Shown here: positions 1 to 54,628 of the stretch, in pieces | Layout of the letters: each line of letters starts with the position of its first letter | Position numbering within the stretch: the stretch's first letter is position 1 | Assembly: GCA_026414185.1 (NCBI GenBank) | Contig: JAOAJL010000007.1 | Coordinates: forward strand, 1 to 54,628 | DNA length: 54,628 nt | Source of the DNA: Candidatus Micrarchaeota archaeon | GTDB taxonomy: Archaea > Micrarchaeota > Micrarchaeia > Anstonellales > Anstonellaceae | Direction of reading: 5' to 3' | The notes under the pieces: model-generated | What the model saw: only the letters and a program-made list of their open reading frames with translations | Told to the model about the DNA's origin: nothing | Database searches by the model: none | Made by a program: the position numbers and the translations under genes

Positions 1-8795: not shown

Positions 8796-9284
8796 CTATC
8801 TCATAGTTTTTGCCGCAGAATACAGCACCGCCCTTCCAACCTGCCTCTTTTCAAGCAGGCCCAGCTCAAACATCCTGTTAAGGCGTGCTGATGCGGCGTT
8901 TTTCCCCTTATAGCCAAACCTCCTTCTGACCTCCTCTGCGGAGGCGAATCTTCTTTCCTTTACAAACGCAAGTATCTGCTCATCAACTTCCGGAAGCAAA
9001 ATTTCATCCTGCTGCGCTGCCTGCAATCCTCCTGCCTCAAGTGCGGAGAGCCTCGCCTCAATCTCAGAAAATTTCTGGTCAAGCTTCTCAATCAGGGTTT
9101 TCAGAAGCCTGTTCGTGTTTTCCTTCTCTGTTGCGGCAGTGTGCATAAGAGCGGCAAGAACTATCGGGTCTCGCAGTTTTTCAATATCCCGCTCAAGAGG
9201 CGCAACAATCTCGTTTCTTATCTCCTCAATAGGCTGCCTTCCGGAGCCCTCTCCAACGGATTTATAAGCTTCATCTTTCTTCAT
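8796..9284 (-). CDS. Coiled-coil plus C-terminal winged-helix DNA-binding protein
   Basis: DEQILAFVKE...SAEEVRRRFG...ASARLNRMFELGLLEKRQVGRAVLY wHTH pattern; alternative GTG start 9323. Confidence 0.8.
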   Translation of the reverse strand: MKKDEAYKSVGEGSGRQPIEEIRNEIVAPLERDIEKLRDPIVLAALMHTAATEKENTNRLLKTLIEKLDQKFSEIEARLSALEAGGLQAAQQDEILLPEVDEQILAFVKERRFASAEEVRRRFGYKGKNAASARLNRMFELGLLEKRQVGRAVLYSAAKTMR

Positions 9285-9327
9285 AGTCTGCCTCGTGCTA
9301 TGCCGGTGCTGAGGAAATGTCACATTG

Positions 9328-9360
9328 TTATCACGACATTGTCATGATAAGTTATATAAA
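9328..9360 (-). promoter_or_regulatory. TATA box (9352-9360) with adjacent 23-bp palindromic operator candidate (9328-9350)
   Basis: TTATCACGACA-T-TGTCATGATAA (10 of 11 bp symmetric) next to TTTATATAA on the minus strand, upstream of the wHTH gene. Confidence 0.6.
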
Positions 9361-9451
9361 TGCCTATGTTTCTCCGTCGGAGAATCAATATAAAAATTAA
9401 ACACATAAATTCTTTTTTTAAAACATATTTGCAAAACCGCAGGTGTGGGAT

Positions 9452-10102
9452 ATGGGCACGGAAAGAAAGGTCCGCATAGCGGTGGACAGCCGCGAGCCTG
9501 ACGAAATTTGCGATTTTTTGGAAGCCTGCGAGGCTGAAATAGAGCTTCGCTCCCTTGAGCTTGGAGACTACCAGATTTCAGATGAGGCGGTGGTGGAGAG
9601 GAAGACCCGGCAGGACTTTGAGGCTTCAATAATAGACGGGCGGCTGTTTTCCCAGATAGCGGATTTATCAGCCTCGGTCAAGCGCGTGGTGGTCGTGGTG
9701 GAGGGGGAGTCCTCTGTCGGAAGCCGGCTTTCAAAAGCCGCCATTTTAGGAGCCTACTCCTCGCTGATTTTGGACTTTGGCTGCTCGCTTTTTTTCACCC
9801 GCTCGCCACAGGCAACAGCAGAGCTTGTCTACGCCCTCGCATGCCACGAGCAGCTTGCAAGAAAGCGGCTCTTTTCCGTTTTCGCCAAGCGGAAGGCGAT
9901 TTCCGTCGCGCAACAGCAGAGGGCAGTGGTGGAAGCCCTCCCAAATGTCGGCCCAAAGCTCGCAAGGGAGCTTCTTTCCTATTTTGACACCGTGGAAAAC
10001 GTCATCACTGCGCCTGAAAGCGAGCTTGCGCAGGTGGGCAGGCTTGGAAAGAAAAGGGCTGCCGAAATAAGAAAGATTCTCTCAACAAGGTATAAAGAGT
10101 GA
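9452..10102 (+). CDS. ERCC4-domain (XPF/Hef-type) structure-specific nuclease with HhH motifs
   Basis: VDSRE, GDY, ERKTRQDF, VVEG; LPNVGPK and VGRLGKKRA HhH motifs. Confidence 0.92.
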   Translation: MGTERKVRIAVDSREPDEICDFLEACEAEIELRSLELGDYQISDEAVVERKTRQDFEASIIDGRLFSQIADLSASVKRVVVVVEGESSVGSRLSKAAILGAYSSLILDFGCSLFFTRSPQATAELVYALACHEQLARKRLFSVFAKRKAISVAQQQRAVVEALPNVGPKLARELLSYFDTVENVITAPESELAQVGRLGKKRAAEIRKILSTRYKE

Positions 10103-10214
10103 TTGGCAGTGTTCGCTATTTTATCTTTATTCCCACACAAAACACACACCATTATAAGTTTCAGAGTGGAGAAAGAAGGGCTTATGCTAATTTTCGCGCA
10201 AAAACGGTGGTGAA

Positions 10215-10760
10215 ATGGACGAAAAAATAATTAGAATCGTTGCCTCAAAGCTTCGCCAGTATGAGGGCAAGCCCATAAAGCAGGAGGAGCTGCAGTCTAT
10301 CCGGGCGGCAGTCTATTCAGCGACAAAGACGAACAAATTCGCCTCCTTTTCCAACGTCAAAAAATGGGTGAAGGCGGCGCGCAGCATGATCAAAAAGCAG
10401 CAAAAAGCGCAGAAGGGCGCCAAAAAAGAAGGCAAGTCCCACAATAAGAAAGCCCTCGCCCACAGGGAGCCTGCCGAAAAGGAAGAGGGCAAAGTCATAA
10501 GGGAGCCTGCCATCCCCTCTGTCCCAAAAAAGGTTGAAGATTCAGTTAACCTGATAAAGCAGGAAGCCCCACTCCCCCAGCTCGTTCCCGCCGAGGAGGT
10601 TTCGCCTCCAAAGCCGCAGATAGTATTTGACAAAGTCTATCTCCAGTCCATAAAGTTTGAAATCGCCGGGATACGCCAGACAATGGAGCGGGTTTCGCGC
10701 CAGCTTGACAAGCTTGAAAAGGAGCTTTCTTCCCACAGCCAAGAGGCGGAGGAAGGGTAA
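10215..10760 (+). CDS. Hypothetical Lys/Pro-rich protein with C-terminal coiled coil
   Basis: 181-aa ORF preceded by GGTGGTGA ribosome site. Confidence 0.65.
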   Translation: MDEKIIRIVASKLRQYEGKPIKQEELQSIRAAVYSATKTNKFASFSNVKKWVKAARSMIKKQQKAQKGAKKEGKSHNKKALAHREPAEKEEGKVIREPAIPSVPKKVEDSVNLIKQEAPLPQLVPAEEVSPPKPQIVFDKVYLQSIKFEIAGIRQTMERVSRQLDKLEKELSSHSQEAEEG

Positions 10761-10846
10761 GAAATCACCACACCTCTTTTTCTTGGCGCACGTGCCCTCA
10801 ACCCAATGCTTTTTAAACACTTTTATCGTTATTTTACCACATAAGT

Positions 10847-11578
10847 ATGGCAAGAGGGGAGGCGCAAGATATGCGCAAAACAGCACAACAAAAAGGCGAA
10901 ATTGCAAAAACAAGAAGCCAAGCCGAAGAGAGGAAAATCCGCAAGATGGGGCTTGTGCTGGAGGAGTCCCTGGCTTGGCTGGAAAAAAGCGTAAGCCTGA
11001 AAATGAAGCACCGGGGTGAAAAGACTTACTGGGAGATAGATGGCACTCCTCTCTCAGAGCAGGCAAAGCCGCTTTCGCTGGACCTTGAAGCCCATCTTGA
11101 AGAAAAAGCCCGCAAGGCGAGGGCAGAGGGCCGCAAGCTGCGCCTGCTTGTCTTTGGCATGGGAAGCGGCTCGCCGGATTTGGCGGCTTTTCTTGAGCGC
11201 TATGCGGACTGCGTGGAGTTCCACGGAACAACGCTGCCGCAGGACATATCCATTCTTCCCCCCTATTATATGCAAAAGCACAAGATACACTTCTGCGATG
11301 TTTCAGGCGCAACAGAAGCGCTGGGAAGGATGGGATTTGACATAATCCTGTCGCATTTTTCAACCCACGGGCAAAACCTTCTTGCCATAGACGTCTTTTA
11401 CCGCCTCCTAAAGCCTGGCGGGGAGGCAGTGGTGGTGGTGCCTCGCTTCTCCATAAAAGGCGGCTGGAAGACCATAAGCGAGCTTTGCGAGCCCTTTGAG
11501 CTTCTGGAGCACGCACAGGATGAGCAGGTGCGCGAGGGCAAGCTTGCGGAAGCCTTTCACCTCAGGAAGCCCCTATAG
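10847..11578 (+). CDS. Class I SAM-dependent methyltransferase-like protein
   Basis: LLVFGMGSG (motif I), FDIILS, LLKPGGEA. Confidence 0.7.
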   Translation: MARGEAQDMRKTAQQKGEIAKTRSQAEERKIRKMGLVLEESLAWLEKSVSLKMKHRGEKTYWEIDGTPLSEQAKPLSLDLEAHLEEKARKARAEGRKLRLLVFGMGSGSPDLAAFLERYADCVEFHGTTLPQDISILPPYYMQKHKIHFCDVSGATEALGRMGFDIILSHFSTHGQNLLAIDVFYRLLKPGGEAVVVVPRFSIKGGWKTISELCEPFELLEHAQDEQVREGKLAEAFHLRKPL

Positions 11579-11621
11579 GCGCTTTTTTATTCTTTCTTGC
11601 CGTTTTCAGACTGCGACCAGC

Positions 11622-12584
11622 ATGGGCTTTTCACACAGCCTCGTAATCGGCGGAGTGGAGATTTCCCTTGATGATGCACAGCACGAAGTCTGCTTTGTTT
11701 CGCACGCGCACAGCGACCACACAGGCGCATTCAGGTCCGGCAAAAAAAGGATTGTCGCCTCGGATGAGACATTTGCGCTTTTGGGGCGGCAACCGCAGGG
11801 TTTTTCACTGCCGGGGCTTCGCCTTCACCCAGCGGGACATATGCTTGGCGCAAGGCAGCTTTCCGCAGATTGCGACGGGCAGAAGTTTGTCTACACAGGG
11901 GATTTCTCCCTCCACCAGTCATACACCATCAGCCCCGCTCCCATCCTGGACTGCGACGTTCTCATGATAGACTCCACCTATGCCCTTCCCCATCTGCGCT
12001 TTCCTCCTCACGAGCAAGTGGCGCAGCAGATAGCCTCTTTTGTCAGGAAAAACTCCTCCTCCATCATAGTTTTTGGAGCGTATGCTCGCGGAAAAAGCCA
12101 GGAGCTTGTCCGACTGCTGAATGTTGAATGCGGCGTTGCCCCGCTGGTCGGAAGGGCTTGTGCGGAATGCTGCCGCATATACCGAAAGTTCGGGGTAGGG
12201 CTGGACTTCATAGAAATAGGCACGCAAGAGGCGGAAGAGGCAATGCGCTCCGCATTTGTCGCAATTCTGCCTCCCTCGCAGGTGAATTTTGAGTTTGGCG
12301 CGCGGCTTTCAGAGGCGCACGGAATCCCCGTCAAGACCGCCGTTGCGACCGGCTGGGCGGCAACCATGCGCTTTCCTGTAGATGCCGCCTTTCCGCTTTC
12401 CGACCATGCAGACTTTGACGACACAATGCGCTACATACGCGAATCTGGGGCAAAGAAGATAATCTGCGCAAACTCAGGCGCGCAAGAGGCGGCAAAGCAG
12501 CTGCGCATGCTTGGGCTTGACGCAGTTGCGAAGGGCGAAGATAGGCAAGTCGGGCAGCAGGCGCTTTTGCTTCATGCTGATTAA
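11622..12584 (+). CDS. MBL-fold beta-CASP nuclease
   Basis: SHAHSDH, AGHMLG, YTGD, DSTY, GKSQE, LSDHAD motifs; start moved to ATG 11622. Confidence 0.88.
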   Translation: MGFSHSLVIGGVEISLDDAQHEVCFVSHAHSDHTGAFRSGKKRIVASDETFALLGRQPQGFSLPGLRLHPAGHMLGARQLSADCDGQKFVYTGDFSLHQSYTISPAPILDCDVLMIDSTYALPHLRFPPHEQVAQQIASFVRKNSSSIIVFGAYARGKSQELVRLLNVECGVAPLVGRACAECCRIYRKFGVGLDFIEIGTQEAEEAMRSAFVAILPPSQVNFEFGARLSEAHGIPVKTAVATGWAATMRFPVDAAFPLSDHADFDDTMRYIRESGAKKIICANSGAQEAAKQLRMLGLDAVAKGEDRQVGQQALLLHAD

Positions 12585-12608
12585 CAAAGCAAAAGGAGGT
12601 TGGTTTTG

Positions 12609-12920
12609 ATGGCAAGGCAAAAGCCGAAGGACGAGGTTCTCGGCGAGATAAAGGGCAGAGTGCCCCTATACAAAGACGGGCTTGACGTCTCAGGCGAGAT
12701 AATCCTCTGCGAGGAAGGGCTGATTGTGCACTGTGACGGAAACACCATAAAAGCGCCATTCCGCTATGTGACCATGTTTGAAAAATCAGGCGAGCTTCCG
12801 CTTGGAAAGGTAAGCGCGGAGATGGACGTCTATGACCAGTCAGGCAACAAGTATTACTTCCACTTCGCCCTATCAGACACCCACTACAACACCATCAGAA
12901 GGGCTCTTGGCAAGGATTAG
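12609..12920 (+). CDS. Small hypothetical protein, beta-rich
   Basis: About 103 aa; GGAGGT ribosome site upstream. Confidence 0.65.
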   Translation: MARQKPKDEVLGEIKGRVPLYKDGLDVSGEIILCEEGLIVHCDGNTIKAPFRYVTMFEKSGELPLGKVSAEMDVYDQSGNKYYFHFALSDTHYNTIRRALGKD

Positions 12921-12980
12921 CCGCGCAAAGCAGGCGCTGCATGGAATGTGTTATATAGCTTATCTGAGCAATGTGGTAAC

Positions 12981-13553
12981 ATGGGGCGTCCATCCAAGCA
13001 AAGGCAAGCCAGCCGTTACTCTGCCAGCTGCCTGAGGGCGCAGGCGGCGATGGAATATCTTGTCACCTACGGCTGGGCGCTGCTTGCCCTCCTTTTTGTG
13101 ATTGCCGTCCTAATAAGTTCGGGCGCCTTCTCGCCAAGCGGATTTTCTGTGCAGGAGTGCACTTTCCAGCCCGACCTGCCATGCTCCTCATTCATCATCT
13201 ACAACACAGAGGGCGTGCCGGACACAACCACCGTTGAGTTCACGCTAACCAACAACCTCGGCTTTCCAATAAACATAACCAGCGTCACCTATACTGCCGT
13301 AAATATGGGCAAGGAGGGAAAGCAGCAATACAGCAGCAGCGGTTTTCCCGCAACAACGGTAATGCCGGGGCAGAAGATTGGCTTCTTCCAGCAATTCAAA
13401 GGCCAAAAGCAGCCTTCAAGCCGGGAGTTTAAGTCCATCACCGTGACAATAACCTATGTCAATTGCAAGACAAGCCCCTGCGCAGGCAGATATACCACCT
13501 CGGGAAGAATCTCCAGCATCGTAGAAACAAAGCGCAGCAGCCTGCCCTCCTAA
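12981..13553 (+). CDS. Class III signal peptide (type IV pilin-like) protein
   Basis: RA|QAAMEYLVTYGWALL, a typical archaeal pilin N-terminus; LTNNLG motif. Confidence 0.87.
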   Translation: MGRPSKQRQASRYSASCLRAQAAMEYLVTYGWALLALLFVIAVLISSGAFSPSGFSVQECTFQPDLPCSSFIIYNTEGVPDTTTVEFTLTNNLGFPINITSVTYTAVNMGKEGKQQYSSSGFPATTVMPGQKIGFFQQFKGQKQPSSREFKSITVTITYVNCKTSPCAGRYTTSGRISSIVETKRSSLPS

Positions 13554-13663
13554 TTCCCCCCAGCTTCGTTGCGCTTCTCCTTCTCTGCCCGCCCCAATCA
13601 CTTATTTAAATTATACCGCAGTATTTTGCGCAAGGCGACCGACCAGAGAATGCAAGTGAGCAG

Positions 13664-16600
13664 ATGGTTTATCTCAAAGGCTTGAAATTCCGCGGCTTCA
13701 AGTCATTCAGGCGTGCGGAAGCAACATTCCCAAAAGGCTTCGTCTGCCTAGCAGGCCCTAATGGGAGCGGGAAAAGCAACGTCACAGACGGCATACGCTT
13801 TGCCCTGGGCGAGGGCTCTCTCAAGGCGTTGCGGGCAAAGCGCGTTTCCGAGCTTATCAATACATCCTGCAAATACGCAGAAGTCACCCTCTACATAGAC
13901 GGCGAGCAGCAATACGAGATAAAGCGCGCGATAAACGCAGAGGGCAAGACCCTCTACCGCATAAACGGCAGGCGCTCCACGCGCACCCTTGTGATGGAGG
14001 AGCTGCGCCGCTACGGGATTGAAGCCGGCAGCCACAACATCATAGCGCAAGGGCAGGTTCAGAAGATAATAGACATGTCCGCAAAGGAGCGCAGGCAGAT
14101 AATAGATTCGGTCGCAGGCATAGCCGAGTTTGACGCAAAAAAGGAGGAGGCAATCCGCGAGCTTCAGAAGGTTGAGCAGAAGATAACCGAAGCTTCAATA
14201 GTGCTTTCCGAGCGGCAGATACGCCTCTCCGAGCTTGAAGGAGAAAAGGACAGCGCTCTTGCCTACATCTCCGCGCAGGAAAATTTCAGGCGCGCGACCG
14301 CTTCAATAGCGAACATGGAGCACTCCAAGCTCTCAAAGTCATTTGCAGAAATCGTGCAGAAGCACAGCGCCGCAAAGGCGGAAATAGAGGCGCTTTCCAA
14401 GCAGTCGTCGGTGCTTGAAGCCCGCATAGCCGAGCTTGATTCGCAAAAGCAGCAGGTCGTGGCAAAGATGGGCTCCTCCTCCGCGCGGGAAGCCGCCATG
14501 CGCGAGATAGAGGAGCTGAAAGTGAAGATAGGGGCGGACAGCGCGACGCTCAACGAGAAGAGAAAGGACTTGCCGCGGCTTGAGGCGTCCTCCAAGACTC
14601 TCCTTGCGCAGATTGAAGCGCTGAAAAAATCCCAAAAGGAGGTCTCCGCCACAATTTCATCTTTGAGCTCGGAGATTTCCTCCCTCTCCAAAAAGATATC
14701 CGAATACGAGCGGAAAAGCGGGGCAAAGAGCGAGTCGGCGGCAGCCGAAGTTTCAAGGAAGCTTGAGTTTTTGGCTGAAAAAATCGTTTCGCTCAAGGAG
14801 CAGAAAGCATCATGCGAAAGCCGCCTTGCCTCTGCGGAGCGGATGATGCAGATGAAGCGGGAGGAGAAAGAGAGGCTTTCGCAGGCAATCGGCAATATGG
14901 AAGAGGGCAGGTTTTCAGGGGAGAGGGCGGTGCTGGAGAAGGAGATAGCCTCCCTCCAGACCCAGCTTGAATCGCTTTTTGAGCGCGAGCGCGAGCTGAA
15001 CAGGAGCCTCCCAGACATGGACAGGCGCCTTCTCTCCCTAAAGGAAAAAGCCGCCGCGCTGCGCGCGTCAATCGCGCCTTCAGCCGCAAGCCTTGCGATA
15101 AAGGCGGTTGAAGAGATGAAGAGAGAGGGGATGCGCGGCATATACGGGACCGTCTCCTCGCTTGTTTCGTGCGTCCAAAAATACGCATCCGCAGCGGAGG
15201 CTGCCGCATGCAACCGCCTCTCATACATAGTGGTTGATTCCACCGACACCGCGATAAGGGTCATAGAAAGGCTAAAGGAGCAGAAAGCCGGCAGGTGCAC
15301 CTTTATCCCCCTTGACATCCCAAAGCCGCAGGCGCAGGAGCCAGCCCCTTCCGCCTCCGGCTGCCTGGGGGCTCTGATAGACTTCGTGAAGTTTGACCCA
15401 GCCTTCAAGCGCGCGATGGAATATGTGTTTTCCGACACCCTGCTTTTTGACAGCGTGCAGAATGCGAAGAAGCATGTCGGACGGGCAAGGCTGGTGACTG
15501 TTGAAGGCGAGCTTATTGAGCGCTCCGGGGTAATAACCGGCGGCTGGCAGAAGGGCTCGCTTCTTTCCCGCTCCGCCCTTGAAAAGGCGGAAGCTGAAGC
15601 CGCCGAGCTTGAGCAGAAGCGAAGGGAGCTTTACGCAACCCTCTATTCAATCCGAGACGAGATGTCTGCCAAAAGGAAGGAGAAGGCGGAGGCTGAAGTG
15701 AAGCTTCGCGGCTTGGAGATAGAGCAAAAAAGCATTGAGGAGAGGAAGGCAGGGGCTAAAAAGACGCTGGAAGAGATAAAGAAGATAGAAGCAGAGCTTT
15801 CAGCCCTCTTTCAGGAGAGGGAAAGCCTCAAAAAATTCCTCGCCGGGCTATCCGCAGAGCTTTCCTCCTCCGTTTCGCAGCACGACTCCCTCAAAGGCGA
15901 GCTTTCGCGCATCGCATCGCTTGAAAAGAGCCAGGATGAGGAGTCCCAAAAAGCGCTCCGCGAGCTTTCCTCCCGCCGCTCCTCGCTTGAGGCGCAGCTT
16001 GAGGCAAAAAAGTCGGAGCTTTCCTCCCTTGCCTCCCAGCAGGCTGAAAAGGAGCGCCAGCTAGCCGAGCTTTCCGCCAGCATCGGCGAGTGCAGAAGGG
16101 AGATTGCAGAACTTGCATCTGCCCTTTCCAGCGCGCAGGCGTTGCAGAAGGAAAAGGAAGAAAAACTCTCTGAGATGAGCGCCTCTTCCCAGAAGCTGTT
16201 TGCGAAGATGAAGGAGCTTGATGCGCAGATTAAGGAAGTCGCAGACCAGCTTGCCAAGCTCAAGCTTGAGGCAGACAGGAAAAACCGCGAGATGACTGAG
16301 CTTGAGATAAAGCGCCAGACAACAGAAACCCGCCTTGCAGACTTGAAAGCCGCCCTGGAGCAATACGCCGGCGTCCCCCTCATAGACGCATCAAAGGCTG
16401 AGCTTGAGGAACTGGCGGCAAAAAGCGAAGCCACCATGAATTCTCTTGGCATGGTGAACCTGCGCGCACCCGAGCTATATGAGGAGAAGCGCAGGGAAAT
16501 AGAGGAAATCCGCTCGCGCGTTTCGTCCCTTGATTCAGAAAAGAAGGCGGTTTTTGCGATGATGGATGAAATAGAGGGCAAAAAGCGCGCGATTTTCCTC

Positions 16601-17062
16601 TCCACTTTCAGCGCAATAAACGACAACTTCAAGAAGATTTTCTCCTACATTCTGCCCGGCGAGGGCACGCTTGTTTTGGAGCAGCCCTCAAGCCCTTTTG
16701 AGTCCGGGCTTCTTATAAGGGTGCGCGAGGAAGGGAGGGACAAATACCTGGATTCAATGTCAGGGGGCGAAAAAGCCCTTCTTGCGCTTATTTTCATCTT
16801 CGCGATACAGATGCACAAGCCAGCGCCCTTCTACATCTTGGATGAGGCGGATGCGGCACTGGACAAGGAGAACTCAAAGAAGCTTTCCAACCTGCTAAAG
16901 CAGCTTGCGGAAAAGACGCAATTTTTGGTGGTCACGCACAACGACACCGTGCTTTCCAGCGCAGATGTCGCCCTCGGCGTGACGAGGACTGAAGACGGCT
17001 CAAAAATAGTCGGCGTGCAGCTTACTTCCGCCGCCCCAGTTGCCAAGCCAAGGAAAGCATAA
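13664..17062 (+). CDS. smc: Chromosome segregation protein SMC
   Basis: GFKSF, Walker A GPNGSGKSN, hinge (GIYGTV...GRCTFIPL...GVITGG), signature MSGGEK, Walker B ILDEADAALD. Confidence 0.97.
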   Translation: MVYLKGLKFRGFKSFRRAEATFPKGFVCLAGPNGSGKSNVTDGIRFALGEGSLKALRAKRVSELINTSCKYAEVTLYIDGEQQYEIKRAINAEGKTLYRINGRRSTRTLVMEELRRYGIEAGSHNIIAQGQVQKIIDMSAKERRQIIDSVAGIAEFDAKKEEAIRELQKVEQKITEASIVLSERQIRLSELEGEKDSALAYISAQENFRRATASIANMEHSKLSKSFAEIVQKHSAAKAEIEALSKQSSVLEARIAELDSQKQQVVAKMGSSSAREAAMREIEELKVKIGADSATLNEKRKDLPRLEASSKTLLAQIEALKKSQKEVSATISSLSSEISSLSKKISEYERKSGAKSESAAAEVSRKLEFLAEKIVSLKEQKASCESRLASAERMMQMKREEKERLSQAIGNMEEGRFSGERAVLEKEIASLQTQLESLFERERELNRSLPDMDRRLLSLKEKAAALRASIAPSAASLAIKAVEEMKREGMRGIYGTVSSLVSCVQKYASAAEAAACNRLSYIVVDSTDTAIRVIERLKEQKAGRCTFIPLDIPKPQAQEPAPSASGCLGALIDFVKFDPAFKRAMEYVFSDTLLFDSVQNAKKHVGRARLVTVEGELIERSGVITGGWQKGSLLSRSALEKAEAEAAELEQKRRELYATLYSIRDEMSAKRKEKAEAEVKLRGLEIEQKSIEERKAGAKKTLEEIKKIEAELSALFQERESLKKFLAGLSAELSSSVSQHDSLKGELSRIASLEKSQDEESQKALRELSSRRSSLEAQLEAKKSELSSLASQQAEKERQLAELSASIGECRREIAELASALSSAQALQKEKEEKLSEMSASSQKLFAKMKELDAQIKEVADQLAKLKLEADRKNREMTELEIKRQTTETRLADLKAALEQYAGVPLIDASKAELEELAAKSEATMNSLGMVNLRAPELYEEKRREIEEIRSRVSSLDSEKKAVFAMMDEIEGKKRAIFLSTFSAINDNFKKIFSYILPGEGTLVLEQPSSPFESGLLIRVREEGRDKYLDSMSGGEKALLALIFIFAIQMHKPAPFYILDEADAALDKENSKKLSNLLKQLAEKTQFLVVTHNDTVLSSADVALGVTRTEDGSKIVGVQLTSAAPVAKPRKA

Positions 17063-17081
17063 GAGGGGCAGAATCTGGCTC

Positions 17082-18161
17082 TCATTTGCGCAAATAGCCG
17101 ATATCATAGGTCTTAAGCCCATCTGTGGAAACAACCACCGTGCCGTTTAGGTCAGTTCTATAGACGCCTATCCCCTTCATTCCAAGCCGAGTAAGCGTGG
17201 TGGCGGAGGGCAACCCAAAGCCGTTTTCCCCGACCGAGATTATTGCGTGCTGCGGCTGCGCCTGCTCTAAAAGCGCCGAGGGGTTGGGCCTTCCTTCCCC
17301 GTGGTTGAAGTATGTCAGCACATCGCATCTTGGGCTTATGCCAGAAGAAAGAAGCGCCGGCTCAATCTCCTGCGTGGCGGGGTTGAGAAGGAGCATGCAG
17401 AAGCTGTTGAAAGTCAGCTTCAGCACAATTGCATCGCTTTCAGGGCTGCCGTAAAGCCTCTGCTGCTGCGGGTTGAGCACCTCTACCAAAAGCCCGTTGA
17501 CCTCCATCCTGTCCCCTGCCTGCGGCTGCTTGAGGAAAATGCCCTTCTTCCGCGCCTCCCCGACCGCCTCCGCAAGCATTCCGCTTGGCGCTATCCCATT
17601 TGTCCAAAGCTCGTCGGCGCCGTATTTGCGTATCGTCTCAGCCAGCCCGCCAATGGCGTCAGGCGAGTTTTTGGTTGCGACAACCACATTCACCCTCCCT
17701 ATGCGGAGCGTTTCAAAAATCTCCCTCACCGCAGTGGCATTGCCGGCATCAACAAGCATTGAGAACTCCCCCTTTCTTACCAGTATGGAATCCGCATTGC
17801 CGCCGCTAATGACATAAACTTGGAGGGGCGTTGCCGGCTGGTAATGCACCCTGAATTCCCCATCGCCGATATTCTCGCTTATGTTGCGCGGCACTATTCC
17901 TGCAAACTCGTCCTGCTCCGGCAGGCTTTGCGGCGCGCTGCTCTCATTTTTTTTGGCATCCTCCTGCCTCTCGCCCCCTTCTTTCGCGCCTTCTTTCACA
18001 ACGGTCTCGTTTCTCTCGGCGGGAGGCGCAGGCGGGGGCGCAGTCGGAGCATGCGTCACAGTCGGCTTTTCCTCCCCAGCAGGAAAGGCGCATCCTGGCA
18101 TGAAAAGCAGGCAGGCTGCGCAGGCAAGCGCAAGCGCGAACGCCAAAAATCCAGCCCTCAT
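17082..18161 (-). CDS. Lipoprotein with ComEC/Rec2-like MBL-fold domain, degenerate metal site
   Basis: Lipobox-like MPGC; GNADSIL, LVDAG, AIISVG, YRTDLNGTV motifs; HxHxDH replaced by TKNSPDA. Confidence 0.75.
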   Translation of the reverse strand: MRAGFLAFALALACAACLLFMPGCAFPAGEEKPTVTHAPTAPPPAPPAERNETVVKEGAKEGGERQEDAKKNESSAPQSLPEQDEFAGIVPRNISENIGDGEFRVHYQPATPLQVYVISGGNADSILVRKGEFSMLVDAGNATAVREIFETLRIGRVNVVVATKNSPDAIGGLAETIRKYGADELWTNGIAPSGMLAEAVGEARKKGIFLKQPQAGDRMEVNGLLVEVLNPQQQRLYGSPESDAIVLKLTFNSFCMLLLNPATQEIEPALLSSGISPRCDVLTYFNHGEGRPNPSALLEQAQPQHAIISVGENGFGLPSATTLTRLGMKGIGVYRTDLNGTVVVSTDGLKTYDIGYLRK

Positions 18162-18214
18162 GTTGTTGGTTTTTCAAGTGGGCTTTAATTTGCTTTCCCC
18201 AGTCCTTCCTCTTT

Positions 18215-18730
18215 TCAGAGAAAGCTTGCTATGCTTTCCCTGCTTCTTCTTGCGTGCCTTTCCGGCTTTTCAGCAGGGTAGCCAAGCGGAATGAGAGCGA
18301 CTGGAAATTCTCCCATCCCCAAACCCAAAATGCGCGCCACCCTGCTGTCTTCAAACGCCCCAACCCAGACTGTGCCAAGCCCAAGCGCAGCCGCGGCAAG
18401 CTGGAAGTAAGCCGCCGCGATGGTCGCATCCTGCAGAGAATAGAGTTTTGCGCCCCTCTGACCGTATTTCATGGCGCTTCTTTTTCCGTCCGCAACAAAA
18501 GCGGCGACGAGAGGGGCTTCAGCCAAAAACTCCTGCTCAAATGAGGCGGAGGCAAGCTCCCTCTTCACGTCTTCATCCTCAACAATAACCATCCGATAAG
18601 CCTGCAAGTTGCCAGCCGACGGCGCAAGAATGACGGCGCTGATGATTTTTTCCAGTTTTCTTTTCTCCACTTTTTTTGGAAGATAGCTTCGCACAGACCT
18701 CCTTTCCTCCAAGACCTCAAAAAAATCCAT
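18215..18730 (-). CDS. Nitroreductase family protein
   Basis: RRSVRSY, APSAGNLQ, LGLGTVWVG, LGYP. Confidence 0.93.
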   Translation of the reverse strand: MDFFEVLEERRSVRSYLPKKVEKRKLEKIISAVILAPSAGNLQAYRMVIVEDEDVKRELASASFEQEFLAEAPLVAAFVADGKRSAMKYGQRGAKLYSLQDATIAAAYFQLAAAALGLGTVWVGAFEDSRVARILGLGMGEFPVALIPLGYPAEKPERHARRSRESIASFL

Positions 18731-18746
18731 TCTCCCCCTCCTGCAC

Positions 18747-19316
18747 CTATTTGGCGGTTGCCCGCACTATCTCTGAGCGAGCCTGCTCCACCTGCCCGCG
18801 CGCAACATCCTGCTTCCTGCGGAAATTCGGCAGGAGCGAGTTTGAGAAGCGTATGGGCACAAGCTCGTCATAAATCGCCTCCATGATTCCGAAGTAGCGC
18901 TGCGCTTCTTTCACTTCTCCCTTCTTGAGCATCTCAAGCATCTGCCTGCGCAGCTCGCCTATCAGGTCGCAGCACCCCAAGAGCCACGGCTCAAAAGGCA
19001 TGCCAAGCTCCTTCCAGGAAGGCAGCTCCTTCCCCTCCACAGCTGCAAGAAGCATCCTTGCCTCCGCAATCTCCTGGTATGGCTGCTCCAGTAAATAGAC
19101 AAACTCCTCTGTCTGCGAAAAAGGCGCAATCTTCTTCTCCGCCCCCTCAATTTCCCGCCTGGCTTTTTCAATTTCGCCCGCATGCAGCATCTTTATCGCA
19201 TTTGAGCAGTGCCTCACAATCTCGCGCACCCTGCCCAATATGGCATCCTGCTGCTGCTCCCGCTTTTCAAGCTCCCTTACTATCTCGCCTACTGCCTGGG
19301 CAAACCTCTCTCTCAT
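18747..19316 (-). CDS. Translin/TRAX-like protein
   Basis: YQEIAEA, WLLGCCDLIGELRR, FRRKQDVAR motifs; start moved to 19316. Confidence 0.85.
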   Translation of the reverse strand: MRERFAQAVGEIVRELEKREQQQDAILGRVREIVRHCSNAIKMLHAGEIEKARREIEGAEKKIAPFSQTEEFVYLLEQPYQEIAEARMLLAAVEGKELPSWKELGMPFEPWLLGCCDLIGELRRQMLEMLKKGEVKEAQRYFGIMEAIYDELVPIRFSNSLLPNFRRKQDVARGQVEQARSEIVRATAK

Positions 19317-19385
19317 AACTTCCCCTCCGCAAGGCATTCTATTGCCCAAAAACAGGTTTAAAAATGTGCATAGCAAACTAATCGC

Positions 19386-20066
19386 ATGCGGCAAATTGTC
19401 GTGCTCTCCCTTGGAGGCTCGCTTGTAAATCCTGGAAAGCCCGACGAGGCATACGTCTCTTCAATAGTGCGCATGCTTTCAAAGCTTCCCTACCGCTTTG
19501 GCATAGTGGTCGGCGGGGGCAAAGCGGCGCGCATTCTGGCGGAAAGAGTCCGCAAGAGGGGCGGAAGCGAATTTGAGGCGGACGAGGCGGCAATAGAGCA
19601 GACGCGCCGCAACGCCGCTTTCGTGGCGAAGATAATCGGAAAGGAGGCAAACCAGAAAATACCGCACTGCTTTGACGAGGCGCGCAGGCTTTCCAGAAAG
19701 CACCGCTTCGTGGTGATGGGGGGCACCGTGCCCGGAATAACGACCGATTCGGATGCGGTGCTTTTGGCAGAGTGCCTAAAGGCAAAGCGCGTCCTGAACC
19801 TGTCCAACATTGACGGCGTCTACTCCGACAACCCCATAAGGAACCCTGAGGCGAAAAAGTTCCGGACTCTAAGCTATGAGCAGATGATTGAGCTGGCAGG
19901 CAAAAACGACATGCGCAAGGCAGGCACGCACTTCGTCTTTGACTTTCTTGCCTGCAAGCTGATTGCCCGCTCAAAAATAGAGGCGCATTTTGTCCATGGG
20001 AAAAACCTTCTTGACGTGCGAAAAGCAGTGGAAGGCAAGCCGCATGGCGGCACGGTGGTAAGGTAG
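19386..20066 (+). CDS. pyrH: UMP kinase
   Basis: LSLGGS, VVGGG, PGITTD, NIDGVYSDNP, GTVV. Confidence 0.94.
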   Translation: MRQIVVLSLGGSLVNPGKPDEAYVSSIVRMLSKLPYRFGIVVGGGKAARILAERVRKRGGSEFEADEAAIEQTRRNAAFVAKIIGKEANQKIPHCFDEARRLSRKHRFVVMGGTVPGITTDSDAVLLAECLKAKRVLNLSNIDGVYSDNPIRNPEAKKFRTLSYEQMIELAGKNDMRKAGTHFVFDFLACKLIARSKIEAHFVHGKNLLDVRKAVEGKPHGGTVVR

Positions 20067-20072
20067 CTGCCC

Positions 20073-21113
20073 CTAGTCCTCAATCTTAACCTGCCTGACT
20101 GCTATCCCAGCCTCTTTGAGCAGTTTGAGCGGAAGCTCGCTTAGGGGATACTCCGCGTTATAGACAACCTCCCTTATTCCGGAGTTGATTATCATCTTCG
20201 TGCAGATTAGGCATGGCGAAAAGGTGGTGTAGAGGGTGGCGCCCTTTATTGAAATGCCGTGGTATGCCGCCTGAACTATCGCATTTTCTTCCGCATGCGA
20301 GCATACGCATTCCTCAAGCTTTGTGCCGGAGTCCGCAAATGAGCCGCAGCGGGGGCATCCGCCTTCGTTGCAATTGCGTATGCCGCGGGGCGTTCCGTTG
20401 TATCCTGTTGAGACTATCCGCTTGTCCTTGACTATCAACGCGGCAGTGTGCCTCTTTATGCAGTTTGACCTGCTTGCCACGACCTTTGCGATATTCATGA
20501 AATACAGGTCCCAGGAAGGGCGGCTCGGCTTGAATTCGGAGGATATCTCCGCAAGAAGCTCATCCACCGACGCGTAAAGCTCCTTGAAGTCGGAGTCGTT
20601 TACAATCTTTTTTGTCGCCAAAGAGAACACTTCGGCAAGCCGCTGCCCGTGCTCGTCCTTCCCCTCAATCTCCAGCTTTTCTATGGTTTTGAAAGCCTCA
20701 AAGCTTCTTGGGTCGCCCTCCCTCCTTCTCGCCTTCATCCTCTCAAATCTGATTTCAGGCGGGGCAGTGACATAGACAAGCGTCATCCTGCCGGTCGCCA
20801 GCAGAGCGCGCGCCTCAGAAGGGTTCCTGATTGAGTCAATGACATAATTCCTGTCGGGCTGCAGCTTGTCAATCGTCCTTCTGGCAAGGACGTCGCTTCC
20901 GAAATTCCTCCTCATCTCATTGCCTTTCGCAATCAGCGCCTCGCGCGTTATCTCCTTGCCTTCCGCTGCAAGCTCCTCCCGTATGATGTCTGACAGCGAG
21001 TAGTAGTAGAAGCCCTTCCTTGCAAGATAGTCTGCGACAGTCCCTTTGCCAGCGCAATTCTCCCCCGTAAGCCCGATTATTATCGCCATCCGCTCACCTT
21101 CCAGTCGCGTCAA
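20073..21113 (-). CDS. P-loop nucleotide-kinase-like domain fused to dCMP deaminase
   Basis: GENCAGKGT and IDSIR; RPSWDLYFM, TGYNG, HAEENA, PCLIC. Confidence 0.9.
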   Translation of the reverse strand: MTRLEGERMAIIIGLTGENCAGKGTVADYLARKGFYYYSLSDIIREELAAEGKEITREALIAKGNEMRRNFGSDVLARRTIDKLQPDRNYVIDSIRNPSEARALLATGRMTLVYVTAPPEIRFERMKARRREGDPRSFEAFKTIEKLEIEGKDEHGQRLAEVFSLATKKIVNDSDFKELYASVDELLAEISSEFKPSRPSWDLYFMNIAKVVASRSNCIKRHTAALIVKDKRIVSTGYNGTPRGIRNCNEGGCPRCGSFADSGTKLEECVCSHAEENAIVQAAYHGISIKGATLYTTFSPCLICTKMIINSGIREVVYNAEYPLSELPLKLLKEAGIAVRQVKIED

Positions 21114-22017
21114 TCAGCTCAAGCAGCCTTTTAATATCCGCCACATTCACAATCGGCTTTCCGTAAGCCTCAACATCGTCCGCTATCCGCGGGCAGGCGG
21201 TGTTTATGTATGCGTCAAACGAGGCAAAATTGGAAATGGAGGCGGGATTCAGCTCGTTTGCCACAAGAATCGCCGCCCTCCTTCCCCTGCCCTCAAGCAT
21301 CCTTTTAGCCATCAAAGCGCCCGGCAGGTTTTTCTGGCCGCATTTTGTTGAAACAAGGATGCCAAAAGTCTTTGCCTGCGAAGCTGCCAAAATAGAGCCG
21401 TTGCGCCTGCGCTGCGCCATCCTCATCTCGTCGGTGAGCCAATAGGCGTCATTCGCATGCGGGTTGATGCAAAGCACTTTCTTGTCGGCAGAGATGCCGG
21501 TGGGGTGGAATTTGCCGCCCCCAAAGTAGACAATCGCCTCCGCCCCCTTCACATCAGCGGCGCTTGCGTCACACCCTAAAACCTGCCCCGCCTGCTGCAG
21601 GCGCCGGCCTCCCCTGCCAATCTTCACGCACAAGCCCTCCTTTTTCAAAATCGCCAAAAGCCTTCGGGCGTTTTTCAGGTGCTGCAGCGGGAAAACAACA
21701 GCCACGGTGCGCACCTTCTGCCTTTTGAGGAGAGCCACCCCCTTCTCAATCGCGGCGGCAGCCCTCTTCCAGTCCAGCTCAAAAAAGCACGGCACATACT
21801 CTATCCCAATCCTGCCCCTGATTTCCATGAACTTGGAATGCCCAAAGTGGATTATCCTGTCGGCTTTGACCTCCCTTGCTTCCTCAAGGCACAAGTCGCA
21901 GGCACCGTAGCAGGCGGAAGCCGAGACAAAGACGGTGTGCCCCTTCCTCTCAAGCTTTGCCGCCTCCTCCAAAGCCCTGTCTTTCAGCCCTTCGGGAAAC
22001 TGGATAAGAATCCTCAT
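21094..22017 (-). CDS. dph2: Diphthamide biosynthesis enzyme Dph2
   Basis: QFPEGLK, CYGACD, HFGHS, GQVLGC, TACPRI. Confidence 0.95.
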   Translation of the reverse strand: MRILIQFPEGLKDRALEEAAKLERKGHTVFVSASACYGACDLCLEEAREVKADRIIHFGHSKFMEIRGRIGIEYVPCFFELDWKRAAAAIEKGVALLKRQKVRTVAVVFPLQHLKNARRLLAILKKEGLCVKIGRGGRRLQQAGQVLGCDASAADVKGAEAIVYFGGGKFHPTGISADKKVLCINPHANDAYWLTDEMRMAQRRRNGSILAASQAKTFGILVSTKCGQKNLPGALMAKRMLEGRGRRAAILVANELNPASISNFASFDAYINTACPRIADDVEAYGKPIVNVADIKRLLELIDATGR

Positions 22018-22063
22018 GAGAGAATTGCTGTGCGCAACGAATAAAAATAGGGCTTGTCGGAGC

Positions 22064-22615
22064 TCAGCTTCCAGCCTTCTTTATCTTCCTTACCCAAACA
22101 TCAAAAACAAGGGTTTTGCCGGCAAGCTCATGGTTGAAATCCACTCTGGCGGCGCCCTCGGCAACATCAACGACCTTCCCAGTCTGCCCGCCGGCATATA
22201 TGCTGCTGCCAACAGCAATCTTCTCCCCGCCTTCTATCTGGCTGATGGGAATCCAGACGACCTTGTTCTCCTGCCGCTCCCCATAAGCCTCAGAAGGCAG
22301 TATCCTGATTTGCCTTTTTTCCCCTTCCCTCATGCCAATTAAGCCCGCCTCAAAGCCGGCAATCATCTGCCCACTTCCGACTTCAAATTCAAGCGGGATT
22401 CCGCCGGTATTGCTGTCAAAAATGCTTCCGTTCTCAAGCCTGCCGATGTAATAGACTTCCACCACGTCGCCTTTTGAGACTGCAGGGGCAGATGCGAGCG
22501 CGCCCTCCCCCAGATTCTGCGCCTGTTGCCGTATCTCTTTTTGCTCCTGCTGTATCTGCGCGCAACCGAAAACAAGAAGCAGCAGGGGTGCAAGAAGAGC
22601 CGCTGCCAATCTCAC
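22064..22615 (-). CDS. FKBP-type peptidyl-prolyl isomerase (SlyD-like), putative lipoprotein
   Basis: VFGC lipobox; FDSN, GFEAGL, EAYG, DFNHELAGKTLVF. Confidence 0.93.
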   Translation of the reverse strand: MRLAAALLAPLLLLVFGCAQIQQEQKEIRQQAQNLGEGALASAPAVSKGDVVEVYYIGRLENGSIFDSNTGGIPLEFEVGSGQMIAGFEAGLIGMREGEKRQIRILPSEAYGERQENKVVWIPISQIEGGEKIAVGSSIYAGGQTGKVVDVAEGAARVDFNHELAGKTLVFDVWVRKIKKAGS

Positions 22616-22645
22616 CGCAAAACCTCCATATCCTCGCCGACGGCT

Positions 22646-25042
22646 TCAGTCTTCGCCCTCGGGATACGGATGCTCCTGCTTTTCGGAAACGAGCTTTGAA
22701 AGCCTCCTGAGCAGGACTTTCATCTCGGCAGAGGCGACCACTCTCCTGGTCCGCTCAACCGCGTCCGGATTGACGGAGATGGATGTGAGACCGAATTCAA
22801 CAAGCTTCTCCGCGAATTCTGGATAGACGGAAGGCGCCTGCCCGCAGAGCGAGACGGTGACATTGTGCTTGTTGCACACCTTTACCACATGCTCAATCGC
22901 CCTCAGAACCGCGGCGTTGCGCTCGTCAAAACCCTCTGCCAGCGTTGCGTTGTCCCTGTCTATGCCGAGTATGAGCTGGGTCAGGTCGTTGCTTCCGATT
23001 GAGACGCCGTCTATGCCCTCGCGGCAGAACTGGTCAATGAGAAAGACGGTAGAGGGCACCTCAACCATTATCCACAGCTTGAAGTCCCTCGTGTGGTGTA
23101 TCCCGTGGCTTTTGAGCATCTCCTTTATGGCGCGCAGCTCGCCAATCCTGCGCACGAAAGGAAGCATGACCCACAAGTTTTTCATGCCGAACTCCTCGCG
23201 CACCTTCCTTATCGCCTGAAGCTCAAGGGAGAAAACCTCTGGCTCGGTGATGTATCTTGCGCAACCGCGCCAGCCCATCATCGGGTTTGCCTCCTGCGGC
23301 TCAAACTCCTCGCCCCCCTTCAGGTTGCGGTATTCGTTGGTCTTGAAATCCGTAGTGCGGTAGACAACCGGGCGCGGGTAAAAGGCGCTTGTGAAAACGC
23401 GCAGCTTGTCGGCAAGCTTGTCCACAAACTCCTTCCCCCTGCCCTCGCGGAGCATCTTCTTTGGGTGTTCTCCTATGTCGCCTATCATGAACTCCGCGCG
23501 AAGGAGGCCCACGCCGTCGCAGGGAAGCTTTGAGACCTTGGCAGCAAGCTCAACTTCCGCCAGATTGACATATATCTTCGTCCCGCAGACAGGCGCTGGC
23601 GCGAATGCGGCTGGTGATGGCTGGGCAGGCTGAGGCTCAGCCTCTTCCTTCTTTGCCTCCAAGGTTGAAACGTCCCCGTCATAGACAAAGCCCCGGATGG
23701 CATCCACGGTGACAAACTGCCCCTCCCGCAGCACCTGTGTTGCGTTCTTCGTGCCGACAATGCAGGGTATGCCCATCTCGCGAGAGACAATTGCAGCGTG
23801 GCAGGTCATCCCGCCCGAGTTGGTCACTATCGCACTCGCCTTCTTCATCGCGGGAACAAAGTCCGGCGTGGTCATCTCTGTGACAAGAACATCCCCCTTT
23901 TGCACCTTGCCTATCTCTTTCGGACCTGCAAGTATGACCACCTTGCCCTTGCCGATTCCGGGCGAGGCGCCAAAGCCCTCCACCAGCGGCTTTGCAGGGG
24001 AGCTTGCCGAAGCCTGTGGCGCAGCAGGCGCCGGCTTCTTCTCCTCTTCCCCCGCCATCGGGATGGACTCAAGCCCAACGGCCTTCTGCTTCAGCGTGGT
24101 GATCGGCCTTGACTGGACAATATACACCTTTCCCTCCGCAATTGCCCATTCAATGTCCTGCGGCTTGCCGTAGTGCTGCTCAATCTTTTTCGCAAGCTTG
24201 GCAAGCTCTATTATCTGCTGGTCGGTTATCTTCTGCCGAGCCTGCATCTCCTCGCGCACATTCACATGGACGTTCTGGTCATTCACCTTCGCAATCATCC
24301 AAGTCTGCCTGGCAACGTCCTTTTTCTTTATGGCAAGAGAATTCTTGTCAACAACATACCTGTCGGGCGTGACAGCCCCGGAAACCACTATCTCGCCAAG
24401 CCCGTACGCCGCTTCAATGGAAATTTCGTTTGCATCCTGGCTTACCGGATCAACGGAAAACATCACCCCTGCTTTCTCAGACTGCACCATAATCTGCACA
24501 ACAGCCGCAAGCCCGACTTTGAGATGGTCAAATTTATTCTGCGCCCTGTAGTATATGGCGCGCGGCTCAAAAAGCGAAGCCCAGCACTCCTTGACTGCCT
24601 GCACGCAGTTTTCCGCTCCCTTCACATTGAGGAAAGTGGACTGCTGACCCGCAAACGAAGCCTCTGGCAAATCCTCTGCCGTTGCCGAGCTTCTCACTGC
24701 GACATACGGCTCTCTGCCGTCCTTCACCATCTTGCGGTAAGCCCCAATTATCTCCGAGCGAAGTGCGGGCGGTATCTCTCCCGAGAGGATTTTCGTCTTT
24801 ATGGTGTCAGACGCCTTGGCAAGCGCATCGCTGTTTTCAACATCCAGCTCGGAAGTCTGCTCCTTTATGACTGCGTCTATCTTGTTGTGCCTTATGAACC
24901 AGAAATATGCCCCGGAAGTAGTGACAAAGCCGTCAGGCACAGGCAGACCTATTGACGCCATCTCGCCGAGATTTGCCCCCTTGCCCCCAACTTCTGCCAA
25001 GTTTGTTTTTCTGATTTCGGAAAACCACATGATATTTTTCAT
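22646..25042 (-). CDS. ppsA: Phosphoenolpyruvate synthase
   Basis: VGGKGANLGE, AVRSSATAED, SFAGQ, GGMTCHAAIVSRE, GSNDLTQ; start moved to 25042. Confidence 0.96.
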   Translation of the reverse strand: MKNIMWFSEIRKTNLAEVGGKGANLGEMASIGLPVPDGFVTTSGAYFWFIRHNKIDAVIKEQTSELDVENSDALAKASDTIKTKILSGEIPPALRSEIIGAYRKMVKDGREPYVAVRSSATAEDLPEASFAGQQSTFLNVKGAENCVQAVKECWASLFEPRAIYYRAQNKFDHLKVGLAAVVQIMVQSEKAGVMFSVDPVSQDANEISIEAAYGLGEIVVSGAVTPDRYVVDKNSLAIKKKDVARQTWMIAKVNDQNVHVNVREEMQARQKITDQQIIELAKLAKKIEQHYGKPQDIEWAIAEGKVYIVQSRPITTLKQKAVGLESIPMAGEEEKKPAPAAPQASASSPAKPLVEGFGASPGIGKGKVVILAGPKEIGKVQKGDVLVTEMTTPDFVPAMKKASAIVTNSGGMTCHAAIVSREMGIPCIVGTKNATQVLREGQFVTVDAIRGFVYDGDVSTLEAKKEEAEPQPAQPSPAAFAPAPVCGTKIYVNLAEVELAAKVSKLPCDGVGLLRAEFMIGDIGEHPKKMLREGRGKEFVDKLADKLRVFTSAFYPRPVVYRTTDFKTNEYRNLKGGEEFEPQEANPMMGWRGCARYITEPEVFSLELQAIRKVREEFGMKNLWVMLPFVRRIGELRAIKEMLKSHGIHHTRDFKLWIMVEVPSTVFLIDQFCREGIDGVSIGSNDLTQLILGIDRDNATLAEGFDERNAAVLRAIEHVVKVCNKHNVTVSLCGQAPSVYPEFAEKLVEFGLTSISVNPDAVERTRRVVASAEMKVLLRRLSKLVSEKQEHPYPEGED

Positions 25043-25172
25043 GCCAAAACCCCCCTCAAAGCCCTTTTGCGCATTCCCAAGCCCACCCAACTTCATCTGT
25101 GGCTTTTGCCAATTGCTCCAAACTCTCACTATAACTATTAAAAGGTTATGAAGCACGAACAACGTCGCAGAT

Positions 25173-25334
25173 GGGCCCGTAACTCAGCTTGGCCTAGAGT
25201 GTCTGGCTTTTATCAGCCCAGCTCTGTTGCGATTGCGCAACAAAAGCCGGCTGCGACGCAACCAGAAAGTCGTGGGTTCAGGCACCCTTCTGCGCTGCGC
25301 AGGCGGCTGCCGCCCACAAATCCCACCGGGCCCG
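25173..25334 (+). tRNA. tRNA-Lys(TTT) with two introns (25213-25260 at 37/38; 25280-25317 at 56/57)
   Basis: Acceptor GGGCCCG/CGGGCCC-G, anticodon arm TCTGG-CTTTTA|A-CCAGA, T arm GTGGG-TTC|AAAT-CCCAC; 76 nt after both introns are removed. Confidence 0.92.
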
Positions 25335-25385
25335 CTTTTTCCTCCCATTCAGCTCAAGCCCAAGTTTCTTTGCAAGGATGCCGTG

Positions 25386-26729
25386 CTATATCTTAAGCCG
25401 CTTCCCGTAAGTCAGCACCTTTCCTTCCGAGAGCTTTGTTTCTGCCGAAGGGGGAACTTTCCCCACCAGCTTGGGGGAAAAAAGGCGGCCTCTGCGGATT
25501 ACTTCCCTTGCCATTTCCCTAAGCTGCGCCATTTCCTTCTCCGAAAGGCACTCGTCGGCATAAAAGCCGAACTTCCCAATATCGGATTTTCCTCCCTTTA
25601 TTTTCAGGTGCTCCTCGTTTATCTTCCCGTAGATTTCAAGCCCCCTGAGCGTTCCTACACTGGTGATTCGCACCGGCCCTTTTGGAAAGTAGTTTCGGTT
25701 TTCATCAACTTCCCAGTCGCACTCCACGATGCGGTCAACCTTCACGGCGTTGGCAGCAGTGCCAGTAAGAAGGAGAAGGTCGGACTTTTTCGCGTTCCCC
25801 AGACTGAAACCGATTCTCATGGGCTGAAGCCCAAGCTTCTCCGCAATAAGCTCTGTTTTTTGCATAGTAAAGCCGGGGAGAGCGCCCGCTTCCACCGGCG
25901 GAGTGAGCAGGTAGTTTTTCAAAACTATCGCAACATTCTCAGCAGAGCCCTCCGTCACCGTCCCTCCCACGTTGCAAAACAGCACTTCCTTCAGGCTGCC
26001 TGAAAGCATTTCCAGCGCCCTCTCATACCTTTCGCCGGGAGGCACTCTTGCGCCATCAATGATTATCTCCGGCTTTTCCCTGGCAAGCCATCCAACAAAC
26101 TCCTTCATCCTTTCAACCCACAAATCAGACTGCGGGTAGTTGTCCGAACGCTTCATATGCGGGGCTGCCAGTGTCCGCGGTTCAGGGACAGCCAGCACCG
26201 AAAACCCGTCCCCTTTCTTTCCGTGGTATGAGGGCTTTGGGAAGGCAAAGATTGCAAAACCATAAACATCCGGTCCGCTTAAGGGGAGGATGTTGCTTGC
26301 GCCACGGTAGGCCAGAGGCCTGACGTATATCTCCCCTGCCCTGTCCCCCTGAAAATTCACAGGCTCGTTCCTGTCCCACCCGTTCATGTAGAGAAGATTG
26401 ACTATGGCAAGAAGGTAATCCTCGCGGGAAAATGGAACGTGAGATTTGCGAGAGTATTCAATGCCGTTCATAAGCCGCGCATAGTGCCAGTCCTGATGGA
26501 GCATGTAAAGCCGATGCCCTCCTCTCTCCTGCTGATGCACGACCACTACCGACCCTTCAAAAAAAGTGTTTGAGTAATGCATGCTTCTGCTTGTGACAGA
26601 AACTTGCGGGTCCTGCCCGAAATACTGGTCTGCCTTTCCCTCCTGCCCGCTTGCCTTCCAGTAGACTATGGTTTTTGACATCTCAGTCGGGGAAGTAATT
26701 GAATTTTCCATCCGCCTCACCACGCCCAT
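25386..26729 (-). CDS. Divergent class IV (branched-chain amino acid-type) aminotransferase
   Basis: HYSNTFFEG, YVRP, KRSDNY, EGSAENV, LPGFT, TGTA motifs. Confidence 0.75.
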   Translation of the reverse strand: MGVVRRMENSITSPTEMSKTIVYWKASGQEGKADQYFGQDPQVSVTSRSMHYSNTFFEGSVVVVHQQERGGHRLYMLHQDWHYARLMNGIEYSRKSHVPFSREDYLLAIVNLLYMNGWDRNEPVNFQGDRAGEIYVRPLAYRGASNILPLSGPDVYGFAIFAFPKPSYHGKKGDGFSVLAVPEPRTLAAPHMKRSDNYPQSDLWVERMKEFVGWLAREKPEIIIDGARVPPGERYERALEMLSGSLKEVLFCNVGGTVTEGSAENVAIVLKNYLLTPPVEAGALPGFTMQKTELIAEKLGLQPMRIGFSLGNAKKSDLLLLTGTAANAVKVDRIVECDWEVDENRNYFPKGPVRITSVGTLRGLEIYGKINEEHLKIKGGKSDIGKFGFYADECLSEKEMAQLREMAREVIRRGRLFSPKLVGKVPPSAETKLSEGKVLTYGKRLKI

Positions 26730-26783
26730 CCTTGTGCGGCAAACTCATTAAAAACCCTGCTTTGCCCACATCTTCGGATAGGC

Positions 26784-27446
26784 ATGGTGCAAGAGAAGTT
26801 CCCAGGGGTTTTTGTAGTCGGCGGAAGGCTTGCCACGCTTTCCCTCGCCCCCGGAAGCCGAGTTTATGGGGAAAAGCTCGTGCGCGAGGCTGGAGGCGAA
26901 TACCGGATATGGGACCTATACCGCTCAAAGCTCGCAGCAGCCATCCACAAAGGGCTAAAAGAGCTTCCGATAAAGCCCGGCTCCACTGTCCTTTACTTAG
27001 GCGCGGCGTCAGGCACAACCGCCTCTCACATTTCAGACATCCTGGGGAGAAGCGGCTCGGTTTTCTGCGTTGAGTTTGCCCAGCGACCGATGCGCGAGCT
27101 TCTGCAGGTTTGCGAGTTGCGCGAGAATATGCTTCCCATAATGGGCGATGCCAGAAAGCCGCAAGAGTATGCTGAAATGGTGGGCAGGAAGGTGGATGTC
27201 ATCTACCAGGACGTTGCGCAGCCCGACCAAAGCGAAATATTCCTGCGCAACAGCGCCCTCTTCCTCAAGCGCGGCGGGTGGGGGCTGATTTGCGTAAAGA
27301 GCCAGTCCATAGACGTGACTGCGCAGCCGAAAAAAGTGTTTGAAAAGTTCTTGGTCCAAGTTGGAGAGGAAATTGAAGTGAAGGAGAAAATTGAGCTTTC
27401 TCCTTATGACCTGGAGCATCTCTTCATAAGCGGCAAGCGCAGGTAG
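26784..27446 (+). CDS. flpA: Fibrillarin-like rRNA/tRNA 2'-O-methyltransferase
   Basis: VYGE, RSKLAAA, VLYLGAASGTTASH, DVAQPDQ. Confidence 0.96.
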   Translation: MVQEKFPGVFVVGGRLATLSLAPGSRVYGEKLVREAGGEYRIWDLYRSKLAAAIHKGLKELPIKPGSTVLYLGAASGTTASHISDILGRSGSVFCVEFAQRPMRELLQVCELRENMLPIMGDARKPQEYAEMVGRKVDVIYQDVAQPDQSEIFLRNSALFLKRGGWGLICVKSQSIDVTAQPKKVFEKFLVQVGEEIEVKEKIELSPYDLEHLFISGKRR

Positions 27447-27744
27447 CCTTTTCCCGATTCTGTTACAAAGGTATAAATACTCTTTCTTACATATGGGAAC
27501 ACACTGGTGCTAACCATGGCAGGAGAAACGCAAGCATTGGCAGTTCCCCTTGCAGTTAGCAACCGCTTTTTTTCAAAGAACCACCGCTCATGCCACTTTT
27601 GGCAGTAGAGCCTCTTGGCGTCCGTGACTTGGCAAATTGCGGGTGCCTCCTGACGGAAATCTCCTAGCAGAGCCAATTCTTTCTTCTGCAAAGGCGGTTT
27701 CCAAATGAAAAAAACCAGTGGAAACTGGAAAGGAGGGGTTTCAA

Positions 27745-27960
27745 ATGGTTAAGAACGAGGTGATTTGGATGATTGGCGTTGGATTAGGAGACGACGATGA
27801 GGGCATACTTGAACCACGCGGGCCTCAAGGTCCTCTGCCGGCAAGACTTATTGCACAGGCTTGCGCAGCGTATGCCCCTGTGCGCAAGGCTGCGTGCGGG
27901 CAGGCAGGCGGCGGTTCTCCCATTGCTCTTCGCGATGGCGGAGGTGGCGGTGATGACTAG
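27745..27960 (+). CDS. Possible small hypothetical protein
   Basis: ATG at 27745 preceded by GGAGGGG; no motif. Confidence 0.3.
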   Translation: MVKNEVIWMIGVGLGDDDEGILEPRGPQGPLPARLIAQACAAYAPVRKAACGQAGGGSPIALRDGGGGGDD

Positions 27961-28043
27961 CGTCAGAAGATGCAAGCTCGCCGCCATCAGAGCCGCGCTC
28001 GCCGGTGGTTTGCAGCTTGAGGGTTGCATAGGCGGGTGAGGGC

Positions 28044-28382
28044 ATGGCTGCGCAAAAAGGCAGACCCAGAATCCTGGGCGAGCGGGAGATTGTCCTCCTT
28101 AAGTCCCTTTACTTCAAGGAAGGTATGTCTGTCCGCCAGGTGGCAGCTGTTCTTCGCGTGTCACATATGACGGTGTGGAGGGTGCTTTGTCACCTGTCCT
28201 TGCCGCGCCATGCCGGAAAGATATGCCCTAATGATGAGCGAAAAGCAGGCGTGGCTGGCGCAAGTCAGGGAAAAGAGGCAGTCGCCATAGCACAGGCATG
28301 CTCGTGCCAAGCATCCGCAGGACAGACAGCATGGCAGCAAAAAACAGAAAATACGCAGGTAAAGAAGGCTGGAGGAAATTAG
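28044..28382 (+). CDS. Small helix-turn-helix protein
   Basis: LYFKEGMSVRQVAAVLRVSHMTVWRVL HTH pattern; GGGTGAGG ribosome site. Confidence 0.65.
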   Translation: MAAQKGRPRILGEREIVLLKSLYFKEGMSVRQVAAVLRVSHMTVWRVLCHLSLPRHAGKICPNDERKAGVAGASQGKEAVAIAQACSCQASAGQTAWQQKTENTQVKKAGGN

Positions 28383-28583
28383 CCTTATAAACACTTGACA
28401 GCACAACCAGAGTTGCTGGTGCTACAATGCGCGAAACAGCAGATTCCGTAACAGGGGTTTCTTTGCCATCGCTCAGCGTTAGCTTCTTTTTCTTTTCCAC
28501 ATAGCCTTCGCCTTGGTGGCTTGGCAAGTGCCGGGGCGTCCTGAAAAACATTAGGGGAAGTTTTGTAAAAAGAGGTGTTGTTG

Positions 28584-28838
28584 ATGATAAGCAAGACAAA
28601 GGAAATGCGGGGCAAGGGCATTATAGCAAGTGCAATTGCCGAGGCAGCGGCAAGAGGCGGCATGCCAAAAAAGGAAAGCCGCCGGATGTCCGCAGCGCAG
28701 ACCAAAAAGCTGATGCAGGACATTGAGGAAAAGAAAAATGGCGGCGGGCGTAGAGGCAAGAAGAAGGGCGAACCGCCTGCAACTAACCCCTCTGGCATTC
28801 CAGAGTGGATGCTTGGCTACCACTGGCACGGCTGGTAA
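28584..28838 (+). CDS. Small basic hypothetical protein
   Basis: GAGGTG ribosome site; Lys/Gly-rich ORF ending PEWMLGYHWHGW. Confidence 0.5.
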   Translation: MISKTKEMRGKGIIASAIAEAAARGGMPKKESRRMSAAQTKKLMQDIEEKKNGGGRRGKKKGEPPATNPSGIPEWMLGYHWHGW

Positions 28839-28873
28839 GCTGGCAAAGCAAAAAAGGCATGCGCCAGTAAGGC

Positions 28874-29695
28874 TTAGCTTCGCCTCTTCATCATTTCGCG
28901 CTTTCTTGCGCGCAGCTCCTCGCGTATGGCAAGCTCTTCTTCAATCTGCTTGATTCTCTTGAGAAGTATCTTGTGCACTCCGCTTCCATACTGCATCGCC
29001 TTTTTCTTCTTCTCAATCGCCGCCTGCGGCACTCCAAGCTCAGCGGCTATCTGGCGGAGCAGCGGCTTTTTGTTCTCCCGTGTGCCGAGCCTTTCTTTAA
29101 TCGGCACCTTCATCACTTCCTGCATAAAAGGCGGATACAGGAAGGGCCATGCCGCATGCATTCCGAAGTTTTTTGCCACAAGCTCCTGCGAGCGGCAGTC
29201 ACCTTTCGGAAGCTCTTTTATCTCCTTTTCAAGAAGCCTTCGCAGCTGTCCCTCCTTCATCCCGGGCCTGTAGTATCTGTCGTATCCTATGAAAAGCTCC
29301 TCCGCGCCCGTTCCTGAAAGTAGCTTCCACTTGCCAGCCCTCGCAGCTTCGCGGGCGCAGGAAAAGACAGGGACCATAAGCTCAACTTCAAGCAGGTTGC
29401 CCTTCCTTATCTTATAGCACTTTTTGTAGACAGAAACAATCTCATCCTCAGAAAGCACCACTTCCTTATGGGGCAAGCCAAGCTCTGCCGCTATGGCTTT
29501 GGCAGCCTCCAAATCAGTGCTTCCCGGCATCCCCGCCGTAACCAACAGGGGCGTCCCAAACCTCTTTGCCACAGTTGCAATAGTGCTTGAATCCAGCCCT
29601 CCGGAAAAGAGAATCGCCAGCTCTCCCTGGCAGGTGTTTCGCATCCCTTCCACAAAAAGTTCGGCTAGCCTTTTGACATCAGCCATAATACCCAA
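28874..29695 (-). CDS. Asparagine synthase C-terminal-domain protein (no glutaminase domain)
   Basis: FSGGLDSS, SGTGAEELFIGY, WPFL, KPLLR, KKKAMQYGSG. Confidence 0.88.
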   Translation of the reverse strand: MGIMADVKRLAELFVEGMRNTCQGELAILFSGGLDSSTIATVAKRFGTPLLVTAGMPGSTDLEAAKAIAAELGLPHKEVVLSEDEIVSVYKKCYKIRKGNLLEVELMVPVFSCAREAARAGKWKLLSGTGAEELFIGYDRYYRPGMKEGQLRRLLEKEIKELPKGDCRSQELVAKNFGMHAAWPFLYPPFMQEVMKVPIKERLGTRENKKPLLRQIAAELGVPQAAIEKKKKAMQYGSGVHKILLKRIKQIEEELAIREELRARKREMMKRRS

Positions 29696-29742
29696 TCCAT
29701 CCTTATCCTTTTAAACATGATTTTTCCGAATGTTTCCAAAAG

Positions 29743-29906
29743 GGGCCCGTAGCTCAGTTTGGATAGAGCGGCACTCTCCTAACTTGGGCGTTTGTGCCAA
29801 GCACGCCGCCCAGCAACTCGCCCTCGCGCGAGGGCGAACGAGAGTCCCTTTTCCGAAATTGCTCGGAGAAAGGTGAAGGTCGTGAGTTCAAATCTCACCG
29901 GGCCCG
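29743..29906 (+). tRNA. tRNA-Arg(CCT) with 89-nt intron at 37/38 (29782-29870)
   Basis: Acceptor GGGCCCG/CGGGCCC-G, A20 identity element, GCACT-CTCCTA|A-GGTGA, T arm GTGAG-TTCAAAT-CTCAC; CTCC pairs with intron GGAG; 75 nt spliced. Confidence 0.87.
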
Positions 29907-29908
29907 CT

Positions 29909-30499
29909 ATGGCAACCTCCCGCCTGCCCTACGTTTTTCTTTTTGCGCTTTTGCTCACCATCAACCTCCTTATTTTCCTTACTCCTCTCATTGCAATGGA
30001 AGGGCAATCCATAGCAGCGGAAGCCCTCTATGCCGCCTTCTCCCCGACCTGCCACCAGCTTACCTCTCGCTCGCTTTGCCTTTTCAGATGGGAAGACAAG
30101 CGCATCTCAATAGGAAGCTGCATTGAGCCTGAAAGGCTTTCATTTTCGCGGGCAAACCGGGTTGTCTATCCCGATAGGGTCGGCTACAAGTTTCCAGTAT
30201 GCGCGCGCGACACCGCCATCTATGCGGCAATGCTTCTTGGGCTTGCCATCCTGCCCTTCATAACCAGAATTGAGCTTGAAGACCTGCCTAACGTGTGGTT
30301 ATTGGTGGCTGCGGCGCTTCCCATCGGCATAGATGGCGGTTTGCAACTTCTTGGAATTTTGGAAAGCACAAACACAGTCCGCATACTGACAGGCGCGATA
30401 GTTGGGCTGGCACTCCCCTTTTATCTTCTGCCTATCCTAAATGCGCTTTACTCCCTCATAAAAGAAAAGCTGGAAGGCGAAGGGCTTCTTGCCAAATAA
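29909..30499 (+). CDS. DUF2085-like membrane protein
   Basis: CHQLTSRS, PVCARD, PIGIDG, RILTG; the ORF-track start overlaps the tRNA, so start moved to 29909. Confidence 0.85.
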   Translation: MATSRLPYVFLFALLLTINLLIFLTPLIAMEGQSIAAEALYAAFSPTCHQLTSRSLCLFRWEDKRISIGSCIEPERLSFSRANRVVYPDRVGYKFPVCARDTAIYAAMLLGLAILPFITRIELEDLPNVWLLVAAALPIGIDGGLQLLGILESTNTVRILTGAIVGLALPFYLLPILNALYSLIKEKLEGEGLLAK

Positions 30500-30550
30500 C
30501 CCAGCCCAAGTCCACTGCAGCAAGGTTCCCCCTCCTCTCCGCCCATGAAA

Positions 30551-32251
30551 TTACTCAAATATGTGCTCAACTATGGCGGCGTAGGCAGGGCGTGAGATGA
30601 ACAAGCCCAAAAGAGCGCCCAGTATGGTGGCAGTCGCAAACCCTATTATTTCCACAAGCCCTGATATGAGAAGAAGCGGCAGCATGGCAACCACCGCCAC
30701 GGTCACAGAGGTGGTTATTATCGCAAACGCCTTTTCCATCCTTTTTCTTGCTTCCTCGCCCTTTTTCAAAAGCTCGTCCGTGACCACTATCTGCGCATCC
30801 ACCCCGACCCCAATCGCAGCAAGCATGCCTGCCATCGCCGACAAGTCTATGGTGAAGGAGCCGAGTATCGCCATCAAGATGATGAGCTCCGCAAAGCTGA
30901 TGGAAAGCATAGGGACAATTATCTGCAGGCGCCGATAGCGCAGCGCGACCATAAGAGAAATCGCAAGGAGCGCAAAAGCAAGCCCTATGAGCGAAAGCCT
31001 CAGGAACTCAGAGCCAAGCGGTGCGGGTATGACGGTTCTGCTTCCTATCGTTATCTGGACGGGAAGCGCCCCTCCTTTGAGGATGGAGGCAAGCTCGCGC
31101 TCCTTTTTCAGCGCATCCGCAGTCCTCTCCTGCTGGGTTGCTCCGCTTGCAGGGCCGCTTATTGTATAGCCGTAATTAAGGAGCCCCTCGGTGACAGAGG
31201 GCACAAGGCGCGGGGCTGAGAGGAGCCCTACTGCCTTCCATACAGTGACCGCGTTGCTTGTCGGAAGATAAGGCGATATCTGATATGAAGGTGTCATCTC
31301 CTCCGCGCTTCTTTCCTCCACCAAAAAGCCCGCTTCCCTCAGCTTGCCGGCAAGCGCGCTTCCTTTCTTGATGATGGCTTTCGTCTTGTTGTTTTTCGGC
31401 TGGAGCGAAAAGTTCTTTTCAATCTCCTCCTCTATGTAGACGGCTATGTCGTCCCCTTCCAACCGCAGGGCAGACTCTGCCAGGGAGTAGGCAGTCGCCT
31501 TGGAAACCGGCGTTCCTGCCGACTTTGCATTTGCCAAAAGCTCCTTTTCTCCGACAATCACTATTGCATTTGAAGGCCTGTCAAGGAACATATAAAGAGG
31601 GTAGTTTGCCTTGCCCTTCGCCACCTCCGCAAACCTCTGTGCGCCGCGCTTGGTCACGCTGAACTGCACCCCCCAGTCTGCTCCGTGAAGATACTGAGGC
31701 GGGACTGCAGTTATTGAGCCGGAGTAGATATCCTCCCCTGAAATTGCAACCTTCCCATCCACTATGCCCTGATAGACTCCCTGCTGGGAAAGCAGCTTCT
31801 CAACATCTCGTATAAGCTGCGGGTCGGATGCCGGTAGCTCAACATATATCTCGCTGTCGCCTATCGGACGGACTTTCACCTCGGTCAGCCCAAATGAAGC
31901 CGCGCGCGTCTTTATGGTATTTACCATCTCTTCCATGACAACGGTGCCGACCGGCTGCTCCAAAAGCACAGGCAGCCGCACCCCTCCTGAGAAGTCTATG
32001 CCGTATTTCACTCCGTTTGACCAGATGGAAAAAGCCGAAAGTAGTACGATGGCGAACAAGCCGGCAACGCGGACGTTGTCGCTTTTCAGAAAGGAAATGG
32101 CAATTGCGACCGCAAGAAGGGAGCCTATGTAAATCGCGACGCCAGAAGGCTTCATCGCATACATCGCCGCGCAGGCAAGGAGCGTAAAGAGGAATATTGC
32201 CGCAACTTCGCGCGTGCGCGCCCCTTTCATTATTTCTGCAAGAGTTATCAT
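30551..32251 (-). CDS. secD: Preprotein translocase subunit SecD
   Basis: YGIDFSGG, LKGGALP, GVGVDAQIV motifs; start moved to 32251. Confidence 0.9.
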   Translation of the reverse strand: MITLAEIMKGARTREVAAIFLFTLLACAAMYAMKPSGVAIYIGSLLAVAIAISFLKSDNVRVAGLFAIVLLSAFSIWSNGVKYGIDFSGGVRLPVLLEQPVGTVVMEEMVNTIKTRAASFGLTEVKVRPIGDSEIYVELPASDPQLIRDVEKLLSQQGVYQGIVDGKVAISGEDIYSGSITAVPPQYLHGADWGVQFSVTKRGAQRFAEVAKGKANYPLYMFLDRPSNAIVIVGEKELLANAKSAGTPVSKATAYSLAESALRLEGDDIAVYIEEEIEKNFSLQPKNNKTKAIIKKGSALAGKLREAGFLVEERSAEEMTPSYQISPYLPTSNAVTVWKAVGLLSAPRLVPSVTEGLLNYGYTISGPASGATQQERTADALKKERELASILKGGALPVQITIGSRTVIPAPLGSEFLRLSLIGLAFALLAISLMVALRYRRLQIIVPMLSISFAELIILMAILGSFTIDLSAMAGMLAAIGVGVDAQIVVTDELLKKGEEARKRMEKAFAIITTSVTVAVVAMLPLLLISGLVEIIGFATATILGALLGLFISRPAYAAIVEHIFE

Positions 32252-32255
32252 CGCA

Positions 32256-33422
32256 CTACCCCGAAAATATAGAGGACAGAAACGGCTTTTGCTCCTCCCC
32301 CGCCTTCCCGCCCTTTTCAAGATACCAAAGGACAATCACCGCATTCAGCATCCAGGTTGCAATAAGGTCCCCCACCAGCCCAGCCAGCGCTACAGCAGAA
32401 ATCTCATAATAGGTGTTGATGTGGGTGAGCGAAGCAAGTATGAAGAGGCAGACGAAAGAGAGCATGAGCGCAACGCTCATCGTCATCCCGGTTTTCATCG
32501 CCTCATAAGCCCTCTGCCTCGGTTCGCCTTCTCTCCTTTTTATTACGCGCATGGTCAGCAGAACGTCCGTGTCAAGGGAAAAGCCGATCAGCATCAGCAG
32601 TGCGGCAAAGGAGGCAAGGGTAAGGGGTATTCCAAACAGCCCCATCGCGCCAAGCCCCATGATGACATCGCAAGCAGCGCCAATCAGGACCGCCAAGCTT
32701 GGCACCACGCTTCTGAAAATCAGAAAAACCACTATGGAAACCAAAACAGTGGAGATTATTATGACATTCACTGCTTTTTCTATGAACTTTGCCGAGAGGG
32801 AAGCCGAAACCTCGTTGAATTGGGCGCTTTCATACCCGACTTCTGAGGAAAGGAGGGCAGTCAGCTTTTCAGAGTATTCATCAAGTATTGCCCTATAGGA
32901 ATTGCCGACCGCCTCCTTCAAAGCGTTTGTCTCAGAGTATTCAGTCGCATTTTGCGCCCTGCCCGCAATTCCAAAAAGTCCGTTGGCATAAGCGTCAGTG
33001 CTTTTCCTTGCTTCAAGATAGGCTGAAACCGCTTCGGCGCTTCCATTGCTTGCCGCAACTTCCGCCTCAAGCCGAGAAACATGCTCTATCTCCGAGAAAA
33101 AGGAGCTTTTGAGCTCCTCTGCCAAAGTGAGCTTCTCATCCCGCTCTATCTCAACCTCCACTTCGTATCCGCTTGGGTTTTGAAGCGACTTGACCGATGA
33201 AACTGCGAAGCCCGCATCTTCAAGTGCGGCTTTGAGCTTCTGCTCATCCACTCCTGCCGCAGTCTGCATAGTGACGAGGGTGCCTCCTTTGAAATCAACC
33301 CCCCTTTTTATGGCATAAGGCGAGCCGGGCAAGCCTATGAGAAGAAGCGAAGCTACCACAAGAACTAAGGGCACAACTATCAAAACCTTGTAATTTCCCG
33401 TGTAAGGGTTTGGCATTTCCAT
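32256..33422 (-). CDS. secF: Preprotein translocase subunit SecF
   Basis: GVDFKGG, LMLIGFSLDTDVLLT, TWMLNA. Confidence 0.92.
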   Translation of the reverse strand: MEMPNPYTGNYKVLIVVPLVLVVASLLLIGLPGSPYAIKRGVDFKGGTLVTMQTAAGVDEQKLKAALEDAGFAVSSVKSLQNPSGYEVEVEIERDEKLTLAEELKSSFFSEIEHVSRLEAEVAASNGSAEAVSAYLEARKSTDAYANGLFGIAGRAQNATEYSETNALKEAVGNSYRAILDEYSEKLTALLSSEVGYESAQFNEVSASLSAKFIEKAVNVIIISTVLVSIVVFLIFRSVVPSLAVLIGAACDVIMGLGAMGLFGIPLTLASFAALLMLIGFSLDTDVLLTMRVIKRREGEPRQRAYEAMKTGMTMSVALMLSFVCLFILASLTHINTYYEISAVALAGLVGDLIATWMLNAVIVLWYLEKGGKAGEEQKPFLSSIFSG

Positions 33423-33510
33423 AAGAACGCATCCGCTCCCGCAAGCCAGCCCTACTCTATTGGGGAATATTATTTAAATGGCACTGCAAAGCCATCTTCC
33501 TTTTGCCTTT

Positions 33511-34497
33511 TCATATTATCTTCAGCAAGCCCCTCCCCACTTCCGCAAGGTCCGCCCCGAGAAGCGAGCTTCCCTGACGCATTGCGGTGAAGGTTATTAT
33601 GAGGGCAAAAAGCGGGTACAAAAGCGCCTGCATGTAAAGGACCGTTATGGTGTTCTTTATCTGCTCAAGTATGCCCGCATGCTTCTCCTCGTTCATCTTC
33701 ACCTCATAATATACCCGCATCGCAGAGCCGTAACTTGTCGCACATGGGGACTTTTCGCCTTCCTCATATGCGCTTATGCTTGTGCAGGCATGCGACGAAT
33801 TTGGCATCATTGCGACTATCAGCACGTATGTTATTGGAAAGACAAAGCCAAATGCAAGGGCAAATGCACATACAAAGCCGCCAGCCCCCCTTGTGGGCGC
33901 AAAAGAGCGGAGGATAAGTCCAATCGGCAGGAATATCTGCACCATCGTGTATTGGGAGAAGTGAAGAAGATAATACTGGACGTAGTGGAATATACCAAGA
34001 TAAACGATGGCTTTGTTTATGTAATGCGCAAGCGAAACTGGTCCAGCGAGGGCGAACGAGCCGCCCGTCCCCTCCACCCCAAAAGCATCAAAAGAAATAG
34101 AACTTGCAAGCTCAACGAAAAAATTGATTCTGAAAACAATATTGTAGATGCGATCCTCGCAGCGAATGGGACCGTTGACAATGTAGGCTTTTGCTATCTT
34201 GAATGGATCGCGCAGATGCCCTTCTGCGGCTTTTTTCAGCTCCACATTGCCGCTTGCAAGCGCCAGCTTTCCAGTAACTTCGCCCATAACCCAGTTGCCG
34301 GCAGAAACCATGCCAACCGCAAAGGCAATTATCAGGAAAGTGACGGCAACCTGCGCATACTCCGCCTTCGCCCAAAGCTCAAGCTGCTGGAGGGAAAATG
34401 CCTTTGCCGCCATCTGAACAAGAACGGTGATGAAAAGCGAAATGAGCCCGATCGTGGCGCATATCGCTTCCCACCCAAGCGGCAGATTCGCAGCCAT
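33511..34497 (-). CDS. CedA/VirB6-like multi-pass membrane protein, paralogue 6
   Basis: WAKAEYAQ and LPIGLILRSFAPTRGAGG motifs shared across the array. Confidence 0.7.
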   Translation of the reverse strand: MAANLPLGWEAICATIGLISLFITVLVQMAAKAFSLQQLELWAKAEYAQVAVTFLIIAFAVGMVSAGNWVMGEVTGKLALASGNVELKKAAEGHLRDPFKIAKAYIVNGPIRCEDRIYNIVFRINFFVELASSISFDAFGVEGTGGSFALAGPVSLAHYINKAIVYLGIFHYVQYYLLHFSQYTMVQIFLPIGLILRSFAPTRGAGGFVCAFALAFGFVFPITYVLIVAMMPNSSHACTSISAYEEGEKSPCATSYGSAMRVYYEVKMNEEKHAGILEQIKNTITVLYMQALLYPLFALIITFTAMRQGSSLLGADLAEVGRGLLKII

Positions 34498-35565
34498 CTA
34501 TATCAGCCTCGTCAGGTTGCTCACGTCTATCTCCTCTCCCAGTATGTGGGTGAGGGAGCGGGCAATCTCTACAAGCACTATGAATGCAAGCACAGGGAGA
34601 ACCACTGCTGCGATAAAATAAAGGACAATCGGTTTTACGATGAATATGGCTGCGTTTGAAAGCCCATTGACCATCTGTTTGACGTTGCCAGTGTCTGCAA
34701 GTTGCCCTATGTTGTTTTTCAGGTCCTCCGCATTTGGCATTTTTCCGCTTTCCACCTGGCTATTGATGTCCTCTGTTTTCTGCTCAAGCTCGCCCTTTAC
34801 GTCCGTCAACTGCCCGCTTATTATGTAGTCCTGAAGCACTATGGATAAAGGGTAGAAAAACAGGAAAGTTATGGAAATGCCAATCAGCGTCCCCCCAAAT
34901 CCCCTTGACGGCTCAAACGCCCTGAAAAACAGCCCAAAAGGAAGTATGTAAGTCAAGGTCGCATACCCCATGTACTCAACCATCTTCATCTGAAGCCCAA
35001 TTAGCAGGTATGATGTTATGAAGCCGGAAACCATGTAAAACACAATCGTGTTAAGCTGACCAACAGACTCCAGGGGGTTGTCTTCCATTCCCAGTCCGAT
35101 GGGGTTGGAGATATAAGTGGTCCTCTGAAGAAGCCCGACAATTTTCGCAAAATGCATCAGGTAGCCAAACAATATCGCTCCCGTCGCCTGAAGCCCTCCA
35201 AAATAATCCTCAACAATTTCAAACATATTCTTGTCTGCGTACTTCGGCGGTTGGGAGGGCAAGTCAAGAAAACCAAGCTTGAATGCGCATGCGCCAAAAA
35301 TAAAGAAGGCAATAACCGCAAACAAGCCTGCTGTTGCAAATATCTGGAAAAGCTCAAACTTGCACCATGTAAGGAATGCTTGGTTGCGTAGGAAATTGGC
35401 AAACATGAAAAGCAGGACAAGCGAAATCAGAGAAACAAGGAGGGCAAGAAGGCAAAGCTCAAACCACCCGCTGCCAAGCACTCCAAACGAATATGGAAAT
35501 ACGTGCGGGTCGTGCGCAACTATCTTTTCGCATATTTTTTGGGCAAGCAACATAACATTCCTCAT
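34498..35565 (-). CDS. CedA/VirB6-like multi-pass membrane protein, paralogue 5
   Basis: WCKFELFQ, LPFGLFFRAFEPSRGFGG, LGEEIDVSNLTRLI. Confidence 0.7.
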   Translation of the reverse strand: MRNVMLLAQKICEKIVAHDPHVFPYSFGVLGSGWFELCLLALLVSLISLVLLFMFANFLRNQAFLTWCKFELFQIFATAGLFAVIAFFIFGACAFKLGFLDLPSQPPKYADKNMFEIVEDYFGGLQATGAILFGYLMHFAKIVGLLQRTTYISNPIGLGMEDNPLESVGQLNTIVFYMVSGFITSYLLIGLQMKMVEYMGYATLTYILPFGLFFRAFEPSRGFGGTLIGISITFLFFYPLSIVLQDYIISGQLTDVKGELEQKTEDINSQVESGKMPNAEDLKNNIGQLADTGNVKQMVNGLSNAAIFIVKPIVLYFIAAVVLPVLAFIVLVEIARSLTHILGEEIDVSNLTRLI

Positions 35566-36932
35566 ATTATCTTTTCAAGCGCGGATAGGTCAATCTCAGT
35601 GCCAAGCGCCTTGGCAACTTCCTTCGCCAAGGTTATTGTTATGAATATTATGAAAATAGGTATGACCAGGCTGACTATGAAAAGAAAGAAAATCACCTCG
35701 TATATTCCATACAGTAAAAGCGTCAATATTGGGGGCAGAAGAAAAGCAGCAAGCCAGCTTATATTGAATTTTTGAAGTATCTTATTCAATGCCACTGTGC
35801 CTATCGCCACACCTGCAACACCACCAAACGCACCCATGCCGCTGAGTTTTTCAAACACTCCGCCGACCGCCTTTGAGAGCACAGTATTATATATGCAAAA
35901 AACTCCGCTTCCAACAACGGGTAGTTGGCCATCAATAGAAATCACAATGTCGCCTTGTAGAACCTTCTCCTGCGAAAGGCGGTAGGGCTTGCTTGCAGGC
36001 CACGGGTCATAGCCTCTCTTGCCATTAGCGATGAAAGGCTCGTTTTCGTCCTCTGGCTGGGGGTTAATTCCAACACAGCACATCGGCTTGTCCCCAACGC
36101 AAGTCGCCCAGATATGAGGCGGATTTGCAATCGCAAGTTCGTTTTCAAAATAGTTAGTTATCATCTCGCCAAACTGGACCATCATGAACGGATAGACAAA
36201 ATAAAGCGATATGGCAAGACCGATTAGGGCGTTTGCGCCTGCCTTTGCCTGAGGTCCAAAAGCCCGAAGGAATATGCCAAGAGGCAAAAACAGCGGAAGC
36301 ATGGTGTTTTTGATAAAGCAGAGCAAAAATTCGTGTGCAAACCACTCGGCAACAGCCGCGGCTATAAGTTGCATTATCGCCCCAAGCCCGTCAAATATAG
36401 GTCTGAACATAGGGGCAATTTGAAAACTCGTAGCAAAAGCCTTAAAGCCAGCTAGCTTTATATTAGGTTTTTGGTGCGCCACAAACGAAATAATCATGTT
36501 TGAGAAAACCATAAGGGCAAAATCAAAAACAACAGTGTTTCTTATTAGAGTTGAATAAGCGCGGGCGGTGTCTATGTTTTTTACGCCAAAGTCCTCAAGC
36601 CCAGCAAACGACAAAGTCAGCACAGAGAGTATCGCTGCCGTTTCAGCCACGCCCCACAGTGTTCCGCGTAGCCACTCATTCAGCTTTGCGCTTCCGAACA
36701 AACCGCTTACTATGTAGCCTACTGATACTATCAATATGCTTAGAATCAGCGCAATCCAAGCAAGCGGCATCCAGCTATTCGGCGTGCCGCCGACGCACTC
36801 CACGGGCGCTGAAGAGCCAAACATGGTTCCGATGTCGGCAAAGTCAAACGAATTGAGCATGCCGGCAATCATTATGAGGAATATCAAAAATGCGGCAACA
36901 TATGGCATTCTTGAACGGCGTTTTTCCATCAT
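35562..36932 (-). CDS. CedA/VirB6-like multi-pass membrane protein, paralogue 4
   Basis: LPLGIFLRAFGP, LYFVYP, LGTEIDLSALEKII. Confidence 0.7.
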   Translation of the reverse strand: MMEKRRSRMPYVAAFLIFLIMIAGMLNSFDFADIGTMFGSSAPVECVGGTPNSWMPLAWIALILSILIVSVGYIVSGLFGSAKLNEWLRGTLWGVAETAAILSVLTLSFAGLEDFGVKNIDTARAYSTLIRNTVVFDFALMVFSNMIISFVAHQKPNIKLAGFKAFATSFQIAPMFRPIFDGLGAIMQLIAAAVAEWFAHEFLLCFIKNTMLPLFLPLGIFLRAFGPQAKAGANALIGLAISLYFVYPFMMVQFGEMITNYFENELAIANPPHIWATCVGDKPMCCVGINPQPEDENEPFIANGKRGYDPWPASKPYRLSQEKVLQGDIVISIDGQLPVVGSGVFCIYNTVLSKAVGGVFEKLSGMGAFGGVAGVAIGTVALNKILQKFNISWLAAFLLPPILTLLLYGIYEVIFFLFIVSLVIPIFIIFITITLAKEVAKALGTEIDLSALEKII

Positions 36933-38191
36933 ATCAGCCTTGAAAGTATGGATATTTCAACGTCTCCGCCTATTAGCGGCGAGAGATACTTAAAAGCGGC
37001 GAGCATCGCCATCAAGCCAAGAAAAGGGATAACTATAGAGAAGACCATCAATGCCCCAAGCGAACCGAGAGTTCCATCTGGGGAAAATTTAGGAAGGATA
37101 TTTCCCTTGAGCCAATTGGTTTTTATCATCTGCAGAAGTTGGCTTTCAAGTTTGTTCATAGTTCTCTTTTGGGCTTCAATGTTTTCCTGGCTTGCCGAGC
37201 CGCAAATATCCATTATGCTTACTTTTGTTTTGCTCATCTCATTCTGGCTCATCGTATTTGGATTGAGGTCGCCCGCAATTCCAGGAATAAATGAGTTTTC
37301 CATATCAACATCCGTTCCAAATTTTGGAGAAGAATTCTGGTCGCTTCCCCTTACAAATCCAAATAAGATGGCGTTTCCAAGGGCATAAAACATAGGCAAG
37401 ACGATATAGGCGCACAGCCCGAGAGCTATAAGAAGCCCGCCAAGCTTTCTTGTGAAGTAAAAAATGCGCAGGACAAGCCCCATGGAAAGCATAAGAGGCA
37501 AAAAGGCAACATGCAGATATTCAAGCATAAGCTGCTGTATTCTGGCAAACATCATCATTTTCACTGTAAGGTCAAAAATCACGTTGTAATACTCGCTGAT
37601 AATAGACAAGCCTGCAAGTGGGCGTATGGAGATGCCGGCAAGCTCAACTATCGCTTTAGCTGATAAGCCGATGGATATATTGTCTGCTAATGCATAAAGA
37701 GAATTAAAGGTGAGAGCGGTTATCGCATTTGTTCTTCCACTCTCATAAAGCATCTGCAAATAGTCCATAGCAAGAGCGATGTGACAGGGCTTTCCGGCTT
37801 GAATGGCGGTCCTGGGCAAGCAAGTGGAAACTGCTGGGTCGCAGCAGATGATACTGTTAACGTAGCTTCGCCAAGCAGGAGAGCCTGCGGTTGCCAACAC
37901 TCTCAGCCAGCCATCCATACTTGCCATTAGCACAAGCACAACCAGCATTATCAGAGCCGAATAGAAAAGCTGACCAACCTCCTTTTTCACCCACGCTTTC
38001 ATGCTCTCGTCGCCAAGGAAACTGAAAGCCATCCACCCCAATGCAAGAAGAAGTGAAACTATTGCCATTGCAAGAAGCGGCATGCCAAGCCATCCCATAA
38101 CAGGTTTTATCTCCTTTCCAGTAGACGATGTGCAGCCTGCCAAAAGAAGCAGGCATATGAAAAGCAACCCAACCGCCATTCCTCTGCGCAT
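36929..38191 (-). CDS. CedA/VirB6-like multi-pass membrane protein, paralogue 3, with lipobox
   Basis: LLAGC; WVKKEVGQ, MGLVLRIFYFTRKLGG, IGGDVEISILSRLI. Confidence 0.7.
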   Translation of the reverse strand: MRRGMAVGLLFICLLLLAGCTSSTGKEIKPVMGWLGMPLLAMAIVSLLLALGWMAFSFLGDESMKAWVKKEVGQLFYSALIMLVVLVLMASMDGWLRVLATAGSPAWRSYVNSIICCDPAVSTCLPRTAIQAGKPCHIALAMDYLQMLYESGRTNAITALTFNSLYALADNISIGLSAKAIVELAGISIRPLAGLSIISEYYNVIFDLTVKMMMFARIQQLMLEYLHVAFLPLMLSMGLVLRIFYFTRKLGGLLIALGLCAYIVLPMFYALGNAILFGFVRGSDQNSSPKFGTDVDMENSFIPGIAGDLNPNTMSQNEMSKTKVSIMDICGSASQENIEAQKRTMNKLESQLLQMIKTNWLKGNILPKFSPDGTLGSLGALMVFSIVIPFLGLMAMLAAFKYLSPLIGGDVEISILSRLI

Positions 38192-38194
38192 ATT

Positions 38195-39100
38195 TTAACC
38201 CATCTTCTGGCTGATAAATTTCACAGTGCCCTTGATAAATGCAATCGTAAGCGTTATGGATAAGGCAGGCAAGAAAAGTGCCTGCAAAAGAATATACGGC
38301 ATAACTTCAAGAGGGCGGAAAAGCAAACCGTCAATGTCAAACATGCCACCCTGGCTTACCGCCCACTGCGAAAAAGCCGCATATCTGTTTTGATCCAGTG
38401 TTCCAAGCGGGCTTTTGAAATCAGCCTTTTTCAGCATCATCCCAACAATTTCAGAGTGCATAACGTAGGTATAAGGATAAACAAGCTGAAAGCCGAGGGC
38501 AGAGGCGATAAGAAAAGTGCCCGCATCCCTCGTTGGCGGGAAAATCCTCAATATTGCCCCTGCGGGAAGCACAAAAGGCAATGCAATGGCTTTTATTACC
38601 TCAATTATCACCTGCTGAACCATAAGGCTGGCGGTAAAAGGAGTCATAAGCGCAAGAAGGAAATCCGCCACCCGCTCAATAACTACAAAAGAAGGGAAGG
38701 CAGGCACCAACACTCCCCACACTGATAGCCCCCATCTCATGCTTATAGAGCCCATATACTGAGAATATATTTTCAGAACCTCCATTGACATTATCGCCAC
38801 AAGAGCAAGGTTGTTTGAAATATAGCTTAGATAGCTCCTCGCAATTGCAAACGGATCTGAGCCTGCCAACACTTCAGTTACCTGAGCCGCAAAGCAGGAA
38901 AAACCGAATATGCTAACCATAAGAAAAGCCGAAACTCCAAGCTGGTAAAGCTCAATTGAAACAAACGACTCATATTCCGGCTTTCTGAAAAAAGCTGCCG
39001 CCATGTAAGCTAAACCAAGCAGAGTGGCAAGCAGGGCAATAGAGACTGCTGCAATTGACAATGCAGTCATTGCTATGAAATCCGGAGTGCAAAGAGGCAT
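38195..39100 (-). CDS. CedA/VirB6-like multi-pass membrane protein, paralogue 2
   Basis: FVSIELYQ, LPAGAILRIFPPTRDAG, FQLVYP. Confidence 0.7.
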   Translation of the reverse strand: MPLCTPDFIAMTALSIAAVSIALLATLLGLAYMAAAFFRKPEYESFVSIELYQLGVSAFLMVSIFGFSCFAAQVTEVLAGSDPFAIARSYLSYISNNLALVAIMSMEVLKIYSQYMGSISMRWGLSVWGVLVPAFPSFVVIERVADFLLALMTPFTASLMVQQVIIEVIKAIALPFVLPAGAILRIFPPTRDAGTFLIASALGFQLVYPYTYVMHSEIVGMMLKKADFKSPLGTLDQNRYAAFSQWAVSQGGMFDIDGLLFRPLEVMPYILLQALFLPALSITLTIAFIKGTVKFISQKMG

Positions 39101-39121
39101 CTTTCAACCACCTATCTTCTT

Positions 39122-40579
39122 TCATACTAATTTTGTAATTCCCAGCAGTCTTGGCTCCCCCCCTATCAGAATTGAAAAGTCTTTCAGCAGCGTCAAAGTT
39201 ACAACTATGCTGTTTATTATGAACAGAAACATCAAGGCAAGAAGCTTGCCAGTTTCTGCAGTCGCATGTTCAAACTGTCTAAACGCAAACCGCGGTCCAG
39301 CGCTTACAATGGCACCTGTCGCATCCTTCATTCGCTGTATGAAGACGTTCTGCGTGCCCCTATCATACTGCTCCTCGTTCAATTTTCCAATCCTGTCTTT
39401 TTCTTCCATATCCCGCTTCAGCCTAACCTGCGTTTTTGTGGAAGGGTCATTTTGTGCCAGCTTCTCATTTTTCAATTTGGAGATATACTCCTCCTCTTTC
39501 TTCCCCTCTTCCGACAGGATAGTTTCAAGCCTACTTGAAAGCGCAGGATTGTCAATCGCTTCCTCGCAGAGCAAGAAAGACGAGGTCGCGTCAAGGAAAT
39601 CAGATACTGCTGGCTGGCATTTGTCTTCGTAGCAGGAATTCGTGCAACACTCCTGGTCGGTCTGGCAGCTTTCCCCCACTTTTTTATAGGCAGGGTCGCT
39701 GCACAAGGGGGGAGAATCCACCATATTCCACATATGCCAATTAAGCAGAATGGTAAGTGGAAATATGAAATAGGCTGCGAAAGCAACTGCCACGATTGTC
39801 GAGCCGGTCTTTCTTGTGAATGGAAAAACGCGCATCAATATCCCAAGTGGAAGAAAGTAGTTCAAGGCAGTCAGATCAATAAAGTTCAAAAGTATCTTCT
39901 GTGCGGCAGCCCCGCCTATTAGCGTTCCAAGCAAATCCACAATTACAGTGTTTGCCTCATTGATAAACGAAAAAAAGATCGGAAGAATAATGTTGTGTAT
40001 CTCAAATTCAACTTGGGGAACACCCCATATCATCACATTTATCTCAATGCTGAGTGTTCCTAAAAATCCACTCAGTATTTCAAATATCATCAAGCGCAGA
40101 TACCTTCCTACAAGCGCCGGCAGCAATACACCGTTGTTATCGCTTAGGGCATATGGAACGCCTACCGCTATGATATCCCAGAAACTCCATCTACATCCAA
40201 TAAAATAATCCGCCTGCCCTATCGCGAAGTTTCCTTTCTCATAGTAATAGCCGTTAATAGGGTCACCCCTCAATTCTCCGTGAAATTTAGTCCACTCCGG
40301 ACAGCTTTTTGGCATCCCGGCTGTTTTGGGGACAAGCCCATGCCCCACTTTATCAAATATGCCATTTGGTATTGTAAGAAGGATGCAGATAATCACTATA
40401 ATCGCACTTACCGCCAACTCACGCAACTCAAGCTTTGAAAATGCCTTAAGGGATGGCATAGAGAAAATTTCACTCATCATATAAGAAAGAGCGGTTATGA
40501 AAGCAGCTATCCCAAATGCCGCGATTATGGCTGGATTTTGGAAGAAGTTCTGCGCTCCATAAAGGATGAAATCCATCAT
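39122..40579 (-). CDS. CedA/VirB6-like multi-pass membrane protein, paralogue 1, with Cys-rich loop
   Basis: FSKLELRE, LPLGILMRVFPFTRKTG, CQTDQECCTNSCYEDKC, IGGEPRLLGITKLV; start moved to 40579. Confidence 0.7.
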   Translation of the reverse strand: MMDFILYGAQNFFQNPAIIAAFGIAAFITALSYMMSEIFSMPSLKAFSKLELRELAVSAIIVIICILLTIPNGIFDKVGHGLVPKTAGMPKSCPEWTKFHGELRGDPINGYYYEKGNFAIGQADYFIGCRWSFWDIIAVGVPYALSDNNGVLLPALVGRYLRLMIFEILSGFLGTLSIEINVMIWGVPQVEFEIHNIILPIFFSFINEANTVIVDLLGTLIGGAAAQKILLNFIDLTALNYFLPLGILMRVFPFTRKTGSTIVAVAFAAYFIFPLTILLNWHMWNMVDSPPLCSDPAYKKVGESCQTDQECCTNSCYEDKCQPAVSDFLDATSSFLLCEEAIDNPALSSRLETILSEEGKKEEEYISKLKNEKLAQNDPSTKTQVRLKRDMEEKDRIGKLNEEQYDRGTQNVFIQRMKDATGAIVSAGPRFAFRQFEHATAETGKLLALMFLFIINSIVVTLTLLKDFSILIGGEPRLLGITKLV

Positions 40580-40644
40580 TGCCAAGCCACCATCAGTTTC
40601 CTGCTTCATTACACAGCATAAACTTATAAGTCTGTCAAGCAAAA
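40580..40644. promoter_or_regulatory. Short divergent promoter region between the membrane-protein array and the giant protein
   Basis: 65-bp head-to-head spacer containing AT-rich ATAAACTTATAAG. Confidence 0.45.
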
Positions 40645-43600
40645 ATGGCTTTTGGTGAGTGTTTGGACTGGCGCAGGGCAGGGCTTGCATTGGCATTTGC
40701 CTTGCTAATGGTGTGCCAGCCCTTATTTTGCGATTATATATACAGCGACCTTCCCTACAAGACGCTGCTTTCTGCGAATGTCCGCTTCAATGAATTCACT
40801 GTTAAGCTGATTTATATTAACGTTTCTTACTACCAGAAGCCGGAGACCCAAAAAGTCCCGCGGTTTCCAAGCGTATATGGTGACAATTCGCAGGATGATT
40901 TTTCAGCAGCAGGTTTTCCGGTAGAGAATGGAGAAATATACTTCAAGTTTAACGGCCAGCGGGTATCTGAAAATGGCGGCGAAGAAGGGTGCTATCCAGC
41001 AAAGACGAATAGCAGCGGTATGGCAAGGTGCAAAATAAATTTTGTATGGGATTCATCAGAAGGAAAGTTTGTAAGCATAGACAAAATTAAAGATTGCGGC
41101 AACGTGGAAATAGAGTTTAAAGGCGGCTCTATCGGAGAACTTGACCTCAAACCTTCAAGCATGTCGCTTATTTTCTGCCCAAAGGAAAGCGAGGCGATTT
41201 CAGCATTCGGATCTGCAATTTATTCCGCCTTGACAAACAGACCGGCGGCTGCCTTCTTCTGTTTTACTGCGATGCTGATAAGCGGAATCCTTGTCGCCGC
41301 GATGTATTATTCAGGAAGGGACCCGCTATCCCTTTTTGACCTTACCACCCCGCGCCTTCCGAGAACAAAGCAAGGCAGAGTTTCTGGAGGCAAAGCTTCG
41401 TTTGCGGTAAGGACTGCGGCAGCAAGATATGCACAGATGAAAAAACAAGTAGAAAAACAGTATAAAAAACTGTTAGTAAAAACTGCGAAAAAGAACAAGA
41501 GGGACGTCGGAGCTGCAAAAAAGGAGTTAAAGGCGCTGCTCAAAGAGCTCAAGAGTCTGCGGGGGAAGGCAACCGATGAGGACATAAGAAGATTCCAAGA
41601 AAAGCTAAAGGCGCTTTTTGTAAAATACGGCCTCAATCCACAGAACAAGTATTACCGCGATGCTCTTTATTATGCATCTTCTCTTGTGAACATATACCTA
41701 TTTGCTGATATAGCATCGGGGGCGATGTCTGCTGCGCGCAGCGCAGAGGCGGGGGGAAGGCTTACACGGTTCATAGACGCAAAGTTGAAAAATCTCAGCG
41801 ATAGGCTTGCGGCAAACGACCAAAAATTGCAAAATATCAAAGGGGTCAAGCTCCTACTCCATGTTCCACTAATATTCGCAGTGCCAAAAATATCAAAGAA
41901 GATTCTGGATTCAGTCATGCTTAGACGAGCTGGCAAGAAGTGGATAAAATCAACTGCAAAGCTAACCATAGGGCAGGCGATATTCATCGCTGGAATAAAG
42001 AAAGAGGCACGGAAGGGAAAAGTCGCCATAACAGAAAATAGCTTCAGATGGTGGTTCAAAGGGGTGCGCCGGCTTTTTGACAAAGCCCCGTTTGAGTCTG
42101 AAGAAAGAAAGCTTACTTTGCTTGGGAAATGGTTCAAGTGGTATTACGGATGGGATTTCAAGAAATTCGTCCAAAAGCACGATATTTGGAGAAAAAAGCT
42201 TGATGAATACCGGGATGAAGTCAAAAGAGCAAGAGTACTAATAAGCGAATACCAAAACTCGCTGAAATTGCTTCTTGTAAAAGAGCTGCTTGATGAGCTT
42301 GTGCGCGAAGAGAGGGCAGAACGGTATCTTAAAGAAATATTGAAGAAGCTGGCGAAAAACAAGCAGCTGGATGAAAAAGAGATAAGAGACCTTGAAAAAT
42401 CTCTCACCGGTATATTCAAGCAAATCCGGGATTCTGCCTTAGCAAAAGCAGACAACCCAGCCGAAGCCGCAAGTCTGATGAGAAGTCTTGCAGACAAGTA
42501 TTTCCATGAACACAGGGCTCCTGAGGAAATAAGAAGGGAATTTGAAAAAATCATCAACCGAAATATCGCCCTTTTGAATGCGATTGGCCAGCATGGCGGA
42601 AAAGATGCGGCTGCTCTTCTAACAGAGCTTCTCAAAGCAGACGAGCGCCTTCGCGGCATGAACGTGGCTTCCCAGCTTCAAGAGATAAAGAAGTTACAAG
42701 ACGAACTAAACAGGGTTTACGGAATTTCAGTGCTGCTGCACGATGCCTTTTTGAGCGACCCGAAAAACTACGGAAAGGCAAAGGCAATCGAGCTTTCGCA
42801 CATAGAAGCCATCGTGGATTTTGAAGCAAGGCAGATGCTCCAAAAGATGAATGAAGCAGGCGATAAGAATGTCAAGAAGCTCATGCAAGGCGGCTTCCTC
42901 ACCAGAGAACTGATTGAAAGATACCTGGCGGAGCATAGAGAAGCGTACGAGTCCCTTGCCAAGACTGTCAACCAGAAGCTTCGCTCCATGGGCGGCATCC
43001 TGGAAGATTTTGTTGATAAAAAGATGGCAGAGGGCGATAAAACATTTTTCCTCAGGCTTGGTCTTGGCTATGCTTTTGACTCACAGGGGAAAAAATATGC
43101 AGTTGACAGTGTAAGAGAGTTTGAGTCCCACTTCATAAAAGAAGTGCGCAACCGGGTAATTAGAGAATTCTCCAAGCATGACACATTTGACAAGAGCTAC
43201 AATCCGAACGCCGACCTTGTAAGCCTCCTGAATCAAAAAATAGCGGAGCTGAGGTTACAAATAAACAGGCAGCTGGGTATGGATGAGCCGTCAATCCTGC
43301 CAGGCACAGATCCTGGCGGATCATTCCAATGCCGTCTTATAAACCGCATAGTTGGCATCCTGAATGATCCTGAGCTTAAAAAATTCATGAAAGAAAACGG
43401 CTTGGATTCCATAAAGGACATAAACGAGCTGGAGATGCTTTTCCGAGCAGGAGTAAAAGCGCCCGATTTCATCAGAGAAATTACAAAAGCCCTATTGAAA
43501 GCAAACAAAGCGCAACTTGAGCAAATTGCAGAGCTGTTGGCGACCAGCGAAGCTTCAAGGAACATGTTTCTCAAAAGCATGGAAACCGCAATCAGCAACA

Positions 43601-46600
43601 GAATCGCGGTGCTGGAGAGGCTCTCAAGCTTAGATTATGAGGACATCAAAGCCATTTGCAAGAGGCTCAATATCCAATTTTCCAGAGAGCTTTATGAGTC
43701 CAATCGGGCTGCATTGCATGAGCAGATAGTAGAGCGGCTTCCTCTGCTGAGGGACGAGGCTTTCTTTGGGAAGAGGGCGCTGGGCTTCATCTCCAGAAAA
43801 ACAGGGCTTGAGCCGGAAACCCTATGTCGTTCCTCACTAAGCGAAATAGTCCTGGTTTCCATTCTGGAAAAAAGCTTTGTCCAAACTACGAGATGGGCTG
43901 CTGAGGTATTAAAAATCAACTCAATGATCAACTACCGCTACGAAGGGCCCGCTTACTGGAAAATGTCGCTGGAGGAAATTGTCGGTCAATTGAGAGAAAA
44001 AGGCAAGATGCAACAGCAGATTGAGTGGGCAGCCCTCAGAAACCAGTTCCTTGCAAACCAATACGAAGGTAGCAGAGGCTATCATATAGAAACTCTTCTT
44101 TTTACAACGCGATGGATGAATCGCCTCGCAGAACAAGCCCTTGTCTATAGCCAAGGCAACGCGCCATGGGGCGGAACGATCCTTGCGAACTTCAATTCAG
44201 TTATGGACCACAACCGCTTCAGCTATCTTGCCAAGAAAGCCGTTTTCAGGAATTTGATTGACCATGAAAGCACACTTTTCCAGGACGCAGACTATGCGAT
44301 GAAGCTTGCCGCCCTGAAGGGCTGGACGAAAGAAGAAATAGAGGCAATACAGAAAAAGGACGCGAAGGCACTAGAACGTTTAAAGTCTATTGAATATGAT
44401 GCAGATGCATACGACCTTCTCATGAAACGCGGCTTGCAGATGCGGGATGTGCAGCAAGGGCTGGCGTACTGGATATCAAGCGACAAGATGGGGACTGTTC
44501 CGATAATCGAGTTTGACAAAGGAGAGCTTGAAAGGCAGGGGAAAGGGATAATTCTGCTTGCTGACAAAAAGGGGGACCATCTGAAAGAAGACATAAGGGA
44601 CTACAATCCTCTCCTTGCGCGGTTTAACATGTCCGATTACGCAAGCGTCGTAAACGGGCTTGTTCCAGTAAGGATTGTCTCTAAAGAAGGCGAGCCGCTG
44701 AAAATAAGGCGAGTGGACCCGCTGAAATTTCATGAAGTAGAAAGGTTTTATACAATAGGCGAGAGCAACATAAACAAAAGAAACGAGATTGCAAACATAA
44801 TCGCCGCCACAGGCTCGCTCAAATTCATGCACGTGACTGACTACCAAGTAAACTATGCGCCTCGCAGGCAGAGGATTGTCACATCAGTAGGTTCTGCGAT
44901 TGGCGGATTTGTCTTCGCAGTCTTCTATGACCACATAAAGCGCTTTAATGAGTGGTATGTGGCAGCCAACCGCTACCGCGACATGCTCTATGACCTTGAA
45001 AGGCAGATGAGCGGGATGAGGACTGCCGGAATAAAAAGATGGGACGCAAATGAAGCGCTCAGGCAATACGGGGCTGTTTTGGAAAGCGAGATGGAAGCGC
45101 TTGATAAGAAGAACCCAAGAAGCGGCGCCAGCCGCGCTGAAATACTGCGGGACCTAATAGTCAATCTCCAGAATACCGACAAGTCAAATTTCCTGAAAAG
45201 AAGCTATCTTGCCTACACGTATTCAGCCCACGCGATGGTTGAAAATGCAGTCCGTGAGGCAGAATTGGAAAAGAAAGCCCTCAAAATAATGCTTGATAAG
45301 GGCATAATAAGCAGAGATGAATACAGCCAGCTTCTCAATAGCAACGCCTGGAAGACCAGGCTTGATACTGTTTCTTCTGAGCTTCGGAGCTACGGGCTAG
45401 AGACAAGAAGCCTGGAGCGAGCTCTCAAAAGCGACTCCATTTCCGCATCCACAGCAATCTCAGCCCTGAAAGACTGCAATAGAGACGTTTCAAAAGAAAC
45501 AAGCACGTTCACAAAAGCGCTGATAGAAATGGGCGGTTCTGGGCAGATGACCAGAAGCATTTTCTCAACATGGAATCCCTCAACCACTTACAGATACACA
45601 GAAGGAATGCTTGCGAAGTCCCACTCCGCAATTGAGGCAAGCTGCATGCGCGATACTCGGACCGCTCTTGGGCAGAAGATAGGGCTTGAATACGCCTTCT
45701 ATATGGGATTTGATACCGGCCAGGGTATGTATGAAAACCCACGGACATACGCATCTTCGTTGTGGGAATACGAGCTTATTCCATACCTCCAATTTGTCGG
45801 GTGGGCACACAAGTTCTTCCTTCCGATTGCAAGCACATTTTACAGAGGTCAGGCAGGCATGTCTTCCTACTTTTTCAAGACCGAGCTTGAGCCAGGCTCG
45901 GCTGGCAAAGTCACAACTGACCTGTCTCTTCTCTTGCGCATAAAGAAAGGCGTGTCTGATTTTGCTTCCTCAACATGGCAAAATATCTCAAACTACGCAG
46001 GGGTTACGAATGTGGTGGGTGCCCTCCAGACCGGCGGCAGGATAAAATTTGACGAGCTTGGCAGGTCATATATAGACAAAGCGTGGTATTCAAACTTGGT
46101 CAAGCATTACGCTGTGCCGAGCGAATGGTACAGCACTTATGCCGCCATCCAGCGCCAAGCCAGTTTACAAGACAAAATAGCCGCCTCGGACATATTCAAA
46201 AAGAATGAAATAATCGTTGATGGCGAAGGGAAGAACGTCTATATGGGAGAGGATGGGAAGATTTACTATGGCAAAAAAGAAAAGGAAGAAGCCGAAAGAG
46301 CAGGGGTGAGCTTCGCAAATGAAGGCCAGCCGCTCAGAACGCATGACCTTGCAGAAGCGTGGGTTAAAACATTCAACGAATATATGTTCTCCTACGGGTC
46401 AAAAAAAGACGAGCTACGCGAGCAGCTTCGCGAATATGAAAACCTAATGAAGCCATATATGTATTCTCTTGTTGATTTTCGGGCAGAGGGGGCAAGGCGC
46501 GGAACCTCCGGCAAATACTTCATGGAAGACGGCTCGCGGTATCGTTTCATGAACCTTTATCTACCCAACTACATGAATGCCTGGATGGAAACTATATCGG

Positions 46601-47265
46601 TTCCAGGCGCCTTTGAGCTAAATCCGCTTGCCGGCGGAAAGGAGCTTGGGCCAAGAATCGCCGCAGACATCTCCCGCGCAGAAAAAGATTCGCGCCTTGG
46701 GCGCATGCAGGATGAGTTTGTTTTAAGATGGAATGAGGCGCTGCAAGACTTTATTGTCATAAACAACTCAACGATACATCAAGATGCAGTGCGGGACCAC
46801 TATTATTACCGCACTCCTGCCCTCCTTCACACCATAAAATACCAAAGCTATCTTGTTCGTTACGAATGGCTTGACCCGTGGCTTAGCCAATTGCCCGGTT
46901 ACAAATTCCTGCACCACAAGTTCTTTGAAGCCCGCAGAAGGCCGGAGCTTACGGACGAAGAAAACAGAAGGATGCGCACTGCGATGGCAACCTACCTGCC
47001 AACCTGGAGGGATGAGGAGATTTCCCAAAACATAGCGCTCAGAGAGGCAAATTACAATCCTGTTTTCCGTTCATATGAAAGCAGGGCGACATTTGCCCTT
47101 CAGCGGTTCTTCTACAAGCGAATAGACTCGTATATACACCGCTGCAGGCTGATACAGCGAAGCTACGGGCTGCCTGATGAATTGAGGGCGCGCTCCTCCA
47201 TGGCAATGTTAAACATGGAAGAGATGTTCCGGCTCACTTTACTGCTTGACAGTTCAATTTACTAA
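40645..47265 (+). CDS. Giant (2206 aa) membrane-anchored hypothetical protein
   Basis: Uninterrupted ORF; signal-like N-terminus, beta-rich domain, TM helix near aa 200-222, long charged helical remainder. Confidence 0.85.
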   Translation: MAFGECLDWRRAGLALAFALLMVCQPLFCDYIYSDLPYKTLLSANVRFNEFTVKLIYINVSYYQKPETQKVPRFPSVYGDNSQDDFSAAGFPVENGEIYFKFNGQRVSENGGEEGCYPAKTNSSGMARCKINFVWDSSEGKFVSIDKIKDCGNVEIEFKGGSIGELDLKPSSMSLIFCPKESEAISAFGSAIYSALTNRPAAAFFCFTAMLISGILVAAMYYSGRDPLSLFDLTTPRLPRTKQGRVSGGKASFAVRTAAARYAQMKKQVEKQYKKLLVKTAKKNKRDVGAAKKELKALLKELKSLRGKATDEDIRRFQEKLKALFVKYGLNPQNKYYRDALYYASSLVNIYLFADIASGAMSAARSAEAGGRLTRFIDAKLKNLSDRLAANDQKLQNIKGVKLLLHVPLIFAVPKISKKILDSVMLRRAGKKWIKSTAKLTIGQAIFIAGIKKEARKGKVAITENSFRWWFKGVRRLFDKAPFESEERKLTLLGKWFKWYYGWDFKKFVQKHDIWRKKLDEYRDEVKRARVLISEYQNSLKLLLVKELLDELVREERAERYLKEILKKLAKNKQLDEKEIRDLEKSLTGIFKQIRDSALAKADNPAEAASLMRSLADKYFHEHRAPEEIRREFEKIINRNIALLNAIGQHGGKDAAALLTELLKADERLRGMNVASQLQEIKKLQDELNRVYGISVLLHDAFLSDPKNYGKAKAIELSHIEAIVDFEARQMLQKMNEAGDKNVKKLMQGGFLTRELIERYLAEHREAYESLAKTVNQKLRSMGGILEDFVDKKMAEGDKTFFLRLGLGYAFDSQGKKYAVDSVREFESHFIKEVRNRVIREFSKHDTFDKSYNPNADLVSLLNQKIAELRLQINRQLGMDEPSILPGTDPGGSFQCRLINRIVGILNDPELKKFMKENGLDSIKDINELEMLFRAGVKAPDFIREITKALLKANKAQLEQIAELLATSEASRNMFLKSMETAISNRIAVLERLSSLDYEDIKAICKRLNIQFSRELYESNRAALHEQIVERLPLLRDEAFFGKRALGFISRKTGLEPETLCRSSLSEIVLVSILEKSFVQTTRWAAEVLKINSMINYRYEGPAYWKMSLEEIVGQLREKGKMQQQIEWAALRNQFLANQYEGSRGYHIETLLFTTRWMNRLAEQALVYSQGNAPWGGTILANFNSVMDHNRFSYLAKKAVFRNLIDHESTLFQDADYAMKLAALKGWTKEEIEAIQKKDAKALERLKSIEYDADAYDLLMKRGLQMRDVQQGLAYWISSDKMGTVPIIEFDKGELERQGKGIILLADKKGDHLKEDIRDYNPLLARFNMSDYASVVNGLVPVRIVSKEGEPLKIRRVDPLKFHEVERFYTIGESNINKRNEIANIIAATGSLKFMHVTDYQVNYAPRRQRIVTSVGSAIGGFVFAVFYDHIKRFNEWYVAANRYRDMLYDLERQMSGMRTAGIKRWDANEALRQYGAVLESEMEALDKKNPRSGASRAEILRDLIVNLQNTDKSNFLKRSYLAYTYSAHAMVENAVREAELEKKALKIMLDKGIISRDEYSQLLNSNAWKTRLDTVSSELRSYGLETRSLERALKSDSISASTAISALKDCNRDVSKETSTFTKALIEMGGSGQMTRSIFSTWNPSTTYRYTEGMLAKSHSAIEASCMRDTRTALGQKIGLEYAFYMGFDTGQGMYENPRTYASSLWEYELIPYLQFVGWAHKFFLPIASTFYRGQAGMSSYFFKTELEPGSAGKVTTDLSLLLRIKKGVSDFASSTWQNISNYAGVTNVVGALQTGGRIKFDELGRSYIDKAWYSNLVKHYAVPSEWYSTYAAIQRQASLQDKIAASDIFKKNEIIVDGEGKNVYMGEDGKIYYGKKEKEEAERAGVSFANEGQPLRTHDLAEAWVKTFNEYMFSYGSKKDELREQLREYENLMKPYMYSLVDFRAEGARRGTSGKYFMEDGSRYRFMNLYLPNYMNAWMETISVPGAFELNPLAGGKELGPRIAADISRAEKDSRLGRMQDEFVLRWNEALQDFIVINNSTIHQDAVRDHYYYRTPALLHTIKYQSYLVRYEWLDPWLSQLPGYKFLHHKFFEARRRPELTDEENRRMRTAMATYLPTWRDEEISQNIALREANYNPVFRSYESRATFALQRFFYKRIDSYIHRCRLIQRSYGLPDELRARSSMAMLNMEEMFRLTLLLDSSIY

Positions 47266-47302
47266 CCTTATGATTAAAAAACGCATCTGGAAAGTGATTG
47301 TC

Positions 47303-49498
47303 ATGCGCTTTGCGGCATACGCATTTTTCGCCTGCCTCCTCCTTCTTTCAGGCTGTGTCCTTTACACTGAGGATGACAGGGGAAACAGGATTTTGATGTC
47401 CGATGAAGAGAAGCTTGGGATAAGCACAATGAGTGTCCAGCCCATCAACGAGGAATGCGATGATTCAGACCCTCTTCCTTGCCGGTGCATGCTCTGCGAG
47501 AATAAAACCCCCTGGGCAGCGCGGCTTCTGCCTTTCCTTTCGCGCTGGCTGGACTCCTCCCTTAAAGGCGGAAAATGCAATTTCTCCCCCTGCAACGCAG
47601 GAACTTTCGTGAAGAACATCATGTTCCACTCAGACAAAATCCAAAACCGCGTCTTTATGTATGGGCACGGGCCTTCATTCAGCTCAACGGATTCGGCAAA
47701 CCTTTATTGCGAATACTCCCTTCAGCTTGCAACTAAGTGGATGAAGGGAATCGGAGCCCCGCCAAAAATTCCAGTTCCCGGTCGTGCCATGTGCTGGCTT
47801 GAGCGTAATGTGATGCCCCTTTATATCTACTATACCAAAGGGCAATACATAGATGAAAGCAGGACAAGGCAGATTGCAAAAGCTCTCAATGGCGCCGGCC
47901 CGGCAATACTCACAACAGAAGTGGATTTTGACTCATCAAACTCGGAGCAAGTTGAGGCTGTAAAAAAGCAGATTTTAGCATACCAAGATTGCGAGGAGTG
48001 CCTAACCGCCCTTGCCTTGAAGTCGGGTGATTACCATGGCCTTGAGCTTTTCCTAGAAGACCCGACAATTTATCCAAACGGCAAGAATCTTTCGGAGATG
48101 ATAGACCTTGTCGGGTTTGGCTTCCGCGCAAATGACTACAAAACATGCGACGTGGAGAAGATAATAGGCGAAAACTACCTGTTCAGCAGGCAGATTCTTG
48201 AAAATTATTCAAAGCCCTCAATATGGCTTTATGCTGGAGCTTCGCAGGGCAAAAATGTTGATGGCAAATGCACCTTCACGGCGCAGAAGGTTCACAATTT
48301 CTACCAGCGCCTATTTTCCCTCGCCCCCGCACTTGCAAATTCCGGAGTTATTGGGGTGAGCTTCTACGAATTCATAGACAGGACTGGTCCGCTGCCGTGC
48401 AATGATGTCCAGAACTGCGAGTTTGGCGTGATGAAACCAGACGGCCAAAAGCACCCTGAAATAAACACCTGGTCCCGGCTCTGCAAATACTACGGGACAG
48501 AGGACGTGCGCAATCCAATCATTTACCCCAGAAACGGCAAAAGCCCCCTCTGCGACTTTGCCCAGAACTTCAAAATGTTCAAGGAAGTTTCAAGGGAGGT
48601 TGGCGTGACTGAGAAAGGGCTTGAATACGAGGAAGTTTCCCCCACAGAAAAGCGCGAGAAATTCGGCTGCGGCGAAGTGTGCGTTTCAGAATTCAAGGTT
48701 CCAAAACCCGACGTCTACGACAACACAGGCAAGCAATTGGACGCAACAGCAGGAATAGACCCGTGCATTGACTTTCCAATCATAGACCAGCTTGCAGATG
48801 ACAATGATTTTTCTGCGATGTACATGCGCGCCATAATATCCCAAGAGTCGCAGTTTGACCGGTGGGTAGTTTCGTGCAATGAGGTACCATGTATCACTCC
48901 TCTTGGCACAACAATGAGTGATATCTGCACTTCCGCTGGATATGGGCCGGACTGCCCAGCCCACACCCTTGGAGGAGGAAAAACCTGTCCATCTTCAAAG
49001 CCATATTTCTGCGCCTACGGGCTTGCCCAGTGCATAGAACGCCCAGGTGACAGAAGCAGCGCAACAGACGGCTGCCGCGGAGAAGACGACTTTTACGACC
49101 CCTTCAACCCGGCTGAAAACGTCTGCTGCGGCATAAACAAGATGCGAACGGCCCTTGAGAGTGCCGAGCAATTCGTAAATTCGGTCAAGGACACTCTTGC
49201 AGAATGCTCGGGCGGTTACGAAGAAGAGGAATACGGCTGGCTTACGCACTATCTTGCCTCCCTTGAATACTATATAGGGGGAGAACGCGCCTACAAAAAT
49301 CACTTTGGCAATTTCCTTGCCCAGCGTGATGACCCAGATACTGGAGGCAAATGTAGCGGCGAAGTGGATTTTGTTGAATACCTCAAAACAATACCATGCG
49401 ACAAAGTTAAAGACTGCCGTAAATATCCACAGCAGGTTTTAAGCCGCTATATTGATGCAGTTGACAATCAGTGCGACTCCGACTGCCCAGGAAAATAA
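47303..49498 (+). CDS. Cys-rich lipoprotein with possible glycoside-hydrolase-like domain and C-terminal lytic transglycosylase (SLT)-like domain
   Basis: LLSGC lipobox; RAIISQESQFD (Glu 48845), AYGLAQ, PFNPAENVCCG in SLT order. Confidence 0.72.
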   Translation: MRFAAYAFFACLLLLSGCVLYTEDDRGNRILMSDEEKLGISTMSVQPINEECDDSDPLPCRCMLCENKTPWAARLLPFLSRWLDSSLKGGKCNFSPCNAGTFVKNIMFHSDKIQNRVFMYGHGPSFSSTDSANLYCEYSLQLATKWMKGIGAPPKIPVPGRAMCWLERNVMPLYIYYTKGQYIDESRTRQIAKALNGAGPAILTTEVDFDSSNSEQVEAVKKQILAYQDCEECLTALALKSGDYHGLELFLEDPTIYPNGKNLSEMIDLVGFGFRANDYKTCDVEKIIGENYLFSRQILENYSKPSIWLYAGASQGKNVDGKCTFTAQKVHNFYQRLFSLAPALANSGVIGVSFYEFIDRTGPLPCNDVQNCEFGVMKPDGQKHPEINTWSRLCKYYGTEDVRNPIIYPRNGKSPLCDFAQNFKMFKEVSREVGVTEKGLEYEEVSPTEKREKFGCGEVCVSEFKVPKPDVYDNTGKQLDATAGIDPCIDFPIIDQLADDNDFSAMYMRAIISQESQFDRWVVSCNEVPCITPLGTTMSDICTSAGYGPDCPAHTLGGGKTCPSSKPYFCAYGLAQCIERPGDRSSATDGCRGEDDFYDPFNPAENVCCGINKMRTALESAEQFVNSVKDTLAECSGGYEEEEYGWLTHYLASLEYYIGGERAYKNHFGNFLAQRDDPDTGGKCSGEVDFVEYLKTIPCDKVKDCRKYPQQVLSRYIDAVDNQCDSDCPGK

Positions 49499-49578
49499 AA
49501 ACAGAGAAACCCAAATTCCGCCTATCTTCCAACACGTGTTTCCAGAGCCTCATTCCCCCCAACGCCCATCACAGGCTT

Positions 49579-49608
49579 AAATACGAAAAAAGAAAATACG
49601 AAAAAAGA
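49579..49608 (-). terminator. Tandem 15-bp duplication giving two T6 tracts downstream of speD
   Basis: AAATACGAAAAAAGA twice (49579-49593, 49594-49608), 12 nt past the speD stop. Confidence 0.5.
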
Positions 49609-49620
49609 GAAGAAGCGCGG

Positions 49621-50061
49621 CTAATTTCCATTCTCCTTAAGCTTTGCCCCTTCCCTCTCCCGCTCAAGCTCAATTGTCTGGCGAGCCCGCCATATGTCCT
49701 TGGGAAAGTGCCTGCCGCGCATGAAGAAGTTCTTCTCATAGGTTTTTGCCTCAAACTTTGAGGCGATGATGTCTGCGGCTGGCTCAACATCAAACTCCTT
49801 GCAGGAGAAGATGTCAACCGACGCATAGCCTTTCTCGGGGAAAGTATGTATGCTGATGTGGGACTCTGCAATAAGAACTATGCCGGATACCCCCCAATCC
49901 TCCGGCTTTAGCCCCGAATACGAAAACGTATAGGGCGGCATAATCTTCGTCATGCCGATAAGCGACGGCAACTCATCCAAAAAAGAATAAACAAAATTCA
50001 CATCCTTCAATTTTTTCTTGTTGCACCCATACATGTCCATGGTCAAATGCGGTCCAAACAT
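49621..50061 (-). CDS. speD: S-adenosylmethionine decarboxylase proenzyme
   Basis: GPHLTMD, GVSGIVLIAE|SHISIHTFPE, DIFSC; start moved to 50061. Confidence 0.93.
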   Translation of the reverse strand: MFGPHLTMDMYGCNKKKLKDVNFVYSFLDELPSLIGMTKIMPPYTFSYSGLKPEDWGVSGIVLIAESHISIHTFPEKGYASVDIFSCKEFDVEPAADIIASKFEAKTYEKNFFMRGRHFPKDIWRARQTIELEREREGAKLKENGN

Positions 50062-50452
50062 CTGTTTCGCTTCCTCCTTTTCTCTGCCGAGGTTCTCCCT
50101 CCCAGAGAAGACGCTATATATAAATAGACAACATTTATAAATATTCCTGTTTTCAAAAAATAAAAAAAGCTCATAATCCATTTTGGCACAAAAATATTAG
50201 TTATTATTATCTTTTTTGAAAAAAAGAAATCTAATAGCTGTTTTTTTCTGTTTAAAAAATTTAATATCGTCTTTAGCTAATTTCAGGCTTGATTTCCTTA
50301 TTTTTATCTAAAAATAGGCTCTAATGCCAGATTTAATAGATTTAGGACATCTTATATATTTTCTAACTTTCAACAACGTCTGTAAGGTGAAGTTGCTCAA
50401 TTTTGCCCCACGCGCCCCATAGCAATATATATGGCGAATGGGATTTCCTTCC

Positions 50453-51253
50453 ATGGCGCACTGCATCCGCTGCGGAGCACCGATTCGCTTTGATGCGGGC
50501 GGAGATCTTCTATGTGAAGACTGCGAAGCAGCCTCCGGTCATGGAAGCGGAACTGATGTTCCATGCCAGCGCTGCGGCATGTATCTTCCCCCCCACGAGC
50601 TTCGCATGTGGAATTCCCGCCTTTACTGCGCATATTGCATAATGGACATCCAAGATGAGGAGCACTATGGGCGAGCAAAAAGCCACTCTATTAAGGGAAC
50701 AGAGAAGGAAGCGGGCGGAGAAAGCGGCGAGCCCCATCTTCCGCACGACATGCCCAAAACCCCCCTTGTCTGCGAGCGGTGCGGAAAAGCCTCAAGCGTC
50801 CTTTACACAAATGTCGGCATGCGCCTCTGCCCTGCTTGCGCCTCCGAAGGCGGTGCAGCTGCGCCGGCAGGCTTCTTAGGTCTTGGCGTGCTTTCGTCGC
50901 TTATAAAAAAAGCGTCCGCACTCCTGCTTAAGCCGAAAATAGTTGCCAAAAAGAACGCAGGCGGCTTTGCGGTGCTGCCTGCCGAAGAAAGCAAAAACCG
51001 CGGGGAAGAAAAAAGCGCAAACCTCTCAGGCTCCAATGAAGCGGAAGGAAGCCCGCAGAATCCCCCGCCTTCGCCGCCGCCCTCGGCAGTTTTTGACATC
51101 TCCAAGCGCGCATTTGTGGAGAAGGGCGAGGAGTTTGATTCAAAACAGCCTCTGCAAGAGGGCACAAAAAAGAAAAAATCCGTTCCCAAGAAGGCAAAAA
51201 AGCTGTTTTTCAGGCTTCACCCTTCTGCTGGAAGGCAAGCAAAAGGCAGGTAG
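50453..51253 (+). CDS. Multi-zinc-finger (six CxxC) hypothetical protein
   Basis: CIRC, CEDC, CQRC, CAYC, CERC, CPAC; low-complexity basic tail. Confidence 0.72.
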   Translation: MAHCIRCGAPIRFDAGGDLLCEDCEAASGHGSGTDVPCQRCGMYLPPHELRMWNSRLYCAYCIMDIQDEEHYGRAKSHSIKGTEKEAGGESGEPHLPHDMPKTPLVCERCGKASSVLYTNVGMRLCPACASEGGAAAPAGFLGLGVLSSLIKKASALLLKPKIVAKKNAGGFAVLPAEESKNRGEEKSANLSGSNEAEGSPQNPPPSPPPSAVFDISKRAFVEKGEEFDSKQPLQEGTKKKKSVPKKAKKLFFRLHPSAGRQAKGR

Positions 51254-51257
51254 TATT

Positions 51258-51578
51258 TCACTTCCGGCTTACTCTCCTTATCGTTCCCGAAGTGCTTATG
51301 GGCTCCATCCTCGCGCTTCTGCCCTCCCACTCCGAAAGCAGTGCCATACACAGTATCGTTTCTTCCACTGCCGACCTCTCGCAGCGAACGATTCCCATCC
51401 CACTGCCCTCTTCGTAGCTGACAAGCTTGAAGGCAAGTGAAGCTATGCCAAGCTCTCCGAAAAACGACAGGAAATGCTCATGCACAAGCCTCTTTGCCTC
51501 CGTTGCGGAAGGGGGCTTGCCTTCAACAGCAAGCGAGAACGCCACATACCTCTGCCTGAATCTCTCCGTCGGCTTCAT
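51258..51578 (-). CDS. rnp2: Ribonuclease P protein component 2 (Pop5/Rpp14)
   Basis: KPTERFRQRYVAF, FFGELG, GIVRC, TSGTIR; conserved position after rpl15e. Confidence 0.9.
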   Translation of the reverse strand: MKPTERFRQRYVAFSLAVEGKPPSATEAKRLVHEHFLSFFGELGIASLAFKLVSYEEGSGMGIVRCERSAVEETILCMALLSEWEGRSARMEPISTSGTIRRVSRK

Positions 51579-52027
51579 CCCACCAGTTCCTCCGCCAGCC
51601 GGGCAGATTTTTTTATCTCAACATCGCAAAAGCCGATTACGCAGGCAAATGCCAAAAGCTCCCTGCCGGTTCTCAGCTCCCTTTCACTTCTGGCAAGCGT
51701 GCATACAACCGAAGCGCAACCTCTTTTTCTTGCTGCGGCAACAAGAAGCCTCATCTTTGAAATCAGTATGCCGCGCTTGAAGCCGCGCTGACCAAGCAAA
51801 TCCGAAAGGGAAAACACTACCGCGCCTCCGCCTCTCGCAAGCTCAACAAGCGCCCCCTCGTCCGCCTCATAGGAAGGGAAGTAGGCAAGCGCCCTGCCGC
51901 CCCTTGCCGCCGATTTGGCGTCCTGAGCGCACCTCACCTCAAAGAAGTTGCTGGCTTTTGAAACTGGGACAACGCGGCTTATCCCAGGGCTTTTCTTCAT
52001 TCCCTCCGCAATTACAAGGTCAATCAT
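51575..52027 (-). CDS. rnp3: Short ribonuclease P protein component 3 (Rpp30)-like protein
   Basis: Position between rpl15e and rnp2; ARSERELRTGRELLAF resembles the Rpp30 C-terminus. Confidence 0.65.
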   Translation of the reverse strand: MIDLVIAEGMKKSPGISRVVPVSKASNFFEVRCAQDAKSAARGGRALAYFPSYEADEGALVELARGGGAVVFSLSDLLGQRGFKRGILISKMRLLVAAARKRGCASVVCTLARSERELRTGRELLAFACVIGFCDVEIKKSARLAEELVG

Positions 52028-52030
52028 ACT

Positions 52031-52504
52031 CTACTGCCTTCCTTTCTTTCCAGCCGAAGTCAATCCGCGAAACGCCCTGCCTTTAGGCATGCCCGCAAGG
52101 AGTTTGCGGTCTACCAGTATGACCTCAAAGTATTTTTTCATTCCGTCCTGCCCAACCCAGTAGGAGTTCAGCACCTCAAGGTTCCTAAAGACCCTCGCGG
52201 CTTTCTCCTCTGCCTGCCGCTGAAGAGATTTCCCAGGCGACAGATATGCGACGTTCTTGGCGGGCTTTCTTCCGCCCCAAGGATGCGGTCTTTTTCGCGA
52301 CCCCCTGCCGACCGCCACGCGCGCAAGAAAGTAGCCTTCCTTTGCCTTGTAGCCAAGGCAACGCGCTCTTGCGAGGTTTGTCGGCTTGTCAATCCTCACC
52401 ACAGTGCCAAGCTTTCTCCACTCCCTTATCCTTCTTCTGTATATGTCCGCCCTCTGTCCGTATTCCTTCTGGAAAGCTTCCTGTATGTACTTGTAAATCC
52501 CCAT
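52031..52504 (-). CDS. rpl15e: 50S ribosomal protein L15e
   Basis: [38 protein letters not shown]; start moved to 52504. Confidence 0.96.
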
Positions 52505-52633
52505 CCAAATCACCGCGTTGTGCTTTTGCGAATCTGCCTTCCGTTCGGGCAACGACCCCCACATCCAAAAGGCACTCTGTTCTTGTTCAAAACATATAAT
52601 AAGCTAAGCTTCCGCGGCTTGAATCGTTCGGCG

Positions 52634-53584
52634 CTAAAGCCTGAAAGCCCTCTCCCTGTATATTATGGCGTCGCCAGCCACAGTGCGCTTTCCAAGCCTT
52701 AAAACAAGACCATCCTCGTCGCGCGCAAAGCTGCCGGAAATTACCGCTTCGCCCCTGCTTGCCTTGGCAAATGCCCCGCCGTCCATCTTGGCGATTTCTT
52801 CAAGGGCGAACCTCACAGTCTGCGTCATGGGTATGCGCAGCTTGTGCCCACCGGCAGTCAGGGTAAGGTGCTTGTGGTCTATGAAAATCCTTCCGCAAGC
52901 CCCGTTCTTCATGAAAAGCTTTATCTCCGCCTTGGCTTCCTCTATTTTCCTTCTAAGCCTTGCTTTGGAGAGGCGCTCCATAGAGCTGGCAACCAATTTT
53001 TTGAGCGCAGAAATCTGCCGCCTCGTCCTGGAAAGAAGCGCATGCGCCCCCTTTTGCTTGGACTGCCTCAGCCTGCGCAGTTTTCCTATCCTCTCTTCGC
53101 ATCTGCGTGCTTCCTTTCCGAATGCGATGATGGCGCTTCTTGTTTCAATGGCATCAAAGCTCTCCTGCGCATCCTGCATCCTGCCGAGCTGAAGCGCCAT
53201 CTTCTCAAGCGAGTCGCGCAGCTCCTCAAATTCCCCAGCCCACTCCTCTTTGCTTTGCGCCAGCGCCGCCCCCGCAGCCGCCCTTGCCGCTAAGGCAAGC
53301 TCGCCTTCAAGGGTTTCCGCAAGAATTGCGGTCTCATTGAGTTCAAGGTCAGAACCCTTTCCGATTTTCTTCTGCGCAACCTCAATCTTCGCCCCTATGC
53401 TTTCCAGCTTCTCATAAAAGCCCGCGCCAGCTTCCGCTTCTGCCAGGAATTCCTCAAGCACCATATCTGTTTCCTTTTCAAGCCGGTGATAGGTGTTTCT
53501 ACATTCCGTTATGGCATCTGCACTGGAATGCGACTGCTGAAGCGCACTGCGCGCAAGAGTTCCGCCTCTGGTCGCCACTGGCAT
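52634..53584 (-). CDS. Hypothetical coiled-coil protein with beta-rich C-terminal domain
   Basis: 316-aa ORF; start uncertain. Confidence 0.65.
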   Translation of the reverse strand: MPVATRGGTLARSALQQSHSSADAITECRNTYHRLEKETDMVLEEFLAEAEAGAGFYEKLESIGAKIEVAQKKIGKGSDLELNETAILAETLEGELALAARAAAGAALAQSKEEWAGEFEELRDSLEKMALQLGRMQDAQESFDAIETRSAIIAFGKEARRCEERIGKLRRLRQSKQKGAHALLSRTRRQISALKKLVASSMERLSKARLRRKIEEAKAEIKLFMKNGACGRIFIDHKHLTLTAGGHKLRIPMTQTVRFALEEIAKMDGGAFAKASRGEAVISGSFARDEDGLVLRLGKRTVAGDAIIYRERAFRL

Positions 53585-53644
53585 AAGCGTGTTGTATGCG
53601 GTTGCTCTTAATAAAGCTAACCTTGGCGCCGTCGCGTCCGTCGC

Positions 53645-54628
53645 TCAGCCTTTCACAACCCCGATGGGCACAAGCCTGGCGACTATATCGCTTAAGCCCG
53701 CCGCCGCGACTGAGGCAACCACCTCGTCAACATTCTTGTATGCGCCTGGCGCCTCTTCTGCAAGAAGCTCTGCTTCGGTCGCCTTCACCATTATTCCGCG
53801 CGAGGCAAGCTCTCCTTGTATCTGCGCGCCTTTCCATCTATGAATCGCCTGCTTTCTGCTCATCGCCCTTCCAGAGCCGTGGCAGGACGAACCAAAAGAG
53901 TTCTTCATCGCCCCTTCCCTTCCAACAAGGACATAGGATGCGGTCCCCATGCTTCCCGGTATCATCACCGGCTGCCCTATTTGGCGGTAGCAGGAGGGCA
54001 ACTCCTTCCTTCCAGCGGCGAAAGCCCTCGTGGCGCCCTTGCGATGCACGCAAAGCATCCTTCTCTGCCCCTCAACTTCGTGCTCCTCAAACTTCGCGAT
54101 GTTGTGGCAGACGTCATAGACAAGGGTCATCTGCTCGCCAATCCCCCTGCCAAAGACCTGCTCAAAGGTTTCCCTCACCCAATGCATCATGATGTGCCTG
54201 TTGCAAAATGCGTAATTGACCGCGCAGCGCATCGCCTTTATGTAGCGCTCTGCCTCCGGCGAGTTTATTGGGGCGCAGCAAAGCTCCCTGTCCGGAAGCT
54301 CAATTCCGTATTTGCGCGAGGCGGAAAGCATCTCCCGCAGAAAGTCGTCGCAGACCTGGTGGCCAAAGCCCCTGCTCCCGCAATGTATCATCACTGCGAC
54401 ATTCCCTTTTTTCAGCCCGAACCTTTCCGCAATGTCCGGAAGCATTATCTCAGAAACTTCCTGAAGCTCAACAAAGTGGTTCCCTGCGCCGACCGTGCCA
54501 AACTGCGGCAAGCCCCTTTGTTTTGCCTTGTCTGAAACAACAGAGGGGTCCGCGCCTTCCATCCTGCCGTTTTCCTCCGTCCTTTCCTTGTCCTGAGACG
54601 TGCCATATCCCCTCTCAACAGCCCAATC
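53645..54628 (-). CDS. rtcB: tRNA-splicing ligase RtcB, 5' end outside window
   Basis: GAGNHFVE, HCGSRG, HNIAK, HRKGAT, PGSMG, HGSGR, EEAPGAYK. Confidence 0.96.
   Translation of the reverse strand, partial: DWAVERGYGTSQDKERTEENGRMEGADPSVVSDKAKQRGLPQFGTVGAGNHFVELQEVSEIMLPDIAERFGLKKGNVAVMIHCGSRGFGHQVCDDFLREMLSASRKYGIELPDRELCCAPINSPEAERYIKAMRCAVNYAFCNRHIMMHWVRETFEQVFGRGIGEQMTLVYDVCHNIAKFEEHEVEGQRRMLCVHRKGATRAFAAGRKELPSCYRQIGQPVMIPGSMGTASYVLVGREGAMKNSFGSSCHGSGRAMSRKQAIHRWKGAQIQGELASRGIMVKATEAELLAEEAPGAYKNVDEVVASVAAAGLSDIVARLVPIGVVKG

Follow-up and report, generated by a model that had tools for sequence, protein, structure and literature searches.

The window analysed here is a stretch of 54,628 nucleotides of contig JAOAJL010000007.1 from a tiny, symbiotic-type Micrarchaeota archaeon. 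The ORF list and translation show that it contains a real open reading frame of 731 aa, with an ATG at 47303 and a stop codon at 49496–49498; an alternative TTG start at 47246 lies upstream and overlaps the 3′ end of the preceding gene. An earlier reading made from the letters alone (the sequence-only reading) had quoted nine short strings from this gene, and 9/9 are found in the translation. The gene follows a giant membrane-protein gene, from which six further membrane-protein genes diverge (Table 1).

Table 1. Features of the lipoprotein gene and of its neighbours in the window (a few motifs are given by residue)
Feature	Position	Residues	Strand	Basis
Six paralogous polytopic membrane-protein genes, divergent from giant gene	33511..40696		-	Cross-matching paralogues
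Individual paralogue genes	33511-34497, 34498-35565, 35562-36932, 36929-38191, 38195-39100, 39122-40696		-	
Giant membrane-protein gene, 2206 aa	40645..47265		+	Directly upstream of lipoprotein gene
Whole gene, 731-aa Cys-rich lipobox protein	47303..49498 (including stop)		+	ORF list, translation, homologues
Signal peptide ending in L-L-S-G-C (Cys18)	47303..47356		+	Hydrophobic segment, residues 3-21
Low-confidence tether	47357..47470	19-56	+	pLDDT < 50 at 19-21 and 35-51 (full model)
Small Cys-rich N-terminal subdomain, PCxCMxCxN	47471..47644	57-114	+	Invariant C60, C65, C92
(beta/alpha)8 barrel, GH clan-A type	47645..48502	~115-400	+	Foldseek, VIA
Glu206, end of barrel strand 4, putative clan-A acid/base position	47918..47920	206	+	Inferred equivalence
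Gln315, after barrel strand 7, putative clan-A nucleophile position	48245..48247	315	+	Inferred equivalence
Inter-domain region, conserved CGExC	48503..48772	401-490	+	Invariant C456, C460, C488
GH23/SLT lysozyme-like domain	48773..49495	~491-731 (~490-731)	+	Model, VIA, Pfam
Glu515-Ser516, candidate SLT catalytic pair	48845..48850	515-516	+	Conservation
Cys-rich insert splitting SLT signature	48851..49009	517-569	+	5 Cys within, C570 adjoining
Y-G-L-A-Q, second SLT motif	49016..49030	572-576	+	Conservation
LLSGC		14-18		
ILTTEVDFD		202-210		
IDLVGF		267-272		
KPSIW		304-308		
GVIGVSFYEF		348-357		
EFGV		373-376		
AIISQES		510-516		
FNPAENV		601-607		

The single hydrophobic segment of the protein is N-terminal, and after it stands L-S-G-C at residues 15–18, matching the lipobox pattern [LVI][ASTVI][GAS]C. 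G17 and C18 are each conserved in at least 90% of 41 homologues. The protein contains 37 cysteines, 35 of them in the mature part beyond Cys18, and 20 Cys positions are invariant in the 41-sequence alignment. The lipobox and the many cysteines pointed out in the sequence-only reading are thus both present, and so many cysteines are consistent with a location outside the cell. Bacterial Lgt (PF01790) and LspA (PF01252) had no match in the 87%-complete genome, and none in control archaea either. Judged from its N-terminus, the protein is probably lipid-anchored at Cys18. We propose that it would be Sec-exported and disulfide-stabilised on the surface of this DPANN archaeon, where the flexible tether would hold both of its domains outside the cell.

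A full-length AlphaFold model was confident (pLDDT 85.3, pTM 0.83) and shows two domains, a clan-A-type barrel followed by a GH23/SLT-like fold. The N-terminal Cys-rich subdomain contributes strands 60–66 and 92–97, and the inter-domain region was modelled with a pLDDT of 62–89.

A separate model of the C-terminal domain (pLDDT 87.9) was compared with 48,161 chains using VIA, and the nine best matches are all lytic transglycosylases or g-type lysozyme of family GH23 (Z 10.7–13.2, rmsd 2.5–4.2, 153–185 residues aligned). These include Pseudomonas aeruginosa MltF (5aa1_A; Z 13.2, rmsd 3.0, 167 aligned), 5o2n_A (Z 12.9), 4g9s_A (Z 11.8), and the Escherichia coli enzymes MltC (4c5f_A; Z 12.7), MltE (4hjy_A; Z 11.8) and Slt70 (1qsa_A; Z 11.2). 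The top Foldseek rows are likewise all lytic transglycosylases, with a best E of only 0.01 and no match at E ≤ 0.001. The SLT domain named in the sequence-only reading therefore has the lysozyme-like fold in the model, and its Glu-Ser and GLxQ motifs are conserved. Pfam SLT (PF01464) matches it (E 0.0074, 16.3 bits; 18.9 bits in a six-frame search), below the gathering threshold of 21.3 bits. With a limit of E ≤ 0.1, the SLT profile matches 25/41 homologues, the strongest at 3.1e-05, and several distant members exceed the gathering score (among them P0066, 32.2 bits; P0145, 29.9; P0180, 27.8; P0148, 24.4). Other sequence comparisons gave little: precomputed Pfam domains were present on none of the homologues, a PDB sequence search with the lipoprotein returned 0 matches, its NCBIfam search nothing meaningful, and the full-family profile one irrelevant PDB row (6kos, E 0.31). 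The C-terminal profile found a weak MltC match (9vi7_A, E 1.9) with Glu515-Ser516 placed on QIES, the other rows being at chance level, so that PDB sequence and profile searches yielded no significant SLT match. On the strength of the model, the C-terminal domain is a diverged GH23/SLT lysozyme-like domain.

Canonical SLT domains carry a second motif of the GLMQ type and a third of the AYNxG type, and the Glu of the Glu-Ser motif, which closes the first core helix, is catalytic in characterised GH23 enzymes. E515 is found in 40/41 and S516 in 38/41 homologues, with E515 retained in 147/161 members of the wider family; G573 and Q576 are present in 41/41 and 40/41. Further along, Y598 is conserved in 40/41, P600 and F601 in 41/41, and a third motif is marked by A652 (40/41), Y656 (40/41) and G659 (36/41). 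Its consensus, ASNxYYG, is merely similar to the canonical type, and this copy reads ASLEYYIG, with a one-residue insertion. By motif order Glu515 would lie in the cleft, where it alone would provide acid/base catalysis at a MurNAc-GlcNAc-type bond with beta-1,4 linkage.

The Cys-rich insert proposed between the first two SLT motifs is confirmed. Pfam aligns residues 496–622 (127 residues) with profile positions 5–84 (80 positions), and 56 residues separate ES (515–516) from GLAQ (573–576), about 47 more than in the profile. The protein thus shares with family-1 lytic transglycosylases and other GH23 enzymes the lysozyme-like fold, Glu-Ser, GLxQ and A-x-x-x-Y-x-G, and differs from them in the insert with its 5–6 Cys, in its position behind a clan-A-type barrel, in its lipobox anchor, in its sub-threshold Pfam score and in its host, an archaeon without detected murein polymerases. 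These features document a divergence of the SLT domain in which the signature is split and many disulfides accrue while the catalytic motifs are retained.

The middle domain comprises eight strand–helix units within residues 119–399 (DSSP of the model). Its best Foldseek match is a GH2 beta-glucuronidase (4jkk, E 6.7e-08), and VIA aligned it with 3hn3_D (Z 19.9, rmsd 3.3, 270 residues), 8in1_B (Z 19.1) and 2bv9_A (Z 18.8). In an unbiased search of 48,161 chains with the whole model, all 50 listed titles are glycosidases or Klotho (Z 17.0–19.1), which we take to be clan GH-A. Comparison with GH1, GH2, GH5, GH10, GH26, GH39 and GH53 structures gave Z 17.0–19.9, turning what the sequence-only reading had tentatively called a GH-like domain into a clan-GH-A-type TIM barrel. 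Pfam, NCBIfam and PDB sequences contained no family match to the barrel, and hhalign of its profile against E. coli UidA gave a probability of 0.4%, a value to which we attach no weight. Look-alikes from the Atlas language model at a score of 0.88, Glyco_hydro_cc, GH53 and GH1, serve as leads only.

With clan GH-A (GH2 beta-glucuronidases, GH1 beta-glycosidases, GH26, GH10, GH5 and GH53) the domain shares the barrel and a conserved strand-4 Glu. E206 ends the strand 202–206 and is Glu in 40/41 and 151/161 sequences, preceded here by Thr where Asn-Glu is usual. The clan-A strand-7 nucleophile Glu is replaced by Gln315, a position assigned from strand order; it is Glu in 31/41 homologues and Gln in 4/41, including the lipoprotein under study. 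Position 314 or 315 is acidic in 117/161 family members and neither is in 44/161; the lipoprotein and those closest to it, P0002 and P0004, fall in the second group. The equivalence of Glu206 and Gln315 to the clan-A catalytic sites is suggested by motif and strand order. Because Gln315 occupies the strand-7 position, the barrel of this copy may bind rather than cut, and it most likely holds the glycan substrate without hydrolysing it. The label "dual glycan-degrading" given to the protein in the sequence-only reading is accordingly doubtful for this copy, and the clan-A-type barrel seems to drift from an enzyme towards a binding module.

Taken further, the same observations would suggest a non-catalytic surface protein, both domains being glycan-binding (lectin or adhesin) or structural parts of the envelope and nothing being cleaved. 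The strand-7 Gln that this copy shares with its closest kin, the 44/161 members lacking the acidic residue, the strongly diverged SLT domain with its insert and sub-threshold score, and the loss of the SLT Glu in a few members (for example P0037, "LN", and P0046, "NN") would all suit such a protein. We regard it as very improbable, since the frequency of Glu515 and the intact E-S-G-Q combination in 120/161 wider family members are what selection for catalysis would be expected to leave, and since the alignment of the P0145 M23 domain covers segments taken as metal-ligand motifs.

Homologues of the lipoprotein number 45 at E ≤ 0.001, and 44/45 lie at E ≤ 1.8e-96; the barrel region alone retrieved 262 representative clusters at E ≤ 0.001. 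One match, from Roseibium (L025; 33% identity over 54 residues, E 7e-4), was rejected as a chance match and stands outside all counts. The kinship of distant members was read from genome searches and source names. Alignment A1 was made without P0019, P0021, P0043 and P0044 (short or partial), the C-terminal alignment A2 without L002 (partial sequence), L022 (split match) and L024, and alignment A3 without L022. The family is matched in 157/401 genomes of the phylum Micrarchaeota and is near-universal within its own order. In the 0.96-Mb genome studied here, the protein is the sole copy and the sole SLT match. Its gene has a fixed chromosomal place with housekeeping genes adjoining; it is a vertically conserved core gene and not obviously an imported bacterial cassette. 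No RNA runs with the gene's stretch were listed, and one DNA run, labelled hot springs metagenome, contains it and may be where it came from.

The genome, an 87%-complete MAG, gave no match to GT51 or SEDS, and its one Mur-ligase-type ORF is matched by a profile that also matches control archaea without murein. Absences in this genome are provisional because of its completeness. Given the missing GT51 and SEDS matches, a role of the enzyme on the archaeon's own wall was discarded. Among 108 distant family members scanned, Peptidase_M23 was found in 6 (above the cut-off in P0145, P0060 and P0056, with 65.4, 58.0 and 55.7 bits) and NlpC/P60 in 1 (P0180, 35.3 bits). Solved M23 peptidases align with the corresponding domain of P0145 at a best E of 2.1e-09, over a stretch containing HDGVD and HLHF, which we take to be the metal-binding motifs of M23, and M23 and barrel matches lie in one open frame in 3/5 same-class genomes checked (G178, G271 and G189). 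These fused peptidase domains belong to other family members and are absent from the lipoprotein under study. Characterised M23 and NlpC/P60 members act on murein peptides.

The lack of detected murein polymerases, together with the M23 and NlpC/P60 fusions in orthologues from other families of the class, points to bacterial peptidoglycan outside the archaeon as the most likely substrate. We favour, with a probability of about 0.55, a lipid-anchored surface protein in which the barrel would hold the glycan and the GH23 domain would cut external bacterial peptidoglycan. The target would be the wall of a bacterium living nearby or serving as host, or else debris of such walls. We know of no Micrarchaeota shown to live on bacteria. 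The hosts of most DPANN archaea are an open question, on which an intact murein-cutter signature bears for a large branch of Micrarchaeota.

Chitinases too belong to GH23 (3w6b, Z 9.1), so that a glycan other than murein may be the substrate. The same folds could act on a non-murein polymer with GlcNAc, either in the archaeon's own envelope or in that of an archaeal partner, such as chitin-like material, the chitobiose core of N-glycans on an S-layer or the pseudomurein of a methanogen host, giving the protein a role in archaeon–archaeon contact or self-remodelling. The structural matches further include 6g1g, a cellulase of GH124 (Z 9.3), and 5xsv, a chitinase from an archaeon (Z 7.0); the barrel is similar to clan-A enzymes that act on uronic acids and hexoses, and vertical conservation beside housekeeping genes agrees with such a role. 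We nevertheless consider it rather unlikely, as the nine best structural matches all act on murein or are g-type lysozyme, and the domains fused in orthologues belong to families whose characterised members act on murein peptides. Pseudomurein itself is beta-1,3-linked and carries a uronic acid where a lytic transglycosylase needs the C6-OH, which tells against it as the polymer. On the other side, the abstract of PMC5864196 names only archaea as Micrarchaeota partners, and gives the known ones as wall-less Thermoplasmatales.

SLT proteins in DPANN archaea, Micrarchaeota included, are already published, so the present work is a refinement and not the discovery of a kind, the barrel–SLT lipoprotein being a variant of that theme. 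Passages of the earlier papers describe large SLT proteins of Woese- and Pacearchaeota, "fam00969" (PMC8204110), a GH23 of Woesearchaeota (PMC9723730) and an SLT-type gene in "three genomes" of Micrarchaeota (PMC5864196). Common to those accounts and ours is an extracellular SLT domain in a small-genome archaeon, read as acting on bacterial walls. Whereas the cases in those passages are Woese-/Pacearchaeota proteins of up to ~3000 aa or a plain listed annotated gene, the protein described here has ~730 aa and a lipobox, joins a GH-A barrel to an SLT domain with a split signature, is near-universal in its order and is encoded at a constant position after the giant gene. No description of a ~730-aa barrel–SLT lipobox protein was found in the papers that our searches retrieved.

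The giant protein encoded upstream has a signal peptide, an ectodomain of ~170 aa with 4 invariant Cys, one transmembrane segment (202–220) and ~1985 Cys-poor residues, as judged from hydropathy and Cys distribution. The ectodomain, the transmembrane segment and a MYYSGRDPLSLFD motif are conserved; no Pfam family was matched. A predicted complex of this ectodomain with residues 52–731 of the lipoprotein scored 0.00 against a mark of 0.32, a value that counts neither way for binding. In 20/23 related loci the lipoprotein gene immediately follows the giant gene, the remaining 3 having fewer than 600 bases upstream, and the paralogue block is kept in 15/15 loci reaching 10 kb upstream.

This conserved arrangement invites a VirB1-type role, which the sequence-only reading had proposed: the lipoprotein would be the wall-opening subunit of an envelope-spanning machine formed by the giant protein and the six paralogues, the latter being distant CedA/VirB6-like channels, and would open the partner's wall for docking or transfer. 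The giant gene stops 37 bases before the lipoprotein ATG on the same strand, which would suit cooperation between the two products. The 301-aa paralogue lies near a "CedA1 domain-containing" cluster in the Atlas language model (score 0.91, 201 shared features, the family on 23% of 78 members), which is a lead only; a passage of PMC9905601 describes CedA as VirB6-like, with N-termini homologous to CedA1. The lipoprotein shares the SLT-type fold with secretion-system transglycosylases such as EtgA (8urn_A, Z 7.8; 4xp8_A, Z 5.3), and its gene likewise sits inside a conserved membrane-protein cluster. It is, however, far larger, two-domain and predicted to be lipid-anchored, and the cluster has no recognisable secretion ATPase or pilin: Pfam scans of 44 further ORFs in the window (14 neighbours and 30 more) recognised neither a VirB4/VirD4/HerA-type ATPase nor a pilin nor any other component of a T4SS, a Walker A motif is lacking in the giant protein, and the three HerA/DUF87-type ATPases of the genome are on other contigs (C22, C11 and C29). 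We therefore think a VirB1-type role unlikely.

The distribution of the paralogues also argues against it. Their family occurs in 344/401 genomes of the phylum, including 90/94 in family f12 and 78/83 in family f13, where the lipoprotein is found in 0/94 and 0/83; the presumed machine thus exists without the lipoprotein. A more far-reaching version, to which we give quite low odds, would make the lipoprotein the wall-breaching tool of an undescribed Micrarchaeota surface apparatus, built from the six paralogues, possibly CedA/VirB6-like, and the 2206-aa single-pass giant and used on bacteria. If true, lineages that gained the barrel–SLT protein, whether or not M23 or NlpC/P60 came with it, would be cross-domain episymbionts or predators instead of associates of archaea that lack a wall. 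Searches with the paralogue profile gave no PDB sequence and no Pfam family (of 16 members, 0 had a meaningful match), and each of the 120 homologues listed is either unnamed or "hypothetical". This phylum-wide set of orphan membrane proteins beside the gene is worth a study of its own.

The lipoprotein gene is a single open reading frame of 731 codons, running from an ATG at 47303 to a stop codon at 49496–49498. Starting instead at an in-frame upstream TTG (47246) would lengthen the protein by 19 residues but would overlap the end of the gene before it, and the ATG fits as the start because homologues in a 41-sequence alignment begin 15–40 residues ahead of the lipobox cysteine. The protein has one hydrophobic segment, at the N-terminus (residues 3–21), which ends in the lipobox L-L-S-G-C. 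Of its 37 cysteines, 35 lie downstream of Cys18, and 20 cysteines are invariant in the alignment. These data confirm the gene, lipobox and cysteine content noted in an earlier sequence-only reading of this DNA, and all nine motif strings quoted there were found at their expected positions in the translation.

A separate model of residues 440–731, built with 21 sequences, had a pLDDT of 87.9 and a pTM of 0.86. Foldseek gave no match to this C-terminal domain at E <= 0.001 (best 5ohu, E 0.01), and the top 25 among the matches listed are all lytic transglycosylases. In a Foldseek-independent search, the best chain was MltF (5aa1_A, Z 13.2, rmsd 3.0, 167 aligned), followed by 5o2n_A (Z 12.9), MltC 4c5f_A (12.7), MltE 4hjy_A (11.8), a g-type-lysozyme complex (4g9s_A, 11.8), Slt70 1qsa_A (11.2), MltD (11.0), and 7lam_A and 6fc4_A (10.7 each). 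The nine best of the 48,161 chains are all GH23 (Z 10.7–13.2) and only 15 reach Z >= 8, so the lysozyme-like fold expected by the sequence-only reading is present.

The Pfam SLT profile matched residues 496–622 with an E-value of 0.0074, but at 16.3 bits the match falls below the 21.3-bit cut-off. SLT is matched at E <= 0.1 in 25 of 41 family members, and several distant members exceed the Pfam cut-off. The SLT signature is split: 127 residues span 80 profile positions, with five cysteines in residues 517–569. In a weak profile alignment (E 1.9), EQESgFDP pairs with QIESSFNP of an MltC chain. The SLT motif residues E515 (40/41), S516 (38/41), G573 (41/41) and Q576 (40/41) are well conserved, as are Y598, A652 and Y656 (40/41 each) and P600 and F601 (41/41 each). 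In a wider alignment of 161 family members of 600 aa or more, 147 retain E515, and 120 retain all four E-S-G-Q residues.

The full-length AlphaFold2 model (mean pLDDT 85.3, pTM 0.83) is of low confidence only in the tether, at residues 19–21 and 35–51. Residues ~115–400 form a barrel of eight strand-helix units, for which the top Foldseek matches are GH2 beta-glucuronidases (4jkk, E 6.7e-08). A structural aligner superimposed model residues 67–401 on human beta-glucuronidase 3hn3_D (Z 19.9, rmsd 3.3, 270 aligned); GH1 and GH26 enzymes scored similarly. In the Foldseek-independent search of 48,161 representative chains, the best 50 matches of the whole model are glycosidases or Klotho by title (Z 17.0–19.1), all of which we take to belong to clan GH-A.

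By strand order, E206 after strand 4 would occupy the place of the clan-A acid/base, and residue 315 after strand 7 that of the nucleophile. Position 206 is Glu in 40/41 and 151/161 family members. Position 315 is Glu in 31/41 and Gln in the lipoprotein and its nearest relatives, P0002 and P0004; 117 of the 161 members are acidic at one or other of positions 314 and 315, and 44 are not. A profile comparison of the barrel with E. coli UidA gave a probability of 0.4% and is not used here as evidence. We read the barrel of the present copy as probably binding rather than cleaving glycan, or else acting by a non-canonical route. Gln at position 315 speaks for, and the conserved Glu at position 515 against, the lipoprotein being a non-catalytic adhesin, which we consider very unlikely.

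Searches of the 87%-complete genome for murein polymerases gave no GT51 and no SEDS match. One Mur-ligase-type ORF was found, in a family that also matches in murein-free control archaea, and the lipoprotein gene holds the only SLT match. Together, the GT51, SEDS, Mur-ligase and SLT searches found no evidence that the genome makes a murein wall.

Murein hydrolases usually combine a glycan-cutter with peptide-cutters on one chain. A Pfam scan of 108 distant family members identified SLT in 15, Peptidase_M23 in six (three well above the cut-off, at 65.4, 58.0 and 55.7 bits) and NlpC/P60 in one (35.3 bits). The M23 domain of the homologue P0145 can be aligned to M23 peptidases of known structure (best E 2.1e-09) over a stretch that takes in its HDGVD and HLHF segments, and M23 and barrel matches share one open frame in three of five same-class genomes examined. 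Peptidoglycan is favoured as the target mainly because orthologues join a glycan-cutter and peptide-cutters on one chain. These peptidase fusions belong to other family members; the lipoprotein itself has no peptidase domain, and for this copy the support is indirect.

Our preferred reading, to which we assign a probability of roughly 0.55, is that the disulfide-rich protein would be held at the cell surface by its lipid tether, where its GH23 domain would cleave peptidoglycan-type glycan outside the cell, helped by glycan binding to the clan-A-type barrel. Action of the GH23-type lipoprotein on another GlcNAc-containing glycan would share the fold evidence, and the peptidase fusions point to peptidoglycan; we regard this alternative as unlikely.

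Excerpts of earlier reports describe large murein-like lytic-transglycosylase proteins in Woese- and Pacearchaeota and read them as binding or degrading bacterial walls (PMC8204110, PMC9723730, PMC10936187); an excerpt of another notes that three Micrarchaeota genomes carry a 'lytic murine transglycosylase' and takes this as a sign of action against bacteria (PMC5864196). Full-text literature searches gave no description of barrel-plus-split-SLT lipoproteins, peptidase-fused orthologues or the conserved locus; the supplementary tables of the papers cited above could list the family.

A word-indexed search returned 45 lipoprotein homologues at E <= 0.001, 44 of them at E <= 1.8e-96 and none of these 44 with a precomputed Pfam domain or informative name. 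The named homologues come from MAGs labelled 'Candidatus Micrarchaeota', 'Micrarchaeia' or 'Anstonellaceae', except for one Woesearchaeota record and two from 'uncultured archaeon'. Among 1.84 billion proteins, a barrel-region profile matched 262 representative clusters at E <= 0.001 (167 at E <= 1e-30), nearly all 700–1000-aa proteins with the domain starting at about residue 50–60. The profile's C-terminal two-thirds also match inside open frames of 1232–3447 aa in six genomes of the same class (G230, G051, G391, G168, G273 and G093), so in a further family of this class the domain is also part of giant proteins. A lipoprotein-family match is present in 157 of 401 genomes sampled across the phylum: 27/29 in its own taxonomic family, 73/76 and 16/17 in two large sister families within its order, and 0/94 and 0/83 in two further large families of the class.

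The window, contig C32 of a 35-contig, 0.96-Mb genome, otherwise carries archaeal housekeeping genes, among them those for ribosomal protein L15e, the RNase P subunits Pop5 and Rpp30, fibrillarin, RtcB, SMC, XPF/ERCC4, SecD/SecF, PEP synthase and an ADP-forming acyl-CoA synthetase. Together with the labels of the named homologues, this gene content places the organism among the Micrarchaeota, within the DPANN archaea.

Features of the lipoprotein locus and its surroundings
Feature	Coordinates	Strand	Description
Lipoprotein gene	47303–49498	+	731 codons
2206-aa giant protein	40645–47265	+	signal peptide, ~170-aa ectodomain with four invariant Cys, one TM, then long tail
Six tandem paralogous polytopic membrane proteins	33511–40696	-	301–524 aa; divergent from and upstream of giant gene
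Paralogue with lipobox-type signal	36929–38191	-	…LLLLAGC at start
Minus-strand ORF	33511–34497	-	membrane-paralogue family
Overlapping plus-strand ORF	33478–34659	+	393 aa; probably not a gene
271-aa protein	50438–51253	+	several CxxC zinc-ribbon-like pairs, Pro/Lys-rich tail; weak DUF7573 and DZR matches

The giant gene lies 37 bases ahead of the lipoprotein gene on the same strand. Its product matches no Pfam family; an invariant MYYSGRDPLSLFD-type motif follows the single TM, and the tail of ~1985 residues is Cys-poor, Lys/Arg/Glu-rich and has no Walker A motif. The six paralogues have an LPxG..R.F.PTR motif in common, and in five of them a C-terminal tail, '..D.S.L..LI', is conserved. A profile of the family matched nothing in Pfam or the PDB, and the homologues listed are all unnamed or 'hypothetical'. 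A predicted complex of the lipoprotein with the giant protein's ectodomain scored 0.00 against a mark of 0.32, which we count neither for nor against binding. In 20 of 23 related loci the giant gene immediately precedes the lipoprotein gene (the remaining three include < 600 bases of upstream sequence), speH is downstream in 20 of 23, and paralogues occur in each of the 15 loci extending 10 kb upstream. This synteny marks the locus as a core region passed on by vertical descent rather than an island. Between 32000 and 50000, G+C falls from ~0.53–0.56 to 0.45–0.49 over the membrane-protein, giant-protein and lipoprotein block. Even so, this block shares synteny with housekeeping genes in related genomes and does not resemble a recent island.

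The paralogue family is wider in distribution than the lipoprotein, with 344/401 genomes (two of those counted, G198 and G029, are unpublished), usually several copies per genome, and 90/94 and 78/83 in the two families lacking the lipoprotein. In a language-model search, the 301-aa paralogue fell close to a cluster that takes its name from CedA1, a family assigned to 23% of the cluster's members (score 0.91); according to an excerpt of PMC9905601, CedA N-termini resemble CedA1 and CedA is VirB6-like. The window gave no Pfam match to a T4SS ATPase or pilin, and the three DUF87/HerA-type ATPases of the genome are all on other contigs. That the lipoprotein is a VirB1-like part of a machine not yet known is a minority reading, which we think quite unlikely. 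Of the dual glycan-degrading VirB1 analogue proposed in the sequence-only reading, the GH23/SLT fold stands, whereas the VirB1 context was not found and the barrel reads as glycan-binding.

One paralogue matches a phage spanin lipoprotein signal weakly (E 0.0099), which we consider spurious because of the lipobox-type signal at its start. Two long ORFs overlap on opposite strands at the far end of the paralogue array. The minus-strand ORF cross-matches paralogue ORFs in related loci and so belongs to that family, which argues that the plus-strand ORF is probably no gene. The 271-aa protein is conserved in most related loci, where its gene sits between speH and the genes for RNase P.
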